Shown piece by piece: positions 1 through 64,000 of a stretch of 64,000 bases of DNA. This DNA comes from a virus (Duplodnaviria; Heunggongvirae; Uroviricota; Caudoviricetes). The number at the start of each line of letters is the position of its first letter. Position 1 is the stretch's first letter. Where the stretch lies: IMG/VR virus record IMGVR_UViG_3300028898_000252, positions 253,946 through 317,945 of that record; one strand, 5' to 3'. Under the pieces are notes generated by a model that saw nothing but the letters and a program-made list of their open reading frames with translations, did not search any database and was not told the DNA's origin. The translations under genes were made by a program, and so were the position numbers.

Positions 1-651
1 TTTACACGAATTTAGTTCGTATTTTTTTGGGAAATTAAGATCTCTTTGAAGTTTATTCGCATAAAATTTTGACCAATATCTAATTTTTTTTATTCTTTCT
101 GGTTTATTTGCTGCAATTTTTAATTGTTCTATACCTCCATTAGTTAACCATTTTTTATAAGATTCTACTCTTCTTTTTTTCACTTCAGGATTTTGAGTAG
201 CCTTATAAACTTTTAATTTATATTCTTCATTTTGATATAATTTTTTCTTAATTTTAGACTGAAGTTCATGGTTATAAGACTTTTTTAGAGTGCTTCTGTA
301 TTCTTCTGAATTTATAACTTTTTTATGATTAAAAATCATTTTCTCTTCAATTTTTTTAAAATACTCAACACAAAAAGAAATCTCTTCAGTTGAAATTAAT
401 CTATTGTTTAAAAACCATTTATAGGCATTTTTTTTATTAAAAAAATATTTATAAAACTTGTAAAGTTTTTCAGCTATTTGTAAATTTTCGAAATATAAAC
501 AAAAATATCTTATAGAAGATGTCGAAATCGGCATTTCCCCATCTTTATAATTTTGCTTACAAATTTTAAACTCTTCTTTTAGTTTAATTTCAAAAATTGG
601 TTTATTTTTCTTAATTGTAAATTTGAAATTAAAATAATCTTTTTCATCCAT
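1..651 (-). CDS. Lys-rich ORF lying directly after the RecA N-intein, probable free-standing homing endonuclease (partial, runs off the window)
   Basis: Open frame from ATG at 651 (MDEKDYFNFKF...KKYELNSCK) to base 1 with no stop. It overlaps the recA stop codon. It is basic and helical-looking; no catalytic motif is visible inside the window. Confidence 0.5.
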   Translation of the reverse strand, partial: MDEKDYFNFKFTIKKNKPIFEIKLKEEFKICKQNYKDGEMPISTSSIRYFCLYFENLQIAEKLYKFYKYFFNKKNAYKWFLNNRLISTEEISFCVEYFKKIEEKMIFNHKKVINSEEYRSTLKKSYNHELQSKIKKKLYQNEEYKLKVYKATQNPEVKKRRVESYKKWLTNGGIEQLKIAANKPERIKKIRYWSKFYANKLQRDLNFPKKYELNSCK

Positions 652-1429
652 TTGACATTTTTGTTCTTATTTTAATTTTTGTGTCTGGTGAAACACAAGC
701 ATCTCCATGTAAGATACCAATTTTTTGTCTTGTCTGATTAACAAGTAAGAGTGTGACTCTTTTATCTTTCAAGATCTGATTAACTTTCATAATACCTTTG
801 CTAAGAGCTCTAGCTTTGATTCCAATTTGTTGTTGTTCGTAGGTTGCCTCTAACTCGGTTCTAGAAACTGAAGCCGCTACTGAGTCCCACACGATGATTA
901 CTGGCAGATTGTTATCTTGATTTTTAACAGAGGTGATTATTTGTTCTATTAATTGAAATGTATCTTCGATACATTGTTCTTGGACGAAAATTAATTCGTC
1001 GGTATTGACTCCAAGCATCGCAAGATTCTCCACAGATGTTGCATTTTCAGAGTCAATATAAACTGCTATTGCCCCATTTTTTTGAGCCTGCGCGCATATT
1101 GTTTGCGCAAGAGTTGATTTCCCAGAAGAAGGTTCTCCAAAAACTTCAATTATTCTTCCTTCTGGAATTCCTCCATTTCTTTTATTTGAAATAATATAGT
1201 CTAATTTTATTGCTGATGTTGAGAACCAATTTTTTACATTAGTTGGTGCATCGTCATCTGTTTTAAGATTATAAGCAATCTTTTCTCCGCGGGTTTTGTT
1301 TATTTCTTTAGTGATTCCAGAAATAATTGCCATTCTTTTGGAAGAGGCTTGCTCTTGAGGCTCTAGTAAATTTGTGGTTTTGGGAGTAAGCGATACTTCT
1401 TGTTTGTTGCCTTTTTTAATGTTTGCCAT
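644..1429 (-). CDS. recA: RecA/UvsX recombinase, N-terminal part ending in a split-intein N-fragment
   Basis: GGIPEGRIIEVFGEPSSGKST (Walker A), YIDSE, IIVWDSVAA (Walker B), NQTRQKIG; the sequence then switches to CVSPDTKIKI and stops. Confidence 0.92.
   Translation of the reverse strand: MANIKKGNKQEVSLTPKTTNLLEPQEQASSKRMAIISGITKEINKTRGEKIAYNLKTDDDAPTNVKNWFSTSAIKLDYIISNKRNGGIPEGRIIEVFGEPSSGKSTLAQTICAQAQKNGAIAVYIDSENATSVENLAMLGVNTDELIFVQEQCIEDTFQLIEQIITSVKNQDNNLPVIIVWDSVAASVSRTELEATYEQQQIGIKARALSKGIMKVNQILKDKRVTLLLVNQTRQKIGILHGDACVSPDTKIKIRTKMSNG
647..697 (-). mobile_element. 17-aa split intein N-fragment (CVSPDTKIKIRTKMSNG)
   Basis: Intein block A pattern C-V-x-x-D-T-x-I at the RecA L2 loop, followed by TGA after 17 codons. 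Confidence 0.75.
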
Positions 1430-1482
1430 TTTTCTATCTTCTATTATTGTTCCTTTGGATTATTTTACAATAGACAAAAATA

Positions 1483-1509
1483 AAGCCAAGTATTTTTAGT
1501 ACTTGGCTT
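1483..1509 (-). terminator. intrinsic terminator-like hairpin
   Basis: AAGCCAAGTA-N7-TACTTGGCTT perfect 10-bp stem, T-rich downstream on the minus strand, between the SSB and recA genes. Confidence 0.55.
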
Positions 1510-1534
1510 CAAAAAACCTTAAATAGGTTTTTGG

Positions 1535-2431
1535 TTAAGCTGATGCGTCTTTTTTAATTCCAGCTTTAGCTTTTAGTGCATTCAATTTTGCTATTGCCGC
1601 ACTTGTTGATGTGGCTGAAGTTGAAGCAGAAAATTTCTGTGTTTTTTCATCATCTGTTTCCATAACAACTCCTTCCGACAAAACTTCAGAAGAAGCTTGA
1701 GGTTCAGCAGGATTAACTTCCATGTTTTTAGCTTCGTAGAATGCATCCAATACTTTTCTTAAGTTTTCAGGAGATTTAACAAATCCTTTTTGAATTTCCA
1801 AAATTTTTGGAGCAGATTCTATAAGTTTAGTTCTTTCTTCTGGCGTTTTCGCTAGTGGCGAAGGGCTTATTCTCAATTGAAAAGAATAACCTCTTACTTG
1901 TTTTCCATTCCAAAGTTTGGGTTTTCCAGAGTTGTCTGTTTTTGGAAACACTTTGATTTCAAAGTCGTATCCATCAACAGGATCAAAAACATCTTTATCT
2001 TGATAATCTTCAGATTGTAAAGCGTTATAGATTTGATCTCTTATTTCTTTTGAAAATTCAAAAACTTGAATTCCTGCCGCTTCATTTCCTCTATCTAAAA
2101 GAAGAGAAAAATAGGTTTCATTTGCTTTTAAGTTTTTTGCAACATCCCAATTATCTCTTCGAATTGCATCATATTCTTCTTTTACAGAGTCAGGTAAACC
2201 AAACTGATATGGAGCAACAAATCGTTTATTCGCTTCGAGATTTCTATAAAATAAAATTTCATAGAAAGGTTCATCTGTAACATTATCTGTTGGTTGTATA
2301 AATCTTACTTTATACGTTTTCCCAATTTCAGGTTTCCATGTTGGATAAGCGGGTACAAATTCTTTTTTTGTGTATTGTGGTTTTGGTGTTAGTTTATCTT
2401 TGATTGCTTGTAGATATTTTGGTTGAGCCAT
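1535..2431 (-). CDS. single-stranded DNA-binding protein, gp32-like
   Basis: WKP..G..YKVRF, PFYE, GIQVFEFSK, DVFDPVDGYDFEI motifs, low-complexity tail, adjacent to recA. Confidence 0.75.
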   Translation of the reverse strand: MAQPKYLQAIKDKLTPKPQYTKKEFVPAYPTWKPEIGKTYKVRFIQPTDNVTDEPFYEILFYRNLEANKRFVAPYQFGLPDSVKEEYDAIRRDNWDVAKNLKANETYFSLLLDRGNEAAGIQVFEFSKEIRDQIYNALQSEDYQDKDVFDPVDGYDFEIKVFPKTDNSGKPKLWNGKQVRGYSFQLRISPSPLAKTPEERTKLIESAPKILEIQKGFVKSPENLRKVLDAFYEAKNMEVNPAEPQASSEVLSEGVVMETDDEKTQKFSASTSATSTSAAIAKLNALKAKAGIKKDASA

Positions 2432-2554
2432 TTTTATTTTTTTCCTTGTGTCTGTGTAATCTAGTCCTCGAATTTTTGGTCATCAATAAGTGAAAATAAT
2501 GACTGGTGTCGGACTGGTGAGACTGTGCCTATAATTAGTATTTTCGAATACTTT

Positions 2555-3583
2555 TTACTCGTTTGCGCGAGTAATTTTCGCGAAAATATTATATTTTTCA
2601 AAACTTAATTTTAGATTATTTTCCACACTAAAACTTGGTTTAGCATAAAAAAGTAAAGCATCATGAATTACAAATAATGGATTGATATGATCCATATTGT
2701 CTTTATAAAAATCACTTAATAATAAAAGTGATAAATCTGCGGCAGAACTTTGAATGTAATAATTTACAACCATATAAGGTTGAAAATTTGCCTCAACTGC
2801 TTGTTCTTTAGAAAGTAGTGGTTTTCCAAAAAGATTGTACAGCTGTCCTTGCTCATATAAAGCATTCAATAATTCATTTTTAAAATTTAAAAACTTTTCA
2901 TTTAAAAGAAAATTTTCTAGTAATTCACTTTCAGCGTGGTTAATCTCTTTGATGTGATCAATATTTGAACCATAAAGAATTTTTAATACCGCTGATTTTA
3001 TATCACTTCTTTCTATAAATTTCAATCCTAATTTAGTTTTTATTGAAAAATAAAGGTCCTGATAGTTTAATTCATCATATCCTAAAATTTGAAAAAGCAG
3101 CGAAGGTTCTAGCGCCGAAAAGTCTATCATGTAGAGATTTTTATCTTTAAAAATTTTTTTTCGATCATCCTTTTTTAAAGTTAAAATTTGTGGACCATTT
3201 ATTACTTTTTGCCTTCCAGTAATAGAAGTTATTCTGTCATAGGAAGCAATTTCTGTTTTTGGTAAAAATGACTCGATTATATGAAAATTTCGCTTATCAC
3301 CAGTAGTTTTATATTCTTCTAACAAATCTTTTAAATTTTCAAGATTCAGATAATCTTCTGATGATTCTAAATTATCTAATATGAAATTAGATCTTTTAAA
3401 GATCTTTTGATAATAGAAATTTGCGTTTTCGAATGTCTCAATTTTTTTTAAAATTGAGCTAATGTTTTTATTTTTTTCTAAAAAATCTTCAACCTCTAAA
3501 TCTGAATCGAGATTCAACTGGTCACAAATTGTTTGTATTTTATCTGCTATTGGGTGACGTACTATTTTTAAAAGTGTAAACAT
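2555..3583 (-). CDS. family A DNA polymerase palm-domain protein (short)
   Basis: TGR, motif A IDFSALEP, motif B K..VLKILYG, NYYIQSSAAD, motif C IHDAL. Confidence 0.75.
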   Translation of the reverse strand: MFTLLKIVRHPIADKIQTICDQLNLDSDLEVEDFLEKNKNISSILKKIETFENANFYYQKIFKRSNFILDNLESSEDYLNLENLKDLLEEYKTTGDKRNFHIIESFLPKTEIASYDRITSITGRQKVINGPQILTLKKDDRKKIFKDKNLYMIDFSALEPSLLFQILGYDELNYQDLYFSIKTKLGLKFIERSDIKSAVLKILYGSNIDHIKEINHAESELLENFLLNEKFLNFKNELLNALYEQGQLYNLFGKPLLSKEQAVEANFQPYMVVNYYIQSSAADLSLLLLSDFYKDNMDHINPLFVIHDALLFYAKPSFSVENNLKLSFEKYNIFAKITRANE

Positions 3584-4371
3584 TATTTAAGTTTTCTTGT
3601 TTCTAGAATTGATTTAAACATTTCAGCGAAAAGTTTTGGATATTTTGGAGAATAATTGGGATTACTTCCCATGTTATATAACAGACAATCATCTTCAAGA
3701 TTTGAAAATTTTAAACCAGCAAGAGCAGCTCTATACCAGAACCACATATCTTCTGTTAGAGGAAATATATCATCATACATTCCAATTTTACTTACAACAT
3801 TTCTTCGAAATAAAACAGAAGCATTTCCAATCGGATTTAATCCATTAAATAGCCAATAAAGACATTCGTCGTGATCTAAAGGTCTTCTTTCTAATAGAAT
3901 ATAATCTTTAGGTTTAGTTTGAACATTTTTATGTCTTCCTATGTATTGAGTACCTAAGATATCTATCTCTTTATTTGACTGTAAGAAAGATACTTGTTTT
4001 TGCAATTTATATTCGTCTATCCAAATATCGTCAGCATCTTGATTTGCAATAAAGTCATATTTTATTTCATTTTGGATTTCCTCATGAAAAACACATTGAA
4101 ATCCGAAATTTCTAGTTTGTGGAATTCCTTGAAATTCAATTTGATTTTTTATTAAAAAAGATTCCTTAATCTTTTCTGATTCTAAATTTTGCAAAAATTT
4201 AGAATATAATTCGATTTCGGTTCCATCTGTTGGATTATTGTAAATAATAAAAATTTTATTTGTGATATTTGGATCTAATTTTTGATAAAAAACAGATTTT
4301 ATACATTCTACTATATATTGCTTTGCATTATAAACAGGAATGATTGTTGCTATTCTGATGCTTCTATCCAT
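3583..4371 (-). CDS. glycosyltransferase family 2
   Basis: IIPVYNA, TRNFG, QDADD (DxD), EDMWFW; start placed at MDRSIR. Confidence 0.9.
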   Translation of the reverse strand: MDRSIRIATIIPVYNAKQYIVECIKSVFYQKLDPNITNKIFIIYNNPTDGTEIELYSKFLQNLESEKIKESFLIKNQIEFQGIPQTRNFGFQCVFHEEIQNEIKYDFIANQDADDIWIDEYKLQKQVSFLQSNKEIDILGTQYIGRHKNVQTKPKDYILLERRPLDHDECLYWLFNGLNPIGNASVLFRRNVVSKIGMYDDIFPLTEDMWFWYRAALAGLKFSNLEDDCLLYNMGSNPNYSPKYPKLFAEMFKSILETRKLK

Positions 4372-5366
4372 GACTTTATATAAGTTGGATGGATAACTCC
4401 TATATTTTCTGGAGTCAATCCGAAAACCGAACTCCCATCCCAGGGTTGATGAAAAATCCATCCCGCGGTTTTTTCTTCTATTTCTTGTGCGTAAGATTTT
4501 ATCATTTCTGATGTAACCTCAGAATTTTTTAAATTTGGAAACATAGGATTTGTTTTTTCTGAGTTTTCTCCATAAAGTGAAGACCACGAGTTTGCCCAAA
4601 AATTTTTATATGTTTGAAGTTTTCTTTCAATATTAAACCACGAATAATGATAAACACATGGATATTTTTCGTGGTTTATAACATATTTTTTATACAATTT
4701 CTCATATGTTTCTAAATCATCTTCATTATACAATGAGCTTTGTCTTAAATTCCAATAGAAATCTATGTTTGGCATATATTGTTGGATTGGATTTAATGTT
4801 GACGAATTAATCAAATTACAACCATCTGACCCTTGTTTAGAAAACAATAAATTATCTTTATCATACCAGCGTAATTGTTTAGGTATTCCATGAGTTATAT
4901 GGGATAGATTTTTTGTTATTCTTTCTTTTGTTGGACCTATATCAATTCTTATTTTTTTCTTGCCCCAAAATTCAATAACAGGCAAATGTAAAACTTCAAT
5001 ATTTCCTGTTGAAAATTCGAAGCATAGATCTTTCCATTTTTTTATATCTTTTTCGTGAAAAATCTCATCAATATCAAATTGAATTAATACTGTTCCAGTA
5101 CAAAGTTTTCTAGAATTAGCTTTTGCTATACCATCATTGATTCCGTGATTTTTCGATTTCCAATCAAGTTCTGAATCATGAATTACTTTAATTTTTTTAT
5201 TTGCCTTTTCTAATTCTTTTAGAAGTTTTAAAGTTCCATCATTATTTCTCGACGAATCATAAACAATTAGCTCGTCGACAATAGGAAGTACAGACTCGAT
5301 TGAAGCTTTTAATGGATATTGTCCTTCAAAGCAATCTTTTGTTGTTGTATAAGCTGATATTTTCAT
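4350..5366 (-). CDS. glycosyltransferase family 2-like
   Basis: SIESVLPIVDELIVYDS, DGT, QFDIDE (DxD), YHYSW. Confidence 0.8.
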   Translation of the reverse strand: MKISAYTTTKDCFEGQYPLKASIESVLPIVDELIVYDSSRNNDGTLKLLKELEKANKKIKVIHDSELDWKSKNHGINDGIAKANSRKLCTGTVLIQFDIDEIFHEKDIKKWKDLCFEFSTGNIEVLHLPVIEFWGKKKIRIDIGPTKERITKNLSHITHGIPKQLRWYDKDNLLFSKQGSDGCNLINSSTLNPIQQYMPNIDFYWNLRQSSLYNEDDLETYEKLYKKYVINHEKYPCVYHYSWFNIERKLQTYKNFWANSWSSLYGENSEKTNPMFPNLKNSEVTSEMIKSYAQEIEEKTAGWIFHQPWDGSSVFGLTPENIGVIHPTYIKSWIEASE

Positions 5367-5791
5367 TCTGTTACCTTTATTTTAAGAAATAAATCTTCTT
5401 TTGAGGAAAGATAATCAATAACTTCATCTGTTTTATGATGGGAAAAATAATCTATCTTTAAGTAATTTTTAAAATTTATAGTGTTTTTGTGCATATCTGC
5501 TGGGTCGCAGGCTCCAGCAACGCAGTTGATTTGTTCAATTTGTTCAATTTGTTTTTCAGATAAATACTTTACGACATAAGCAAAAAGGATTTTATCTTTA
5601 AACTGTTCTAAAAATTTTTTTGGTTCCAAAATAAACAAATCTAACGATCCAAGTATTTCTTTATTAAAAAATAAATATTCTTCTAATGGAATAGTCTTCT
5701 CTGCTAGTGTATAATATCTTAGTGTTGATAATATCAGCTTATATTCTGGTTTCATATTAGCCTTTACACCATTCTGTTCCATAGTATACAC
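5363..5791 (-). CDS. hypothetical protein
   Basis: ORF overlapping its neighbours in the operon; true start probably near 5755. Confidence 0.6.
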   Translation of the reverse strand: MYTMEQNGVKANMKPEYKLILSTLRYYTLAEKTIPLEEYLFFNKEILGSLDLFILEPKKFLEQFKDKILFAYVVKYLSEKQIEQIEQINCVAGACDPADMHKNTINFKNYLKIDYFSHHKTDEVIDYLSSKEDLFLKIKVTE

Positions 5792-6653
5792 AAAATCTAC
5801 AACTTGATCTATTTTTTGTGTAGTAATGTTTTCTTATATTAATAAAGAACTTTTTAATAAGATCTTCGGCTTCTTTTAATTGTTTTTCTTGAACTTCTAT
5901 TGGAATAAACAAACAACGGTCTTTATTTGACTTTGGTGTTTTCCTTCTTAAAACAACAAATCCACATTCTATTTGATCTAGAGGAATATTATTTTTTATA
6001 GAATAAAAATGTTTATAAAGAACAAGTTGTAAATATTTTTTTGGATCTGTAGATTTTGATTTGTCCCACCAATCTTTGGAACCTTTCCAGTCAATTATAT
6101 AATATTTGTTATTTGATTTAATAATTCCATCAACAAAACCTTTAAAAAAATAACCAGTTTCATTTTCAATAGGCTCAAACATTTCATATTCTGCGGCAAT
6201 AAATTCCCAATTAGGGAATGTTTTTTCCATAAATTCAGGAATTTGAGAAACTATTGGTTCAAGCACATCTTGCCAATTTTCTCGCTCTTCTTCAAGTTCT
6301 TCAAATTTTGAAAGTTTTGAAAATGCTTCAGTTAATTTTCTTTTCTCTTCTTCAAAATCGGGAAGTTTTTTTGTTATCAAATAATTTTCTAACATATCGT
6401 GAAGAATTTGTCCAAATTCTGTATTTTCATTAGGACCATCTAATGGAATTTGATCAATATATTTTAACCTATGTTTAAACTTACACTCATACCAGGTAAG
6501 AAGTTCGGAAAAACTGATATAGTTTTTCTTTTTTTCCATTGGAAGAGTCGAAACATTTCCTTCAAAAATTTTTTTGAGTGCAAAATCTTCCTTATTTCCG
6601 TCTTGCTCGAAATAAACAATTGGAAGGACTTTTTTCTTGTTTTCTACTGACAT
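5757..6653 (-). CDS. PD-(D/E)XK exonuclease, Cas4/AddB-like with four Cys (Fe-S)
   Basis: ISFSEL..WYEC, G.ILH, KGFVDG, IIDWK, QLVLY, CRFC..C. Confidence 0.85.
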   Translation of the reverse strand: MSVENKKKVLPIVYFEQDGNKEDFALKKIFEGNVSTLPMEKKKNYISFSELLTWYECKFKHRLKYIDQIPLDGPNENTEFGQILHDMLENYLITKKLPDFEEEKRKLTEAFSKLSKFEELEEERENWQDVLEPIVSQIPEFMEKTFPNWEFIAAEYEMFEPIENETGYFFKGFVDGIIKSNNKYYIIDWKGSKDWWDKSKSTDPKKYLQLVLYKHFYSIKNNIPLDQIECGFVVLRRKTPKSNKDRCLFIPIEVQEKQLKEAEDLIKKFFINIRKHYYTKNRSSCRFCVYYGTEWCKG

Positions 6654-6690
6654 AGGTTATGTGTAACCCATGATTACCTCCGAGGCAATG

Positions 6691-7800
6691 TCAAGAATAA
6701 ATCGAGGAGTTGTGTCTAACCCCAAACTCGACATTTGTTTGAAACTCTTTTATTGACCTTGAATTAGTATAACTCATAGCAGAACGAATCCCGCCAGCTA
6801 TGTTGGCTATAACTTCTTTAACACTTCCTTTTACTTTAACTTCAACTTCTTTGCCTTCTGGTGTTGCCATCATAATGTTTGGATCATTTAATAAATCACT
6901 TTGTAGTTTCATTGAACCAAATGACGCCATTCCCCTATATTTTACAATACCTTTATTTGGTTCAATCGTTTTAGTTAAAGATTCCAGAAATAGTGCTGTT
7001 GCATCATTGTGATCAGTTTTAAGTTTTTCTTTAAGGTAATTTATCTCTTCTAAAACTCTAACAACTGGGGGTGTTTCTTGGCACCCAGCAAAGAAACTTC
7101 CACTCATAACTAATGTCGCCCCAGCTCCTAATGCTTTTGCAAAATCTCCAATTTCTTTGCAGCCGCCGTCAGCAATTATAGGAACAAAAAGTTCTCTATT
7201 GTTACATGTATCCGCGACACACGAAAATGTTGGAGAATTTACTCCAGTTGTATTTTTTGTCGTGCAAATGCTTCCAGACCCAACCAATGTTTTTACTGCA
7301 TCTGCTCCCATTTTTTGTAAAGCAATTGCGCCTTCTGGTGTTCCAACATTTCCTAATACAATATAAATTTCTTTTCTATACGAAAGATTATTAACATAAT
7401 TCATTAATATTTCTACATGATGGCACCACGCATTAGCAATATCTACTATAAAATGGCGCGCACCAGCTTTATAAAGTTCATCAATTCTAATTTTGTAATC
7501 TTTAACACCAAGACTGCAAAAACAATAAGCTTTGGACTCTAACACAGTTTTAAATTGTTTTACATTTTCTTCAACAGACATGAATCTATGAAGAGCGGCA
7601 ATCGCGCCAGCTTCATAAGCGGCAATCGCCATTTCTTTTTCGCAAACAGTATCCATATTTGATACAATAACTGGTATTTTTATTTCCAAACCAAGAAAAT
7701 TTACTTTTGTATTAGCCTCTGTTCTTGATTTAAGAGAAGAGTATCCAGGTTTTATAAAAACATCTTGATAGTTATATTTAGGTTGATTGTCAAATCGCAT
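6691..7800 (-). CDS. IMP dehydrogenase / GMP reductase family (no CBS domains)
   Basis: SNMDTV, LHRF, GNV, GSGSICTT catalytic loop, IIADGG, KALGAGA, YRGMAS, GGIRSAMSY. Confidence 0.9.
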   Translation of the reverse strand: MRFDNQPKYNYQDVFIKPGYSSLKSRTEANTKVNFLGLEIKIPVIVSNMDTVCEKEMAIAAYEAGAIAALHRFMSVEENVKQFKTVLESKAYCFCSLGVKDYKIRIDELYKAGARHFIVDIANAWCHHVEILMNYVNNLSYRKEIYIVLGNVGTPEGAIALQKMGADAVKTLVGSGSICTTKNTTGVNSPTFSCVADTCNNRELFVPIIADGGCKEIGDFAKALGAGATLVMSGSFFAGCQETPPVVRVLEEINYLKEKLKTDHNDATALFLESLTKTIEPNKGIVKYRGMASFGSMKLQSDLLNDPNIMMATPEGKEVEVKVKGSVKEVIANIAGGIRSAMSYTNSRSIKEFQTNVEFGVRHNSSIYS

Positions 7801-7855
7801 AACGCAAATATAATAAGACGGCTGTTATCTCTGAACAATGGTCTATAGTTAATGT

Positions 7856-8242
7856 ATGAGTCTTAAAATGGAATTAACACCAGAAAACAAAGAAATAGTT
7901 CAAAGGTTTATTGAGCACTGCAAACAAGAATTAGGAATTTCTTCTAAGTTCACTGTAAGACTAATAAAAAAAGGGCTAAAAGATCCCACGGCGGGAACAT
8001 TTAACCCTTCAACAAAAGAAGTAAATGTTTGTTGCAAAAATCGTGCTATAGCAGATTGTTTAAGAACAATTGCGCATGAATTAACTCATCTCAAACAATT
8101 AGAAGAAATGGATCACGACAATGGATTTCCAACAAATGATGAAGAATTACAGCCTTTTGAAGACGAAGCAAATGTATCGAGCGGAAAATTAGTGAGATAT
8201 TGGGGCAGGAAACACAGAGAGATTTATGGAGACTTAAAGTAA
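7856..8242 (+). CDS. small zincin-like metalloprotease-domain protein
   Basis: LRTIAHELTH (HExxH) and downstream EDEAN. Confidence 0.65.
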   Translation: MSLKMELTPENKEIVQRFIEHCKQELGISSKFTVRLIKKGLKDPTAGTFNPSTKEVNVCCKNRAIADCLRTIAHELTHLKQLEEMDHDNGFPTNDEELQPFEDEANVSSGKLVRYWGRKHREIYGDLK

Positions 8243-8563
8243 GTCTAAAATAGATCTTTTCTTTTCGGCAAAAGGTAGATCTATTTCTTTTAATAGAAGA
8301 TCTGCTTGCCCTATTCCTACTATAGTTGTACTCTGACCACAGTTTTTCATTTCGTATTTAAAATATTTAAATTCAAAAGTATTAATATCGATACAAACAA
8401 TAATATTGATTAATTCTCCAAGATCAATAAATCTAATAGGATTAAAAGAAAATGGTTTTAATTTTTTTATAAAAAAATCTTCCCGAGAATAAAACATTTC
8501 CAATTCCGAAAAGTTTCCAATTACGATTACATCTTTTATATTATCTTCTACATTGTTTTTCAT
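8234..8563 (-). CDS. hypothetical protein
   Basis: ORF translationally coupled to the upstream gene. Confidence 0.55.
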   Translation of the reverse strand: MKNNVEDNIKDVIVIGNFSELEMFYSREDFFIKKLKPFSFNPIRFIDLGELINIIVCIDINTFEFKYFKYEMKNCGQSTTIVGIGQADLLLKEIDLPFAEKKRSILDLL

Positions 8564-9486
8564 TTTATATTACTCCAAAAAAACTCTGATCGCGAAGAAA
8601 GATAGTTAATCATCTCTTCTCTCGAAGAATTAAACCAGGCTTCATCTTTGTGTTGAACATTTCTGTTTAATAACAGATCAAGACCAAGAAGTTTTGCTTC
8701 AATTACTATTCTTGGACAAGTGTCTTTGTCTGATGGTCTAAAACAAAAAGTTTGATACTTTGCCATTTCAGCTAAAAATTGTTTATATGGCAATTTTGGT
8801 AAATGGACATATTCTTTTCCTTCTACATTCAAATACGCTATTGTACTCTCAATTCCTTTTATCCAGGAAGAATTATCTTTTGATAAAATTGCTATCTTTT
8901 TAAGTTTTTCTTTATTTTTTGTTTCTTGATATAAAGATTCTATAAAATCAAGTGATTCTTTATCAAAGACAGAGGAAAGAACTTCTGAATTTACTTCTTT
9001 TATTTCTGGAACCTTTGTTGTGTAGTGCTTTTTCTGTGCTTCACTCATCCAAAATATTTTTTGGGCCGCTTTAAAAAATGGAACGAGAACATTTTTTATT
9101 GCCTCATTTGTTGCACAATCGCAAGGTTTTTTTGTTTGCATTAAATGCAAGCCTTCAGATCTAAAACGACAATACTTGTAATCGAACTCAATTATATAAT
9201 ATTTGACAGCTTCTTCTACAAAAGTATCCAAACTTTCACTTGTGGCTGTCACAAAGTTTGTTATTATAAAGGTTTTATCTTTATTATTTCTTATAAGTTC
9301 AGGTGTTAATGAATTAGAATGTAATTTAAATATTTTTCTTGATCTAGGTGCTTCTTTTATTAGAGATTCTGTTGTTAATTCCGCTCCACCTTGAATTTCT
9401 TCAACAAAAAAATCGGCAACTACAACAGTATCAAACATAGATGGAATATGAAATTCCATTGGCAAATTAGTAAAAACATTTTTCAT
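8560..9486 (-). CDS. GT-B-like glycosyltransferase
   Basis: GGAELT, KG, DTCPRIVIEAKLLG, resembling the GT4 E-x7-E region. Confidence 0.7.
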   Translation of the reverse strand: MKNVFTNLPMEFHIPSMFDTVVVADFFVEEIQGGAELTTESLIKEAPRSRKIFKLHSNSLTPELIRNNKDKTFIITNFVTATSESLDTFVEEAVKYYIIEFDYKYCRFRSEGLHLMQTKKPCDCATNEAIKNVLVPFFKAAQKIFWMSEAQKKHYTTKVPEIKEVNSEVLSSVFDKESLDFIESLYQETKNKEKLKKIAILSKDNSSWIKGIESTIAYLNVEGKEYVHLPKLPYKQFLAEMAKYQTFCFRPSDKDTCPRIVIEAKLLGLDLLLNRNVQHKDEAWFNSSREEMINYLSSRSEFFWSNIK

Positions 9487-11513
9487 TTTTTATCTTCTTC
9501 TTTCACTTCTTCAACGCTATCATTATGATCGAATATTTGATATGTAACATATTTTTCATTTTCGTCATTTGAAAAAATTTCTCCATCTCGATATAAAATT
9601 TCTAGAAAATCCATTGCATGACATTTGTTGATCAAACTAAACGGTAGTTTCTTTTTATTCTCAATAGTTTTAGGAACACACTCTTCCAAAGTAAAAGAAC
9701 TAAAAACAGTAATTTCATTCTTTTCCAAATCTAAAGAATCAAAAACATAAGGATGTAATCCTATTCCAACAACATCTCCTTTTTTCCAAGAAGACAATAT
9801 CTCTACTACTTTATCTCTGTCTTGTAACAAACCATTTGGTTCGGGAGACACATCAAAAGAATATTCCAAATTCTTTTCTTCATAGAAGATATTTCCAAAA
9901 GAGTTATATTTCGATACATGATTTTTATGTATTTTGTTTTTAACTTTGATTTCTTTTACAAGTTTTGGAGTTTGTTCGCCTTTTTTATCCGCATTTTCTG
10001 ATTGCATTTTTCTACCTGCTAATTTAGCCACGCAGTTTTCCGCTGTCAAGCTCATAGAAAAAGCATATTCTTTTGCATTATCTAACTTCAATATTTTATC
10101 AGTTACTTTAGAATTGAAGAATAAAAGAATTTTCAAGTCAGTTTCTTCGTGTATTTTTTCTATAAAATTTTTTCTATTTAAAGTTTTATTTAAGAACTTA
10201 AATAAAAAGTTTCCAAATTTTAGTTTTAACTTAAATAAAAGTTCATCACTGTTTATAAAATCAATTCCGAATCCTACTTTTTCTTCTTTTGAATTTCCTT
10301 TTCCGAAGTATTTTACTCCTCGATATTTTCGTTTCTGGAAACCGAGTCCGTTAAAAACGGTTGCCCAATTTTGATATTTTGTATTCACATAATTCCATAA
10401 AGGAACATCGAAAAACAGTTTTTTCATTACTTCGGAACGGTATTCTATATATTCGGTAATTGTTTTTCCAGTATATTTTTCTGTTAATTGTTTTTTAACG
10501 ACTCCATACTTTAATATAAAATTTTCCAATTCATTAAAAAACTTTTTATATTTTATAAACTCATCTTGATTTCGTTCAATAAAACCTAAATTTATCAATT
10601 TTTTAGCCCATATTTCAGACGCTTTTTCAAGAGAAAAATTATTTTTAACATTAATTGCATCATTTTTTTTATAATAAACAACACTTGAAACAACTTTATC
10701 AAGTTCTTCATCTGTAAATGAAGATTTATCTTCCATTCGTTCTCTTATTTTCAAAGCATAAGTTTTTATAGCAGAAACAAAATTTAAATCAGAACTTAAA
10801 TTAAATTTTGCAATTTGCATTAATTCTTTAAACAAAGTATCATTTCTTTTGCCTTTAGGGATTATTTTATCTGATAAATTTAAAGATGAACTATTTTGAG
10901 AGTAAACGATCTCTTGTTTTTTACCAACAAATGATTCTTTATTGTTTTCAAAAGACTGTAAAAAAGATATAATCCAATCTGGCATTGGACGTATTTCTTG
11001 GCCATTCCACTCATATCTATTTAATGATTTATGAAGAGATCCAACAGTAACAGCATATCTTCCATCAGATAAAATATCAAAGCCTCTCATATCTGGCTTT
11101 ATTTTAGATTTGATCTCAATAGAAGAGTCTAAAATAAAATAAAAATGCATTCCTTTTCCTGTCAGAACTTCACAGGTATTTTCCTTTTTTAAACTTTCAA
11201 TTAAATCTTTCTCAGTTTCCATGTTGTCAAAATCTAAAATAACAAGGCGTTTTGTTTTTGAACGATTTAATCCAGTTTGAACAGCCATGTTATACTGATT
11301 CTTATTTATTAGATCGATATAATATTGGATAGTATCTGTCGACACATTTAAATCCTTTACAAAATCTTTATTTTTCCATTTTCCTTTTGGATGTTTTCCT
11401 TTACTAATGCATAAACTCGATCCACAGGTACAGATACCATCCTCAGTAATAGAGTTTAATAGAATTAAAATAAACTCGTTCTGATGTGCAATGGAGGAAT
11501 AAAAAGACCGCAT
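9483..11513 (-). CDS. bifunctional primase-polymerase (Prim-Pol) domain protein with PriCT-like region
   Basis: CTCG...C..KGKHP, LVILDFD, TGKGMHFYF, GSLH, GKRNDTLF. Confidence 0.8.
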   Translation of the reverse strand: MRSFYSSIAHQNEFILILLNSITEDGICTCGSSLCISKGKHPKGKWKNKDFVKDLNVSTDTIQYYIDLINKNQYNMAVQTGLNRSKTKRLVILDFDNMETEKDLIESLKKENTCEVLTGKGMHFYFILDSSIEIKSKIKPDMRGFDILSDGRYAVTVGSLHKSLNRYEWNGQEIRPMPDWIISFLQSFENNKESFVGKKQEIVYSQNSSSLNLSDKIIPKGKRNDTLFKELMQIAKFNLSSDLNFVSAIKTYALKIRERMEDKSSFTDEELDKVVSSVVYYKKNDAINVKNNFSLEKASEIWAKKLINLGFIERNQDEFIKYKKFFNELENFILKYGVVKKQLTEKYTGKTITEYIEYRSEVMKKLFFDVPLWNYVNTKYQNWATVFNGLGFQKRKYRGVKYFGKGNSKEEKVGFGIDFINSDELLFKLKLKFGNFLFKFLNKTLNRKNFIEKIHEETDLKILLFFNSKVTDKILKLDNAKEYAFSMSLTAENCVAKLAGRKMQSENADKKGEQTPKLVKEIKVKNKIHKNHVSKYNSFGNIFYEEKNLEYSFDVSPEPNGLLQDRDKVVEILSSWKKGDVVGIGLHPYVFDSLDLEKNEITVFSSFTLEECVPKTIENKKKLPFSLINKCHAMDFLEILYRDGEIFSNDENEKYVTYQIFDHNDSVEEVKEEDKK

Positions 11514-11631
11514 GGGAGATAAGTAAGTTACACTTTATCACTATCAATACTCTAATCTATTCCTCCCTCCCAAACCCTCTTAGTGTAGTGACCACAAAAC
11601 GGAGATTATCTCTATACTACTTAAAGAAGTA

Positions 11632-12339
11632 ATGTCAAGCTATTTGAATAAGAGTAGAATAAGAAAAGTTTATGGCTATCAGCGGTACGAACCAAAAAAT
11701 ACTCAAGTTGTTATTGATGAAAATGGAACAATTCAAACGATTGATATTTCGAAAATAAAAATTGATAGACAATTTTATTTAATGCCTGGAAAAAAAGAAT
11801 ATGCTATATTACCAACAAGTTCTTTTTTTTCTGGAGAATATCTAGAAGAAGTTTTTCATATCTCTTCTTTTGCGACAGCTTCTTCCATTACATTTTCTAC
11901 TCCATTTTCTTCTAAGCCTATTGTCACAATAGAATTTTTAACAAGTTCAAATAATCTTTATAATATTTCAAATTTTGTAAAAAATATAGCGACCACTGGA
12001 TTTGACATTCAATATTCTTCTGAATTTTCTGGTTCCTTTGTTTGTAGAGCTGTTTATGCTGCAAATTATCCTATAATTGTTGAAAGATTACCTCGACTAT
12101 CTTCTAATTATTATACAGCTTCAGCAGGGATAGTTTCATTAAACAATAGCGATAATTCAACAATAACTTATAATAGTCTACTTGGAGATCCTACAGAACT
12201 ATTTTTAGGTCTAGAAGATGGTGGAACTAACTTAAGTCAAGTTTATCCTTCTCTGTCTGGTTCTCTATCTACAACTACAGCAAGTATTAATATTTCTTCT
12301 CAAACAGATTCAACTTTAAATTTTATAGTTGTTAAATAA
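11632..12339 (+). CDS. putative virion structural protein
   Basis: Ser/Thr-rich beta-type sequence (FSTPFSSKPIV), next to a fibre-like gene, preceded by TACTTA. Confidence 0.55.
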   Translation: MSSYLNKSRIRKVYGYQRYEPKNTQVVIDENGTIQTIDISKIKIDRQFYLMPGKKEYAILPTSSFFSGEYLEEVFHISSFATASSITFSTPFSSKPIVTIEFLTSSNNLYNISNFVKNIATTGFDIQYSSEFSGSFVCRAVYAANYPIIVERLPRLSSNYYTASAGIVSLNNSDNSTITYNSLLGDPTELFLGLEDGGTNLSQVYPSLSGSLSTTTASINISSQTDSTLNFIVVK

Positions 12340-12367
12340 CGTTACCAACTTAATTATTAAAGAGAAA

Positions 12368-14488
12368 ATGGCAATAGATTTTAGAGCTAATCAAATTAGA
12401 GTTGAAAAAATAATTTCTTCTGGATCAACAATTATAATTTATCCATCTGGCGCTGCTTCTGACTTAGCAGGCACAATTAACACTGGTATTTTTCCTCAAA
12501 CAGGATTTGGCTCAGATGTTTTCCTTTTTGTTTCTGGTGGAGTAACTCGTGGAGGTACATCCAAAAACGTAAGTCTTTTTGGAGGAATTTTAGTTTCTTC
12601 TGGAGCTATTTATGCTTTAGCTGGATTAAGCGGATCTCATACTAAATTAGCTGATGGAACTTCATATCTTATTGCTTCTGGTGCTGTAACAATTGTTACA
12701 AATTCAAATGGAAGTATAACAATTGGTTCTACAGGTGGCGGGGCTTCTTTTAGTTTTAATTCTACTTCAATAGCTTATTCTGGTTCTAGCGGATTAACTG
12801 GAAGCGGCAATTTTATTTTTAATGATAATACTGGAACAATTAAAATTTTTGAAGCAGAAGATGGTTTAGAAATTACAAGAAATACATTAAAAGTTTCTGA
12901 TCCAACAACTGAAACTGGGGCAAAAGATTTTACTATTAATGGCTCAAATGCTATAGTTTCTGGTTCTGGTGGAGCAATAACAGTAAATGCGGGAAATTCG
13001 GGATATTACGAAGGTGTTCCAAATACAGGTGGCGCTATTTCTTTAAATGCTGGTTCTGGTTCAAATGTCACCGATACATTTGTTCAAAGTGCTGGAACAG
13101 GTGGTTCAATTACATTAACTCCTGGAGCTGGTGGTTCTTCTTATGGAACTGCTCGCGGAGGAACTGGTGGATCTCTTATTTTTAATGGTTCATTTGGCGG
13201 AAATAGTTTTTCAAGCTATGGTGGTGCTGGAAGTAATATTTATATAACTGCTGGTTCCGCTGGTTCAGGTTCCGCTGGTTCAGGTTTAGGTGGTAATATT
13301 GAAATAACATCTGGACCGCCTTATTTTGGTTTCGCAGATGCAGACTCAGGTTATCTAAAACTTAATGTTGGTTATAGAACATTATCAACAACATTAAGCA
13401 GCGCTTCAATTAGAATTGATTCTGATGGTTTTGCAAGAAATGTTATATTTGGATTCGATCACATTTCTGTTGGTGGGATAACAGATTCTTACTTTATTGT
13501 TTCTGGTAGCCCAACTAGAAATGCACTTTTCATGAGCGATCTCATTTCTTCTGCTTCTATTAAAGCTATAACTGGATTTTCTGGTTCTCATACTAAATTA
13601 GTTGATGGAACTTCATATCTTATTGCTGCTGGTGGTATTACTATCACAACACAGTCAAACGGCTCAATTGAAATTTCGTCGAGCGCTGGTGGAAGTAGTT
13701 TACCTTCTGCTTCAAATGGAAGTGTGCTTGCTTATTCAAGCGATACTTGGGCTGCATCAAATGTTGGATCATTAGGACAACCACTTGTTTCATCTGGATC
13801 TGGTCAAGCTTTGTTTTCTAATGTTGTAGCTCCTTTAAGAATTGGAAATGGCTCTACGGCAACATTAGATGCGGACATGGCATTTGGATTGGGATATAAC
13901 TATAAAGCTATCAAAATAAGAGATTTTTTTAACTCGACATGGTTAAATATTTGGAGTAAAAATGGATCTAACTATTGGACATATGGAACAACCGATGCGA
14001 CAAACTCTAGTGGGACAATTCTTTATGCTCCGTCAAGTGCCAATTTTTATATTTATACGGGTGCCTCATTACATTTTCAAATTTCTGCTGGAGCTCTTAC
14101 TGTTGGAACCACCTCGGATTCTACAACAATAAGAGGAAATCCATTAACTATAGGCTTAACAACCGTTGTGGCAACATATCAGGGTGGAGCAAAAATACCA
14201 GAAACGACAATTTCTTCAAATACAACTCTTGACGCTTCTCATGAAGTTGTATTTGTTGACGCTTCTTCTGCACACGTCACAGCATCTTTGCCAGCGGGTT
14301 CAACAGGAAGAATATTATCAATACAAAGAATTTCTGGTTCAAATGATGTTGTTGTTGTCAGAGGAAGTTCTGACACAATTAGAGCATACGGAACAGCAGG
14401 ATTAACAGAATATAAAATTTCAGACAATGCTCGAAGAGGTTTAATTTTTAGATCTTCTGGAACAGAATGGGTTTTCGAGGTGGCGTAA
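12368..14488 (+). CDS. Gly/Ser-rich tail fibre-like virion protein
   Basis: GG.I...AG repeats; internal duplicated block SGSHTKL.DGTSYLIA; C-terminal VFVDASS..VT..LP module; start placed at MAIDF. Confidence 0.7.
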   Translation: MAIDFRANQIRVEKIISSGSTIIIYPSGAASDLAGTINTGIFPQTGFGSDVFLFVSGGVTRGGTSKNVSLFGGILVSSGAIYALAGLSGSHTKLADGTSYLIASGAVTIVTNSNGSITIGSTGGGASFSFNSTSIAYSGSSGLTGSGNFIFNDNTGTIKIFEAEDGLEITRNTLKVSDPTTETGAKDFTINGSNAIVSGSGGAITVNAGNSGYYEGVPNTGGAISLNAGSGSNVTDTFVQSAGTGGSITLTPGAGGSSYGTARGGTGGSLIFNGSFGGNSFSSYGGAGSNIYITAGSAGSGSAGSGLGGNIEITSGPPYFGFADADSGYLKLNVGYRTLSTTLSSASIRIDSDGFARNVIFGFDHISVGGITDSYFIVSGSPTRNALFMSDLISSASIKAITGFSGSHTKLVDGTSYLIAAGGITITTQSNGSIEISSSAGGSSLPSASNGSVLAYSSDTWAASNVGSLGQPLVSSGSGQALFSNVVAPLRIGNGSTATLDADMAFGLGYNYKAIKIRDFFNSTWLNIWSKNGSNYWTYGTTDATNSSGTILYAPSSANFYIYTGASLHFQISAGALTVGTTSDSTTIRGNPLTIGLTTVVATYQGGAKIPETTISSNTTLDASHEVVFVDASSAHVTASLPAGSTGRILSIQRISGSNDVVVVRGSSDTIRAYGTAGLTEYKISDNARRGLIFRSSGTEWVFEVA

Positions 14489-14489
14489 T

Positions 14490-15203
14490 ATGCATTCTAT
14501 TTCAACTAATATTATGATAGACCAACTTCCCAGAGCCTTTGGCTCTGGGAGTCTTGTTGCTTGGTATCGCGGGGATCAAGTAGTCTATGACGGAAGTAAT
14601 AAAGTATCCAAATGGACGGATAAATCGGGGAATGGTTATCACCTTCTTCAATCAAACGCCTCTTACAAACCAACTTTTGTTGCATCTATTGCAGGAAAAA
14701 ACAGAAAACCTGGAGTTGAAGCGGTTTCAACTGGTGAATATTTGCAATGTGCTAACTTTGTAATGCCAGTTGCTAAAACTGTTGTAATTGTTGTCGGTAG
14801 TTTCACGGCTGGAGCTTATGTGTCTTCACTTTATACTGGTGGTATTGAATATTTCTATGCTTATCACCCTTCAACAGCAACATTTTACAACAAAGATAAT
14901 CTTGGTGGTGCCCATTATATGACATGTGCTGGTGCGAATTTTTTTCAAGCAAACACAGATCATATTCTCATGTACGACCTAACAACCCCTTCTCTTTATA
15001 GAAATAATGTTGCACTTGGAGGATCTATTACAGGTTCGCCGCTTACGAACGCAACAAAAACAGGAGACCTTAGCCTGTTTTCAGCTTGGTCTGGTGGATC
15101 TGGTTCAAGAATGCAAATCCTCGAAGTTATTATATACAATAAAGCTTTAAGCGCAGCCGAAAGAAATTCTTTAAACAATTACCTCAATGCAAGATATGGA
15201 TAA
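14490..15203 (+). CDS. LamG/concanavalin-like virion protein
   Basis: LVAWY, VSKWTDKSGNG, EVIIYNKALS..ER....YL..RYG. Confidence 0.75.
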   Translation: MHSISTNIMIDQLPRAFGSGSLVAWYRGDQVVYDGSNKVSKWTDKSGNGYHLLQSNASYKPTFVASIAGKNRKPGVEAVSTGEYLQCANFVMPVAKTVVIVVGSFTAGAYVSSLYTGGIEYFYAYHPSTATFYNKDNLGGAHYMTCAGANFFQANTDHILMYDLTTPSLYRNNVALGGSITGSPLTNATKTGDLSLFSAWSGGSGSRMQILEVIIYNKALSAAERNSLNNYLNARYG

Positions 15204-15205
15204 AA

Positions 15206-17683
15206 TTATAATAATTCGCTTGCGATAGTCGCAAGTTTACTTCGTTCACCTTTTACAAGAGAGATGTGACCAGCTATTTCTTCACCTTTAAATTTTTCGA
15301 TTGCGATAACAAGTCCATTTGTAAATTTATTTAAATAAGTGCTATCAATTTGGTTGTGATCTCCAAGAAGAACAATTTTTGTTCCTTCCCCAACTCTTGT
15401 TAAAATTGTTTTCATTTCGTGCAAACTTAAGTTTTGACTTTCATCAACAAGAAATATACATTTAGGAATTGAACGACCCCTAACGAATGTCGTTGCTTCA
15501 ACTTGAATTATGCCGCGATCAAACAAGTCTTGCATAGCAAAAGAATGCTTTAGGTTTTCACTTTTCTTTGATTTGGTTGCACCTTTAGAAATTGCATCAT
15601 CAATGTTTTCATTTAAAAGGAATTCAAGATTATCTTTAAATGGAGCAATCCAAGGGTCCATTTTTTCACCCAAAGTCCCAGGAAGAGCTCCTATATCTTT
15701 TCCAAGAGGTTGAATATTTCTAGTAATTAATATTTTATTATATTTTCTTTTTGTTAAAGTTAGTTCAAGAGCTGCGGCGAGAGAAATTAATGTATTGTGA
15801 GTAACAATGTAGTCGTCAGTAACATATAGGTGATCTTTCGCATCAACACTTATACACTGCGCGAATTTTTTTCCAATCAATTCAACTTTTTCAATTGTTC
15901 TTACTGGTTGATATTTCGTTCTCTCTTTGAATTTAGTACTTTTTCTACTAAGTTTAAAAGGTATAATACCTGTTGGCAAAGATATACGAACAGCGAAAGA
16001 TGGTCTTCCATTTTTCTTTTCTTTTTTATGAGGATATTTTGTCTGTTTATTACAAATAACAGCTTTTCCACCAAAAGACCAAACAAGTTCTTGAATATCA
16101 GAAGCAAGTTTATGCGAGGTTGTATAGAAAATTGTTGTTCGGCCTTCTTTGTCTACATATCCATCTGTATCCATAAGTCCTTGCAATACTTTTAATCGAA
16201 TTTCCGAACTGTTATACTTATAAATTTCAGGAATAAATTTGTCCCATGAATGTTTATCAATTAAACCTAATTCTTTTAATTGACTTTGAACAAAATTTAC
16301 TCCTTTTTCTTTTAAAATTTCTTGTACTTCATTTATAATTTCTGTATCGGTGCTTAAAAGATTTATTGTACCATTTGTAAAACATCTATCTCCAAGTAAT
16401 ACTCCTAAAACATAAGGATCTAATTGAACTGATTTTTTAGGAAAATCAATATTGTTAACCATCGGTATTTCATATATTTTTCTATTGTGAATAGTTTTTA
16501 AACCGTCTTTAATTTCTTTTAAAGAAACAACTTTTGATATTCTTTTTCCTTTTGGTTTTCTATTATCTTCTACTTTCCATAAGTGATCTTCGCAACATTC
16601 TGTGCTAGAACCGTCTGAAAATGTAACTCGATATATGTCTTTAATACCTTGAGGATAAACACCCGTTACTTTAGTTTTTTTGCCATTCTTTCCAATCACA
16701 AAATCTCCTTTTTTAATTTGGCCCATCGTAGTCCAGCCTAAAGGGGTCAAAATTTTAGCATCGAGAGGCTGAGCTTTGCCTGCCCCCGATCTAGAACTCA
16801 CAGTAACCAAACTAATAGAATCATCCATAAGAAGGTCAAGTAAAAATGCCTGTTCCATATTTTTACTTTTTATATTCCAGGTACCAGCTTGAAATGGAAC
16901 AAAATGAAGTGGTTTTCCAGGTTTAAGAAATCTCCCAGCTATTTTAACATCAGACTCATCAGATTCAAAAACGATAAATTGATTTGGATACAAACCTTTT
17001 TCTTCTTCTTCGGTTAAAATAATATTATTTTTATCTTGATAAAATTTATCCATCTCTTCTTTTGAGATTTTGAAAGTTTTAATACCAGTATAAAACTCAG
17101 ATTCTGATGCAGGCATATTAAGAATTTTGCTTATATCTTTTGAAAGTTTTTTATAATCTTCACATTCAACACCGACAGAAATGGCCTTAATTCTTAAAAG
17201 CAAATCCCGAGTAACAAGAATAACTTTTTCGCTTGAATACTTTTGTTTATATTCTAGACAAAATTGAACGATTTTATTATCGCCCTTGGAATAATCCAGT
17301 TCTGGAATTGAAATAATAACATTTGACTCTAAATCTTTTTGATTTAAAATCTTTAATTTTCCAAGTTTTTTTCCAAGTGATATTCCTGTTTTAACATCAT
17401 TTTTATTTTCTTTGACAAATTCAATTAACTGTCTTGAAATTTCTCTGGCATTTTTACCGACATCATCTTGTTTATCTTTAAACCTATCTAATTCTTCAAC
17501 AACAATCAAAGGCAGAACAATATCATTATTTTGAAATGATCTTAAACATTCTGCATCGGATAATAAAACATTTGTATCTAAAATAAAAGTTTTTTTTGAT
17601 TCGCTACTTGAACTTTTTTTAGATGGTTTTTTCATTTTTATTTTCACTTTTGTTCCTTTTTTGGAGTTATTTTTTTGGTACAA
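15206..17683 (-). CDS. phoH: PIN-PhoH family ATPase containing an intein
   Basis: FILDTNVLL and VEELD (PIN); GAGK|T P-loop split by the intein; GALPG, RGRS, DESQN, GDHNQID. Confidence 0.92.
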   Translation of the reverse strand: MYQKNNSKKGTKVKIKMKKPSKKSSSSESKKTFILDTNVLLSDAECLRSFQNNDIVLPLIVVEELDRFKDKQDDVGKNAREISRQLIEFVKENKNDVKTGISLGKKLGKLKILNQKDLESNVIISIPELDYSKGDNKIVQFCLEYKQKYSSEKVILVTRDLLLRIKAISVGVECEDYKKLSKDISKILNMPASESEFYTGIKTFKISKEEMDKFYQDKNNIILTEEEEKGLYPNQFIVFESDESDVKIAGRFLKPGKPLHFVPFQAGTWNIKSKNMEQAFLLDLLMDDSISLVTVSSRSGAGKAQPLDAKILTPLGWTTMGQIKKGDFVIGKNGKKTKVTGVYPQGIKDIYRVTFSDGSSTECCEDHLWKVEDNRKPKGKRISKVVSLKEIKDGLKTIHNRKIYEIPMVNNIDFPKKSVQLDPYVLGVLLGDRCFTNGTINLLSTDTEIINEVQEILKEKGVNFVQSQLKELGLIDKHSWDKFIPEIYKYNSSEIRLKVLQGLMDTDGYVDKEGRTTIFYTTSHKLASDIQELVWSFGGKAVICNKQTKYPHKKEKKNGRPSFAVRISLPTGIIPFKLSRKSTKFKERTKYQPVRTIEKVELIGKKFAQCISVDAKDHLYVTDDYIVTHNTLISLAAALELTLTKRKYNKILITRNIQPLGKDIGALPGTLGEKMDPWIAPFKDNLEFLLNENIDDAISKGATKSKKSENLKHSFAMQDLFDRGIIQVEATTFVRGRSIPKCIFLVDESQNLSLHEMKTILTRVGEGTKIVLLGDHNQIDSTYLNKFTNGLVIAIEKFKGEEIAGHISLVKGERSKLATIASELL
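15794..16774 (-). mobile_element. class 3 (Ala1, WCT) intein with LAGLIDADG domain, 327 aa
   Basis: Starts AQPLDAKI; block B CCEDHLW; LQGLMDTDG; block F QCISV; ends VTHN followed by Thr. Confidence 0.88.
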
Positions 17684-17957
17684 AAACTAAATTGTATTTT
17701 ATTTTTTTTAGATTTTCTCGCCGCTCAAGTTGTAATGTATTTATTGCCCTATATAGAAAAAGACTTATGGTTCTTAACCTTGTAAGTTTTTTTCTTGTTC
17801 GTCTACCTGCGGAAAATATACCTTTGGTAAGAAATTTGTTAAAGTCTCTATTAATAAACTTTAACAAAACATCAAATTCTTTTTTAAGAAGATAAGGATT
17901 ATTTTTAATAGTTTCAAGATCGATGGGATAATATTTTTCCATTTTCTTTTTTGGCAT
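17667..17957 (-). CDS. small basic protein, histone H1-like (Hc1-type) resemblance
   Basis: KF..KG..SAGRRTRKKL pattern; highly basic. Confidence 0.45.
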   Translation of the reverse strand: MPKKKMEKYYPIDLETIKNNPYLLKKEFDVLLKFINRDFNKFLTKGIFSAGRRTRKKLTRLRTISLFLYRAINTLQLERRENLKKIKYNLVFVPKK

Positions 17958-17958
17958 T

Positions 17959-18420
17959 TTATTTTCTTAGAACTGTCATGATAAAATTAATTATCTGCAA
18001 TGTAAATCCACCTAAAATGATCCACATAAATTTTGAAAAATTTTCATGAAAATCAACAGAGCTTTTAATTTTTTCAAGATCTTTTCCACCAATTGTTTTA
18101 AGTTGTTTAGTGATCTCGTTAAGATCTTTTTGTTCTTTTGTCTCTTCTTTTTTCTCGGCAGGAATTTCAAATTTTTTCTCGATAGAACAAATTGTCTTGT
18201 TAATACTCTCAAGAGTATTTTCCATTTTCAACATTCTGGGATATATTCCCGTTTCTGGGTCTGTTAATTTTTCAACCCTTAACTCAACTTCTGAAAGATC
18301 TTTTGCCAACGAATCTATCTTTGCCACCGTTTCCCCACCAAGAACGGGAGATTTTTCTAATTTATCTAGTCTGTTAACGACCTTGAGTAATAGTCCAATC
18401 GGTTCTCGTTCTTCTGACAT
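17959..18420 (-). CDS. coiled-coil protein with C-terminal transmembrane helix
   Basis: Heptad-like body; FMWIILGGFTLQIINFIM tail. Confidence 0.55.
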   Translation of the reverse strand: MSEEREPIGLLLKVVNRLDKLEKSPVLGGETVAKIDSLAKDLSEVELRVEKLTDPETGIYPRMLKMENTLESINKTICSIEKKFEIPAEKKEETKEQKDLNEITKQLKTIGGKDLEKIKSSVDFHENFSKFMWIILGGFTLQIINFIMTVLRK

Positions 18421-18454
18421 TTTAACAATCCTTGTTTAAATTACAAAGTTAACT

Positions 18455-19834
18455 ATGTTGAATAGAATACCAAAAAATAAATTAATTGAAAATGATAAAT
18501 TTTTTAATGAAATCAAGGAATTAATCAATGAAAAATTTTCTTTAATTTTAAATCAAGATAGAGCAAAAAATTTTTATATTGAGAAGTATAATTTGTTTGA
18601 AAATATAAGATCTTCAAAATTCTTATTCAACTATTTAAGAAATTTCAATAAAGAAAATGATGTTGAACGACTTTTTATAGAAATTTTTTATAAAATATTA
18701 GCAGACTCAGAAAAAGCAATAAACGGTTCTTCTTTTTTCACTTTTTACTTTATATTAAATTTCATATTAATGGAAGAAGAGACCAAATTAAATTTCACAA
18801 AACAATTTTATAAAATTCTTGAAGAAAACAACTTTGATGTACCAAACAAAAATGAATTTGACATTTATGTAAAAAACTTATTCGAACAAAAACCTAAGTG
18901 GTATTATGAATTATACAAAAAAATGAATGAATTATCTGGTCTTAGAAATCAAATAATATTAAAACAATCGAATTCATTAAATCTCGTATTGGAAACCAAA
19001 TCAGGATATCATTTTAACGGAACAATACATCCTATTTTTTTTAAAAACGGAATTAAAACAATAGAAATTAATGATTTTAAACCAATAATTGTTGACGGAA
19101 TAATAGAAAACTCTTCTGAAATATTTAATATTTTAAATTATTCATATGAAACAAAGACACCAATTTTATTAATTTCACAAAAGTTTAGTGAAGAAGTTCT
19201 TAATATTATTGCAGCGAATTATACAAGAAACAATGTTCCAATTTATCCAATTGAATTAGAAACGTCTCTTTTTACATTAAATCAGGTAACTGACTTATCA
19301 GTTATTTGTAAAACATTACCAATTTCTGTTTTAAGTGGCGAATCTCTTATTACAAAAAATGCGAAAGATATACAGATTGTTGAAAAATGTATTATCAGAC
19401 AAGATAGCTTTATTATTGAAAATAAAAGTTCTAGACAAGATGTAGAAAATCACATTAGATTCTTAATAAAACGAAAACAAGAAAAAACAGAAGAATATAA
19501 GTCTATTGAAATAGATGACTATAATAAACTATATGATTCTCGAATTGAAAAACTTCTAGGAAGTATTATTGAGGTACAAATTCCAAAAACTTGGTCTAAA
19601 ACGAAAATTACTGAATTTTCGTCTTTTTTTGACAATGTTTTAAAAACAACAAAAAATTATTATACGCATGGATTAGCAAATGAAAAACTGCTGAATCTAA
19701 TGAATAATTTACCACTAAAAACAAATTTAATTTCTTCTCAGGAGCTACTATTACAAATTATTTACGGAATTAAGTTTGCGAGTAGTTTTACGGATACTTT
19801 AAATAAAGTAAATGGGGCTATAATCCAAATTTAA
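18455..19834 (+). CDS. divergent GroEL/chaperonin-like protein
   Basis: GYHF, IIVDGIIE..SEI..IL, PILLIS..FSEEVL, DLSVIC, RIEKL resemble the GroEL apical domain; GDGTT motif absent. Confidence 0.55.
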   Translation: MLNRIPKNKLIENDKFFNEIKELINEKFSLILNQDRAKNFYIEKYNLFENIRSSKFLFNYLRNFNKENDVERLFIEIFYKILADSEKAINGSSFFTFYFILNFILMEEETKLNFTKQFYKILEENNFDVPNKNEFDIYVKNLFEQKPKWYYELYKKMNELSGLRNQIILKQSNSLNLVLETKSGYHFNGTIHPIFFKNGIKTIEINDFKPIIVDGIIENSSEIFNILNYSYETKTPILLISQKFSEEVLNIIAANYTRNNVPIYPIELETSLFTLNQVTDLSVICKTLPISVLSGESLITKNAKDIQIVEKCIIRQDSFIIENKSSRQDVENHIRFLIKRKQEKTEEYKSIEIDDYNKLYDSRIEKLLGSIIEVQIPKTWSKTKITEFSSFFDNVLKTTKNYYTHGLANEKLLNLMNNLPLKTNLISSQELLLQIIYGIKFASSFTDTLNKVNGAIIQI

Positions 19835-20697
19835 TATTTAAATTCACTTTTAATTTTCGAATCCAATTGTTCTGGCGTTTGATTTTCTACAAAAGAATTT
19901 ACAATTAATTGCTTGAGTAAAACTTGAGCGTTAGTTGAATTTAACTTTTCGCCAAGTTCATTTTCATAGTGTTTATATAAATTATTTAACTCAACTTTCG
20001 TTTTGTTGAAAACATCCTTTAATTCTGAAGGATTTTGCTGCTGTGTACTTTTTGGATTTGTAATTTGATTAGTAACATTCTCTGGGTTTTGAATTTGTTT
20101 AATCTGAGAATTAATTTGCTCTAAAGATGTTTTTAATTGTTTTTTTGGCAAATTCACAAATTCGCTGCTGAATAAATTTATATCCAAATAAGGAATATCA
20201 CTAACATAGTTTGGGTTGTTGCTCAACATAGCAAGTGCTTTTTTAAACCAAGGAGAATTGTCTGCTTTTAAGGCAGTCATAATTTGTTTTCTGACTTCTT
20301 GGGCACTTGGAGAATTACCTAGTATTGCATTTTCATCTGGTGTTTTTTTATCGTCAAAAAAATCTCGGAGAGCTGGGAGTCTCGACAATGTGATTAAATC
20401 ATTCGAAAGAAAATTCCACATTTTAGAATAGAAAGAAACGACCTTTCCAGTAATGTCTCTTGACTTTTTTGGATCAGAGACAGAAGAATTTATATCAGTT
20501 TCAGCTTTTGCAATAGCCTGTTTTAGCGAATTAAAACTTGGCATTACATTAGAGACCAATCCATTTAATTTTTCTAGTTGATCTGCTAAAACTTTTAAAT
20601 TTTGTGTATCAATAGCTTCGTTTAATTTTTTGAGTACAAGATTTGAATCTATTGTTTCTTTTAATATTTTTTGATTTAGATCTCTAAGCGTATTCAT
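19831..20697 (-). CDS. hypothetical helical protein
   Basis: Long ORF with TAGTTA just upstream. Confidence 0.65.
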   Translation of the reverse strand: MNTLRDLNQKILKETIDSNLVLKKLNEAIDTQNLKVLADQLEKLNGLVSNVMPSFNSLKQAIAKAETDINSSVSDPKKSRDITGKVVSFYSKMWNFLSNDLITLSRLPALRDFFDDKKTPDENAILGNSPSAQEVRKQIMTALKADNSPWFKKALAMLSNNPNYVSDIPYLDINLFSSEFVNLPKKQLKTSLEQINSQIKQIQNPENVTNQITNPKSTQQQNPSELKDVFNKTKVELNNLYKHYENELGEKLNSTNAQVLLKQLIVNSFVENQTPEQLDSKIKSEFKY

Positions 20698-20753
20698 TAC
20701 AACTGTTAACTATTTTAGTTATACTTCTTCTTGAAATAAAACATGTTGATAAA

Positions 20754-21413
20754 ATGAATAATGGTTTAAAACTTACCAAAAAAATAATTCAAAATACAGA
20801 ATCTTATGAGGAAATAAAAGTTGATTCGACTGAATCTATTAAAGAACATGGAAACCTAGAAAATGAAAAAACGTTACCAAAAAAATTTTATTTGCCTGTT
20901 TTAAATTTGAATTATGAAGATAAATGGGAATCTGTTCCAAAAAATAAAAGAAAACATTTGACCGATCAAGAAGCGGAAAAGGTTTGTACAGAAAACTGTT
21001 GTGGTTATAAAGGATTGGCAGCGGCCTGCTGCCAAATAGACCCAGAAAGCTTAGAACATGTGTTGGGTAGTGTAGATAAAGATGACATTTCTAAAATACT
21101 AAAACATTTTAGAAAAATTAATCCATCAATAGAAAAATCTGATATTGTTATTGAAAAAGAAGAAGGCATTCGAATTGGAAATACATTTTTTAATGGGCAT
21201 GAGGCTTTTAAATCAGACAAATCTTATCCTATGCTTAGATTTCAGGTGCACGAAAATAGATTTATATGCAAATTTTTAAATCCGAAAACTAAACGTTGTG
21301 GAATTTATGAAGTAAGACCAAAAATGTGTGAAAATTATTGGTGTTCTTATTTAAAGAAAAGTTTCTTAATAAGGACACCGAGTAATCCAAACACATACAA
21401 GAAAATTTTATGA
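20754..21413 (+). CDS. YkgJ-family cysteine-cluster protein
   Basis: C..NCC...ACC and CKFL...RCGIYEVRPKMC. Confidence 0.75.
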   Translation: MNNGLKLTKKIIQNTESYEEIKVDSTESIKEHGNLENEKTLPKKFYLPVLNLNYEDKWESVPKNKRKHLTDQEAEKVCTENCCGYKGLAAACCQIDPESLEHVLGSVDKDDISKILKHFRKINPSIEKSDIVIEKEEGIRIGNTFFNGHEAFKSDKSYPMLRFQVHENRFICKFLNPKTKRCGIYEVRPKMCENYWCSYLKKSFLIRTPSNPNTYKKIL

Positions 21414-21479
21414 GCAGTTTATATCAAGTTATTGCATTTCGCTAATTGGAATTTAATAATAGGAAATAAGACTACTCCC

Positions 21480-22046
21480 ATGAGCAAAAAGAAACCAAAT
21501 CAATTTGACGTAATTTGCGAATCCAAAGAACAAGTATCGCCACCATTAAAAAGAAAATGGACACAGCCAGATAAAGGAAAAATAAACTATAATGATGTTA
21601 TTTCTTGGGTCAAAACAAAGCTTAACAGCGATGAAAAAGATTCAAGTTTATATCATTTAATTGTTGGAACAGATTCACAAAAAAGATCAAACAAGGTAAG
21701 ATTTGTAACCATTATCGCTCTTTACAAAGAAGGCAAAGGTGGAATGTATTTTTATACAAGTCATCTTTTGCCAAAAGAATTATTTGGCAAAACAAAACAT
21801 GATAAATCAAGAATTTATCAAGAGGTTGAATATTCAATAGAAACAGCAAACCAATTAATGACAGATATTGGAGATCAAATTATTCCATCTATCCATATTG
21901 ATGCATCGCCAAAACATAAAAAAGAATACACGTCTGATATATCTGATAATTTAATGTCTTTGATTCGTTCTTATGGTTTTGAACCATGTATTAAACCGTT
22001 TTCTTTCGCGGCATCTTCTATTGCAAATAAACATTCAAAAGGTTAA
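21480..22046 (+). CDS. YkuK/DUF458 RNase H-like protein
   Basis: LIVGTDSQ, GKGG.YFY, RIYQEV..S, IHID, KP..FAAS.IA.KH. Confidence 0.85.
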   Translation: MSKKKPNQFDVICESKEQVSPPLKRKWTQPDKGKINYNDVISWVKTKLNSDEKDSSLYHLIVGTDSQKRSNKVRFVTIIALYKEGKGGMYFYTSHLLPKELFGKTKHDKSRIYQEVEYSIETANQLMTDIGDQIIPSIHIDASPKHKKEYTSDISDNLMSLIRSYGFEPCIKPFSFAASSIANKHSKG

Positions 22047-22714
22047 TCGAAATCTATTTGGTAATCATCATAACCTGAGTATAGGTCAATTATGATGAAA
22101 TGGCCATTTGAATTTAGTGCAATGTTATTCAAGTGTAGGTCATCTAGACGTAGATTACAGTTTTTGACTGCAAGCAAAAATTCTTTAAAATTTGGTTTTG
22201 ACAAAAAGTATCTTAAAATATTTCTGTAAGATTCTAACCCATATCTTTTATAATGTTTATAACCTTTAATCCAGTTAATAATATCTGAAAAACCATAAAA
22301 CTCAGATTCGCTAATATCGTTTAATTCTTCTAAATTGATATCAAAAAAATCTAAAACAAGGTGTTGCACTTGTTTGTTTTTTTTGTATGTAACTGCTGCT
22401 CGTTCAACCACAGCCCAACCGCGACCAGAACTATAAATCTTTGGAAACCATTCAGGGGCACATTCTGCGGCAGAAACTTCAGTATTGATATCAGAAAGAC
22501 CACTTGAATTCTTAGCAACTTTTAATACTTTTTTGGGTCCGAGCGAAAACACAATTTTATACTGACCTTCGCCAGTTACCTTAAAACCATTATTTTTTAA
22601 TAACTGAATTGCTGAACGATAATTTTCATTTTCAATCATTTTTTCCAAATTAACTAATAAATTTGGATCAGATTCTAGTTTAGTTTTTTCATCCAAACTT
22701 CTATTTTCTTTCAT
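22043..22714 (-). CDS. protein-kinase-like fold protein
   Basis: GEGQYKIVF, VLKVA, DLHLNN, IIID. Confidence 0.65.
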   Translation of the reverse strand: MKENRSLDEKTKLESDPNLLVNLEKMIENENYRSAIQLLKNNGFKVTGEGQYKIVFSLGPKKVLKVAKNSSGLSDINTEVSAAECAPEWFPKIYSSGRGWAVVERAAVTYKKNKQVQHLVLDFFDINLEELNDISESEFYGFSDIINWIKGYKHYKRYGLESYRNILRYFLSKPNFKEFLLAVKNCNLRLDDLHLNNIALNSNGHFIIIDLYSGYDDYQIDFD

Positions 22715-22761
22715 GAATATAAGTAACATTTTAAAATATTTTTAATATTCTAATCAAGAAA

Positions 22762-23148
22762 ATGGATACAAAAGAACAAGCCAGACTAAAACTAGATTCA
22801 GAAATCGAAAAAGCTCTGTATCAATATACAAACAAAATCAAAGAAAATCTTTATGATTTCGTAATGCTTAATGTAAAACGTGACCAACAGCTTAATTCAA
22901 TTATCGATACAACAACATTAAAAATTTTAATTGATTTGTCTCAAAGAGCAATACAGCAAGGAAAAGGACTTTTTGTCGAAGAATTTAATAGAGATATTAA
23001 AAAAGCATTGGATGGCTATGTTGGTGCTGAAAACCCTACTTCGAAAGTCTCAACAATAGAGACGCCCCCAACAGAAACAAAGGAACCAGTAAAACAAGTT
23101 GGCTTAACAAACAAACCAAAAATTTCATTTTCTTTTCCGCAAGAATAA
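22762..23148 (+). CDS. hypothetical protein
   Basis: ORF track; first gene of a + strand run. Confidence 0.6.
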   Translation: MDTKEQARLKLDSEIEKALYQYTNKIKENLYDFVMLNVKRDQQLNSIIDTTTLKILIDLSQRAIQQGKGLFVEEFNRDIKKALDGYVGAENPTSKVSTIETPPTETKEPVKQVGLTNKPKISFSFPQE

Positions 23149-23184
23149 TTCTTCTATTATTTATTTTTTCAACATTTAAATAAA

Positions 23185-23667
23185 ATGAATTCCTATATAA
23201 AACATCTAATAGAATGCAATTGTATTCTCCCTCAGTTTAAAAGAGTTCAACCTCCTCTTTTTCATAAGTTTATAGCGTTTTCTGAATTAGATCCAAAAGA
23301 TGAAAAAATAATCTCATCTTATGTTAAGTGCAATAATTGCGGAGCGGTTCATAGAGTTTACGAGGTTTCAAAATCTGAAATTACGAAAAATGAAAACACA
23401 AAAGGAGTAGTTTCGATAGAGGAAATTAAATTGGGAATGTCTGAAAAACTTTCAATAATATTAGAAAAATATGAATGTCCTTTGCCAACATGGCAAGAGG
23501 TTTCTTTTATTATTGAAAATAAGTTGTGGGGAAAAGAAATTATATTATCAAAAGAAACAGAAGAAACAAAGACTCAGAAAAGGATACTCTTTACAACTTT
23601 ATTAATTGCTGGTGAAACTCTCTTTAAAATAAATAAAAGAGAAAAGGAAACAAACAATGAACAATAA
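23185..23667 (+). CDS. hypothetical protein with Zn-ribbon motifs
   Basis: CNC and CNNCG..H. Confidence 0.65.
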   Translation: MNSYIKHLIECNCILPQFKRVQPPLFHKFIAFSELDPKDEKIISSYVKCNNCGAVHRVYEVSKSEITKNENTKGVVSIEEIKLGMSEKLSIILEKYECPLPTWQEVSFIIENKLWGKEIILSKETEETKTQKRILFTTLLIAGETLFKINKREKETNNEQ

Positions 23668-23971
23668 ACAAATAGAAGAAACCGATCCATTTGTCGACGA
23701 AGATTTTACAAATGAAATAGACTTGGCTTCTCTTGAAACAACTCTTACAAAAGAAGAAAAAAATAAATGTTTTGAAGTGGTTCGCGAAGTAGCGAACTAT
23801 CTCAAAACAGACCGCGAAAAGCTTTATATGATGGAACGTTTAATTCTTGAACTTGAAAATCATATTGCAAGCGAATCTTTTATGTCTGCAATAAAATCTT
23901 CTCGAAAAGTATTAAATAAAAAAGATGGAACTACTTTAGTTGCTGGCACAAAAAAAGGATTAGTTCTCTAA
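23657..23971 (+). CDS. hypothetical protein
   Basis: Coupled ORF with AAGGA RBS. Confidence 0.6.
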   Translation: MNNKQIEETDPFVDEDFTNEIDLASLETTLTKEEKNKCFEVVREVANYLKTDREKLYMMERLILELENHIASESFMSAIKSSRKVLNKKDGTTLVAGTKKGLVL

Positions 23972-24219
23972 TGATCAAATATGAAACACAGTTTAGTAAA
24001 GTTTTTATAAAAAGAAATGATGGCTTATATCAAGAGGTTATAAGACATTTTATAAAAACCACAAATACATTAACCAATCAAATAACAACGTCATTCGACA
24101 AAGAAATTATTGGTAAATTGTTTAAACGAGCGACCGTAAGAGATGTTGGGGTAAACGGAACTGAATCTTTTGTTGATGAGAACACTGGCGAAACAATTTT
24201 GTTAGTTGCTATTCAATAA
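23971..24219 (+). CDS. hypothetical protein
   Basis: TAATG stop/start overlap. Confidence 0.55.
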   Translation: MIKYETQFSKVFIKRNDGLYQEVIRHFIKTTNTLTNQITTSFDKEIIGKLFKRATVRDVGVNGTESFVDENTGETILLVAIQ

Positions 24220-25051
24220 TAAGTTTATGATTTCTAAGTTACCAAGTTGGCTTGATCCAACAAAAGAAATAACAAATTCTTCAAAACCTAAATGGTTTAC
24301 TGATTTGGAAAGACCAAAACAAGACGCTGTTTTTTATCTCTGGGTTATTGACTCTTTCTTTCATGCAGCAAATGAAAACGGTTTTATTCTATCACCAGAT
24401 AAATTAATTGAAATAACTGCAAATGCAGCTGTTGAAACAGGACACGGACAAAAATGGAATGGGAATAATTGGGGTGGTGTTAAAATTAGCAAACCTTATG
24501 TTGACAGTTACAAAATAAAACATAACAATCCTCCATCATGGTTTAGAAGTAAAGGACACGTCGCAGGTGGCGATGACGAAACTGTTTATTATGTACATTT
24601 CGAATCACCGCAAGAATATGCAAATTATTGGCTTGAAAAATTTGTTCCCATGAATTTTTCGGATGCAGAACCCACGCCAGAAAATAAAAAATCAAGATAT
24701 TATAAAACATCAAAAGCTTTTTGGGAAAACCTAACTGGAGATACCGCACATTGGTTTTATGAATTGTGTGTTTCTGGTTATAAAGGAGAAGTTACAAAAA
24801 AGAATCCTGCTCCAAGTGTGGAAACGCTTTTTAATTGCAAGTCTAGAATTCAAATAATGGTTTCGCAACTAATTTTAGCTTTAACACCTGATGGTGTTTG
24901 GGGACCAAAATCAAAACAAACCTGCAAAGAATTTCAAAAAAAATATGGAATTACAGAATCTGGCGAGCTAACCAAAGAAACTATTGATAAAATTGTTAAT
25001 TCATATTTTACTCTTGCAGAATATAGCAAAAGACTAAATTTAAATTTTTAA
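24206..25051 (+). CDS. lysozyme-like (glucosaminidase/FlgJ-type) hydrolase with C-terminal peptidoglycan-binding domain
   Basis: AAVETGHG, NNWGGVK, GY; DGVWGPKS....FQKKYG...G.L..ET. Confidence 0.7.
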   Translation: MLFNNKFMISKLPSWLDPTKEITNSSKPKWFTDLERPKQDAVFYLWVIDSFFHAANENGFILSPDKLIEITANAAVETGHGQKWNGNNWGGVKISKPYVDSYKIKHNNPPSWFRSKGHVAGGDDETVYYVHFESPQEYANYWLEKFVPMNFSDAEPTPENKKSRYYKTSKAFWENLTGDTAHWFYELCVSGYKGEVTKKNPAPSVETLFNCKSRIQIMVSQLILALTPDGVWGPKSKQTCKEFQKKYGITESGELTKETIDKIVNSYFTLAEYSKRLNLNF

Positions 25052-25878
25052 AATTGAATTAAAGAATCTATTGGACGAGGAATGTAAATTCCATTTTTAT
25101 AACCTTTTGATTTTAACATCGCAACAGTTTTTCCTAAAGGAACACCATCGCAATCTTTCTCTGTCATTCCGAAAGAAATTTGTCGTTGTTTCCATATTGA
25201 AATATCTTCGGAACTGTCCATGTCAAAACATTCATAACCTGCATCTTTTAATGCCCAAAATATATGTTCTCCTGGGTCTCCAGGGCCTCTTTCTGACGTT
25301 ATATTAACATGTCCAATAATTCCTATTAAATCATCTCCACTACCTTCAGCGGCTGATAAACGCTTAATTTGTTTTAAGTTAGGTTTATTTTGTTTTTTGT
25401 TCCAAGGAATTTGTCGTTGAATTCCAAGCGCAGCAGTTAACACATCAATTAACAATACAGTTTTTTCTATTTCCTTAGAATATAAAATTCGCTTGGAAGA
25501 TCCAAAAGGATCTTTGTCTTGGACCATTTCAATTCCAAGCGAAAATCCATTAACATTACCAGCTTGCCATGAAAAATCGATAAATGGATCATTTTGGCAT
25601 ATAACATCTCCATTCAAATCAACTGTATAATCCCAAGAAACTTGTCGGTCTGTATTGGTTTGGTACCTTGCCAATGTTTCATCAATAGTAGAATCCCTAC
25701 CGTCCCCAGTTACTAAATTACTCAAAATACCTTCATGTGTATGAACAACAATCATTCTCGCCGCGCGAGTACGTTTGGTTTTATCTGTAATATATTTAAC
25801 ATTCTTAATTCCGTCATCCCAACATTTCGTATTTAGATTTGGGATTTCATATTTTTTTGAATTTAAAATTATAGACAT
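25048..25878 (-). CDS. N-acetylmuramoyl-L-alanine amidase (Amidase_2)
   Basis: IVVHTHEG, SWQAG, NGFSLGIE, IIGH, DPG. Confidence 0.85.
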   Translation of the reverse strand: MSIILNSKKYEIPNLNTKCWDDGIKNVKYITDKTKRTRAARMIVVHTHEGILSNLVTGDGRDSTIDETLARYQTNTDRQVSWDYTVDLNGDVICQNDPFIDFSWQAGNVNGFSLGIEMVQDKDPFGSSKRILYSKEIEKTVLLIDVLTAALGIQRQIPWNKKQNKPNLKQIKRLSAAEGSGDDLIGIIGHVNITSERGPGDPGEHIFWALKDAGYECFDMDSSEDISIWKQRQISFGMTEKDCDGVPLGKTVAMLKSKGYKNGIYIPRPIDSLIQF

Positions 25879-25897
25879 TGTTTTAAATATAAATTAA

Positions 25898-26194
25898 TTA
25901 GATCAAGCAATACTTGTGGACCCAATAAATACCATTAACGTCATCTAAAATTTTAACATATTCTTTATCGTTGGAAAGTTCTAATAAAATAACACTATTA
26001 TTTGGAATAGGAACTATTAACTCATGAGTTTTTTTGTATTTGCAATATTCGTTTCTTGTTCCATAAACTTGTTTGTTAACAATTTTATAATTTTTATTAA
26101 AATCTATCTCAAATTTTTCTTCGTTTTTTGAAGACAAAAAACAAATCAGCTGCATTGTTTCATCATGAAAATTTCCCTTGACAACTTGGATCAT
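25898..26194 (-). CDS. hypothetical protein
   Basis: ORF track. Confidence 0.5.
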   Translation of the reverse strand: MIQVVKGNFHDETMQLICFLSSKNEEKFEIDFNKNYKIVNKQVYGTRNEYCKYKKTHELIVPIPNNSVILLELSNDKEYVKILDDVNGIYWVHKYCLI

Positions 26195-26218
26195 TTGCTT
26201 TAAATAGTATTACAAAAA

Positions 26219-26686
26219 ATGTGTGAAATTTGTCTAAAACAAAAATGTATTTGCCAAAAGATTATTAATGAAGAAATTGATGAAATCGGATTTCTAATAT
26301 CAAAACCAAAAAAAAGAAAATCCATAAAAATAGAATTATCTTTGTTTCAAAACACAAAAGAAGTTGAAAACAAATATATTTTAAAAATGCTAGCTGCCGC
26401 AAAAAAAAGAGCAGAAAAAAAGAAAATCGAATTTGATCTAGAAATTGAAGATATAGAAATTCCAAGATTTTGTCCAATCCTTGGTATTCCACTATATTCG
26501 TCTAAATTAAATACAGACTGTAGCCCTTCAATAGATAGAATAGATAACACCAAAGGTTATACAAAGACTAATATACAAGTTATATCAACAAGGGCAAACA
26601 GAATTAAAAACGATTCAACATTTGAGGAAATTGAAAAACTCTACTTGTTTCTCAAAGAAAATAAATTTAAAAAAGGGCTTGACTAG
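26219..26686 (+). CDS. HNH/His-Me finger endonuclease-like protein
   Basis: AKKRA, CPILGIPL, SPSIDRIDNTKGY...N......AN..K. Confidence 0.8.
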   Translation: MCEICLKQKCICQKIINEEIDEIGFLISKPKKRKSIKIELSLFQNTKEVENKYILKMLAAAKKRAEKKKIEFDLEIEDIEIPRFCPILGIPLYSSKLNTDCSPSIDRIDNTKGYTKTNIQVISTRANRIKNDSTFEEIEKLYLFLKENKFKKGLD

Positions 26687-26723
26687 TACCTACATGTGCT
26701 TACCTTGACACGGAGGTGCTCCA

Positions 26724-27266
26724 ATGGCAAAAATACTCGGTAAAAAAGGTGCTTTGACAAAGAAAAGCATCTTAGAATATCAAGACTATGAACTTTATAG
26801 TAAGGATTTAATTCCAATAACTGATGACTATGAATTTCTTATTCTTGAAATTTGCGAAAATGACTTTTTAAAATTTTCTGAGATTTTGGAATATAAAGTT
26901 TTAACGGAAAATGGAATTTGTTATTTACAAACATCTGAAAACAGTTTATTTTTATCCGATGAGCAACTAAAAATGAAGAAAGGAAAACTTTCTTTGAAAA
27001 AAGATTTACAGATCACATCTAATATTCAAAAAAGTCTTCTAAAAATAGAATCTTATAACTTTAATCGCTGGGATCTTTATTCTTCAGATAAAGAAATTGA
27101 CAGTTCTTTTTTGAATATTTTTTATGATATAAAGTTTCACTCTCTGGTAAAAGAAAATTTTGCAGTTGATTTATTAAAATATACTGCTTGGCATCCTATC
27201 TTTCAAGATGTTGTTATTTTAACAGAGCCAAAATCGTTTCATTGGGTGGAACTTCCAGTTCTTTAA
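26724..27266 (+). CDS. hypothetical protein (KVLTENG family)
   Basis: GGAGG RBS and a TTGACT-type promoter upstream. Confidence 0.65.
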   Translation: MAKILGKKGALTKKSILEYQDYELYSKDLIPITDDYEFLILEICENDFLKFSEILEYKVLTENGICYLQTSENSLFLSDEQLKMKKGKLSLKKDLQITSNIQKSLLKIESYNFNRWDLYSSDKEIDSSFLNIFYDIKFHSLVKENFAVDLLKYTAWHPIFQDVVILTEPKSFHWVELPVL

Positions 27267-27657
27267 TTTCAAAGATTTCAGGCAGAATTAAATTCTTTTG
27301 TTTTTCCAAAACACTAAGATATGGCGAGGGCACTATCCGAAAATAGTGCCCTTTTTTTATTTTTGTGATCTCGAAACGTATTATTCCTATTTCAATAATT
27401 TTTTTAGTTGTTAAAAACGAACCAATAATAACTGCTGTTATGAAAGTTTCACTTTCTTTTTTAAGTAAAAACTGTAAGTTATTTAAAAATATAATCTCAT
27501 TTTTTTTAAACAAAAATACATTTTCTTTTTTACTGATCAAATTTAATAAAGATTCGAATTTTGTATAAACATTTTGATTTGTATCTTTATTTAAAAAATT
27601 AAATAAAGTTTTGAATTCATATTCTTCTATTTTGTAAAATACTTTTTCTTTAATCAA
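27214..27657 (-). CDS. hypothetical protein
   Basis: Coupled ORF in a minus-strand run. Confidence 0.5.
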   Translation of the reverse strand: MIKEKVFYKIEEYEFKTLFNFLNKDTNQNVYTKFESLLNLISKKENVFLFKKNEIIFLNNLQFLLKKESETFITAVIIGSFLTTKKIIEIGIIRFEITKIKKGHYFRIVPSPYLSVLEKQKNLILPEIFEIKELEVPPNETILALLK

Positions 27658-28202
27658 AGCAAAATTTCCACAACAGAATATTGATTTAAAATTTCTTTTA
27701 CAAGATTTTCTATTCGTTTTTTTGGCCGTATTTTTTTACTTCTGGAAAGCTCTTCTGCTCCAATTATTTTAAACGAAATAGGAAAAGAAATTCCATTCTC
27801 ATCTCTTAGGTTTAAATAATTTTCGTAGTTGAAAATAGAGCTATAGTCGAACTGACTAATAATAGGCGCAAAGATCTCCAAATCAACAAAATCAGAACCG
27901 TTTATTTCCGTTTCTAAGACGCATTTAATATTGTCTGTAGATAAACAGATCAAATACATACCAGATTCTGTCAAAACATTTACTGTTGTTGTGTATTCAA
28001 TTGAAATGTCTCCAGAAAAACCTGTTTTGTCTTGTGTGGTAAAAACTAAAGCTGTCGATTTAACTAAGTTTAGAAGAAGAGCTTCTTCGTTGTTAAAAAA
28101 TAATTTTTCTTTGCACGAATGTAAACTATTATAAAGAAACCATATTCTTTCTTTAAGATATGTATCGAAAACTTCTTTAACTAGAAGATTTTTTGGTTCC
28201 AT
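27654..28202 (-). CDS. hypothetical protein (VLTESG family)
   Basis: Coupled ORF. Confidence 0.6.
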   Translation of the reverse strand: MEPKNLLVKEVFDTYLKERIWFLYNSLHSCKEKLFFNNEEALLLNLVKSTALVFTTQDKTGFSGDISIEYTTTVNVLTESGMYLICLSTDNIKCVLETEINGSDFVDLEIFAPIISQFDYSSIFNYENYLNLRDENGISFPISFKIIGAEELSRSKKIRPKKRIENLVKEILNQYSVVEILL

Positions 28203-28658
28203 TTATTTTTCATAACTAGTGGCCAAAATCTCTTTAATTGGTTTGCTAATTTCTAGAAGGATTTCTTCAAAAAGTAGCTCAATTGTTTTTTTATGTTTTA
28301 TATTTGTTAAAATTTTGTTAAAAATAAATGGATCTGTGATCCAACCTTGATAACCTTCTTGATAAGAAATCCGAATAAGCGTTCGCTCAATTATGTTTTC
28401 GGTTGTTAAAAACTTAACTTTACAGTCAATATATCCTTTTGTTTCAAGCTTTAGGTGTTTTTCAGTTTTAACAAAGACTCCAAGAGGCAAACGTATGTCA
28501 CAAGAAGGTGTCTCTAAATTAGATGAAAAATCTTTCAAAGCATATGGGTTTGTTTTTTCAAACAAGTCAATAATTTTCTTTTCATAAGATGAAAAAATTT
28601 CATCAACTTTTGCTTTAAGTGTTTGAATATTATCAGATGTAACCATTTCTATATTCAT
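28203..28658 (-). CDS. hypothetical protein
   Basis: Coupled ORF. Confidence 0.6.
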   Translation of the reverse strand: MNIEMVTSDNIQTLKAKVDEIFSSYEKKIIDLFEKTNPYALKDFSSNLETPSCDIRLPLGVFVKTEKHLKLETKGYIDCKVKFLTTENIIERTLIRISYQEGYQGWITDPFIFNKILTNIKHKKTIELLFEEILLEISKPIKEILATSYEK

Positions 28659-29086
28659 TATTTTTCCAACTTAAAAGGTTTGATCGAAACTTTATCTAGT
28701 TCATATTTAGATTTCATTTCTTTTGTTATTTCGTAAGTAAAATCTAATCTCTGTAGTGGTTTGTTGTCAATAGAAAAATCATTAAAAGGAAAATTTAACC
28801 AAAAATTTAAGTTCGTATATCCTTTAAGTTCTAATACAGCAAAAACGACCTCAACTATTTCCAGTTCGGTTAACAATTTCACACTTTTAGACCAAATAAA
28901 GGCTTCTTCTGTTATTTTCCACTCTAAGTTAGAATCTAATAAAATAAATGTCTTTCCTTTATATAAAATATTCTTATTTTCAAAATACTTTACATATTTT
29001 TTTATTTCAAGTTCAATAGATTCATAAAAAACATCTAAATAAATGTTTTTTATCGCAAGAACAAATTTTTCCTGAAAAGAATCCAT
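28658..29086 (-). CDS. hypothetical protein
   Basis: Coupled ORF. Confidence 0.6.
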   Translation of the reverse strand: MDSFQEKFVLAIKNIYLDVFYESIELEIKKYVKYFENKNILYKGKTFILLDSNLEWKITEEAFIWSKSVKLLTELEIVEVVFAVLELKGYTNLNFWLNFPFNDFSIDNKPLQRLDFTYEITKEMKSKYELDKVSIKPFKLEK

Positions 29087-29182
29087 GTAATTTTAAATAC
29101 ATATTTTTTTACTCAGATTCGTAGTTAACACTACTATAATTAAATTAATCTTTTGCCTATATAATAAATGAGTTTTTAACTA

Positions 29183-29656
29183 ATGACGACATCATTTCCA
29201 TCTTCTTTAGATAATTTTCTAAATCCCTCTGGGACAACCAAACTTAATGATGCGACTTATTTACACCACGAACAACATTCAAATGCGAATGATTCGATAG
29301 AAGCAATTGAACAAAAATTAGGAATTAATTTATCGAGTATAAGTTCTACTTTGGATTTTGCAAAATTTTTATATTTTTTAACTGAAACACAACACAGTTC
29401 TGGAATTTACAGAGAAATAGAAGGACTTCCATTTCCAACAAAAATAGTTTGGTATGCCTCTCCTACCGCAATTTCAAGTCAAAAATTAGTTGAAAAAGAA
29501 TATGTGTATGGACCTGGAAGTAAAAAATTTGTAACCCAAGTTATTTATAGACTTTACAGTGCTGGTTCTGTTGTAAGGACAATAACAGACACCATACAAC
29601 TTAGCAACAGTGGAAATGGTCCATTTGAACAATCAAGAATAAGGACGATTACTTAG
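29183..29656 (+). CDS. putative virion protein
   Basis: FPSSLD.F..P, H..QH.NAND.IEAIE.KLG N-terminal module typical of phage fibre-associated proteins. Confidence 0.6.
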   Translation: MTTSFPSSLDNFLNPSGTTKLNDATYLHHEQHSNANDSIEAIEQKLGINLSSISSTLDFAKFLYFLTETQHSSGIYREIEGLPFPTKIVWYASPTAISSQKLVEKEYVYGPGSKKFVTQVIYRLYSAGSVVRTITDTIQLSNSGNGPFEQSRIRTIT

Positions 29657-29701
29657 TATTTTACTTTCAGCTAAATATTTATTTTTGAGGAAAATAAATA
29701 G

Positions 29702-30331
29702 ATGCCTTTAGATTCACCAGTTTCAATTTTGTTTAATAGTGATGGAATTGAATTAGCAGTTTCTGGTGGTAGTACACCGCCAGTTTCAACAAGCGCATTA
29801 ATGATTGCTGGTATTGATGCAGCAAGCGCGGCAAGAGTATTAAGAACTCACACAGATGGAACTTTATTCGTCACTGGTACTGTTTCCACAACAGCAACAA
29901 GTGTCGGTCAAGGAAATTCTGGTTCAATTGCGCAGTCTTGGTATGTGCAACTTACAAATGGAACAACTGTTATTGGACAAGGCCAAACAACAGCATTATT
30001 TGTAACTGGAAATGTTACTGTAACAAACATTGTAACAACAAGTATGCAACGTTCAACTTCGAGTTCAATTGCTACTGTTGCAAGAACTGGAACCAGTACC
30101 ACCATTCTTGCTGCAAACGGATACCGAAATGGAGCGTCAGTTTTTAATGATTCTAATGCTGTATTATATTTGCGTTTATCTGCTGGTTCCGCAACAACAA
30201 CAAGTTATTCAACAAAACTTGGCGCACAATCTTATTTTGAAGTTCCAACAGAATATTCAGGAATTATTAATGGAATTTGGGCTTCTGCTGGATCAGGAAA
30301 TGCTTTGGTAACAGAATACACACCTACCTAA
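29702..30331 (+). CDS. putative virion protein
   Basis: Thr/Ser-rich; ILAAN..R.GA.VFNDS, Y.G.I.GIW. Confidence 0.65.
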   Translation: MPLDSPVSILFNSDGIELAVSGGSTPPVSTSALMIAGIDAASAARVLRTHTDGTLFVTGTVSTTATSVGQGNSGSIAQSWYVQLTNGTTVIGQGQTTALFVTGNVTVTNIVTTSMQRSTSSSIATVARTGTSTTILAANGYRNGASVFNDSNAVLYLRLSAGSATTTSYSTKLGAQSYFEVPTEYSGIINGIWASAGSGNALVTEYTPT

Positions 30332-30394
30332 ACATTAATTAAATATTAATATTTAATATATTAATATAATTACACGTTTAGTTAGTAGAGTAAT

Positions 30395-31720
30395 ATGCCA
30401 TTATTTAACGATGATACACCAATAACTCCTGGCTTAGATGTTTCAAATTCAGAAGGGTCATTAATTTATGGTGCAGATTCTGGTAGCGCCGCAAGACAAA
30501 TCAAGGTAACTTCCGATGGTTATTTGCAAATTGATTTTCTTCCGCAGGCAAAAACTCAATTTGGACAAAATCGAACTGTCAATCCTTATACTCTTGCAGA
30601 TAATGTTAATAAATATGGATTTGATTTAATTGAATTTGCTTCAGCTTCTGTTGGTTCTGGAACCGTTGTTTCTATTACTTCTCAGAGTGCTGTTTCGCTT
30701 CGTGTAAGTTCAACAAATGGTGATTATGCAAGAATTAGATCAAACACTTATTATAGATATCAAGCAGGAAAAGAGCAAAATGTAAAATTATCTTGTTATA
30801 TACCAGGTGGAGCAAAGGCAAATCAAATTTCTAGAATTGGATATTTTGACGATTCAGATGGCTTATTTTTTGCTTTATCAGGATCAAATTTTGGAATTTA
30901 TAAAAGATATTCTTCGTTAGGAGGCTCTGTGCAAGAAACATTTATTTCTCAGTCAAGTTTTAACAAGTTAAAACTTGATGGAACATCCAATGATTATGTT
31001 TTGGATTTGACGAAAGCTAATTTATTTGAAATTAGATTCCAATGGCTAGGAGTAGGAAATGTTGAATTTTTTATAAACAATTCTCTTGTCCACTCAATGA
31101 CCAATGTTAATACTTTTAATGGTCCTTATATTAAAACTGGGGTGTTACCCATAGCTCTAGAAATACAAAACAATGGATCTTCTACAGGAAATGAGCTTAA
31201 TTTTATTTGTTCATCGGTTGAATCTGACGGTGGAGCTACGCCACCAAAATATACTTTTAACGCATACAATTCTACAGATATTTCAACAACAACAACAGAA
31301 CGACCTTTATTGTTAATAAGACCTGGAACTTTGTTTCGTTCTATTGAAAATAGAGTTGTTGGATTACCAATTCGTTTAGCTATTAGCACAGAAGGCGCAA
31401 GAGCTGGGTTTAGAATAATTTTAAATCCAACAACTATTACTGGAGGTTCTTGGGTTTCTGCAAGTGTAAATAATTCTGCATTTGAATATAATATCTCGGC
31501 CACAGCTTTTACTGGTGGCGAAACTCTTTATAGAGGTTTTATTCCGAACACAAATGACTCAAGAGAAATTGACTTAGAAAGATTTTTCGAATCTAACGCA
31601 AGAGGTTTAAAACTTAATGGTTTCGCAACGAATGTTGATAGTTTGTTAATAACAGGTGTTAACGAAGCAACAGGAACAACTTTAATGCGCGCGTCACTTA
31701 CATGGCAGGAGATAAGATAA
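30395..31720 (+). CDS. putative virion protein (beta-sandwich)
   Basis: RYQAGK, RIGYFD..DG.FF, QWLGVG, C-terminal W.E. Confidence 0.65.
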   Translation: MPLFNDDTPITPGLDVSNSEGSLIYGADSGSAARQIKVTSDGYLQIDFLPQAKTQFGQNRTVNPYTLADNVNKYGFDLIEFASASVGSGTVVSITSQSAVSLRVSSTNGDYARIRSNTYYRYQAGKEQNVKLSCYIPGGAKANQISRIGYFDDSDGLFFALSGSNFGIYKRYSSLGGSVQETFISQSSFNKLKLDGTSNDYVLDLTKANLFEIRFQWLGVGNVEFFINNSLVHSMTNVNTFNGPYIKTGVLPIALEIQNNGSSTGNELNFICSSVESDGGATPPKYTFNAYNSTDISTTTTERPLLLIRPGTLFRSIENRVVGLPIRLAISTEGARAGFRIILNPTTITGGSWVSASVNNSAFEYNISATAFTGGETLYRGFIPNTNDSREIDLERFFESNARGLKLNGFATNVDSLLITGVNEATGTTLMRASLTWQEIR

Positions 31721-33388
31721 ATGGCTATAGGATTTGATATTCATGAAAAAGTTAGATATTTTAATTTTTGGTCAGATATAAAACCTTATATTGACGGAAC
31801 TAGTTCAAGTTTAGCTTATAATTGGTCGTATACACCAAATAATGAATATTATTTAATCGCAACTGAACCTTATGTTGGATTTAATTTTATTTGTTATTTG
31901 GAAAATACTTCATCGGTCGAAAGAACAGACTTTGAAAAGAATTGGAAGAATTTACCTCTGAAAAAAGCTAGTGGTTCTTTTGTCGATGTTAGATTAATAA
32001 GCTCTTCAATGCAAGAGATTGGAATTCAAAATAGACCAATATGGATAACTGGTTCTGTTACATCTACTGGCGGTAGCGGTGGTTCTGGTGGAACAGTTAC
32101 CCAGGGAAATCAAGGAACGATTCCTCAATCTTGGTATGTTCAACTTACAAACGGTTCGACAACCATTGGAACTAGTCAGGCAACAGCATTATTCGTGACT
32201 GGAAACATTACTGCTTCAATATCTGGAATTCCTACGATTACAGGCTCTGTAGCAGTTGTTTCTTTTCCTTCCTTTGGAACAAATGGTGGATCGATACCTT
32301 CTGTTGGAAACTTAATTGGAGGAACATCAACAGGTACAGATTTTAGAGTTTTATCAACTGATACAACTGGAAAATTAAATGTAAATGCTACATTGTCAAA
32401 TCCATCCGTTGGAGGAACAGGATCAATTGCTCCATATTCTGCCTCTTTAAATGGCTTAAAAGATCTATCTGGCAATATTCGCGCGGCTGCTGGCGACAAT
32501 GATGGTTCTCAGTATGTTTCATTTCGAGAAAATACGGCAACTGGTACTTTAGGTTCTTTAAATGCCGCTATAACTATTGCACTTAGCGGCTCTACAAGCG
32601 TAGGATTTCAATTGGCAGCAGGAACTTTAATAGGAACACTTACCGCAGAAATATCTTATGACGGCGGCACAACTTGGTCGAATACTGGTTTTTTCGATGT
32701 CGATACCAAAGGTTTGCAAGATACAATAGTTTTTTCATCTGCAAATACAGCACAAACCAAAGTTCTTGTTGTTGCTCCTGGTGGTGGTCTCGCAAGAGTA
32801 AGAGTTTCTGCTTATACTTCTGGCACAACAACTGGAACAATTCGTACATCAATTATACCACAAATAATTGTCTATAATTCACCGCTAGATGGAAGAAGAA
32901 CGACTTATTCTGCCGCAACAGCAGTGTTTACGCCCGCCGCAACAGCAACAGATATCTTTACGATTATTGGGTCAGCTACTAAAACTATTAGAGTATTACA
33001 ACTACAAATTTCTGCAACTATTACAGCAGCTGCTTCAAATAACATATTTCTTATTAAAAGAAGCACGGCAAATACAGGGGGAACTTTTGTTGCTGCAACA
33101 AAAGTTCCCCATGATTCACAATCTGCCGCGGCAACAGCAACAGTTCAACACTATACGGCAAATCCAACCGCGCTAGGAACGATAGTTGGTAATGTAAGAA
33201 CATACAGAGGAATTATTCCAGCCTCTGCGACAGCAGTTTCAAATCCTATAGTCGTATGGGAATTCGGAACTAGACCAGCACAAGGAATTGTTTTAAGAGG
33301 AACTGGGGAGCAACTTGTTGTAAATTTAAATGCGGCGACATTTGCAGGTGGAAATATAAGCATTTCGGTAGAATGGACAGAAGAATAA
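31721..33388 (+). CDS. putative virion fibre protein
   Basis: Gly/Thr-rich; shares a ~37-aa block with 29702..30331; ends EWTEE. Confidence 0.65.
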   Translation: MAIGFDIHEKVRYFNFWSDIKPYIDGTSSSLAYNWSYTPNNEYYLIATEPYVGFNFICYLENTSSVERTDFEKNWKNLPLKKASGSFVDVRLISSSMQEIGIQNRPIWITGSVTSTGGSGGSGGTVTQGNQGTIPQSWYVQLTNGSTTIGTSQATALFVTGNITASISGIPTITGSVAVVSFPSFGTNGGSIPSVGNLIGGTSTGTDFRVLSTDTTGKLNVNATLSNPSVGGTGSIAPYSASLNGLKDLSGNIRAAAGDNDGSQYVSFRENTATGTLGSLNAAITIALSGSTSVGFQLAAGTLIGTLTAEISYDGGTTWSNTGFFDVDTKGLQDTIVFSSANTAQTKVLVVAPGGGLARVRVSAYTSGTTTGTIRTSIIPQIIVYNSPLDGRRTTYSAATAVFTPAATATDIFTIIGSATKTIRVLQLQISATITAAASNNIFLIKRSTANTGGTFVAATKVPHDSQSAAATATVQHYTANPTALGTIVGNVRTYRGIIPASATAVSNPIVVWEFGTRPAQGIVLRGTGEQLVVNLNAATFAGGNISISVEWTEE

Positions 33389-33401
33389 AAGGAAATAAAT
33401 T

Positions 33402-35078
33402 ATGATTGAATTTTCAGGGGCATTATCAAAACGATTTTATAAATGGAAACAGTTTTTAACTGTTGCGACTAATAGAGCAGGAAGAATTCAATATGATGAA
33501 GATTCCAACTTTTACTTAATTTATTTTTATGATGGGCCCGAAGTCTTTTGGACAAGAATTTGGAAAACTACAGTTCCTTCTGATATAGAAATTTCTGATG
33601 ACTATCTTGATAGCGAAAACACTGAAGATAAAATCGAATTTCTTTCACTTTCTTCTTTGTATAACCAGAGCAACATTCCTCGAACAACAAAAGGTGTCGT
33701 TGGTTCAGCTGCGGCAAAAGGATTAGGAGGATTTACACCCAACCCGAACAACAATCCAGAAGAACCTGACCCAGATGAAATTGTTTCACTTTATGCAGAT
33801 GGTGAAGGGTCTTTAGTTACAAGAGGATATGCTTTTACAGATGAAGGATCTTTTCGAGAAGATTTTGGTGGTAAAGAGTTAATTTCCTTAATAGAAGGAA
33901 TTGGAACATCTGTAGTTTCTTCGAGTCAAATAATAGGTTCAGGTTCCTTTTTTACTCAAGAATTTGATAGAGATTATTATATAAGAATTTCTGGATCTAC
34001 CGATTGGATGCGTGTTGTTAGAGTTCCAACAGATGAATCTGTGATAGTCGACACAGTTTTTGATTCCACTTTTAGTGGTTCGCTGCAAAAAACAAGATGG
34101 ATAAATATTTACACTGGATCGAACAGTGGACAAGTATCAGTGGATAATTCTCATGTTATTTTATCCGCAAGTTCGACAATAAGTGAATCAGTTGGAATTA
34201 AACGATTTGCTGATTATGGTCCAATGTTTTCGATTTTAAGAGGAAAGCAAAATCAAAGACTTGATGGACAAAAATCATTTTTTGGATTTAGAGATAATAT
34301 AGAAACTCCAAATGCTCAAACAATTGTCTGTTTCGAAGGAAGCGATAATACAAAAATTAAATTTATTACTTCTACAGTATCTTCTTCAAATGAAGAAAAC
34401 ACAGAAATAAGTACACTTACCTTACCAGCAAGTTTAACAACAGAGTTAGATATAACTTATAAAATTAGCGTAACCCCAGATTATTGTTCACTTACAGTGA
34501 ATGATGTTTTTTTAAGTAAGCATACTGTACATATCCCTGGCCCTTATTCCGAAATGGAACTAGTTTCAGGTATTGTCAATATCACAACTTCAAGTTCTGA
34601 CACTCATTTAATGTTTGATTCGATTTATTTTTCAAATCAAAATCAACTACAAATAGCTTCGTCTTTTACGGAACCAGTGCCGATAGTTGTAAAAGAAGAT
34701 TTGCATAATGTTACTGGGAAACTCACTACAAATTCTACAACTTCTGACCAAGTTATCATTGAATATAACGTTCCAACTGGAAAAGTTTTTTATTTAATAG
34801 GTTATTACATATCTGTTGAAGGTGGGGCAGACGCAAATCCAATGAAAATTGGAAGAAACAATATTAGTTCAGAACCGATTGTAAGTGGATCAGTTGATTC
34901 TAATATATTTAGAATTTTTAATGTTCCCGCCTCAATGGCAGTTCCACTCGATATTGATTTCGGTGGAAATCCAAGAAGATTGGCAACAGAGGGAGACACG
35001 GTTAAAGTAACAGTAACTCCTGCTTCAAGCGTTTCAACAACTTGGCGTGTTGGACTTGACTATGTTTTAAGATCATAA
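33402..35078 (+). CDS. putative virion protein
   Basis: Long beta-rich ORF in the structural operon. Confidence 0.6.
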   Translation: MIEFSGALSKRFYKWKQFLTVATNRAGRIQYDEDSNFYLIYFYDGPEVFWTRIWKTTVPSDIEISDDYLDSENTEDKIEFLSLSSLYNQSNIPRTTKGVVGSAAAKGLGGFTPNPNNNPEEPDPDEIVSLYADGEGSLVTRGYAFTDEGSFREDFGGKELISLIEGIGTSVVSSSQIIGSGSFFTQEFDRDYYIRISGSTDWMRVVRVPTDESVIVDTVFDSTFSGSLQKTRWINIYTGSNSGQVSVDNSHVILSASSTISESVGIKRFADYGPMFSILRGKQNQRLDGQKSFFGFRDNIETPNAQTIVCFEGSDNTKIKFITSTVSSSNEENTEISTLTLPASLTTELDITYKISVTPDYCSLTVNDVFLSKHTVHIPGPYSEMELVSGIVNITTSSSDTHLMFDSIYFSNQNQLQIASSFTEPVPIVVKEDLHNVTGKLTTNSTTSDQVIIEYNVPTGKVFYLIGYYISVEGGADANPMKIGRNNISSEPIVSGSVDSNIFRIFNVPASMAVPLDIDFGGNPRRLATEGDTVKVTVTPASSVSTTWRVGLDYVLRS

Positions 35079-35093
35079 TTTAAAAGGGGAAAA

Positions 35094-36212
35094 ATGGCTC
35101 AGCAGAAATTACAAATAATATATACAACATTTACAGAACTAGTTTCAAAAGTTCCAACCTATTATATTCCACAAGGCGAAGGTGGATATGTTTTATGCGC
35201 AGTTGCAGAAGATTTTTACGCAACTTGTAGAATACAGAGCGGATCAACAGACGCAGTTAATTTTGAATCAGCTTATAAAATAAGTGGTTCACAAGCTGCC
35301 TCGCTTGACGATGCTTTAATTCTTGGAACTATTGCAAATGGTATTCCGCTAATTAAAAAATATCAATCTGATTCTGCCATGCCTGTAACGATTGTCGGAA
35401 GAGAAGGTTCTGAAACAAATTGGTCGACACACAACTTTTGTGATGCAACAACTTGGTATGCTGATTCTGTTCGCATAGAAGAAGTTCTATTTAACGCTGG
35501 AGACAATCTTATATTTTCTGGTTCGCATCAAAAATGGATAAACATGTATGGTGGAAAAGTGTTTGACGAAGGAGCATTGGTTACAGATGTTGACCACGGT
35601 TATTTGGTAAATGTAATTGTTGGCGGGGTAACAATGTCGGCCCAAAATCAGTTTACTCAAACTGGTGGAGACTATTCAATAAACTTTAGAAGTGGATCTA
35701 TTACATTTTTTTCTCCTGTCACTTCTTCTGTTACGTGTTCGTATTCTTATGCAAATGGATCTTCATGGTATTTAACACCTGAGCCAACAAAAGCACTGGA
35801 TATTGAACAATCCGAAATTCAATTTTCTGAAAATGTTTTAATGAATGATCGAGTTAATTTTATTGTCGAAGGACCAATTGATATTTTCGCCCCACAACTT
35901 TTAATATCAAATGGAGGACCATACCCATCTGGAACACTAATTCCAGTAGAAACAACATGGTATGACACCATATATCAAATGGTTGATGAAGCACTAGGCA
36001 GCTATCCAATTATTCCAGCAATTGGAGGACCAGCAAGAGGAATAAGTTCATCAATTTTCGGGTTTCCTTTTACATATAATGCTGTAAGAAGACTTCGAAG
36101 TGTATATGGTCTTAGACTTAAAGTCAAACTCGATAATGACCTGGAATTTGGTGGGGATCGAGCAACTGCAACATTTTATTGTGTGGCAAGAAATGAATCT
36201 GATTTAGGTTAA
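35094..36212 (+). CDS. putative virion protein
   Basis: Long ORF in the structural operon; THNFCD.TTWY. Confidence 0.6.
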   Translation: MAQQKLQIIYTTFTELVSKVPTYYIPQGEGGYVLCAVAEDFYATCRIQSGSTDAVNFESAYKISGSQAASLDDALILGTIANGIPLIKKYQSDSAMPVTIVGREGSETNWSTHNFCDATTWYADSVRIEEVLFNAGDNLIFSGSHQKWINMYGGKVFDEGALVTDVDHGYLVNVIVGGVTMSAQNQFTQTGGDYSINFRSGSITFFSPVTSSVTCSYSYANGSSWYLTPEPTKALDIEQSEIQFSENVLMNDRVNFIVEGPIDIFAPQLLISNGGPYPSGTLIPVETTWYDTIYQMVDEALGSYPIIPAIGGPARGISSSIFGFPFTYNAVRRLRSVYGLRLKVKLDNDLEFGGDRATATFYCVARNESDLG

Positions 36213-36214
36213 AA

Positions 36215-36763
36215 TTATTTTAAAGATTTATATTCTTTCATAAGTTTCCCAAATTTCTCTTTCTTTTCTTCAAATTCATCTGATTCCGAGTCTATTTCTT
36301 GAATTTCTTCTTTCAGTTTTAACATGGCCTCTAAAATTTGTTGTTTTGTTTTCACAGAATTTACAGAAACAGTTAGTTTTGCTGTTTGTTTTTCTTGTAA
36401 TTTTTCAGTTTTTGCACTTTCGTTTTGAAAGTTTCCAATTTTTACTTTTGGACGTTCTTTACCACGAATAAAAGTTTCAAGTGGCTCGAAAACTTGTCCG
36501 TCAATCATAACTTGTAATTTGCTTTTATAAAGTACCGATTCTTGCAAATTTGTTTTTAGCGGCGGAATTAAAACATTAAAAGATTCCGATTCTTCATTGT
36601 AAAGTGCCTCAAACATAAAAGCAATCTCCTTATCCTGTATAATAAATTTACACTCCTGAAGTTCTTCATTTCCAGAACCTTCCAAAGATAAATCAAAACT
36701 TAATTTATTATATTTTGTTAAGTCTATTTCAATTGGTTTTTCATTTTCCATTTTATTACTCAT
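36215..36763 (-). CDS. hypothetical protein
   Basis: ORF track; TAATTA just upstream. Confidence 0.6.
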   Translation of the reverse strand: MSNKMENEKPIEIDLTKYNKLSFDLSLEGSGNEELQECKFIIQDKEIAFMFEALYNEESESFNVLIPPLKTNLQESVLYKSKLQVMIDGQVFEPLETFIRGKERPKVKIGNFQNESAKTEKLQEKQTAKLTVSVNSVKTKQQILEAMLKLKEEIQEIDSESDEFEEKKEKFGKLMKEYKSLK

Positions 36764-36777
36764 AACTAATTATTTTA

Positions 36778-37167
36778 CTAAATTTTTATAACTTTATTAA
36801 ATTTCACAATGAATTTTTTATCAGGATAAACAATTGTTTCTGTAATGTTTTTCACTTCTGCTACAAGAGTTTTTGCATCGCTTAAATTATCTTTTTCTAA
36901 TATCTTCATTAAAGAAATATGTTCCTTGTCGTTAACTTTTACTTTTATTTGAACTTTAATTTTTTTCTTTTTAAAAGTTTCTAACCAGTTAAGAATTTGT
37001 TCTGGTGTGAAATATGGATATGCAAGATAGCCAGTAGAGGCAGAACCGCCAGAAATTCCTATTGGAACTATTTCTGGTTCAATTACAATTTCACAGTCTG
37101 GGTGGTCATAGCAAATAACATCATCATAAAGATATAAATCAGAATCATAGTCTACTAGATCTGCCAT
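36778..37167 (-). CDS. hypothetical protein
   Basis: ORF track; TAATTA just upstream. Confidence 0.55.
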   Translation of the reverse strand: MADLVDYDSDLYLYDDVICYDHPDCEIVIEPEIVPIGISGGSASTGYLAYPYFTPEQILNWLETFKKKKIKVQIKVKVNDKEHISLMKILEKDNLSDAKTLVAEVKNITETIVYPDKKFIVKFNKVIKI

Positions 37168-37203
37168 TTGTTAGTTAATTACATTAAAGGAATTATTACG
37201 TTT

Positions 37204-38070
37204 ATGAACAAAGAGATGAAAAAAATATTGGTTTTAAGTGGTGGTGGTGCTTATGGCAGCTATCAAATTGGCGTCTTGAAAGCTCTTTTGGAAAAAAATT
37301 TAGCTGGCTGGGATATTGTTGCAGGTGTTTCTGTTGGTGCAATAAACACTTTATGGCTAAGTTCTTTTAATAAAGAAGAAATTAAAGATGCAATTACTTC
37401 ACTTGAAACTTTATGGGGAACATTAATAAAAGGAAATAAATCAATTTATAAACCTTGGTATTTTAAACCTTTAAATTATCTTGCTTCTTTTTGGAAAGGC
37501 TCATTATATAATACAAAACCACTTTTAAATTTACTTAAAACGAATTCTAATCTTGAAAAACTTAATTTTTCAAATGTGTCTTCTTATGTTGGCGCGGTTT
37601 CTTTGAATTCAGGAAACTTTTCGCTGATTGATATTAAAAATAACGATAAAGCTTTGGAATGGGTGCTGGCTTCAGCCAGTATGCCAATGCTATTCAATCC
37701 AATTGAAATCAATTCAGAAAAATGGGTTGATGGAGGTGTAAAATCAGTTACTCCTCTTAAAGAAATTATAAACGAAATTGGAATAGAAAATATTTCACAC
37801 ATTGATGTAATTCTTGCTAATCCAACAACTTTAGACAAAAATCAAAAGAAATTCACATCTGTGATAGAAGTTGCAACCTCCTGTTTAGAAGGAGCGGTAA
37901 ATGAAATTATGATCACGGATCTTGATATTGATATTGAGTCGTTTAAAGGCACATACTCAATTTATAAACCAGAATCTCATTTAGAATTCGATGCCTTTAA
38001 TTTCGATCCAAAGGAACTTAAAAAGGCAATAATCAAAGGCTATGAAGAAACACTTAAGAAATTAAAATAA
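37204..38070 (+). CDS. patatin-like phospholipase
   Basis: LVLSGGGAYG, GVSVG nucleophile elbow, ASASMP, VDGG. Confidence 0.92.
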   Translation: MNKEMKKILVLSGGGAYGSYQIGVLKALLEKNLAGWDIVAGVSVGAINTLWLSSFNKEEIKDAITSLETLWGTLIKGNKSIYKPWYFKPLNYLASFWKGSLYNTKPLLNLLKTNSNLEKLNFSNVSSYVGAVSLNSGNFSLIDIKNNDKALEWVLASASMPMLFNPIEINSEKWVDGGVKSVTPLKEIINEIGIENISHIDVILANPTTLDKNQKKFTSVIEVATSCLEGAVNEIMITDLDIDIESFKGTYSIYKPESHLEFDAFNFDPKELKKAIIKGYEETLKKLK

Positions 38071-38406
38071 AGGTTTTGGAATTTTTATTTCACCTTGAAC
38101 TATAAGTGGAAAAGTAAAATAGTCATAAGGAAACAGAGAAGGGATTACCGCGTCTAAGGTATTCGAAATAATAAAAGTCTGCTCGGTTTCTCTTATTCTA
38201 AATTCAAAAGGTTCATAATAAATTCCATTCGTTCCCAAGCATTTAAATTTTATTATTAACCTATCAAAACTAATACTAACCTCTGGATCAACAACCAATA
38301 CAATTAGTGGCTGAATCGCTAACCATTCCAATATATCCTTAAAATAAGGTTTGAACTCCACACTATTAAGAATAAGTGATTTAAGATCTGATTTTTTTAC
38401 TCTCAT
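38062..38406 (-). CDS. hypothetical protein
   Basis: ORF track. Confidence 0.5.
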   Translation of the reverse strand: MRVKKSDLKSLILNSVEFKPYFKDILEWLAIQPLIVLVVDPEVSISFDRLIIKFKCLGTNGIYYEPFEFRIRETEQTFIISNTLDAVIPSLFPYDYFTFPLIVQGEIKIPKPLF

Positions 38407-38881
38407 TAAGCTTTCTCAATTCTTCTACATAAGAAGAGAAATTATCAATTTTTTCTCCAAATTTAAGACCCTTTCTTTTCTCACTCCAGGAATAATGTAC
38501 CAGCGAAGGAAAACTTTTTGCTCTTATAGAATAAGAAATGCTTACTTTTTCAATTTTGAAATAAAAACTAAAATGAGTATAATGTTCTTTAAGAGATTCT
38601 TCGTCGAGATAATTGAAAATTTGAACTTTTCCAAGTCCTGAAAAAGAATAACTTGAATCGAATATTTTTAATTCATTTAATGATGTTTCAACAATGAATG
38701 AATCAACGGGAACAATAATAACCTTGCTAGTCCAAAAATTATAATTTTCTTGATACTCTTCTACCGTTTTTTTATCTTCCGATAAAGTTTTGTTTATTCT
38801 TACTGCAAACTGTTTACTCAAGTCATTAAACAATTCTTTTTCTTCCTGCGTTATGAATAGTGGGATTTTCATCTGGTTCAT
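38381..38881 (-). CDS. hypothetical protein
   Basis: ORF track. Confidence 0.55.
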   Translation of the reverse strand: MNQMKIPLFITQEEKELFNDLSKQFAVRINKTLSEDKKTVEEYQENYNFWTSKVIIVPVDSFIVETSLNELKIFDSSYSFSGLGKVQIFNYLDEESLKEHYTHFSFYFKIEKVSISYSIRAKSFPSLVHYSWSEKRKGLKFGEKIDNFSSYVEELRKLNESKKIRS

Positions 38882-38886
38882 TTTTT

Positions 38887-39270
38887 TTATTCCTTGTTTG
38901 TGTAATACTTAAACAATTTTAATAACTCATTTTTGATTATTGGCTTGTTCAAATTCGTTTCATAAATGTTTGGCGTTACAGAAAAAACTACATTCTCTTC
39001 GTTTTCGACATAGAGAAAAATTTCACATAAACTATTTGAATATTTTTTGATAGAAACCTCGTCTAAAAATAAATCAAAAATAGAAAACTGTATCGAAATT
39101 TTTTCTTGAGAAAATGCTACAGAAACGCTTTGTGAAGGTTCCGTCCCTAAAAAAATTTTATTTTTTATATTTGGGTTATTTAGGTTGGGAGAATATATTG
39201 AACGACACAAGTCAAAAACTTGATATGTTAATTTTTCAATACTAGTTTCTGGTTTGTTGTTTATCGACAT
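38887..39270 (-). CDS. hypothetical protein
   Basis: ORF track. Confidence 0.55.
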   Translation of the reverse strand: MSINNKPETSIEKLTYQVFDLCRSIYSPNLNNPNIKNKIFLGTEPSQSVSVAFSQEKISIQFSIFDLFLDEVSIKKYSNSLCEIFLYVENEENVVFSVTPNIYETNLNKPIIKNELLKLFKYYTNKE

Positions 39271-39341
39271 TGGAAACTAGTGCAGTTTAGTGACTGAAAA
39301 TGTTCGAGTCAAGTACTTGTTTTCTTGAAATTTGTCGAATC

Positions 39342-40526
39342 TTAGCGCAATAAATTTTCGATTGAAATAACAGATTCTGGGGCAACTCTATACTCTTCCA
39401 TACTTTCCAGGTATTTAATATTCGGATCTTTCATGTTCACTTTACAAACTAAGATTCCAACATTTTCTACGGTTTTATTTTTAAAAACATTCATTAAATT
39501 AGAAGAATCAAAAAATACAGGATCGTACCTATCTGAATAAGCCAAATAATACCGATAATAATCAAATATTTGATTTATCGTTAATCTTTCTAAATTCTTT
39601 TCTTCCGAATAAATCGGCCAATTTAAATCAATCGTGTCTGCGACACCAGCTTGCATTGCTAAAGTTTTAAGATCATAAATATCTATTTTGCCTTGGGCAA
39701 TTAAAATTGCCTCCTTTAAACATCTTGCAATTTCTTTTGCGATATATAAATCAGCAGTGAAAGAAATAGCAAAATTGCCAGCTTTATCCCTGTTGTGCCC
39801 GCCAATACCTTCAATTTCTTGCGCTGTTACATTTTTTCTAAAGCCATTTTCAAATATTTCTTTTGCATTTGTCGAGGCATGATATAAAGTTTCTACGTCT
39901 TCAAGGTTTTTATGTTCTAAATCTTTTTCGTCATATGCTAAAATCGTTTGTTGAAGTCTTTCTAATTTAGGGATAGCAAATTCAATTATTAGTTTACCAA
40001 GTTCATTAACGGCTATTGCTAAATTTTTTATTGAGAGATAAAGGTCGTGTGGTAAAATATGGTTGTTGTCAATAATTTCTGATTCGAGCTCATTTAAATT
40101 TTCTAAAATTTTATTTGAAAATTGATAAAAATTTTCAAAATCTTCTTGAAAAAACTTAAGATCTTGAATAATATATTTTAAAAAATCTGCGCTTCTTGAA
40201 TTTGACTTAGCAAGAGAAAACAAGTTTTGTACCCTGCTTGTTAAGTGCTCATTGTTTCGATTTATATTTCTTTTAAAGTTTTTTACTTGATATTTTAAGT
40301 CATCAAAACTATATGAAGCTAAGGGGGCTAAAATGTTGTCAAGATAATATTCTTTATCTCTTCTTTCATAAGACTCATCTTCTTCTAGAAATTTATTAAT
40401 TTCTTCATAACTGGAAATAATTTCGTGTTCGTATTTTAATATTCTTTTAGATAGGTTTTCGAAAAATAACTTTACGTTTCTTGGTTTAAAAGTAAATTTT
40501 TCAAACACGAAATTATATATTTGCAT
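39342..40526 (-). CDS. protein with C-terminal ADP-ribosyltransferase-like domain and FVFE leader
   Basis: TLYHAS....IFENGF, ISFT.D..IA, EEYRV; start placed at MQIYNFVFE. Confidence 0.55.
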   Translation of the reverse strand: MQIYNFVFEKFTFKPRNVKLFFENLSKRILKYEHEIISSYEEINKFLEEDESYERRDKEYYLDNILAPLASYSFDDLKYQVKNFKRNINRNNEHLTSRVQNLFSLAKSNSRSADFLKYIIQDLKFFQEDFENFYQFSNKILENLNELESEIIDNNHILPHDLYLSIKNLAIAVNELGKLIIEFAIPKLERLQQTILAYDEKDLEHKNLEDVETLYHASTNAKEIFENGFRKNVTAQEIEGIGGHNRDKAGNFAISFTADLYIAKEIARCLKEAILIAQGKIDIYDLKTLAMQAGVADTIDLNWPIYSEEKNLERLTINQIFDYYRYYLAYSDRYDPVFFDSSNLMNVFKNKTVENVGILVCKVNMKDPNIKYLESMEEYRVAPESVISIENLLR

Positions 40527-40533
40527 TACTATT

Positions 40534-41823
40534 TTAACTAGTTGTATCAATTGTTGCTAATAGCAATTCTGGTGGACTAATTCCACCACTAAGATCTGGT
40601 CGATCTCTAAAATAAGAAAAGTTTTCGATAGTTCTAAAAAATGACTTGAATGCATTTAAGGATTTGAAAAGTTTTCCTAGTTTTTGGGGAAAGAGTAATT
40701 CGACATTTTCTTTTTCTTCAAGAAACTGTTTAATTGATTGTATTGCAACACTTCCCTGAATTGCCATAAGATTAGTTTTTTCTTTCGGCAAAACACTAAA
40801 ACCATACATGTGATTTTTATTAGACTTAACAAAAGATAAAAATGAATTTAATCCATTTAAAAGTTTCACAATCCATTCTGTAAGCCATCTATTTCTATTG
40901 TTTAATTTAAACTCTTCTAGATATTTTTTTATTTGGATACAAAGTTTTATAAAAGATATTTTAAAATTCTGTTCGGCGATGGTTAACTCTTCAGGAGAAC
41001 TTTCTGCTATTGATAACAAACCTTCGTATGTTTTCCACGCAGTGTATAAATTTTCATAGAGCGAGCCTGAAAAACTTCTAATTTGTTTAGAAACATCTGT
41101 TGATGATAGATCTGAGTATCTTTGTTTCAATTCTTGAAATTCAGGATTTCTATATATCATATTTCTAAAAACACTACTTATTGCGGCGTTTAAAGCTTCT
41201 GTTTCTTTGGTAATAAAACTATTATAAATATCAATTTTTTCATTAACTTTTTCTTCTATTAATTTCTCAACAAGATTTTTAATTTTCAAATCAACCAGTT
41301 TATTTGGATCATGCGAATCGTTTTCCGAGTAAATTTTTTCTATATAAGATCTAATTTCTTCATAACTCGATAATGTTTGAAGACCAAGTATTCTAAAAAG
41401 AGCTTCCTGATAATCCTCAAGAGTTTTAAATCTTAAATTTTTGGTAAATAATTTTATTGATGTTAAATCTTGTCCAAGCAGAAAAGTTAAATTTCCCATT
41501 TCTTCTAATATTCTTTTTAATTTATCCAGCAAATCAATATAGTTTGTATCAACACGAAATAAAAGTTTCAGTTTTGGATGACTTGTAAAATATTCAAGTA
41601 GAAGATCGTAATATTTTGACTCAAAATGATAAAAAATTTGTTGATTTGGAATGACATGTTTATAATTTCTAGAAAATTGATTATGTGCAAAATTTTTTAA
41701 ACTATCATGCATTTTCTCATTTGGAACAATTGTATCTATAAAGTCTTGAACAGTTGAGTTAATATCTAAATCTTCTTTTATTTCAGTTTCAAATATAAAA
41801 CTATAAAGAACTTTCTTGGTCAT
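40534..41823 (-). CDS. hypothetical helical protein with FIFE leader
   Basis: MTKKVLYSFIFETE. Confidence 0.65.
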   Translation of the reverse strand: MTKKVLYSFIFETEIKEDLDINSTVQDFIDTIVPNEKMHDSLKNFAHNQFSRNYKHVIPNQQIFYHFESKYYDLLLEYFTSHPKLKLLFRVDTNYIDLLDKLKRILEEMGNLTFLLGQDLTSIKLFTKNLRFKTLEDYQEALFRILGLQTLSSYEEIRSYIEKIYSENDSHDPNKLVDLKIKNLVEKLIEEKVNEKIDIYNSFITKETEALNAAISSVFRNMIYRNPEFQELKQRYSDLSSTDVSKQIRSFSGSLYENLYTAWKTYEGLLSIAESSPEELTIAEQNFKISFIKLCIQIKKYLEEFKLNNRNRWLTEWIVKLLNGLNSFLSFVKSNKNHMYGFSVLPKEKTNLMAIQGSVAIQSIKQFLEEKENVELLFPQKLGKLFKSLNAFKSFFRTIENFSYFRDRPDLSGGISPPELLLATIDTTS

Positions 41824-41981
41824 TTCTTTTTTTAAATAGAAAATACTGAAAATAAAAATTAAAAACTTTAATTTTATTCAAAGTTTTGAGTTTTATCGTT
41901 TTTTAAATTATATTAGCATTTTTCTACTCGGTTAAACCTCGACCTGTTGCACCAGAAATATAGAGAGGCTATCTTATCAGG

Positions 41982-42566
41982 ATGGAAGAAGAAAACAGAG
42001 GTAACGAACTTATTGTTACTGTTGATGACATTACAGCCGAAGCCGATCTTGTATTTGAAAAATACGAAACACAAAACCATACTGGAAAAATAATTGCTCG
42101 CGACAAATCTGACAGATACGTAATTTGGCATATGCAAAACGGCAAGCTACATCGCACATCGGGACCAGCCAGAATTTTTGGTTTTAGACATTCAAAAGAA
42201 TGTGATTATTTTTATGAAGGTAAAGAATACGGAACCGAAATTCGCGACGACACGGGAACTAAAATTTTAGTTTGCGACAATTTGGTATTTTTAGACAAAT
42301 ATATCATATTAAAAGAGTATGAAAAGGATGGAATTAAATTTTATGATCTTCTAGGAGAAGATAAAATCTCTTTTTCGGTTCCAAACATTAAAGGACTGAT
42401 TCAAAATTCAAAAGAAGAATATAAACAGAAAAATACCATTTATCATATGGGTGCGGAAAAGTTTTACTCTTCTTTTGATGAGTTTGAAACAGAATTTTGG
42501 AACAAGCTTATGGATGGAACACTCGATCCTAAAAATGAATTGTTTCAAATAATAGAAAACCTTTAA
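41982..42566 (+). CDS. hypothetical protein with one NGKLHR..GPA unit
   Basis: WHMQNGKLHRTSGPA motif. Confidence 0.6.
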   Translation: MEEENRGNELIVTVDDITAEADLVFEKYETQNHTGKIIARDKSDRYVIWHMQNGKLHRTSGPARIFGFRHSKECDYFYEGKEYGTEIRDDTGTKILVCDNLVFLDKYIILKEYEKDGIKFYDLLGEDKISFSVPNIKGLIQNSKEEYKQKNTIYHMGAEKFYSSFDEFETEFWNKLMDGTLDPKNELFQIIENL

Positions 42567-42568
42567 TT

Positions 42569-43678
42569 TTATCTTAAATTAGACAATCCTATTTTTTTAA
42601 TAGGAAAATCTGAGTATCTGCCTAAAGCACGTATAACAAAATCAAACATGGAGTTATCCAACGTTTGAGTTTCAAATAAATTTTCAATCTCTTCTGCTGG
42701 GGCTGCATCGAAACTATCTGTATAGTATGAGGTTCCATCAGTTAAAGTAATTTTAAAGATTTCGTTATAAGTATTTCTTCCAATTCTTTCAACCGAGGCA
42801 AGCTTATTCTTTAACATTGATTTCATATTTAAAAGTTTGCTTCGATCTGATTTAATAAAATCATATTCTGCTCCTAAAACACGCTCAAGATCTAAAATAT
42901 AGTCATGATAAACATCTTTTAATTCTGTACTTGCTTGTCCTTCTGCGCTTGAAAGCCGATTTTGTGTTGGTGAGTATGTTACGATCGCCTTTGCCTGATT
43001 TTTGTTATTGAACAATACCATAAGAGTTCTAAAATCGTCGGTGGACATAAGTCCAGCAGAACCACAGTTTTTCATTTGCTTACCAATTAAATCACATTTA
43101 GCACCACCATCAATCCATCGCCAACCATTCTCATATCGTTTAACAACTTTTCCAGGATCTTTAAATAATGATTTTTTATCGAGTTTGTCTTGGGCTTCTC
43201 TAAATTCTAGATCTTTGTATGGTTTTAAATCTGTTATAGATCCATTTAAAATTCCCTTTATTAGAGATCGATTAAAAAAAGGATCTTCCGTAAGATTCTT
43301 TTCAATTTCTTCTTTATATAAGCTTTTAAGCTTTTCAAGGTTTTGAGTTTTGTAGTTTTCTGGATTATAAGAGCTGCTCTCCATTCCATATTCCTGTCTT
43401 ATTTTATGGTATTCCTCAAAAGAAGAGCGCTCAAGAGCTTCATATGCTTCAACTAATCCATAAATATTCATTTTTCCATATGGGAAAAGTTTAAACGCAA
43501 GACGCCACCATTTATTTTCGTCTTTTCCTCCGCTATATTCTTTAAACCAGCGAGCTAATAAAAAAGCTTTGTTGTCAAACTTTTCGATAAAAATCGAGGC
43601 AACAACTTCAGGGAAACCCATTCCAACTAACAGCGATTTTGACGGCATTTCAAATATAAAAGATTTAAGTTCAAACAT
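42569..43678 (-). CDS. hypothetical protein with FIFE leader
   Basis: MFELKSFIFE; GWRWID, C..IG..M.NCG. Confidence 0.65.
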   Translation of the reverse strand: MFELKSFIFEMPSKSLLVGMGFPEVVASIFIEKFDNKAFLLARWFKEYSGGKDENKWWRLAFKLFPYGKMNIYGLVEAYEALERSSFEEYHKIRQEYGMESSSYNPENYKTQNLEKLKSLYKEEIEKNLTEDPFFNRSLIKGILNGSITDLKPYKDLEFREAQDKLDKKSLFKDPGKVVKRYENGWRWIDGGAKCDLIGKQMKNCGSAGLMSTDDFRTLMVLFNNKNQAKAIVTYSPTQNRLSSAEGQASTELKDVYHDYILDLERVLGAEYDFIKSDRSKLLNMKSMLKNKLASVERIGRNTYNEIFKITLTDGTSYYTDSFDAAPAEEIENLFETQTLDNSMFDFVIRALGRYSDFPIKKIGLSNLR

Positions 43679-43717
43679 AACAAAAATAATTACTTTAAAT
43701 TTTTATATTTATGAAAT

Positions 43718-44458
43718 ATGTTAAGCATAAAGAAACTTATATTTGAAAATAACGACCCTCCAAAGATTCTTACATTAGAAGATGTGTTTGAATCATTTCA
43801 AGTTAAATATCCAGGAATATTAGAACAAGTTTCTGAAATAGATACAAAGGTTCCTTCTGGAAAAGAACATGTAGAAGTTAAACTTATTGAGGTTGATAAA
43901 CCTTATTTGATTACTTTGTTTTATGATCAAAAACAAGGCGAGTATGTTGTTAGAATCTTGGAACTCCAAGACGCAGAAAATGATGCAGAAAATAAAGACC
44001 CTTTTAAACTGTTTCACGTTCAAAACAGTTTTTCATCATTTATTGCTCTATACGAGTCACTAGACTTTCTTAAAAACAAAATTGTTGATGATATCGCTAA
44101 TTTATTTAAAAAAGCGGCACTCAGAGCAAAACTTATTAATAAATCACAACTTGACATTGAAAAAGAAATTGAACTTCTCTATAAACCTGCTTTTGAATCG
44201 CAAGGAATTAGTGTTGTGGACTTTAAAAAAATTGGGAAAGATTACAAAACAATTGAAATTTTAGGAGTGAAAAACGAAAAAGTGTTTATTTTGGATCTTG
44301 AAATTTTTAAAGATATGATTTCACCTAGAATTATGCCAGTTTCGAGAAAATCTTCTAAACAAATAATGCTTCCTACGATCTATATTATAAATAGATTTAA
44401 TGGAAACATGGAAGATGTTGTAAACCATCTTGCCGCTTTAGTTTCTAAAAACATTTAA
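43718..44458 (+). CDS. paralog family member 1 (LIFE leader)
   Basis: MLSIKKLIFE; shared C-terminal domain. Confidence 0.65.
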   Translation: MLSIKKLIFENNDPPKILTLEDVFESFQVKYPGILEQVSEIDTKVPSGKEHVEVKLIEVDKPYLITLFYDQKQGEYVVRILELQDAENDAENKDPFKLFHVQNSFSSFIALYESLDFLKNKIVDDIANLFKKAALRAKLINKSQLDIEKEIELLYKPAFESQGISVVDFKKIGKDYKTIEILGVKNEKVFILDLEIFKDMISPRIMPVSRKSSKQIMLPTIYIINRFNGNMEDVVNHLAALVSKNI

Positions 44459-45186
44459 AAATTAGTGTTTACAAAAAAGTCATATTGACTTTCAAGATAT
44501 CCAATCGCCCAATTTAAAGCCTTTTCAAAATCATACTCATAGTTCTTTAGATAAACACTCCCAGAAGTAAGATCGTCTTCTAAAAGTTCGCTCATTAAAG
44601 TTACTGTGAATTTATCTTCGAAAATTCTAACAACAAAACTAACGTACCTGTTTTTATTGTCATTAGCATCAACAAAAAAACTATTTCTATCAACAAGTTG
44701 ATCAGCTTCTATTATTTTAAATCCATGTTTTTTAAACACTTCAGCATGAAGTTTTTCAAATTCAGAAATAAAATCATGAGTTTCGCGGCCAAGCAGTTCT
44801 GTTTTTGTATATTTTTTAAACATTGAGAAAATAAAGTTCAAAGATTGTTCTTTAAGATCTTCAACACTGTCATAAAAGAAAATTTTCTCATCTGGCATTT
44901 GTCCTATCTCGGGTTTAGCTGGTCGAACTTCAATCACACCCTGATCGCTTTCAAGATATTCTGTATCGAAAAAAATATCAAGTAAAACAGTTCCATCATT
45001 AAGTGATACCTGTAATAAATATAAATCTTTTCTGTATTCGAAAAGAGGACGAATAACTTGGAGATTTTGAGTTTTCAGCTCTATCTCCGTAACAATGTCT
45101 TCAAAAATTTCAAAAATCGAAGACTTTTCTATTTTAGGTTTCGACTCTTCGAATATAAAAGACTTTATTTTTATAGAATTGTTCAT
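44455..45186 (-). CDS. paralog family member 2 (FIFE leader)
   Basis: Start placed at MNNSIKIKSFIFEE. Confidence 0.65.
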   Translation of the reverse strand: MNNSIKIKSFIFEESKPKIEKSSIFEIFEDIVTEIELKTQNLQVIRPLFEYRKDLYLLQVSLNDGTVLLDIFFDTEYLESDQGVIEVRPAKPEIGQMPDEKIFFYDSVEDLKEQSLNFIFSMFKKYTKTELLGRETHDFISEFEKLHAEVFKKHGFKIIEADQLVDRNSFFVDANDNKNRYVSFVVRIFEDKFTVTLMSELLEDDLTSGSVYLKNYEYDFEKALNWAIGYLESQYDFFVNTNF

Positions 45187-45217
45187 CAGTATTATGTTTG
45201 TAATTATATCGATAGCG

Positions 45218-45544
45218 GTGCGCAATGATACAGTCAAACATTTTTTTAAAGAACTCATAGAAAGTATAGTATCTTGTTCAAATGGTTTGTTAACTTATTC
45301 AAACTTGAAACAAGTCAATAAACTTGAATCTGTTGATCTTAAACAAACTATGAATGAAAATAAAATATGGTTGATTCAGTTTAAAAATGACACATCTATT
45401 GGTGGGTGTTATACAGTTATGATTTCAGAACCTGGAACTGTAAAGTTTTACTATGAAGCATTTAACTTACTTGAGTTTCAAACCGAAGAAAATGTTTTGG
45501 CGGCGGTCGTTAATTTCATTATGAATTCTATTAGTTTAACATGA
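45218..45544 (+). CDS. hypothetical protein
   Basis: Non-overlapping part of ORF 45095..45544; GTG start assumed. Confidence 0.45.
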   Translation: MRNDTVKHFFKELIESIVSCSNGLLTYSNLKQVNKLESVDLKQTMNENKIWLIQFKNDTSIGGCYTVMISEPGTVKFYYEAFNLLEFQTEENVLAAVVNFIMNSISLT

Positions 45545-45565
45545 TTTATTTATCATTAACTTATG

Positions 45566-46207
45566 TTAAGGAATAAAACTAAACTCAAATACTGAGTCGC
45601 TGCTAATATAAACTTCGTTTGCTAAAACGGTTTTAGAAATAATTCTGTAGGAGTTCCCAAGCGCTAAACGACCATGCTCAGCCGCATAAGGTTTATATAC
45701 CGTAACCCAATCTCCAGGGTTTATTTTGTAGTCTTTTGTTTCTTGCGGAGCGCCACCACCACCAAGAATTTTGTCATCGAGCTTTTCTATCTTTTGAGAT
45801 ATAAAACTGTAATACGCAGAAGGAGACTGAAACCCACGAACCACAACATCTTTTGGAAACTTTCCTGTTTTTGCCATGTATCTTTTTTGCTTCATCAGTA
45901 AATCAATTTCTTCTTGATAAGAAAGTTGTTTCGGAACGGCTCTGTATATTTTAACCAACGCTTCAGGTTTTCCTTTTAAAAAAAATAACAAACTTATTAT
46001 TTCTTCTTCGCCGCCTTGTCCAAAACTATATTCTTTTACAGAACGAGATAATGAGTCGTAAAAATCTTGTGGGTATGTTCCGTTTTTTGTTACATCCCAA
46101 ATTGGAGCACCAGATTCTTTTGTTGGTGCTTTATGACTTCCTCGGTAAGAAAAATCTCCATTTCTCTTTTCTTCAAAAATTACTTGTTTCAAACTTATTG
46201 TCATCAA
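45566..46207 (-). CDS. ART-like domain protein with VIFE leader
   Basis: YRGSHKAP, VKIYRAVP, INPGDWVT....YA.EHG, terminal EF. Confidence 0.55.
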   Translation of the reverse strand: MMTISLKQVIFEEKRNGDFSYRGSHKAPTKESGAPIWDVTKNGTYPQDFYDSLSRSVKEYSFGQGGEEEIISLLFFLKGKPEALVKIYRAVPKQLSYQEEIDLLMKQKRYMAKTGKFPKDVVVRGFQSPSAYYSFISQKIEKLDDKILGGGGAPQETKDYKINPGDWVTVYKPYAAEHGRLALGNSYRIISKTVLANEVYISSDSVFEFSFIP

Positions 46208-46263
46208 AACCTAAATAAGTAAGTTTAACTTAAATTGTTAAAATAGTTAACAAAGAGAAATAT

Positions 46264-47076
46264 ATGAAAAAATTAAAACCATTGCTTAAAAATTTTATTT
46301 GGTTTGAGCAAAGTTTTGCTCAAACCACTGATCCTCTTGAAGAACAACTTGAGTATTTAAAAATGGCAATTGAAAGAGTTTTTCTTGAAAATGATGGACT
46401 TGAATCTCTTGATGACCTAAAACAAAGTGGTGACAAAGAGTATGAATTTTCTTTTGTTTACCACGATGATCTTATCATCCAATTTGTTTTTCATATAAGA
46501 AAAAAACTTCAGGGGTTTTTCATCTCATCTTATCCAAGTGCCAAAAACAAAAATGCAAATGATAAAATAAAGCACATTGGTTTCTATGATGACGAGGACG
46601 AAATAACACTTGAACCAGAAAAAGAAGAAGAGTATATTGAAAAGCTCGTTAGTTTTATGACTAAATCAATAAAAACCAATGTAAACATATATGAAAATCT
46701 TGAGGAAAACCAGACAAGTATTGTTGATGAGTTTGTCGAAAACTATAAAGAAGCTTTCGCGGCAAAAAACATAAAAGTAACCGAAGATGTTTATATTCCA
46801 AAAACAAAAGCAAGTGTCGGAGTGTTTCCATTCTCTTTTAGAGCCTCATACAGACAACTTAAAGACATTGAGATTTTTGGCACCATTGAAACAAAAAGTC
46901 CAAGCATCGAAATAAGTGCAACAGTTCCTGGTGTTGGACAATTTATTATAGCAAGAAAATCATACATGGCAAAGTATGAAAACATGATGAGTAAAACTTT
47001 AGAATGGGTTACGAACAGAACCCAAAACATGCTAGACCAAGCAATAGCAGAATATATACAAAGACCGCGACAATAA
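46264..47076 (+). CDS. paralog family member 3
   Basis: LLKNFIWFE leader; FVENYKEAF. Confidence 0.65.
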   Translation: MKKLKPLLKNFIWFEQSFAQTTDPLEEQLEYLKMAIERVFLENDGLESLDDLKQSGDKEYEFSFVYHDDLIIQFVFHIRKKLQGFFISSYPSAKNKNANDKIKHIGFYDDEDEITLEPEKEEEYIEKLVSFMTKSIKTNVNIYENLEENQTSIVDEFVENYKEAFAAKNIKVTEDVYIPKTKASVGVFPFSFRASYRQLKDIEIFGTIETKSPSIEISATVPGVGQFIIARKSYMAKYENMMSKTLEWVTNRTQNMLDQAIAEYIQRPRQ

Positions 47077-47089
47077 AAGGTAATAGATA

Positions 47090-47911
47090 ATGAGCCAAAA
47101 CGACAAACTGTTACACAAGTTTATCTTTCGATTAAATGAAGCTGAAAACCAATCGGGGCAACCTCCTCTAGATGATTCATCTGTAGATGACATAATAGAC
47201 AGGCTAATAGAAAGAATTTCTGTTCAACTCTTAAACAAAGACATTAACTTTCTAGATGTTGAAAAAAAAGTGCATGACGAAAATGAAACCACAACATACA
47301 CAATAACCTACGAACTTAGCGAAACCGTTGATCTTAAACTGTTGCTGGGTATAAGAGCCGTATCTCCGAAATATGCTTATATTCATTCTCTGTTAGCTCA
47401 CAAAGACCCAAATAGGTTTTCTAAAGAAAATGATCATCTTGTTCGTAGCTCAAACTTAAAAAGAATATACCTAAAATTATTCAAAAACCTTGAGGAAGAC
47501 TTGTTTAAGGAAAGCATGGACTTGCTTGAGTCAAACATCAATATTTATCGGCGGCTAAACGAAAACAGAAACCTTGATAAAGAATTCGAGGCAAACTACA
47601 AAGAAGCCCTTGAGTCAATGGACATAACTCCAAAGTCAATAAAGAAAATAACCAATAATCCAAACCTTGTTGCTGAATATAACATAAGTGTCTTCTTTTA
47701 TGAAGAAGAAGTAAGTTTAACTTTTAAAATAACCAAAACAGAAGTTTCCATAAATAATCGTTATAATAATGAATTGATTGCCTCAGAACAACTCGGCAAC
47801 CATAACTTTGACATGAAAGAAACACTCAAATCCCTTGCAAAAAAAATAGATAGATGGTTCATAAACACCTCCGCACAAAACCAAGAAAACTATAACAACT
47901 ACGAAGACTAG
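47090..47911 (+). CDS. paralog family member 4
   Basis: LHKFIFRLNE leader; FEANYKEAL. Confidence 0.65.
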   Translation: MSQNDKLLHKFIFRLNEAENQSGQPPLDDSSVDDIIDRLIERISVQLLNKDINFLDVEKKVHDENETTTYTITYELSETVDLKLLLGIRAVSPKYAYIHSLLAHKDPNRFSKENDHLVRSSNLKRIYLKLFKNLEEDLFKESMDLLESNINIYRRLNENRNLDKEFEANYKEALESMDITPKSIKKITNNPNLVAEYNISVFFYEEEVSLTFKITKTEVSINNRYNNELIASEQLGNHNFDMKETLKSLAKKIDRWFINTSAQNQENYNNYED

Positions 47912-47944
47912 TACTGAATAGATAATAGTTACTCCTGTATAACA

Positions 47945-48788
47945 ATGCCCGCAACAAACAATAAAAAAACTATCCATATCCAGATTCATCTTCTCAAGAA
48001 CTTTAAAAGAAAGTATTGAACTAGAAGGAAAAAAAGGAGAAGAAGAAGAAACCGATGGTGGATCTGTTGCTATCCTAAATCGACTAATAGAAAAACTTAA
48101 TATTAAGTTTCAAGATGAAATCGAATTCTTATCTACCTCAACGGTAAATGAAGGAACTAACTATATAACCCATATCATATCGTTTCAACTAAACGACCGA
48201 ACAACAAACCTTGAACTAACAATAAAAGAACCAGGCGAATACGAAAAAAAAGGAAAAAACGATATCTGGTATGTCATGTGCGAACTTTCAGATGAACCAG
48301 CATTTAGTAGCCCAATACGAAAAATGGCCGTTGTTGATGAACAACAAGGAGACGATGAACAAGAAAACCTTTTTGATGTTTCTGTATCCCTCATCCAAAA
48401 TAAACTCAAACAACACCTTATGCATAAAGAAGGTGCCGAAATAAAAAGACAGTTCGAAACATTCTTCAAGTCTCATCTGCAAGAAATTGAAATCTTTCCA
48501 ACCTCTGATCTTAAACTTGTTAAAGATGACTCCTCTGGAACAAACATTGATATAATGTATGGTTTAAAGGTTAGGTATAATGCCGAACCAGCTACTCTTA
48601 ATTTCTTTTTAAGAAACAATGTTTTAACATGTTATATAGAGTACCTAATAGAATACTACGGAACAGGTTTTCAAACAAGCACTCGCACGGTCTTTCTAGA
48701 CTATGACTACAACTTTAAAAATGCCTTCAAAGCCCTCGCCGAAAAAATAAAAGAAATCATGAACACACTGTATGCTCGCGAAGGTTAA
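47945..48788 (+). pseudogene. paralog family member 5, frameshifted at A7 run 47963-47969
   Basis: Removing one A joins ATG 47945 (MPATNNKK) to the open frame LSISRFIFSRTLKE...ILNRLIEKL..., which is continuous with ORF 48276..48788. Confidence 0.6.
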
Positions 48789-48827
48789 TAACTGTTTCTT
48801 TTTTTATATCATACTTTCATCATTCAT

Positions 48828-49130
48828 AAAAATTTCCCAAAAAAATTTTTCCCACTTAATTGTGCAACTTCGGTTTCCTATTCCTCGAAATTTGTTTTAT
48901 AGCTATTGGGGGTCCTTTGTAAAAAAAATTTCTCCCCAAAAAAATTTTCTCTCCCTGTAATTTGTGGGTTAAAATGAAACTATAAAAGAGTTTAAAATAG
49001 GTTTTCCCAAAAAAAATTTCCCTCCCTGAAGAACGTGGATTCATAAAAAAGAAAACTTTATAGCTATTGGGGGTCCTTTGTAAAAAAATTTCTCCCCAAA
49101 AAAATTTTTTCTCCTGGGAGAACGTGGATT
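48828..49130. repeat. non-coding direct repeats with A/T tracts
   Basis: ~58-bp near-identical copies at 48896-48954 and 49057-49114; four CCCAAAAAAATTT units; two AGAACGTGGATT. Confidence 0.85.
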
Positions 49131-49253
49131 AGCACGGTATATGCCAGGAATTACTTCAAAAACCCCCTAAAACCGCCCCCTAGGGGCCTCGTTTTTAACC
49201 CCTTGTTTAAGCCAGGGCCCATTTGCGGGTTGAAACCCCAGGCCCTGTATCCA

Positions 49254-49778
49254 TTATGTGGTTTCGATTTTCTTAAAGTCGTCTCCGAATCGAATGCGCT
49301 CACTTGTAACGCATTCGTCTGAATACTTCGAGAGAATCTTTTCGACGGCATCAATTCGGAGGTTGATTGCCTCGAATGTTTCTGTGTAGCGGTGAACGCG
49401 GATTCTGCGAGCCGTACAGGAATAGTTGTTAATCCCTGAATACTTCAATTCGTTTCTGTAACCAGTCACCGCTACTGGTTTACCAATGGGAGTAAGATGC
49501 TCGACATTTTGCTCGCCGTAACGTTCCCAGAACAAGTTTCGCCAGGAATAGCCTGTGCCGTTATCTCCGCTTCCGTAGAGCAAGTCGACTGCCGACATAA
49601 TGAGGTTGCCGATATCGCTGCTCATATCGTTGCAGTTTTTTGGAATTCGTTTTTCTCTATTCGAGATAGGATAGTCAGCTTCGAACAATGCGTTGTGTTT
49701 CATTGCAATTATATCGAGTGCCAACTCGACGATGGTAGAATCGTCCTCGGGAGTAACCTCCGTGAGTTTGTTTTCCAT
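49254..49778 (-). CDS. cassette hypothetical protein
   Basis: Element, then GAAGGGAG RBS, then ATG. Confidence 0.7.
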   Translation of the reverse strand: MENKLTEVTPEDDSTIVELALDIIAMKHNALFEADYPISNREKRIPKNCNDMSSDIGNLIMSAVDLLYGSGDNGTGYSWRNLFWERYGEQNVEHLTPIGKPVAVTGYRNELKYSGINNYSCTARRIRVHRYTETFEAINLRIDAVEKILSKYSDECVTSERIRFGDDFKKIETT

Positions 49779-49928
49779 TTGAAATTGTTTCTCCCTTCTG
49801 TCTATCTCTTAGCACAATCCACGAAGGTTTATTTACCTTGCGAGAAGTATGCCAAGGGAAAGATAGAAAAGAAAACGACCCTGAGTGTATCAGGGTGGTT
49901 CTCTCGAAACGATCAAAGCGAGTTTGAT

Positions 49929-50168
49929 TCAGGGTGCCCGCTCGAAAACGGTTTCATCGTTGCGTCGAATTCGGAACTCTGCTGCGCTCAGGTGAGCGAA
50001 AGAACCACCGCGCCCGAATTCGGGGTGGGTTCCGTTGACGAGTTGTTTTGCGTAGCGAGCATCCTGCGCGTCGCGAATGGTTGCAAAATCCAACCATTTG
50101 CCATCGCGCTTGATTTGCGCAACGTCATATTCCTTGAAGGTGTATTCCGCGGGCTGTGTTTTGTGCAT
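49929..50168 (-). CDS. cassette hypothetical protein
   Basis: Element, AGAGGA RBS; terminator-like hairpin downstream. Confidence 0.7.
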   Translation of the reverse strand: MHKTQPAEYTFKEYDVAQIKRDGKWLDFATIRDAQDARYAKQLVNGTHPEFGRGGSFAHLSAAEFRIRRNDETVFERAP

Positions 50169-50249
50169 AGTTTGAATTCCTCTCTCTGTGAATATGGTTT
50201 ACCACAATTCTTGGAGGTTTATTTACCTTTCAAGAAGTATGCCAGTCGA

Positions 50250-50684
50250 TCAGTCTTCGCTGATATCCTCCTCTGCCATATCTTTCAGATATGATTCGAA
50301 CGAGGGAGCATTCCAATCACATCCGTATTCGTAGTCGCCTCCGCCCTCGTAATCTTCTCGGTTTTCTCGCCTTTTGATGCGATCGAGACATTCGTTGAGC
50401 GTATACTTGCGAAACGACCTGTTTTTTTCTTCGGAGTAGTTCCGCTCTTCGATTTCCAGCGAACGAAAATCGAGTTCAGACTCTTCGGTTTTGAGCCACA
50501 TTTCTTGCTCGTCTTCGAGGGTTTCGTCGATTCCCTCGGCGATTGCTTGCTTCTCGGTAACACCTTGCGGGTTGCTGAATCGCAAAGTCTTTTCTCTGCG
50601 GCTGTTACCGAGAATGCGGTTAAGGGTAAACCTATCGTCAATATCGAGACGAGCAACAAAACCGCGGCGATGGTTGGTTTTCAT
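50250..50684 (-). CDS. cassette hypothetical protein (MKTNHRRGF family, acidic)
   Basis: Element, GAAGGA RBS. Confidence 0.65.
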   Translation of the reverse strand: MKTNHRRGFVARLDIDDRFTLNRILGNSRREKTLRFSNPQGVTEKQAIAEGIDETLEDEQEMWLKTEESELDFRSLEIEERNYSEEKNRSFRKYTLNECLDRIKRRENREDYEGGGDYEYGCDWNAPSFESYLKDMAEEDISED

Positions 50685-50769
50685 TCTGTTGATCCTTCCG
50701 TGGTTATCTCTTACCACGTTTGGCTCTGAATTATTTACCTTGCAGGGACCGTGCCATCGCGGATTCTGA

Positions 50770-50816
50770 AAATAAAAAATGGGCTACTCGGGTGCTGGTT
50801 AGGCACTCGGTAGCCC
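50770..50816 (-). terminator. intrinsic terminator
   Basis: GGGCTAC.GAGTGC...GCAC.CGAGTAGCCC stem followed by ATTTTTTATTTT. Confidence 0.65.
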
Positions 50817-51003
50817 GTGAGCGGAAACGGAATCTCCGTTTATTTGTGGATTGAAGGGAGCACGTCGCGCGCTCAACCTCGGTTGAAGGGTAGGAAACAA
50901 CAGCAAGAGCGACGAATAGGGTTGCGATTGTTTAGCTCCTCTCTGTGTTTAGGTTTAGCACACCCTTGAAGGAATTATTTTCCTTTCAAGAGATATGCCA
51001 GTG

Positions 51004-51129
51004 TTAGCGGTTGCCGTTTTTGAGGTTGAGGGTTTCGGTTGCCTTTGCGATCATTCCACCAGCGACGAGCGCGGCGAACATCATCACGAAGGCGAAAGCT
51101 GCCCCGTTGGCGAACGTGTTAGCGATCAT
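51004..51129 (-). CDS. 41-aa hydrophobic peptide
   Basis: MIANTFANGAAFAFVMMFAALVAGGMIAK..., AAGGA upstream, stop abuts the next element. Confidence 0.45.
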   Translation of the reverse strand: MIANTFANGAAFAFVMMFAALVAGGMIAKATETLNLKNGNR

Positions 51130-51259
51130 GGGTTTGTGTGGTTTCCTTTCGCTGGCGACGAATCACCGCTGCAACCTCAACGATGCTGTAGGTTGTGCGC
51201 GCGATGGCGAGAATCAACAGAACGATCATAGAGAAATGGTTGTCGATGGAGGGTTCCAT
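51119..51259 (-). CDS. 46-aa hydrophobic peptide
   Basis: Element, AGAGGA RBS; MEPSIDNHFSMIVLLILAIA... Confidence 0.5.
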   Translation of the reverse strand: MEPSIDNHFSMIVLLILAIARTTYSIVEVAAVIRRQRKETTQTHDR

Positions 51260-51338
51260 TTGTTTTCCTCTCTGTGAGTATGTCTTAACATACCATTGAA
51301 GGATTTATTTACCTTTCAAGAGGTGTGCCAAGGTTTCG

Positions 51339-51569
51339 TCACTGGTCGGAAGGAAACCAACCCTTCACAACGGCGTTGTGGGCAATTCCAAGACGAAACA
51401 CCTGGGATCGTACTCGAATGCCGCTCGAAGCATTGAACACCTTGATTGAGGCATTCAGGGCGTTTGGGGCGGCATTCAGAGCAGCGGCGAACGCCTCGTG
51501 TTCGGTTGCTCCGAAACCGCTAGCGCTCAGTCCCGTTTGATTACGGGTCCATCGAAATTTACCTTGCAT
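51339..51569 (-). CDS. cassette hypothetical protein
   Basis: TAATG-coupled to the upstream ORF. Confidence 0.55.
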   Translation of the reverse strand: MQGKFRWTRNQTGLSASGFGATEHEAFAAALNAAPNALNASIKVFNASSGIRVRSQVFRLGIAHNAVVKGWFPSDQ

Positions 51570-51781
51570 TAGTTCATCACCCTTTCAGGTGCGGTTGAGG
51601 GATCGTGACCGAGGTTGAAAGCGGAGCGAAACAACTGTGCTTGCTCGCGCGTATCCGTGAAATGATCGAACACGGCCCCAGTCACGTCGGAGCGAAAACG
51701 GACCCTCCACATTTCACGCGGCGGGCGTTGGTTGCGAAGAAAAAACGCCTTCAACTTTTCGAGAAGTAACTTGTCGAGCAT
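51569..51781 (-). CDS. cassette hypothetical protein
   Basis: GGAGG RBS after the element. Confidence 0.6.
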   Translation of the reverse strand: MLDKLLLEKLKAFFLRNQRPPREMWRVRFRSDVTGAVFDHFTDTREQAQLFRSAFNLGHDPSTAPERVMN

Positions 51782-51928
51782 GACAACCTCCGTTCTGTTT
51801 GACCGTTTCGAATTCCCTTGTGAGTATGTCTTATCACACTCAGTTAAGGTTTATTTACCTTTCACAAACCATGCCAAGCACAGTTTATGAAAACTTTGTT
51901 TTCAAGACCTATGCCAGACTTTTGCCGC

Positions 51929-52312
51929 TCATGCAAACTTGCATGCCGACAAGGTTTTCATCACGGAATACATCCTGTCGATGACCGCGGGGACCTTTTT
52001 GTCGTTGTCGTGGTAAAACATGTTTGCGGCGAGAATAACATTTCTAATCGCCTTGCGCTTGTTCATTCCGACCGCGATATGCACCGCACCGCCACGAATT
52101 GCGATTGAACACCTCCAGCCGTGATCGCGTACGGCATCGAAAACAACATTGACAGGATTGACGCGATTGTTATTCAGCAGGTCGACCAATTTTTCGACCT
52201 TCGCGCCCCCGCTGTAAACCTCGATAACGGCGGCTTCGAGCAAGGTATTGAACCTTTGCTCTCTTGCTTCGATGGCTCGAAAGAATGCCTTGAATGATTC
52301 GAATTGTTCCAT
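51929..52312 (-). CDS. cassette hypothetical protein
   Basis: AAAGGG RBS; start placed at MEQFES. Confidence 0.6.
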   Translation of the reverse strand: MEQFESFKAFFRAIEAREQRFNTLLEAAVIEVYSGGAKVEKLVDLLNNNRVNPVNVVFDAVRDHGWRCSIAIRGGAVHIAVGMNKRKAIRNVILAANMFYHDNDKKVPAVIDRMYSVMKTLSACKFA

Positions 52313-52494
52313 TGTGAAACCCTTTCGTTGGAGAATGACAGCCGCAGAAATAGGATTTGCACCTACAGTTTCCTCTGTTTTGCAGAGGTTTTGGCCACGA
52401 TTCGGCACGGGACCTATTCCCGTTCTGCGGTATAGACTTGTTAACACAACCTCGAAGGTTTTATTTACCTTTCAAGAGGTGTGCCAACGAAGGT

Positions 52495-52707
52495 TTAGTC
52501 GTGATACCAAACATCCTCGCCGTGAATGTTTTTCGACGGAAAAACAACCGTATCCGTGTCCTCGTTGTGCTTCGTGACAGCGAACATCACCTTTCGCTGA
52601 GCGTTGCGCAGCACCTTGCGAGCAAAGCGCTTGAAACCATTGTGAAAGTGGCGATGGTGGGAGTCCTCGCTGCGAGCGGTGAATCCTCGACGGTGGTTCG
52701 TTTTCAA
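52495..52707 (-). CDS. cassette hypothetical protein (MKTNHRRGF family, basic)
   Basis: TTG start after GAAGGGAG; N-terminus matches 50250..50684. Confidence 0.6.
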   Translation of the reverse strand: MKTNHRRGFTARSEDSHHRHFHNGFKRFARKVLRNAQRKVMFAVTKHNEDTDTVVFPSKNIHGEDVWYHD

Positions 52708-52844
52708 TTCCGTTCTCCCTTCTGTCTAGGTCTTAACACACTCTATCGTGAATTATTTTCCTTTCACGAATCGTGCCAAGGTTGACCAAGAGGCTGTCTC
52801 GGTGGGTTGAGGCATTCAGAATTAATTTCAAAATCTGTGCCGCG

Positions 52845-52874
52845 AAAATAAAAAAGCCCCGATTCGCTCGGGGC
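52845..52874 (-). terminator. intrinsic terminator
   Basis: GCCCCGA-GCGAA-TCGGGGC followed by TTTTTTATTTT. Confidence 0.75.
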
Positions 52875-52912
52875 GTGGCGGGTTTGGTTATGTATCCAAA
52901 CCAATTGGTTTC

Positions 52913-53287
52913 TCAATCCTCGTTTTCCGACGAGAACGCGATCGAACGAATTCCGATCTCATGGTAGTTTTTCCATGAGAATGTCAGCCGCTTCGAATCG
53001 TCATCGCAGCCTTTCAAAACGACGTGCGTGCAATCCCCCGATTGCGTGACGACCGAAGCGACCTCCCACAATTGCGAGCCGTGCGCTCGCTTTCCCTTCA
53101 CTTCGAGAATGTCACCAACCTTGACGCGCGAAAGGATGATCCACACGGGATCGCGTCGCGTTCGGTCCGAAACTTGAAATTTTCGTTCGGTCAAGTCATC
53201 GTAGAGGCGGCGAGCCTTCGTGTTTTCATTCGCCCACGCGCGAAACGAACCGATGATTGCCGAGAGGATATCCTTGTTGTTGCTCAT
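52913..53287 (-). CDS. cassette hypothetical protein
   Basis: Purine-rich leader; terminator downstream. Confidence 0.65.
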   Translation of the reverse strand: MSNNKDILSAIIGSFRAWANENTKARRLYDDLTERKFQVSDRTRRDPVWIILSRVKVGDILEVKGKRAHGSQLWEVASVVTQSGDCTHVVLKGCDDDSKRLTFSWKNYHEIGIRSIAFSSENED

Positions 53288-53335
53288 GTTTCTTTTCTCT
53301 TTTCTTTTCGTTGAAGTTGATTGAAGGGTTGGTTT

Positions 53336-53710
53336 TCAGAGAGAGAGGGCGAAAGCGATATCGAGAGCAACAGGGGTTTTGTTTTCCTCCGTTACTCCGT
53401 TGTACTTGATCGCGTGTTCCGCGAGGTTGTAGTGGTCAATCAATTCGACCTCGCAAGGTAGGGGAGTGTTGCAGGCGAGCCGCGTAATCGGAGGCATTTT
53501 TTTGTCTCCGAAAAGTTTTACCAACAAAAACTCTGTTCCGTATTGACCAGTGGAGGCGGAACTTGCGGTCAATTGGTAGACCGCAGAAACCTCTTTGCGG
53601 CCTTTCCGAAATGACAGCAAGAAAAACCTTGCAACCTTGACAAACACCGTAATCGAACAACCGAGTGTTTCGGTGTTGATTCGATCACCAACCTTGAAAA
53701 GATGGTTCAT
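53336..53710 (-). CDS. cassette hypothetical protein
   Basis: Start placed at MNHLFKVGD after AAGGG. Confidence 0.6.
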   Translation of the reverse strand: MNHLFKVGDRINTETLGCSITVFVKVARFFLLSFRKGRKEVSAVYQLTASSASTGQYGTEFLLVKLFGDKKMPPITRLACNTPLPCEVELIDHYNLAEHAIKYNGVTEENKTPVALDIAFALSL

Positions 53711-53866
53711 TCGTTTTTTCCCTTGTTGCTTGACGAAAACCTTGTCGGCGACTGGCTTATCGACAATAATTTTCTTGGGGTTGCGAGACAGGGTGATTCC
53801 TGGCCAGTTTCTATCTCTTATCACAGCTTTCAGCATTGAATTTTCCTTTCAAGCGCTATGCCAAGA

Positions 53867-54049
53867 TTACCTTTTCCGTTGTTTGATTTTCGAACCAGAG
53901 GGCACCACGAGAAACCATTCGAACCTGTTGACAATTGCATTCCAAACCTTGTATCTCCGAATCACTCTCGTGTAGAGAGCACCTTGACGCAGGGTTTCGA
54001 GGTATGAGTCGAACGGACCCAGGTGGTTTTCTGAATAACAGTCGCCCAT
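53867..54049 (-). CDS. cassette hypothetical protein
   Basis: GAAGGTG RBS; stop abuts the next element. Confidence 0.55.
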   Translation of the reverse strand: MGDCYSENHLGPFDSYLETLRQGALYTRVIRRYKVWNAIVNRFEWFLVVPSGSKIKQRKR

Positions 54050-54136
54050 TCGTTCACCTTCCCTTGCTGGCGTGTCTACCTCATATCACGATTGATTCTG
54101 TTTTATTTTCCTTGCAGGGATCATGCCAGCAGTGGA

Positions 54137-54355
54137 CTACTTCGAAACCTCAACTCCAATAATCAAAACCATCGGAGGCTCGCCTACAGAAGTCTCGAAA
54201 CCAGAAACTTTCGTCTGGAAAACTTCATCCTTCTCTGGATTATCCATGAGAGCTTCATTCAGTCGGAGGATCAACCTTTGCGCTTCATCACGCGAAAGGC
54301 CGATAACCAAACGATTTTTGAAAATCTCGTCTGCGGTTTTTTCCCAGTGCGCCAT
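54137..54355 (-). CDS. cassette hypothetical protein
   Basis: AAGGA RBS; start placed at MAHWEK. Confidence 0.6.
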   Translation of the reverse strand: MAHWEKTADEIFKNRLVIGLSRDEAQRLILRLNEALMDNPEKDEVFQTKVSGFETSVGEPPMVLIIGVEVSK

Positions 54356-54569
54356 GATCTTTTCCTTTCCGTGGTTATGATCTAACACATTCAGCTCTGA
54401 ATTATTTACCTTGCAGGGATCATGCCAACCACGGGAGATTGAGAATTATTTTCAAATTGCTGCGGCACAAAAAATGCAGGGCCAAAAACGATAAAAGGGC
54501 AACCCGCTTGTTAAAGCGAAGTTGCCCCTTTGGGTTTATTTACTTTGCAAACCGTGTGCCAACGTTTAG

Positions 54570-54644
54570 CGTCTCTGATAGGACTTGAACCTATGACCTA
54601 CCGCTTAGAAGGCGGTCGCTACTATCCAACTGAGCTACAGAGAC
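54570..54644 (-). tRNA. tRNA-Arg(UCU)
   Basis: GTCTCTG/CAGAGAC acceptor stem; ACCGC-CTTCTAA-GCGGT anticodon arm; GGTTCAAGTCC. Confidence 0.92.
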
Positions 54645-54688
54645 AAAGCGTCTCGTAACGTTACTGTGCGCCGCTTACACTACGGTTT

Positions 54689-55056
54689 TGAGGCCGCGGA
54701 GAGTCGAACTCCGTCTGCAACGTTTCCGAGACTGAAACAGTCTACAGGAGCACTGTTTCGATGTGCAGTCGATACGCAATCCGTCTCGTAACGTCATCGC
54801 GACGTTGGATTGTCCACTATTGGCAATCAACCTTTCGAGGTTGACTCTCGCTCTCGCCGCGAGAAGGCTAGTGGTGCTGAGAGCATATAATACCGACATA
54901 TCCCCTCGGTTAACGGGTTGACTGAGCGGTTTAACTGTTTAACCTAACAGGTTACCCTGTGCAGGATTCGCACCCGCATATCTCAGTCGGTGTGATGGTG
55001 GTTTGTATTGTTTCACTAGCATTCAGTAACCATCGGTACCGAATGCCAGCGGCCAC
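54689..55056 (-). ncRNA. ~370-nt structured RNA with a tmRNA-like 3' end
   Basis: 3' end ...TGTAGAC...GACGGAGTTCGACTCTCCGCGGCCTCA; 5' GTGGCCG pairs 6/7 with CGGCCTC; many internal hairpins; no G3-U70 pair and no recognisable tag peptide. Confidence 0.45.
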
Positions 55057-55197
55057 GATTTATTTAACCCAACACCGAGCATTGTGGCTTGTTTGGTATT
55101 GGACCACGGAATTATTCTCCGTGGATTTGCTTTCCTTAAATGGTGGAAAGCACGACAGCGTTTACGACTCCATACTATATGTCGCCTCTAGCATGAA

Positions 55198-55262
55198 TGG
55201 TGCTCTCATATGGACTCGAACCAATGCCTAGCAGCGCGGTTAAGCGCTCTAGGTATGAGAAC
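55198..55262 (-). ncRNA. D-armless tRNA-like RNA ending ACCA
   Basis: GTTCTCA/TGAGAGC acceptor; 10-bp hairpin with 6-nt loop; GGTTCGAGTCC; ACCA. Confidence 0.6.
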
Positions 55263-55385
55263 ATGTTTTATGTTAAGGAATCTATCGTTTTGACGTTGTT
55301 GCCCCGATCGCCTCGCTCTCTCTGTCTACATTCTAGCGCGACCGAGCAAGGTTTATTTACCTTTCAAGTATCGTGCCAGGGAAAA

Positions 55386-55456
55386 GGGTACCGCCGCGGG
55401 AATCGAACCCGCTTTAGACGTTCTAGCCAACGTCTAAATCTCCAAGGTAGAACCCC
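55386..55456 (-). ncRNA. D-armless tRNA-like element
   Basis: TTTAGACGTT-GGCTAG-AACGTCTAAA hairpin directly followed by a perfect T-arm GCGGG-TTCGATT-CCCGC; acceptor stem weak. Confidence 0.5.
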
Positions 55457-55519
55457 ATAGTTTTATCGGTGCTTGACTAGAGCGCCCGCTATGTTGTCTA
55501 ACTTTAGGTAGCGGTATAG

Positions 55520-55602
55520 TGCCAGCAACGGGACTTGAACCCGTATGCCCTTGCGGACGGCGGATTTTGAATCCGCTGCGTATTCCATTCCGCCACGCTG
55601 GC
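55520..55602 (-). tRNA. tRNA-Leu(CAA)
   Basis: GCCAGCG/TGCTGGC acceptor; GCGGA-TTCAAAA-TCCGC; long variable arm. Confidence 0.93.
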
Positions 55603-55949
55603 ATTTGTTCTGCAATCTCGTTTGCAGAGGACGATACCGAGACACATTCTAATATGCGGCTCGATATTAACACGCTGGGATGACACAATGATCATCCGTG
55701 TGGTACAGCTTAGTTTGATATGTGTACCTAGTTCACAGCCCGCGGTTTTCATTGGCTGCAAAACAAGTTGTGCCAGTCACTTAGCCCGTGTTTGCAGGAT
55801 ACGCGCACGCCGACTAGCTTACGCTCGCGTTTCCGACGTATGGGATATATTACCGTTCACTCGCTTTCCTTTTCGTTGCTGCCCGCCCCATGAATCTCTC
55901 TTACCACACCCGAGCAAGGTTTATTTCCCTTGCAAGCGCTATGCCAGGG

Positions 55950-56189
55950 TCAGAGCGCGACCACCGCGAGGGTTTCGCGACCGTTTTCCCACGGGCAGAG
56001 CCACGCTTTCGCGTAGCCGTTGGGTGCTTGCACGATCACGGGATTACGGGGCGACGCCCGTTTCGCGCGGCAAGCGCGGACGATTTTGTCCACCCCAGAA
56101 TCGATAGAATAGTGAGTCACGAATGTAGCTGCCGTTTCGTTGAACTCGAACACCACTGCTTTCGAATCGTTCACTTTTGCATCCTCCAT
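55950..56189 (-). CDS. cassette hypothetical protein
   Basis: Lies between two elements; stop 3 nt from the next element. Confidence 0.6.
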   Translation of the reverse strand: MEDAKVNDSKAVVFEFNETAATFVTHYSIDSGVDKIVRACRAKRASPRNPVIVQAPNGYAKAWLCPWENGRETLAVVAL

Positions 56190-56254
56190 CCCCCATAATC
56201 TTATGTTAGTACAACCGAGCAGGGTTTATTTACCTTGCACAAGCCATGCCAGAG

Positions 56255-56617
56255 TTAGACCTTGGCGGAATCCTCCGCTCGACGAATAACCCACCATTCG
56301 GTTCCCGCGCCGTCGCGGTCGATTTCACCCACAAGGATGAATTCATTGCTGAGCATATCCATAAACACGCCCTCCCATGCCCCGCGGGTTGTTCGAACGG
56401 ACACACCGAGGATTCTGGAAAACTCAGCCGCAGCCGCAGATTTTCTGACTACGGACGAAAGATTTGTCTTCCGAACGTCGATCTTTCCGCCGCCGCTCAA
56501 TTCGAGCTCGAAACCCTCTTGGGTTTGCTCGATCGCAGTCACGGGAATGAATTCGAGATTCAACCGTTGACGAGCGACGATATTCAAATCGAGACCATCC
56601 GACACAATGCAGTCCAT
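56255..56617 (-). CDS. cassette hypothetical protein
   Basis: AAAGGG RBS; stop 3 nt from the next element. Confidence 0.65.
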   Translation of the reverse strand: MDCIVSDGLDLNIVARQRLNLEFIPVTAIEQTQEGFELELSGGGKIDVRKTNLSSVVRKSAAAAEFSRILGVSVRTTRGAWEGVFMDMLSNEFILVGEIDRDGAGTEWWVIRRAEDSAKV

Positions 56618-56710
56618 TGTTTGAAACCCTTTCTTCGTTGGTGTGTTCTCTGTATAGCAGACCCTAGCAAGGTTTATTTACCTTGCAATCGGTATGCCAA
56701 GGATGATTAG

Positions 56711-56781
56711 TAGGTCCAGAAGGAATCGAACCTTCGTTAACTGGTTAAAAGCCAGCTACTCTACCATTGAGTTATGGACCC
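56711..56781 (-). tRNA. tRNA-Lys(UUU)
   Basis: GGGTCCA/TGGACCT acceptor; GCTGG-CTTTTAA-CCAGT; GGTTCGATTCC. Confidence 0.93.
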
Positions 56782-57130
56782 TTAGAGCGCCGCTGTTTAC
56801 CAACGATTCCCCGTATGCGGGGCAACCTCGGGACAGCGGGCGGTTTTGCACCATTCTTTTATTCGTTTTAGGCCGAATCACACCCGTTAGGTAGCTATCG
56901 GCCTATCGTTTACGACGATACATCAGCGTTTCCTCTTCGCTATATTATTAGAACCTACGCATGCGCGCGGTAGGCTTATGGGTTCGAGGTAGTGAATGCG
57001 GAATGACCCGCGCCCGTATCGTGTTGGCAGCGTGCGGTTTCGCTCGGTATCCGCTGCTAGTTTTACCGATCGACTAGCAACCGCTCAGTGGAGCGGCTGA
57101 CAAGGTGTGTGTAGCACGACTCGGCAGGGT

Positions 57131-57469
57131 TTATTTACCTTGCACCGTCTGTGCCAGCGGGACGCCGCCCGACCACGGGGCATCGTCGATCATTTCGAAA
57201 ATGGTTTGAATTTCCTCGACTGAAAGAGTGGTGTCGTGATACCACTCCGTCAACCTTCGGTCGAAAGCGTCGGCAAGGTCGCGGGTTTCAGCGAATTCGA
57301 ATTCGACCTCTTCGAACATCGAATTGTAAAACCTCGGAGGTTGCTCGCCATTTGCCGCGCGGTGTTCGATGATCGCCTGCTCGCATTCTCCCACGAATTC
57401 GGCGAGTTGTTCTCGCGAATAACCGCGGAGTTTCAGCGTTTGCAATTCTGAGAGATTCTTCGTCGACAT
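57131..57469 (-). CDS. cassette hypothetical acidic protein
   Basis: AGAGGAG leader; reads into the next element (LAQTVQGK, stop inside AAATAA). Confidence 0.6.
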   Translation of the reverse strand: MSTKNLSELQTLKLRGYSREQLAEFVGECEQAIIEHRAANGEQPPRFYNSMFEEVEFEFAETRDLADAFDRRLTEWYHDTTLSVEEIQTIFEMIDDAPWSGGVPLAQTVQGK

Positions 57470-57769
57470 TTTCTTTCGTTGCTCCTCTCTGTGGGTATGT
57501 CTTACCACACCCTTGAAGGAATTATTTACCTTGCAAGCGGTGTGCCAAAAAAAATAGGCTTGGAATAGATCCGAAGCCTCTCACCATTCGTTATATCGCC
57601 TTCAACCGCAAGTTAACTTAATAACTCGCTGAATGGCCGCACTCCCAGGCATCGCGCTATGGACTAGCCTTATGGTTGCGCTTTGTTATGGCCGCTTGCA
57701 CGGTTTGGTTGAAGCAATGCCGTTATCCAACGGCGGTATTGGCTTGACAGAGAATCCTGTTCTCTGTCA

Positions 57770-57846
57770 TGGTAGGCGTAAATGGACTCGAACCATTGAC
57801 CCCACGGTTATAAGCCGTGTGCTCTAACCGACTGAGCTATACGCCC
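57770..57846 (-). tRNA. tRNA-Ile(UAU)
   Basis: GGGCGTA/TACGCCT acceptor with encoded ACCA; CACGG-CTTATAA-CCGTG. Confidence 0.92.
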
Positions 57847-58037
57847 AACGAATGCGGCCTCGCCTTATTCAGCGCCCGCGGTGAATGCTAACCAGCTTGT
57901 CACGGCCAGTGCATTATTTTACCTGCTTTCCGTATCGTTGCGGGTTGAGGTTTTGAGGCAACCTTGCTCGTTGCCCCGTGAGTATGTCTTAGCACGACTC
58001 GGCAGGGTTTATTTGCCTTGCACCGTTCGTGCCAGGG

Positions 58038-58346
58038 TTACGCCAGCTTCGACCACGCCAGCGCGAACAAACGCACGGCGAAAGCCAGGGCGAAAACCGC
58101 AGCGCTCACCCTTGCAATCCCCAGCGCGTTTTTTGACGTTCCGTAACCGTACTCGGACGCAAGAAAACTGTTTGTCAGCCTCTCAGCGATCATGGAAACC
58201 ACGAAAAGCGATCCAAACAACAACAGGTGTTGTCCTGCGGAGAGCGAGAGAAACATCCCGAAAAACGTTCCGATCGCGCCCGAAGCGATGGCGAGCACAA
58301 GCAACACAGCCGCCGCGACTGCGGCGAAAACCTTACCAAAGGTCAA
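58038..58346 (-). CDS. small multi-pass membrane protein (start uncertain)
   Basis: Three hydrophobic stretches; stop 3 nt from the next element. Confidence 0.55.
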   Translation of the reverse strand: MTFGKVFAAVAAAVLLVLAIASGAIGTFFGMFLSLSAGQHLLLFGSLFVVSMIAERLTNSFLASEYGYGTSKNALGIARVSAAVFALAFAVRLFALAWSKLA

Positions 58347-58348
58347 GG

Positions 58349-58729
58349 TTACGACCTTCGCGAGTGTGACGCGCGCTGGAGAATCGGAAGACCAAGAACA
58401 CCACTCGGTCCAACCTTTGCAAACGCATCGGTTTGCTCGTTGCCGCGTTCGCCAGGGACGAAAAGCGTCACCTCGGCATAGCGGTTGCTGTGCCCCGCGC
58501 AGCACTTGGTTTCACTCGAAACCGTTGCGCGCCAGTCAGAAGCGGAAAAAAACTTTTCCGTTTCCTTTCCCGCAGCGTCGTGTCGGATCACTTCGACCGC
58601 GTAGCGCTCCAATTGGAGCCGTTCGCGGAGTTCATCGGCGTGCATTTCCGCCGCTGTGCGTGTGTCGAGCTCCATTCCTTCATCGAAGGAAACATCGCCA
58701 CTGTCTGAACCATTCACTTCGATCGTCAT
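58349..58729 (-). CDS. cassette hypothetical protein
   Basis: GGAGGT RBS. Confidence 0.6.
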   Translation of the reverse strand: MTIEVNGSDSGDVSFDEGMELDTRTAAEMHADELRERLQLERYAVEVIRHDAAGKETEKFFSASDWRATVSSETKCCAGHSNRYAEVTLFVPGERGNEQTDAFAKVGPSGVLGLPILQRASHSRRS

Positions 58730-58831
58730 TGCCTACCTCCATGTAGGGTTGCTAGAGGTTATCTCCAGCAACAACTTTTGAATAACACAACCCTCGAAGG
58801 TTTATTTACCTTGCAGGGATCATGCCATTCT

Positions 58832-58892
58832 TGGAGGGCTTGGGAGAATCAAACTCCCCGCAAAGTTTTTGCTTTGCGAACCATTAAGCCCT
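58832..58892 (-). ncRNA. D-armless tRNA-like RNA
   Basis: AGGGCTT/AAGCCCT stem followed by CCA; CGCAAAG-CAAAAA-CTTTGCG; T-arm GGGAG-TTTGATT-CTCCC. Confidence 0.6.
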
Positions 58893-58897
58893 TGCGG

Positions 58898-59380
58898 TCA
58901 CTCCGCTAGTGCCGCCTGAATCTCGGAAAGTTTCTTCTCGAAGGTGAAACGAGTTTCGAAACGCTCGCACACTTCGCGCAATTCCTCGAAACCACTCGCG
59001 ATTTGTTCGAGCGAATCGGGGTCAACCTCGTTGGGCGCGGTGCGGTCGACCAGCTTCGCATACTCGGTCAACTCGATTCCGAATTGAGCGCCGCGCCAAT
59101 CTCCGTTAGCGTCGCGGTAGTTGAGCACACGCTTTTCGAGCGCGTACATGATCGCGCCGTCCACATCACCCGCCTTTTGCGCGGTGCGCAGCTCGACCAG
59201 CTTCCGATACGACGCGCGCAGGTTTTCCACACCCGCGACGATCATATCAAACTTCTCGTCGACATTCGCGTTTCGAAACGCCGCCAAGTTTTCGAGCGGC
59301 TTGTGCTTGCACGCGTCGAACGAGCGCGTGGCTTCGAGAAGAGCCGCCTTATCTGCAACAACAACAACGTTCGTTCCCAT
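58898..59380 (-). CDS. cassette hypothetical helical protein
   Basis: Follows an element; start placed at MGTNVV. Confidence 0.65.
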   Translation of the reverse strand: MGTNVVVVADKAALLEATRSFDACKHKPLENLAAFRNANVDEKFDMIVAGVENLRASYRKLVELRTAQKAGDVDGAIMYALEKRVLNYRDANGDWRGAQFGIELTEYAKLVDRTAPNEVDPDSLEQIASGFEELREVCERFETRFTFEKKLSEIQAALAE

Positions 59381-59501
59381 TTTTTTCTTTTGCTCCAATG
59401 TTTGAAAAACCGTTCACTTGCTGTGTGAGCACCGTTGCTCACACTCTCTACTTAGCACAACTCGACAAGGTTTATTTACCTTGCAGGGTTCATGCCAAGC
59501 G

Positions 59502-59582
59502 TGGCACTTCCGCCGAGGGTTGCACTCGGCATAGCTATTGCTTGTTAGCTTTAGCTATCGTGTCCTGGTGACACCGAAAGTG
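59502..59582 (-). ncRNA. aberrant cloverleaf tRNA-like RNA
   Basis: CACTTTC/GGAAGTG followed by CCA; GTGTC-ACCAG-GACAC; ATAGCTA...TAGCTAT; GCCGAG-TGCAACC-CTCGGC. Confidence 0.6.
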
Positions 59583-59612
59583 TTTTGTTCTGCCCCTTTC
59601 GGGGCGAGGGTT

Positions 59613-60236
59613 TCAACCCTCGGCGGTTTCGTCGTCGGTCGCAGCGTCGAGCGCTTCGAGCGCGGGCGAATTGCTCAGGTCGGTTGCAGCCGCGCCAGCA
59701 AACCGCGACGGAGGCGCGGAAAGCGCGACGACACGCGCCGTGCGCGCAGGCTTCGCGGGCTTGGGAGCCTCGGGAGCCTTGGGTTTGATTCCGAGCATCG
59801 CAGCGACCGAGGTTTGCGGCGCGTTGGGATTGATTCGCGCGATTCCCGCGCACTCCATTGCAGCGCGGAAGGTTTCGATCAGTGACAGCGCCTCGATCGC
59901 GCAACCCGCGCTATCGCGCGAGTGGAGCACGAAAACGTTGTCGCGACCGATGACCTCACTGCCGTACACGACCTCGCCGCGAACGATGCGAAGCAACAGC
60001 GTCGAGCCCGCCGTGTCCGAGTTTGGCCCGCCGCGCGCGGCGCGCACGCCTTCGAGCAGCGCGAGCGCCGAGCCGCCTTCGTCATCGGTCAAGCGGAACA
60101 TCACGGGCTCTTGTGGCTCGATCCACAGATCAGACTTCGACGCGTCGCCGCCCTCGCCGCACTGCTCGCGAACGTGCGCAACGAGCGCCGCGAGAACCAT
60201 TCCAGCGACAACCGAACGAACAGAATTCTTGCTCAT
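59613..60236 (-). CDS. cassette hypothetical protein with Pro/Ala-rich tail
   Basis: Follows an element; start placed at MSKNSV. Confidence 0.65.
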   Translation of the reverse strand: MSKNSVRSVVAGMVLAALVAHVREQCGEGGDASKSDLWIEPQEPVMFRLTDDEGGSALALLEGVRAARGGPNSDTAGSTLLLRIVRGEVVYGSEVIGRDNVFVLHSRDSAGCAIEALSLIETFRAAMECAGIARINPNAPQTSVAAMLGIKPKAPEAPKPAKPARTARVVALSAPPSRFAGAAATDLSNSPALEALDAATDDETAEG

Positions 60237-60313
60237 GTTTTTTTCTCTCTTTTCTTTCGTTTTGTGAACTCGCGAGCACCGCAACCGTGCGGTGCATCAT
60301 CTCTTGTGAATCT

Positions 60314-60362
60314 CTCTTAGCACGACTCGGCAAGGTTTATTTACCTTGCACCGTCTGTGCCA
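60314..60362 (-). promoter_or_regulatory. representative element: sigma54 -24/-12 box plus downstream extended -10-like box
   Basis: TGGCACAGACGGTGCA AGGTAAATAA ACCTTGCCGAGTCGTGC TAAGAG; GG-N10-GC spacing. Confidence 0.8.
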
Positions 60363-60532
60363 ACCTAACAACCATCGAAACTCACGTTCGCAGGTTAGGT
60401 GGGATGGTACGAATGTTGTTTGTTCGTGCCGTCCCGTCTACTCTGCAACCGATACCCTGTCATGTGCTCTGTCTAGCACACTCTCGGAAGGTTTATTTAC
60501 CTTTCAAGTATCGTGCCAGGACAGTTTCAGGC

Positions 60533-61054
60533 TCAGTCGTCATCGGCAGCATCGAAAAACTTGCCGATCGCGAGGAATTCACCGCGAGTGCAAGCGGCGT
60601 GCCACTCAGGATTCGAGCCCGTCCCGTTTGGAATCGGGCTGAAATTCAATTTCTGTACCATCGTGCGGCGTGCTTTGAATTCGGCGAATCCTGGGAATTC
60701 AACCGAAGCAAGCACCGCGCCGTTGTTTTTCGACCAGTCGTAAAAGTACCGTTGTTTTCCGACGGCACCGTCGTCGGCCAGTGGGGCAACAACGAGACAG
60801 CTTGTTCCTCGCGCCCCGCGTGAGGAATGATTCCCCAGCAAAATGAATCGCCGCTTGTTGATTCGCACAGTTGAATACTTTGGCGCTGCTTTTGCAGCAA
60901 GCACCGTATCCCGCTGAAACTCGCTGAATTCATCGTAGTCAGGCGAATCCCGCTTGATTCGCCCCTGGCGAGCACCTTCGCCTGCGGTACAGTCAAGGTC
61001 GAGCCTTTCAGGCTCGACAACATTGTCATTGTCATTGTCGTTTTCGTTTGCCAC
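60533..61054 (-). CDS. cassette hypothetical protein
   Basis: AGAGGAG RBS and GTG start (ANENDNDND...). Confidence 0.6.
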   Translation of the reverse strand: MANENDNDNDNVVEPERLDLDCTAGEGARQGRIKRDSPDYDEFSEFQRDTVLAAKAAPKYSTVRINKRRFILLGNHSSRGARGTSCLVVAPLADDGAVGKQRYFYDWSKNNGAVLASVEFPGFAEFKARRTMVQKLNFSPIPNGTGSNPEWHAACTRGEFLAIGKFFDAADDD

Positions 61055-61297
61055 TCGCTGTGCTCCTCTCTGTGAATCTCTCTTAGCACGACCGACCAAG
61101 GTTTATTTACCTTGCAGGGTTTGTGCCAACAACCTTGGTCGTTGGAGTTTCGAGCGAAACGCGGCGATCGTCCGTCCCGCCCTGTGTTCTCTGTCTAGCA
61201 CAACCCAAGGTGCTTTATTTACCTTGCAAGCATCATACCAGGGTTGGGCGTTTGGCGCGGTGCGAGCCTCTATCGACCGCGCGTACACGCGTGCGTA

Positions 61298-61369
61298 GCA
61301 TAAACCATGCCAGGTAAGACTACCTAAAAAAACCGTTGGCATGATACTTGCAAGTGGCATGGTTTATGC
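61298..61369. promoter_or_regulatory. inverted pair of sigma54-like boxes, plus a third box, at the head of the array
   Basis: GCATAAACCATGCCA (61298-61312) and TGGCATGGTTTATGC (61355-61369); TGGCATGATACTTGCA at 61337-61352. Confidence 0.65.
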
Positions 61370-61485
61370 CTTCGCGGGGCAACCCTCAACCGTTACCATA
61401 TATGGCAGTATGAAACACCTAAACATTTAGTGAAATGAAATTTAATGAAACTAGGTATGAATTTTATTTGTACTAAGGTTTAGAG

Positions 61486-61959
61486 TTAAACTTTGTATTT
61501 TATAAAAAGAGTTTCGAGTTTTGTTTTAAGTTCTGGATAATGATAAAGGAAACTTTTATTCTTTTTTGGATCAAGGAGTCTTTCGTAAATTTGTTTGTAT
61601 GAGTTTCTCTCAAGCCACGAGAGATAAGCTGAAATAAACTTATCATCTTCGAGATAGTCAAACAAAGTGACTTCAACCATTTCAAAAAATGTTTCTTTGT
61701 CGAGTTTAATTGTTTTGGAGCATATTAGAGCATAATATGCACAAAGTTTTTTGATAAGAAACTCATCATTTTCAAAATCAAGAACTTGTGGTTTTTGGGC
61801 TTTGGGAGAGGAAGTATTCCAGTTTTGGGAAACAATTATTGTCGATTGTGATTCATGTGCGGTAATTGTGTTATAAGAAGGGTCAAACAAAATGGCACGG
61901 TAATCACAACCTGTAAATGTTTTAACAAAGGTTTTGAGTTCTTTGTTTTCAAGTTTCAT
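61486..61959 (-). CDS. hypothetical protein
   Basis: AAGGAGG RBS before MKLENK. Confidence 0.65.
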   Translation of the reverse strand: MKLENKELKTFVKTFTGCDYRAILFDPSYNTITAHESQSTIIVSQNWNTSSPKAQKPQVLDFENDEFLIKKLCAYYALICSKTIKLDKETFFEMVEVTLFDYLEDDKFISAYLSWLERNSYKQIYERLLDPKKNKSFLYHYPELKTKLETLFIKYKV

Positions 61960-62121
61960 TGTTTTGTTGCCTCCTTTTTTTGATTGTTTTGTTTCAACCC
62001 AAACTCTTATTGTTTTGGGTTGATTTATCTTAGCCGCAAACCTTATAAAAGGTTTGGGATTTAAGCTTTGAATTAATATGATAAACATTTAGTATTTTGA
62101 CCCTCCCCTCCCCTTAAAAGA

Positions 62122-63300
62122 TTAATTCTTTTTAGAGTTAAGCTGCGAAAGGTTTTCTTCAAGGGCTTGGTCAATAACTTGCAAAGTATCTCTAAACTGT
62201 TGAGTAAAACTATCAGTAAGGGCTTTGAATTCTTTCTTGAGATTCACATTATCGTTTTCGGCGGAATACCATTCGATTCTGAATCTATCAATAACTTCTG
62301 AATACTGGGAAAGGAATTCAAGTCCTTCGCAGATTGATTTATCAAACACTTCAATTGGATAGTTTCTCAGGTCGAGGCCGTTTGCCTTGAACAAGTTTTC
62401 GTAGGCAAACTTTGCAAGAAACTTTCCAATGAAGCCGAATTGATCTGTAACCTCTTCTTCGTTGTTTATTTCAATAGAAGGAATATAAACAGTCCATTTA
62501 TCAAGTGGAGAAATAAGAGTTTTGTTATCGTCTCTTGCCGATGATCCTGCGTCGGCGAATCGCATAATAACAAATGGTCCATATTGACCATCCCCAGAAT
62601 AAACTTGATAACCAACCATTCCTTTCGGAAAAGGATTCTTTCCTCGCTTTGCCGCGACAGAATAGTTGATTCCAAGGTTCATGTTTCGATAATCAGACCT
62701 TCTTTTCGATTCTTTCCATTCTGCCTTTTTAATATTGTTTTCAATTTCGATTTGCTGAAGGTGTTTGTTGTACAGATTCATAATCTCTTCATCGGCATCA
62801 ACTTCAACAAAAAGACCATCCTTTTTAAAGGATTTTCCTTTGTAGAAAACAGGAGGCAAATAAACATTACTTGTTTGAATGTGTTCAGCTGCAAACTTTT
62901 TTTCTTCTTTAAGATAGTAGGTGATAACAAGACTGTCATTATTCAAACCATCATAGTAATATGAATTCATTTCAACATTCACAATTGGATTTGATGGGTC
63001 GATAATATATTTCTCTGTGACTGAAATCCAGCCATATTTGTTGACGATTGGTTCTTGTGCCTGAAACATTTCAAGATACTTTTTTTGGATTGCCTCGAAT
63101 TCTTCTTTCTCGTGCAAGTAATACACAGGGGAATTTGAACATGTTTCATAGTTTTTCAATTCCTCTTCGGTCATTTCGTTTCTGCGGCGAACTCTCTTTT
63201 CGACAAGTTCGCTGTAATTCAGTTTTTTTCTCAATTCCTCGTGAGCTTTGTATGCAGGGTTTTCATCCGTTCGGAACACACTCAACGACTTTGCGACCAT
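62122..63300 (-). CDS. hypothetical protein (392 aa) under the outlying element
   Basis: GGGAG RBS; long ORF. Confidence 0.75.
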   Translation of the reverse strand: MVAKSLSVFRTDENPAYKAHEELRKKLNYSELVEKRVRRRNEMTEEELKNYETCSNSPVYYLHEKEEFEAIQKKYLEMFQAQEPIVNKYGWISVTEKYIIDPSNPIVNVEMNSYYYDGLNNDSLVITYYLKEEKKFAAEHIQTSNVYLPPVFYKGKSFKKDGLFVEVDADEEIMNLYNKHLQQIEIENNIKKAEWKESKRRSDYRNMNLGINYSVAAKRGKNPFPKGMVGYQVYSGDGQYGPFVIMRFADAGSSARDDNKTLISPLDKWTVYIPSIEINNEEEVTDQFGFIGKFLAKFAYENLFKANGLDLRNYPIEVFDKSICEGLEFLSQYSEVIDRFRIEWYSAENDNVNLKKEFKALTDSFTQQFRDTLQVIDQALEENLSQLNSKKN

Positions 63301-63386
63301 GTTTTTATTTCTCCCGAGTGAATTGGTTTTTGTTGCCCCGATTATCGCTGCGGTGAGCCTCTATCACTCGCGCGATCACGAGCACA

Positions 63387-63435
63387 CGCATAGCACAATC
63401 CCCCGCGGATTATTTACCTTGCAACGACCGTGCCA
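63387..63435 (-). promoter_or_regulatory. outlying 26th copy of the element, upstream of the 392-aa ORF
   Basis: TGGCACGGTCGTTGCA AGGTAAATAA N17 TATGCG. Confidence 0.8.
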
Positions 63436-63572
63436 GCTACCGAGGGCAAGAGGATTCGACCCCGCAAAGTTTGCAGGTTTCGCGAGCCTTTCAGTGTAAC
63501 GGTTACCCGAAACAAACGATCAAACAAGAAAAACAAAAGTGTAATGAAATTAAATCATATTAATTTCAATAG

Positions 63573-63998
63573 TTAATTGTTTTTAAAAAGATAAGAATTA
63601 AAATTAGAAAGATTTACAGTTTCTTCAAAGTTTTCTTGAAGAGATTTGGTTTGGTTCATTTCATTTTCTATTTCAATTCGAATTCTTTCTTTTGTTTCTA
63701 AGTGGAAACTAGAATTGGCGATAAAAGAATTAATTACCTTGTCTAGAATCTCTGTAACAAACTCTGTTTCACCTTGAATTCTAAACTCTTGAGAAACCTC
63801 ATCAAGAATTTCTCCATATTTTGGAAGCATGTGTTGTTTTAGAATTGGTATGATTCCTGCAATCATAAGTTTGAATAGTATTCTGCCGTTAGAAGAATCA
63901 AGAAAAAGTTTAAGTTTGTTTTCTTTAATTGAGTTTGATACCAACAACTGTACAAATTTTGTTATTTCATTTACTGCAACTCTTTTTGCAACTTCTCT
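63573..63998 (-). CDS. hypothetical protein (5' end outside the window)
   Basis: Frame is open up to the window end. Confidence 0.55.
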   Translation of the reverse strand, partial: REVAKRVAVNEITKFVQLLVSNSIKENKLKLFLDSSNGRILFKLMIAGIIPILKQHMLPKYGEILDEVSQEFRIQGETEFVTEILDKVINSFIANSSFHLETKERIRIEIENEMNQTKSLQENFEETVNLSNFNSYLFKNN

Positions 63999-64000
63999 TG

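Follow-up and report, generated by a model that had tools for sequence, protein, structure and literature searches.

A repeated sigma-54-type promoter module at the cassette boundaries of a shuffling island in an uncultured jumbo phage

A 13.6-kb stretch of an uncultured phage genome holds about 25 small genes and tRNAs arranged in cassettes, with one copy of the same ~57-nt module at each cassette boundary. We asked what this module is, which transcription machinery reads it, and how it relates to the cassettes that it separates.

The island and its repeated module

The genome, an IMG/VR record of sewage origin with terminal repeats, is 390,884 bp (391 kb) long and rated complete, and its assignment to a phage, a jumbo phage with 33% GC, is supported. 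A tblastn search with two of the phage proteins returned no phage relatives from GenBank, and by sequence the phage appears to be no known T4 relative. Within the window (the whole 64,000-nt stretch that was analysed), the 13.6-kb locus differs from its surroundings in having 48-62% GC and a GC3 of 0.5-0.74 versus 0.23. Its cassettes contain small genes, four tRNAs and other RNAs, and a family search placed none of the island proteins in a known protein family. The locus is best explained as a GC-rich, hyperplastic accessory-gene island, and terminator-like hairpins on the two strands (49094-49187) close the array.

The initial annotation had reported 26 co-oriented copies of a three-part element, and this count was confirmed, with the correction that all copies lie on the minus strand. 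The motif, TGGCAY-N5-nTG(C/A)A-AGGNAAATAA-N13-GTGNTA, has its copies between 49829 and 63435; when searched as TGGCAYNNNNNNTGMAAGGNAAATAA with ≤2 mismatches, it gave 26 matches compared to 0.00 expected from dinucleotide shuffles. The core TGGCAY-N6-TGMA alone gave 29 matches compared to 0.38 expected. A motif scan of the whole 390,884-bp genome, proposed earlier, found the full motif nowhere outside the island. The GG-N10-G(C/A) spacing had been described correctly, but TGGCAY and TG(C/A)A are separated by 6 nt and not 7, and the pattern as first written has 0 matches. The second spacer of 17 nt (AAATAA to TA(A/G)(G/A)A, i.e., AAATAA-N13-GTGNTA) is kept in relatives and, by exact pattern, in 20/26 copies.

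In the position profile of the 26 copies, the T, G, G, and A of the TGGCA box are invariant and the C is present in 25/26. TGG is preceded by C or T in 24/26, and a purine follows CAY in 26/26. In the second box, T12 is found in 25/26 and both G13 and A15 in 26/26, and 17 copies have C at -12. The most conserved block is AAGGNAAATAA at -11 to -1. No conserved upstream enhancer was seen in this profile, in which positions -30 to -2 are almost information-free.

Each module begins with stop codons that terminate the preceding gene, followed by a sigma-54-type promoter (Y-TGGCA-Y-R-N4-y-TG(C/A)A), a downstream arm (ACCTTGC...GTGNTA), a conserved CA(C), and finally a Shine-Dalgarno site and start codon. 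The AT-rich AGGTAAATAA sits where the promoter bubble would open, and an A is found 12 nt past the GC. The downstream arm repeats the promoter as an imperfect inverted complement, so that a single hairpin can form from the 45 nt; this inverted repeat had been overlooked in the initial annotation. Start codons have a median index of 78, with none before 68. No Shine-Dalgarno site starts before index 55, and in five modules and L110:9162 it starts at index 54-57, which favours a transcription start upstream of index 55.

Cassettes along the island

The modules are packed 112-2195 nt apart, and what follows each of them in the same direction is a small ORF or a pair of these, a tRNA, or a short ORF-less unit, as had been annotated. 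At the head of the island, module 1 (63379-63435; TGGCACGGTCGTTGCA-AGGTAAATAA...GTGCTA) is followed by a conserved leader and two AT-rich genes of 392 aa (63300-62122) and 200 aa (62088-61486). Module 2 (61184-61240), a TGGTAT variant, heads a 112-nt ORF-less unit, module 3 (61072-61128) a coding 173-aa gene (61054-60533; substitutions by codon position 5/5/30 versus the relative L022), and module 4 (60462-60518) a 156-nt ORF-less unit. Module 5 (60306-60362) precedes an ORF of 223 aa from a TTG (60284-59613), with a likely ATG start at 60236, and module 6 (59441-59497) an ORF of 166 aa (59398-58898). Module 7 (58771-58827) heads a coding 126-aa gene (58729-58349; 8/7/27 versus L035), and module 8 (57978-58034) a non-coding unit with tRNA-Ile(TAT) (57846-57770). 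The ORF after module 9 (57491-57547), of 112 aa (57469-57131), stops at the last TAA in the AGGTAAATAA of module 10 (57100-57156), which leads a non-coding unit with tRNA-Lys(TTT) (56781-56710).

ORFs of 120 aa (56617-56255) and up to 79 aa (56189-55950) follow modules 11 (56643-56699) and 12 (56195-56251), and a non-coding unit with tRNA-Leu(CAA) (55602-55519) follows module 13 (55890-55946). Module 14 (55322-55378) precedes ~750 non-coding nt that include a weak YrlA-like match (54988-54918) together with tRNA-Arg(TCT) (54644-54569). Module 15 (54505-54561; AAGTAAATAA), without the GTGNTA box, leads directly into an intrinsic terminator at ~54530-54484. Coding genes of 72 aa (54355-54137; 0/4/10 versus L047) and 60 aa (54049-53867; 2/0/8 and 6/3/14) follow modules 16 (54371-54427) and 17 (54072-54128). 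Module 18 (53807-53863), a AGGAAAATTC variant, is followed by two ORFs (53836-53336 and 53287-52913) and a terminator (52874-52856), module 19 (52722-52778) by an ORF of 70 aa (52707-52495), and module 20 (52430-52486) by one of up to 172 aa (52447-51929).

Module 21 (51820-51876) heads two coding genes of 70 aa (51781-51569) and 76 aa (51569-51339), with 5/6/13 and 0/0/4 substitutions versus L027, and module 22 (51274-51330) two hydrophobic peptides of 46 aa (51259-51119) and 41 aa (51129-51004). After module 23 (50944-51000) comes a 244-nt unit with no clear ORF, and ORFs of 144 aa (50684-50250), 79 aa (50168-49929), and 174 aa (49778-49254) follow modules 24 (50700-50756), 25 (50188-50244), and 26 (49798-49854), the last a TCGCA variant. 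In seven ORFs, most substitutions are at third codon positions, indicating that the cassette genes are real.

Sigma-54-type cores also occur outside the full modules. One on the minus strand (61297-61312; TGGCATGGTTTATGCT) lacks the later boxes and is followed by a conserved GATAGAGGCTC stem-loop, and two in tandem on the plus strand (61337-61370; TGGCATGATACTTGCA and TGGCATGGTTTATGCC) point away from the island and are kept in L106 and L112. A further minus-strand core (60589-60604; TGGCACGCCGCTTGCA) lies within the 3' end of the 173-aa gene and is kept in L022, L106, and L112, and a core-only copy (51901-51916, minus strand) lies 40 nt upstream of module 21.

Candidate readers of the module

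About 12 positions in the first two boxes agree with the sigma-54 -24/-12 consensus, a very good match that bears out the likeness to RpoN promoters proposed in the initial annotation. As in RpoN promoters, which have GG at -24 and TGC at -12 (PMC3844500; consensus of Barrios et al. 1999), GG is spaced 10 bp from TGC, with the consensus flanking preferences and a purine ~12 nt after the GC. The G at index 2 does not co-vary with its variable hairpin partner and the G at index 1 is always opposite T; therefore, the 5' boxes are read as sequence and not kept for pairing. An enhancer-binding protein or sigma factor gene had been suggested as worth seeking in the phage. The genome encodes one sigma factor only, of the sigma-70 family, while no sigma-54 domains, PF00158, GAFTGA motif, enhancer-binding protein, or RNA polymerase subunits were found in it, making a host factor the simplest reader. 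Elsewhere in the genome, TTGAC-N17-19-TAnnnT promoters were found upstream of genes (11 versus 1.3 expected), indicating that the phage relies on host polymerase with canonical sigma factors. We therefore give partial support to the earlier proposal of an early or host-takeover region run by host sigma-54: the support is for the sigma-54 part, given the sigma-54-type boxes and the lack of a phage-coded sigma-54, activator, or RNA polymerase. Host sigma-54 polymerase is, with moderate confidence, the most likely reader of the module.

Several features count against this reading. In 9/26 copies, A replaces the conserved -12 C. Neither an activator gene in the phage genome nor a conserved enhancer among the 26 copies was found, and a canonical sigma-54 promoter gives no transcription unless an activator acts on it. 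The dense packing of the 26 promoters, the conserved -11 to -1 block, the +14 to +19 box, and the promoter-spanning inverted repeat also set the modules apart from RpoN promoters, and AAGGNAAATAA, GTGNTA, and CAC are part of no known sigma-54 element.

These last three blocks also show a sigma-70-family geometry (a -35 slot with a spacer of 17 nt, then TGnTA, and CA placed 12 nt downstream of the T), and it is possible, albeit unlikely, that this second geometry is the working promoter. AAATAA would then occupy the -35 slot ahead of an extended -10-like TGTGnTA(A/G)(G/A)A, and transcription would start at the conserved CA (index 54-55) to give a ~20-nt 5' UTR. The reader would be a sigma-70-family factor, e.g., the phage's own 303-aa sigma with a Sigma70_r2 domain (G000:77260-78171), and the sigma-54-like boxes would be a second promoter used at another time or a regulator site. 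The geometry is exact in the copies, with TG at -15/-14 and the T of TA followed 12 nt later by an A, which is conserved in 20/26 and preceded by C, and GTGcTA and CAC are kept in all four lineages. However, T occupies the -7 position in only 3/26 copies, lineage L110 does not keep the supposed -35 block and L112 has it in altered form, and the Shine-Dalgarno site begins 0-2 nt from the CA start in about six modules. As the motif is absent elsewhere in the genome, the phage sigma would serve this island only, and the invariant TGGCA and TG-A boxes would be left unexplained.

It is less probable still that the element is mainly an RNA hairpin on long read-through transcripts, its sigma-54 likeness being secondary. 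Such a hairpin could be an inter-cistron processing or stabilising site, or the target of a phage endoribonuclease. Read-through is expected, as there are only three intrinsic terminators in the 13.6 kb. Most of 43 distinct copies fold as the 45-nt hairpin (mean z -2.9), with 68% paired cells compared to 33-43% in slid controls, an invariant G.U pair at index 1/43, and C:G or U:G at index 5/39. Phage T7 has RNase III processing hairpins between its early genes, and that region likewise has imperfect hairpins in nearly every gap of a block of co-oriented small genes. Unlike the modules, however, the T7 sites have neither strict sequence conservation nor promoter likeness. Furthermore, about six copies clearly do not fold but still keep all boxes, the 3' arm varies opposite an invariant 5' arm, arm-swap covariation is weak (p = 0.04), G.T and A.C appositions occur in nearly equal numbers (163 versus 136), and RNAalifold gave no consensus structure. 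A hairpin would also not explain a 12-position, exactly spaced sigma-54 match.

Least probable is that the GCAAGGT-AAATAA-ACCTTGC dyad binds a phage protein unrelated to sigma-54 (a repressor, activator, or recombination protein), or that the array is a decoy trapping sigma-54 holoenzyme in closed complexes: the lack of an activator in the phage and the crossovers inside the element would fit, as would a dyad symmetry that belongs to the consensus and not to single copies, but the flanking preferences are of the sigma-54-site type (TGG preceded by Y, CAY followed by R, and TGC followed by W) and dyad-less sigma-54-type cores are conserved at the island head. The sigma-54 sponge raised in the initial annotation also fits poorly and a pure sponge is unlikely, since the copies are co-oriented with the genes, stand a fixed distance ahead of the Shine-Dalgarno site and start codon, and contain the stop codons of upstream genes; a decoy would need neither strict co-orientation nor that fixed distance.

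Under the favoured reading by host sigma-54 polymerase, the holoenzyme would bind each module and fire once an activator is active, whether one of the host's or a phage one of unrecognised kind. The island would thereby be expressed one cassette after another, and the repeated modules could double as portable patches of homology that let related phages acquire, lose, and exchange cassettes.

Cassette shuffling and comparison with known systems

Relatives from sewage and activated sludge keep the island, with cassette gain or loss between them. At 83%, 74%, and 61% marker-protein identity, they carry 12-25 modules per locus, and the motif is conserved in four lineages. The spacing of TGG(C/T)A, TGCA, and GTGcTA is the same in those relatives, while the block after -12 drifts. 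One L022 module is an exact chimera of the left half of module 4 (60518) and the right half of module 7 (58827), with three cassettes missing, which places a recombination junction inside the module. Cassette indels that coincide with module boundaries were also seen in L021 and L047.

Shuffling of this kind, overlooked in the initial annotation, resembles that at the promoter-early stem-loops (PeSLs) of T4-type phages (Arbiol et al. 2010, PMC2839356; Comeau et al. 2014, PMC4122927). PeSLs are likewise composite repeats in a hyperplastic region, with an upstream stop, a host-consensus promoter, an overlapping G-T stem-loop, and then a Shine-Dalgarno site and start codon. They are also linked to genes without known family, and related phages differ by cassette indels or replacements with crossovers within the module. 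However, PeSLs use sigma-70-type promoters, whereas the modules here are sigma-54-type, their stem-loop has no GGGG/CCCC stem or U tract, and the island, unlike PeSL regions, has its own base composition. Integron attC arrays also have co-oriented small cassettes, imperfect palindromes between them, and content that varies among relatives. In contrast to attC, the repeat here lies on the 5' side and is followed by a ribosome-binding site, the GTT of the GTTRRRY core is missing from most modules (GTGCTAAGA), and no integrase family was detected among neighbouring proteins.

A published precedent for phage use of host sigma-54, not considered in the initial annotation, is the lytic Pseudomonas phage YuA. 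It depends strictly on host sigma-54 and has sigma-54-like promoter regions in its genome (PMC5053324, citing Ceyssens 2008; bioRxiv 10.1101/2023.10.13.562163). The transcription start site study ties one mapped promoter only to a sigma-54-like region (bioRxiv 10.1101/2023.10.13.562163), and no 26-cassette module array, GC-rich island, or inverted-repeat architecture is reported for YuA. Since the module core matches a sigma-54 promoter, this shuffling island of accessory genes probably uses a host transcription route that is uncommon among phages.

The repeated module and its setting

Scanning the window with TGGCAY-N6-TGMA-AGGNAAATAA gave 26 matches (≤2 mismatches), every one of them on the minus strand and located at 49829-63435, compared to 0.00 matches in shuffled sequence, and the 16-nt core alone (TGGCAY-N6-TGMA) was matched 29 times compared to 0.38 expected. 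The initial annotation had described cassettes headed by a sigma-54-type promoter element with a first spacer of N7. The repeat itself was real, but it lies on the minus strand with a first spacer of N6, and the N7 pattern gave 0 matches. The fixed GG-N10-G(C/A) spacing was borne out, with GG in 26/26 copies and the TG of the second box in 25 to 26/26. A whole-genome motif scan, which the same annotation had called for, located the composite motif only in this stretch of the phage record (IMG/VR, 390,884 bp, direct terminal repeats, rated complete). The stretch forms an island with a GC content of 48 to 62%, compared to ~30% in its surroundings, and its genes have a GC3 of 0.49 to 0.74, compared to 0.23 in the rest of the genome. 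Unlike the island, the first two genes behind module 1 (encoding 392 aa and 200 aa) have a composition usual for the phage.

A position profile was obtained from an ungapped alignment of the 26 copies, with index 0 at the first T of TGGCA. The 5' box consists of a pyrimidine (24/26 copies), TGGCA (T, G, G, and A invariant; C in 25/26), a C or T in equal numbers (13/13) and a purine (26/26). The second box follows as N3, c, y, TG, C in 17 copies or A in 9, and A in all 26, with T at index 11 in 14/26 copies. Thereafter come AGG, t, a nearly invariant AAATAA, and a, c, C, and, after ~8 variable bases, (g/a)(g/a)tT, GTG, n, TA, a, g, a. Seven bases beyond this GTGnTA-aga block there is a CA, the A of which is present in 20/26 copies, and then a purine-rich Shine-Dalgarno stretch. 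Upstream of the first pyrimidine, no conservation was seen within 30 nt.

The module also serves as a boundary between genes. Frames of the preceding gene are closed by the TAA triplets of TAAATAA or by TGA in TTGAA variants; the stop codon of the ORF at 57469-57131, for instance, is the last TAA of the next module. Among 78 distinct modules from the window phage and its relatives, 38 had a clear Shine-Dalgarno sequence and start codon. The start codon lay at a median index of 78 and never before index 68, and no Shine-Dalgarno sequence began before index 55.

Cassettes, relatives, and module exchange

Small ORFs, one or two per cassette, are present in about 17 cassettes. Another four contain a tRNA (Ile-TAT, Lys-TTT, Leu-CAA, and Arg-TCT), and a further four are short ORF-less units. 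Each tRNA is placed inside several hundred bases of GC-rich non-coding sequence, and a tRNA array was rejected as the explanation of the GC-rich block, there being only these four. Compared to related metagenome contigs, substitutions in seven ORFs were concentrated at third codon positions (e.g., 5/5/30, 8/7/27, and 0/4/10), and these ORFs are therefore real genes, while the supposed ORF at 54899-54675, with indels and no third-position bias, was judged non-coding. No useful-level match to Pfam or PHROG families was obtained for the 20 island ORFs scanned, and beyond the tRNAs no Rfam match reached the gathering score. A weak YrlA-like (Y RNA-like) match, well under the gathering score (25.1 bits, E = 0.11), was noted at 54918-54988 (-) in the cassette upstream of tRNA-Arg. 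Two island proteins, encoded at 50684-50250 and 52707-52495 (-), have a common N-terminus, (M/L)KTNHRRGF(V/T)AR, and are thus paralogues, and two adjoining ORFs at 51259-51004 (-) encode hydrophobic peptides (46 and 41 aa). The array has intrinsic terminators at three places only: around 54500, at 52856-52874, and at its end (49094-49187).

Relatives were sought in several ways. An exact motif scan of IMG/VR and GenBank phages gave none, and neither did the 392-aa protein and the phage sigma protein as queries against the same collections; two window proteins had no tblastn match among GenBank phages, and blastn of the island matched tRNAs only. A metagenome-wide pattern scan identified eight short contigs that are island variants, one of them labelled as activated sludge. 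Through a protein search with a 173-aa island gene, we also found longer sewage-type contigs (L112, L106/L107, and L110) with 83%, 74%, and 61% identity, respectively, in each of which an AT-rich flank gives way to a GC-richer island with 12 to 25 co-oriented modules. Sewage samples containing relatives are ERZ28655916, ERZ28615168, and JGI 3300036768. TGG(C/T)A, TGCA(AGG), GTGcTA at unchanged spacing, and CAC were kept across the lineages. The block after the -12 element has drifted, reading AAGGTAAATAA in the window phage, AAGGTTGATAA in L112, and AAGGAAAATAA in L106, and being variable in L110. Since both the module and the GC contrast are kept across lineages, we consider them old, maintained features of the phage group and not a recent import. 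In the AT-rich flank of L106/L107/L108 (1-1103), an IS605 OrfB/TnpB-like gene and an MnmA-like tRNA methyltransferase gene were seen. Repeated or tandem sigma-54-type cores also occur in unrelated contigs, namely L009 and L033 (CEUT01...; repeat GTAAACTAGTTTTGGCACGGTTATTGCAAGGGAAATAA) and L016 (ERZ795051), the latter with three cores within 100 nt.

The leader after module 1 is kept in all four lineages and has a GC-rich element at 63345-63375 (-) that includes the stem-loop GCGAGC-GATAGAG-GCTCGC. The same element recurs at 61262-61290 (-), behind an extra core at 61297-61312, and may act as an RNA leader with regulatory function or as a site for an activator. Two tandem sigma-54-type cores at 61337-61370 (+) are directed outward from the island and run antisense to the 200-aa gene; combined with the minus-strand core at 61297-61312, they make a divergent pair that is nearly identical. 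This arrangement, kept in L106 and L112, looks like a control region.

Comparison of the relatives pointed to exchange between modules. The contig L022 tracks window positions 62199-60487 and then jumps to 58827-58699, with three cassettes missing; its junction module is an exact chimera of the left part of module 60518 and the right part of module 58827 (modules being named by their higher coordinate), with the crossover inside the shared AAGGTAAATAAACCTTC. In contig L021 the cassette delimited by modules 54128 and 54427 is missing, and an additional ORF cassette follows tRNA-Arg, where window module 54561 runs straight into a terminator, and in L047 positions 54699-55051 are absent. Unrelated cassettes can be headed by identical module variants (e.g., 60362, 58034, and 57156).

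These features resemble the promoter-early stem-loops (PeSLs) of T4-type phages, in which a host-consensus promoter overlaps a stem-loop with G-T pairs, with the upstream stop codon first and the Shine-Dalgarno sequence and start codon after, and which mediate modular shuffling of unknown-family genes (PMC2839356, PMC4122927). Likewise, the island has a repeated intergenic promoter with a stem-loop, followed by a Shine-Dalgarno sequence and start codon, beside genes of unknown family, and recombination between modules has given indels and replacements between relatives. The PeSL promoter is sigma-70-like, whereas the boxes in the window are sigma-54-type (a sigma-70 reading, TTGGCA-N16-AATAAT, scores 10/12 in only 3 copies), and the PeSL stem-loop is an effective terminator, whereas no T-run follows the window hairpin in the 26-copy profile. 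Judged on sequence, then, the array architecture is that of a PeSL-type system and the promoter class is sigma-54-type. An integron attC array, for which a neighbouring tyrosine-recombinase integrase and RYYYAAC/GTTRRRY core sites would be expected, was rejected, as no integrase family was found in neighbouring proteins and the sequence in the majority of copies, GTGCTAAGA, has no GTT.

Genome-wide, some 20 strong sigma-70-type promoters (TTGACA ... GTGnnTA(A/G)nnT) were noted in which GC-rich inverted repeats lie within or near the spacer, for example at window position 26679 (+) and at 38604, 37610, 240590, and 8429 (-) of the whole-genome record (G000), several of them upstream of tRNA clusters. 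By their appearance, this phage also has PeSL-type modules of the classical kind.

Readers of the module

The usual view of phage transcription programmes has them driven by host sigma-70, by sigma factors of the phage, or by its polymerases. The modules match the extended sigma-54 consensus YTGGCACG-N4-TTGCW, including its weak flanks (Y before TGG, R after CAC, and W after TGC), and at the expected start, ~12 nt past the GC, an A is present in 20/26 copies. The G at index 2 never varies, whereas its partner in the inverted repeat may be C, T, G, or A; the G at index 1 always lies opposite a T, and conservation is much stronger in the 5' arm than in the 3' arm. The sigma-54 match is therefore no by-product of the inverted repeat. 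Full complementarity at index 43 would give the opposite strand a convergent GG-N10-GC site, probably prevented by the invariant T found there.

The initial annotation had proposed looking for a phage sigma factor or bacterial enhancer-binding protein gene. Only a sigma factor candidate was found, a single protein with a Sigma70_r2 domain; domain searches of the genome gave no sigma-54 domains (PF04552, PF04963) and no PF00158 ATPase, and a GAFTGA-type motif was absent in all six frames. Neither a multisubunit nor a T7-like RNA polymerase was found in the phage, and TTGAC-N17-19-TAnnnT was enriched upstream of genes elsewhere in the genome (11 compared to 1.3 expected). Taken together, the missing polymerase and the enriched TTGAC-type promoters indicate dependence on host polymerase with canonical sigma factors, and host sigma-54 would be the simplest reader of the island modules. 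A Bacteroidota host (cf. the sigma-54 heat-shock promoters in PMC9723704) was not supported, given this enrichment and the lack of one for the Bacteroidota box TAnnTTTG (16 compared to 13.2). Other features of the genome were a Prim-Pol protein at window position 9483-11513 and an 825-aa PIN + PhoH protein at 15206-17683 (-), interrupted by a LAGLIDADG domain that is probably an intein. The phage has 21 tRNAs in all. One of them, whose CTA anticodon would decode amber, lies outside the window at G000:61455-61527 (+), directly behind a TTGACA-N17-TACACT promoter. Recoding of stop codons at a late stage is a possibility.

On balance, we lean toward host sigma-54 as the reader of the modules. The main difficulty is activation: sigma-54 promoters depend on an AAA+ enhancer-binding activator, in most cases with an enhancer upstream, but the phage has no activator gene and the modules have no conserved enhancer. 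Activators without a DNA-binding domain can, however, act on any sigma-54 promoter from solution (PMC3844500). By eye, no Walker A motif was seen in the 392-aa and 200-aa proteins at the island head, which are therefore not obvious AAA+ activators. The published phage precedent for this promoter class is essentially YuA; YuA is described as strictly dependent on host sigma-54 (PMC5053324), and a sigma-54-like promoter region was found in it by transcription start site mapping (bioRxiv 10.1101/2023.10.13.562163).

A serious possibility is that AAATAA, a 17-nt spacer, TGTGnTA, and the CA together constitute a sigma-70-family extended -10 promoter, perhaps a second promoter used at a different time. 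In the 26-copy profile, the spacing of the conserved TG, TA, and CA start fits this reading exactly. Against it as the main promoter stand the low frequency of T at -7 (3/26 copies), the lack of conservation of the "-35" block in L110, and the restriction of the motif to the island within this genome. Moreover, the Shine-Dalgarno sequence starts 0 to 2 nt from the putative start in five modules and in L110:9162.

Index 0 to 44 folds as a single hairpin, pairing TGGCAY with GTGnTA and GCAAGGT with ACCTTGC around an AAATAA loop; of 43 distinct copies, most adopt this fold and 6 clearly fail to, the mean z being -2.9, and in the fixed register 68% of cells were paired compared to 33 to 43% in slid controls. 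However, the native arm pairs only 1 kcal/mol better than a swapped one (p = 0.04), RNAalifold found no consensus structure in the 43-copy alignment, and, in a test for strand-specific RNA pairing, G.T and A.C appositions were similar in number, the invariant pair excepted. A mini-hairpin GTGnTA...CAC in the leader was discarded, with no consistent covariation on inspection. Because evidence for copy-specific compensation was weak, we regard the dyad as a property of the consensus; it may act in RNA, in DNA, or as a protein site. A further idea is that the inverted repeat frees the promoters from the need for a classical enhancer-binding protein. In one version of this idea, extrusion or a transient hairpin centred on AAATAA would give the sigma-54 holoenzyme a ready -12 fork junction and a pre-opened start, with supercoiling in place of the ATPase; the hairpin promoters used by the phage N4 virion polymerase offer a loose analogy. 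In another, each module would also be an enhancer site for a non-canonical activator acting on neighbouring modules. We consider such a sigma-54 programme independent of enhancer-binding proteins, by either route, very improbable.

Compared by hand, sigma-28, sigma-32, Bacillus sigma-E, and T4 late promoters (TATAAATA, itself not enriched in the genome) gave partial matches only and were rejected.

Implications for the phage group

The island is a plastic accessory region, kept in at least four sewage phage lineages, with a sigma-54-type promoter per cassette and no activator in sight. The GC3 contrast that several of these lineages maintain is in itself an unexplained feature of composition. 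Should the modules indeed be read by host sigma-54, the array would provide a compact natural set of at least 26 sigma-54 promoter variants of fixed architecture, useful for studies of activator dependence. The PeSL principle would then generalise, with mobile promoter modules that can be built on any host promoter class, and expression of the accessory genes and extra tRNAs would be tied, through the active activator, to the signalling state of the host.

Follow-up and report, generated by a model that had tools for sequence, protein, structure and literature searches.

Among the described systems that come close to the locus considered here are the PeSLs and PmSLs of T4-like phages, i.e., short conserved regulatory repeats which are interspersed between small, mostly orphan genes in plastic regions of the genome. 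Related phages differ at these regions by swaps and deletions of gene cassettes with the joints residing in the repeat, and the repeats carry sigma70 early promoters in the case of the PeSLs, or Mot middle promoters in the case of the PmSLs, behind a terminator-like stem-loop (PMC2839356, PMC4122927).

The window analysed here, i.e., the whole stretch of 64,000 nucleotides, comprises bases 253,946-317,945 of a virus record that is 390,884 bp long and ends in direct terminal repeats, and contains an array of 26 elements in which a pair of sigma54-type boxes, a core and a further downstream box (box 2) are joined in fixed phase. This three-box element is real, conserved and unusual, and literature searches found no description of sigma54-type phage promoter arrays. 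As the leading reading, if one that falls somewhat short of being probable, we propose that each cassette is headed by one sigma54-type promoter with two accessory DNA boxes in fixed phase, and that the resulting units recombine at the core in the manner of PeSLs.

Genomic setting of the array

The phage genome has a G + C content of about 30% with a single island of about 50% at 49.2-63.5 kb of the window, which includes four tRNA genes. The first element of the array, e63435 (elements are designated by the window coordinate of their position 1; Table 1), heads two AT-rich orphan genes coding for proteins of 392 and 200 amino acids (window 61486-63435, minus strand), and since the genes behind it share the composition of the remaining genome, the promoter family reaches slightly past the GC-rich block. 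For the 392-aa lead protein, relatives were absent from Pfam, PHROG, the PDB and the Atlas, and attempts to assign a function failed. Likewise, ten island proteins had neither Pfam nor PHROG matches, and no candidate for a regulator of the boxes was found, the island proteins being without relatives in Pfam, PHROG, the PDB or the Atlas. A scan of the island revealed few terminators between the cassettes.

Table 1. Coordinates of the array in the window and of the parts of one of its elements, e60362 (positions are counted along the element).
Feature	Window coordinates	Strand	Remarks
Whole array	49254..63450	-	26 co-oriented tripartite elements ahead of small ORFs, tRNAs and small RNAs
Position 1, elements 1-13	49854, 50244, 50756, 51000, 51330, 51876, 52486, 52778, 53863, 54128, 54427, 54561, 55378	-	
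Position 1, elements 14-26	55946, 56251, 56699, 57156, 57547, 58034, 58827, 59497, 60362, 60518, 61128, 61240, 63435	-	
-24 box TGGCA of e60362	60358..60362	-	Positions 1-5
-12 box TGCA of e60362	60347..60350	-	Positions 13-16; G14/C15 correspond to -13/-12, exact GG-N10-GC
Core AGGTAAATAA of e60362	60337..60346	-	Positions 17-26; loop and left arm of the inverted repeat AAGGT/ACCTT
Predicted sigma54-type start of e60362	60336	-	Position 27; A in 20/26 copies; predicted from the -24/-12 geometry
Variable spacer 2 of e60362	60324..60335	-	Positions 28-39; sequence near saturation, length invariant
Box 2, GTGCTA, of e60362	60318..60323	-	Positions 40-45, i.e., +14 to +19; TGnTAAGA reaches 60314
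CAC of e60362	60306..60308	-	Positions 55-57, weakly conserved; complement of GTG (40-42); would be a candidate for a second start with box 2 acting as a -10 box

Anatomy of the element

With position 1 taken as the T of TGGCA on the minus strand, the sequence AGGTAAATAA is found 37 times in the window when at most one mismatch is allowed, as compared to 10.95 +/- 3.03 times in shuffled sequences, and its exact copies are confined to the minus strand and to the region from 49.8 to 63.4 kb. A looser search of the window yielded the 26 full elements, all on the minus strand, which align (MAFFT) without a single gap over the 100 columns from position -14 to position +85. Their overall layout is TGGCA-N7-TGCA, followed by the core AAGGTAAATAA at -10 to -1 with respect to the predicted start, a variable stretch of 13 nt, and GTGnTA at +14 to +19. 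TGGCA at positions 1-5 is present in 25-26 of the 26 copies (42-43 of 43 including the relatives described below), with a pyrimidine preceding it and a pyrimidine and a purine following it. T13 is found in 25 and G14 in all 26 copies, C15 in 17 copies with A in the other nine; A16, A17, G18 and G19 are kept in 25-26 copies, T20 in 20, AAATAA at positions 21-26 in 25-26 with A23 being invariant, and C29 in 25. Two purines are conserved at positions 36-37, and in box 2 the counts are 23/26 for G40, 24/26 for both T41 and G42, and 25/26 for both T44 and A45. Further downstream, position 49, with which the putative -10 hexamer would end, is G in eight, C in eight, A in seven and T in three copies, and there is a weak conservation of C-A-C at positions 55-57. 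Upstream of the element, nothing is conserved from position -14 to position -1 (pairwise identity 0.28).

When compared to the sigma54 consensus YTGGCACG-N4-TTGCW, both the GG and G14 are present in 26/26 copies and the GG-N10-G(C/A) spacing is exact in 26/26. Secondary positions of the consensus also fit (Y at 0, Y-R at 6-7, T at 12-13, A at 16), the agreement with the RpoN consensus thus spanning about ten positions in base as well as in spacing. Strict sigma54 matches number 28 in the 391-kb genome, 23 of which lie inside the island, against one in the reversed-sequence control. Since the GC at positions 14-15 then corresponds to -13/-12, the core at positions 17-26 comes to lie at -10 to -1 and the predicted +1 is position 27. 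The placement of the core at about -10 to -1 of a sigma54-like promoter, as proposed by a sequence-only reading of this DNA, is therefore borne out by the geometry of the 26 aligned copies.

Promoters of the sigma54 class are silent until opened by an ATP-driven activator. In the phage genome, searches for Sigma54_DBD, for Sigma54_activat (enhancer-binding protein) and for a multisubunit RNA polymerase gave no matches. As the upstream genes abut the elements, ending 3-14 nt ahead of them, no space is left for an enhancer. Two further features of the class, i.e., an AAA+ enhancer-binding protein in the phage and an enhancer site upstream of the element, were thus not seen; a host activator working from solution is possible. 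With respect to other transcription machinery, the search for a T7-like RNA polymerase (PF00940) gave no match in the phage and is uninformative, since none of the control genomes was matched either. The sole sigma70-family gene (genome 77,260-78,171, plus strand) codes for a protein of 303 amino acids whose similarity to RpoD/RpoS/SigF-type models is limited to regions 2 to 3.0; region 4 was not detected, and no class of promoters in the genome could be assigned to this sigma factor. A crude k-mer search revealed no clear dominant alternative promoter motif before genes elsewhere in the genome, and by-eye inspection for an antisense promoter on the plus strand gave no fit.

The conserved block at positions 13-26 (e.g., window 60337-60350, minus strand) contains TAA at positions 20-22 and again at 24-26, i.e., in two frames, and the TTGAA variants add a stop in the third frame, TGA at 13-15; by virtue of these stops the block could double as an all-frame translation stop between cassettes. 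Among the 26 elements, e54561 (window 54480-54561, minus strand) has the sigma54 boxes and the near-core sequence AAGTAAATAA, lacks box 2 and leads directly into a strong terminator hairpin just past tRNA-Arg. It has the appearance of a left half that became stranded, or of a site giving rise to an RNA of about 50 nt, and in its counterpart on the related contig L040 (around 810) the core itself is deleted. In addition, -24/-12-like sites devoid of core and box 2 are found at window 51916, 60604 and 60660 (minus strand) and at 1591 and 1647 of the related contig L029. At least the sites at 60604 and 60660 are intragenic, the sequence TGGCACGCCGCTTGCA at 60604 being a perfect consensus, and the pair is kept in L029; they may represent intragenic sigma54 sites or chance matches held by coding constraint.

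Relatives and parallel arrays

In INPHARED, DNA matches to the island are confined to the tRNAs. The strict composite pattern has no match in other viral contigs, and a related-locus search via two island proteins returned none. By contrast, the strict pattern identifies 29 loci in metagenome contigs, which fall into three groups. Group A consists of eight short contigs (L027, L028, L029, L033, L034, L035, L040 and L045) with a G + C content of 43-58%, which stem from activated-sludge and freshwater samples, and these are true relatives of the island: GTGnTA is found at positions 40-45 in every full copy, and the offsets of core and box 2 are unchanged. Pooling the phage's own copies with those of the relatives gives 43 non-redundant copies, with T44/A45 present in 42 of them.

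Group B (L019, L023, L024, L026, L030-L032, L036, L037, L041-L043, L048, L049 and L051) surfaced via the 26-nt search pattern and is irrelevant to the element. What the pattern hits here is the conserved end of a gene, gggataTGGCATCAGCTATGCAAGGTAAATAA, which is present in Colwellia genomes as well as in large contigs (up to 491 kb), and since the sequence diverges right after the TAA, it has to be regarded as a coding coincidence and not as a promoter. Group C comprises unrelated single sigma54-like sites which have the core but no box 2, e.g., L018, L020 and L044, and whose number is about that expected by chance. As a ribosome binding site and an ATG follow at once in these three, their start must be near position 27.

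A scan of 185,579 bacterial genomes likewise revealed only 13 single core sites, roughly the number expected by chance, and no array; a few of the 13 resemble ordinary Firmicutes sigma54 promoters with a ribosome binding site and an ATG directly after them. It follows that sigma54 promoters are not generally extended by this core, in line with the premise of the sequence-only reading that the region from -10 to -1 is normally poorly conserved.

A looser scan of viral sequences gave six loci. Amongst the viruses, two unrelated uncultured large phages, IMGVR_UViG_3300028591_000072 and IMGVR_UViG_3300030330_005454, neither of which represents a described or studied family, have sigma54-type arrays of their own. 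In both, as in the island, copies of TGGCAY-N6-TTGM(A/T) are arrayed in one orientation ahead of small genes, and the -12 box is followed immediately by a conserved sequence that is specific to the lineage. In contrast to the island, this sequence reads TATAATTGTAGTGAACAATTAAA in one phage, the other having AGGGAAATAAATCTTG or AGATGGATTC, and both lack GTGnTA at +14 to +19. The array on the 302-kb contig consists of about 18 copies, with ATG codons that are not preceded by a Shine-Dalgarno sequence and a palindrome, AATTGT/ACAATT, near +1, and that on the 42.5-kb fragment of seven copies, three of which are tandem copies spaced by 61 nt; a GTAAA sequence situated 12 nt upstream is conserved in this array.

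Phase between the core and box 2

The sequence-only reading had counted the combination of core and downstream box in five copies; it holds more broadly, namely in 25 of the 26, the exception being e54561. The dependence of the boxes on each other is nested. Composites of core and box 2 were accompanied by the sigma54 boxes in 45 of 45 cases and lacked them in none of the 45, box 2 is always accompanied by the core, sigma54 boxes together with the core only are found in e54561, and sigma54 boxes alone are found at 51916, 60604, 60660, L040_810 and L034_1347.

The sequence separating the core from box 2 has diverged to a large extent. Between copies, spacer 2 (positions 30-39) shows an identity of 0.38 as compared to 0.27-0.28 in unrelated flanks, and it can be fully replaced even between orthologues with left halves that are 97-100% identical (L033_795 versus e51330). 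Its length, in turn, is constant in 42 of the 43 copies, and indels are encountered directly past box 2, such as the gap of 1 nt found in e51000 and the 4 nt inserted in L029_1131 when compared to e61128; the start codons are spread over positions 72 to 118. A spacer that is diverged and yet fixed in length, with indels just downstream, argues for a spacing rule between the promoter or core on the one side and box 2 on the other, and reading at the DNA level by one complex fits this spacing better than an RNA motif does, even though common descent and gene conversion could account in part for the invariance. The centres of the core and of box 2 are about 21 bp apart, i.e., two helical turns. 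Judging from established polymerase footprints, +14 to +19 would lie within the span of DNA that is covered by an open complex; a sequence-specific reading of either -10 to -1 or +14 to +19 by a sigma54 holoenzyme is not known.

Tests for conservation at the RNA level

A conserved leader hairpin to which box 2 would contribute the 5' arm was also considered. This candidate had to be rejected, as the native folds (-3.44 kcal/mol) were hardly more stable than those of chimeras (-3.18 kcal/mol, p = 0.68) and no covariation was found; in the corresponding pairing register (i + j = 91, hairpin 2), a signal was absent. GTG at 40-42 does pair with CAC at 55-57 in 18-24 of the 26 copies, which amounts to a 3-bp stem with a 12-nt loop, and for the leaders from the predicted +1 onwards RNAalifold gives 0 pairs and hence no consensus structure.

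The hairpin of the inverted repeat AAGGT/ACCTT around AAATAA (hairpin 1) forms in most copies, mainly from conserved bases, and sometimes extends into the -12 box and the spacer. In a control with left and right arms taken from different copies, the native hairpins were little more stable than the chimeras (-8.24 versus -6.97 kcal/mol, p = 0.025), and covariation in a fixed register was 0.192 versus 0.145, a value reached in one of 500 shuffles, with 61% of the cells pairing. However, its stability exceeds the island background only slightly (-8.2 versus -6.3 kcal/mol), and the outer pairs are lost in natural chimeras and orthologues. Given the modest covariation, the near-background stability and the lost outer pairs, hairpin 1 was rejected as a strongly selected structure. 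Masking of the Shine-Dalgarno sequence by a 5' ACCUU was dismissed as well, as it applies to only four of 14 cassettes. Since box 2 is found ahead of RNA and protein cassettes alike, it does not serve as a translation signal either, and in the light of no conserved fold, no covariation and no general masking of the Shine-Dalgarno sequence it has to be considered a linear sequence signal.

Recombination at the core

Comparison with the relatives shows that elements have been exchanged within the core. L029_1733 is composed of the left half of e60518 and the right half of e58827, each at 100% identity, with the joint inside the core AAGGTAAATAA; L028_270 joins e54427-left to e54128-right in the core, which amounts to the deletion of a cassette; and in L028_724 a left half identical to that of e54561 is joined in the core to a protein leader. 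These joints offer a further explanation of why the core is so uniform. Searches of the phage genome for tyrosine and serine recombinases (Phage_integrase and Resolvase) gave no matches. An integron-like cassette array with attC sites was therefore rejected, given the absence of a recombinase and the only modest covariation of hairpin 1.

Alternative explanations

The resemblance of GTGnTA to the upstream half of an extended -10 box counts against reading the element as a single promoter, and the sequence-only reading had proposed two overlapping promoters with the core doing double duty. In this explanation, which we hold to be quite unlikely, box 2 would be the extended -10 of a sigma70-family holoenzyme with either the host primary or the phage sigma factor, the core would be an activator box at its -35, and the sigma54 closed complex and the second promoter would compete or fire sequentially. 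It is true that T39, R40, T41, G42, n, T44 and A45 match TRTGnTA exactly and thus represent, up to this point, a Gram-positive-type extended -10 with the TG one base before the hexamer, that 17 nt (positions 27-43) lie between the end of the core and the TA in 25 of the 26 copies, and that a constant spacer length suggests one rigid reader. C55/A56 are moderately conserved at a distance that would suit a start site, every Shine-Dalgarno sequence lies downstream of position 57, and regions 2 to 3.0 of the phage sigma are the parts that read the -10 and the TG. However, the figure of 17 hinges on the choice of the hexamer inside a conserved block of 14 nt, the distance to the TG being 14 nt, and the element is ungapped over about 57 nt regardless. 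Of the proposed TGnTAAGA box, GTGnTA is conserved and AGA is present in only 14-16 of the 26 copies; T at -7 (position 49) occurs in 3/26 copies (3/43 including the relatives), so that a TAnnnT hexamer is not seen although A45 is conserved, and hexamer positions 3-6 are only weakly conserved. The place of the -35 reads AAATAA, and a sigma70 consensus scan called box 2 in no copy. In the remaining 376 kb of the genome, GTGnTAAGA is found 12 times on both strands as compared to about 13 expected, never before genes or in a promoter context, i.e., it is neither enriched nor placed like a promoter there, and box 2 never occurs apart from the sigma54 boxes. The parallel that had been drawn to T4 middle promoters and their MotA-type activator does not apply, since MotA_activ and AsiA had zero matches in the phage and the core does not contain TGCTT. 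Moreover, a sigma factor that is devoid of region 4 would not require the core, and the double-duty idea thereby loses its reason. What persists of the claim is a second box at a strictly fixed distance; it is unlikely that box 2 is a -10 for which the core supplies the -35 or activator box, and a core serving two overlapping promoters is a weaker reading than a single promoter with accessory boxes. We consider it extremely unlikely that sigma70 uses other parts of the element in competition with sigma54, with TTGGCA as -35, a 16-nt spacer and AATAA(A/T) in the core as -10. Although the consensus scan calls TTGGCA or CTGGCA-N16-AATAAT in seven copies and A23 is invariant, T is found at position 0 in only 13/26 copies and at position 27, where the -7 T would be, in only 6/26, and both the invariant TG-AAGG (positions 13-19) and box 2 are left unexplained.

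Very unlikely, too, is a promoter that is not of the sigma54 type at all, where a phage polymerase or factor would read the long element (positions 12-29 contiguously plus the flanking boxes), perhaps as an extruded hairpin like in N4 early promoters. The contiguous conserved block of 18 nt and the inverted repeat AAGGT/ACCTT around AAATAA would suit such a reader, and Pfam can miss divergent phage polymerases, the PF00940 control search having matched no control genome. Against this stand the agreement with the RpoN consensus in base and spacing at about ten conserved positions, the occurrence of the same -24/-12 pair with a different downstream sequence in two other phage lineages, and a hairpin that is barely above background (-8.2 versus -6.3 kcal/mol) and loses its outer pairs in natural chimeras. 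At the level of RNA, box 2 might act as a linear motif in every island transcript, 14-19 nt behind the 5' end, be it a processing site, the site of a phage RNA-binding protein or an antitermination signal, and conservation of the core would then solely reflect melting, the choice of the start site and its use as a recombination joint. This is a possible explanation, if an unlikely one. Box 2 lies inside the predicted transcript of protein and RNA cassettes alike, it is specific for the strand as well as for the island, and the scarcity of terminators makes long read-through RNAs in need of processing plausible. On the other hand, there is no conserved fold around box 2, the strict length of spacer 2 with indels downstream is better suited to a spacing rule on DNA, and neither an RNA-binding protein nor a nuclease was identified among the island proteins by Pfam and PHROG; we recognise no resemblance of box 2 to boxA or nut-type motifs.

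A proposed single promoter with two accessory boxes

In the favoured reading of one sigma54-type promoter per cassette, the host RpoN holoenzyme would presumably read each -24/-12 promoter, with the core AAGGTAAATAA spanning the region to be melted (-10 to -1) and setting the start at about position 27, and with GTGnTA at +14 to +19 lying inside the span of the open complex. Both boxes would be read as DNA jointly with the promoter complex, either by the polymerase itself or by a phage factor. A factor of this kind, which would turn all 26 promoters on or off together, is attractive since the phage has no recognisable enhancer-binding protein and the elements leave no room for an enhancer. The repeated units would at the same time serve as short-homology recombination joints, as the T4 PeSLs do, thereby shuffling cassettes and helping to keep the core uniform.

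A more specific proposal, which we put forward as a speculative possibility with the odds clearly against it, is that core and box 2 together form the docking site of a phage factor acting on the poised sigma54 closed complex. The factor would either replace the AAA+ activator and render the promoter enhancer-independent, or hand the site to a second polymerase form starting about 30 nt downstream, so that the 26 cassettes would be switched as a block.

With 26 back-to-back sigma54-type promoters, no room for enhancers and no activator gene, the phage must solve the problem of promoter opening somehow, and two extra boxes in fixed phase are the obvious place to seek the solution. If the boxes recruit a new activator, a repressor or a second polymerase form, this would constitute a new mode of sigma54 control and provide a compact, orthogonal and switchable promoter; if they recruit no such factor, the element would still be a clean natural instance of PeSL-like cassette shuffling on a different promoter class.

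Comparison with known promoter classes

Like bacterial RpoN promoters, the island elements conform to YTGGCAYR-N4-yTGCA with GG-N10-GC spacing and have mostly a purine at the predicted +1. They are unlike them in being present as 26 phage copies with no room for an enhancer and no enhancer-binding protein encoded by the phage, and unlike sigma54 promoters in general they have an invariant block at -10 to -1 and a further box at +14 to +19. With extended -10 promoters (TRTGnTATAAT) and T4 middle promoters they share the match of box 2 to TRTGnTA and a conserved upstream box at a fixed distance, whereas the remainder of the -10 including the -7 T is missing and the core resembles neither a MotA box nor TTGACA. 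When compared to the PeSLs, finally, the promoter of the island elements is of the sigma54 type (-24/-12), there is an extra downstream box, and the inverted repeat overlaps the start region (+1) and has no U tract; as in the PeSLs, however, promoter-bearing repeats are found between small genes, with indels and swaps that are joined at the repeat.
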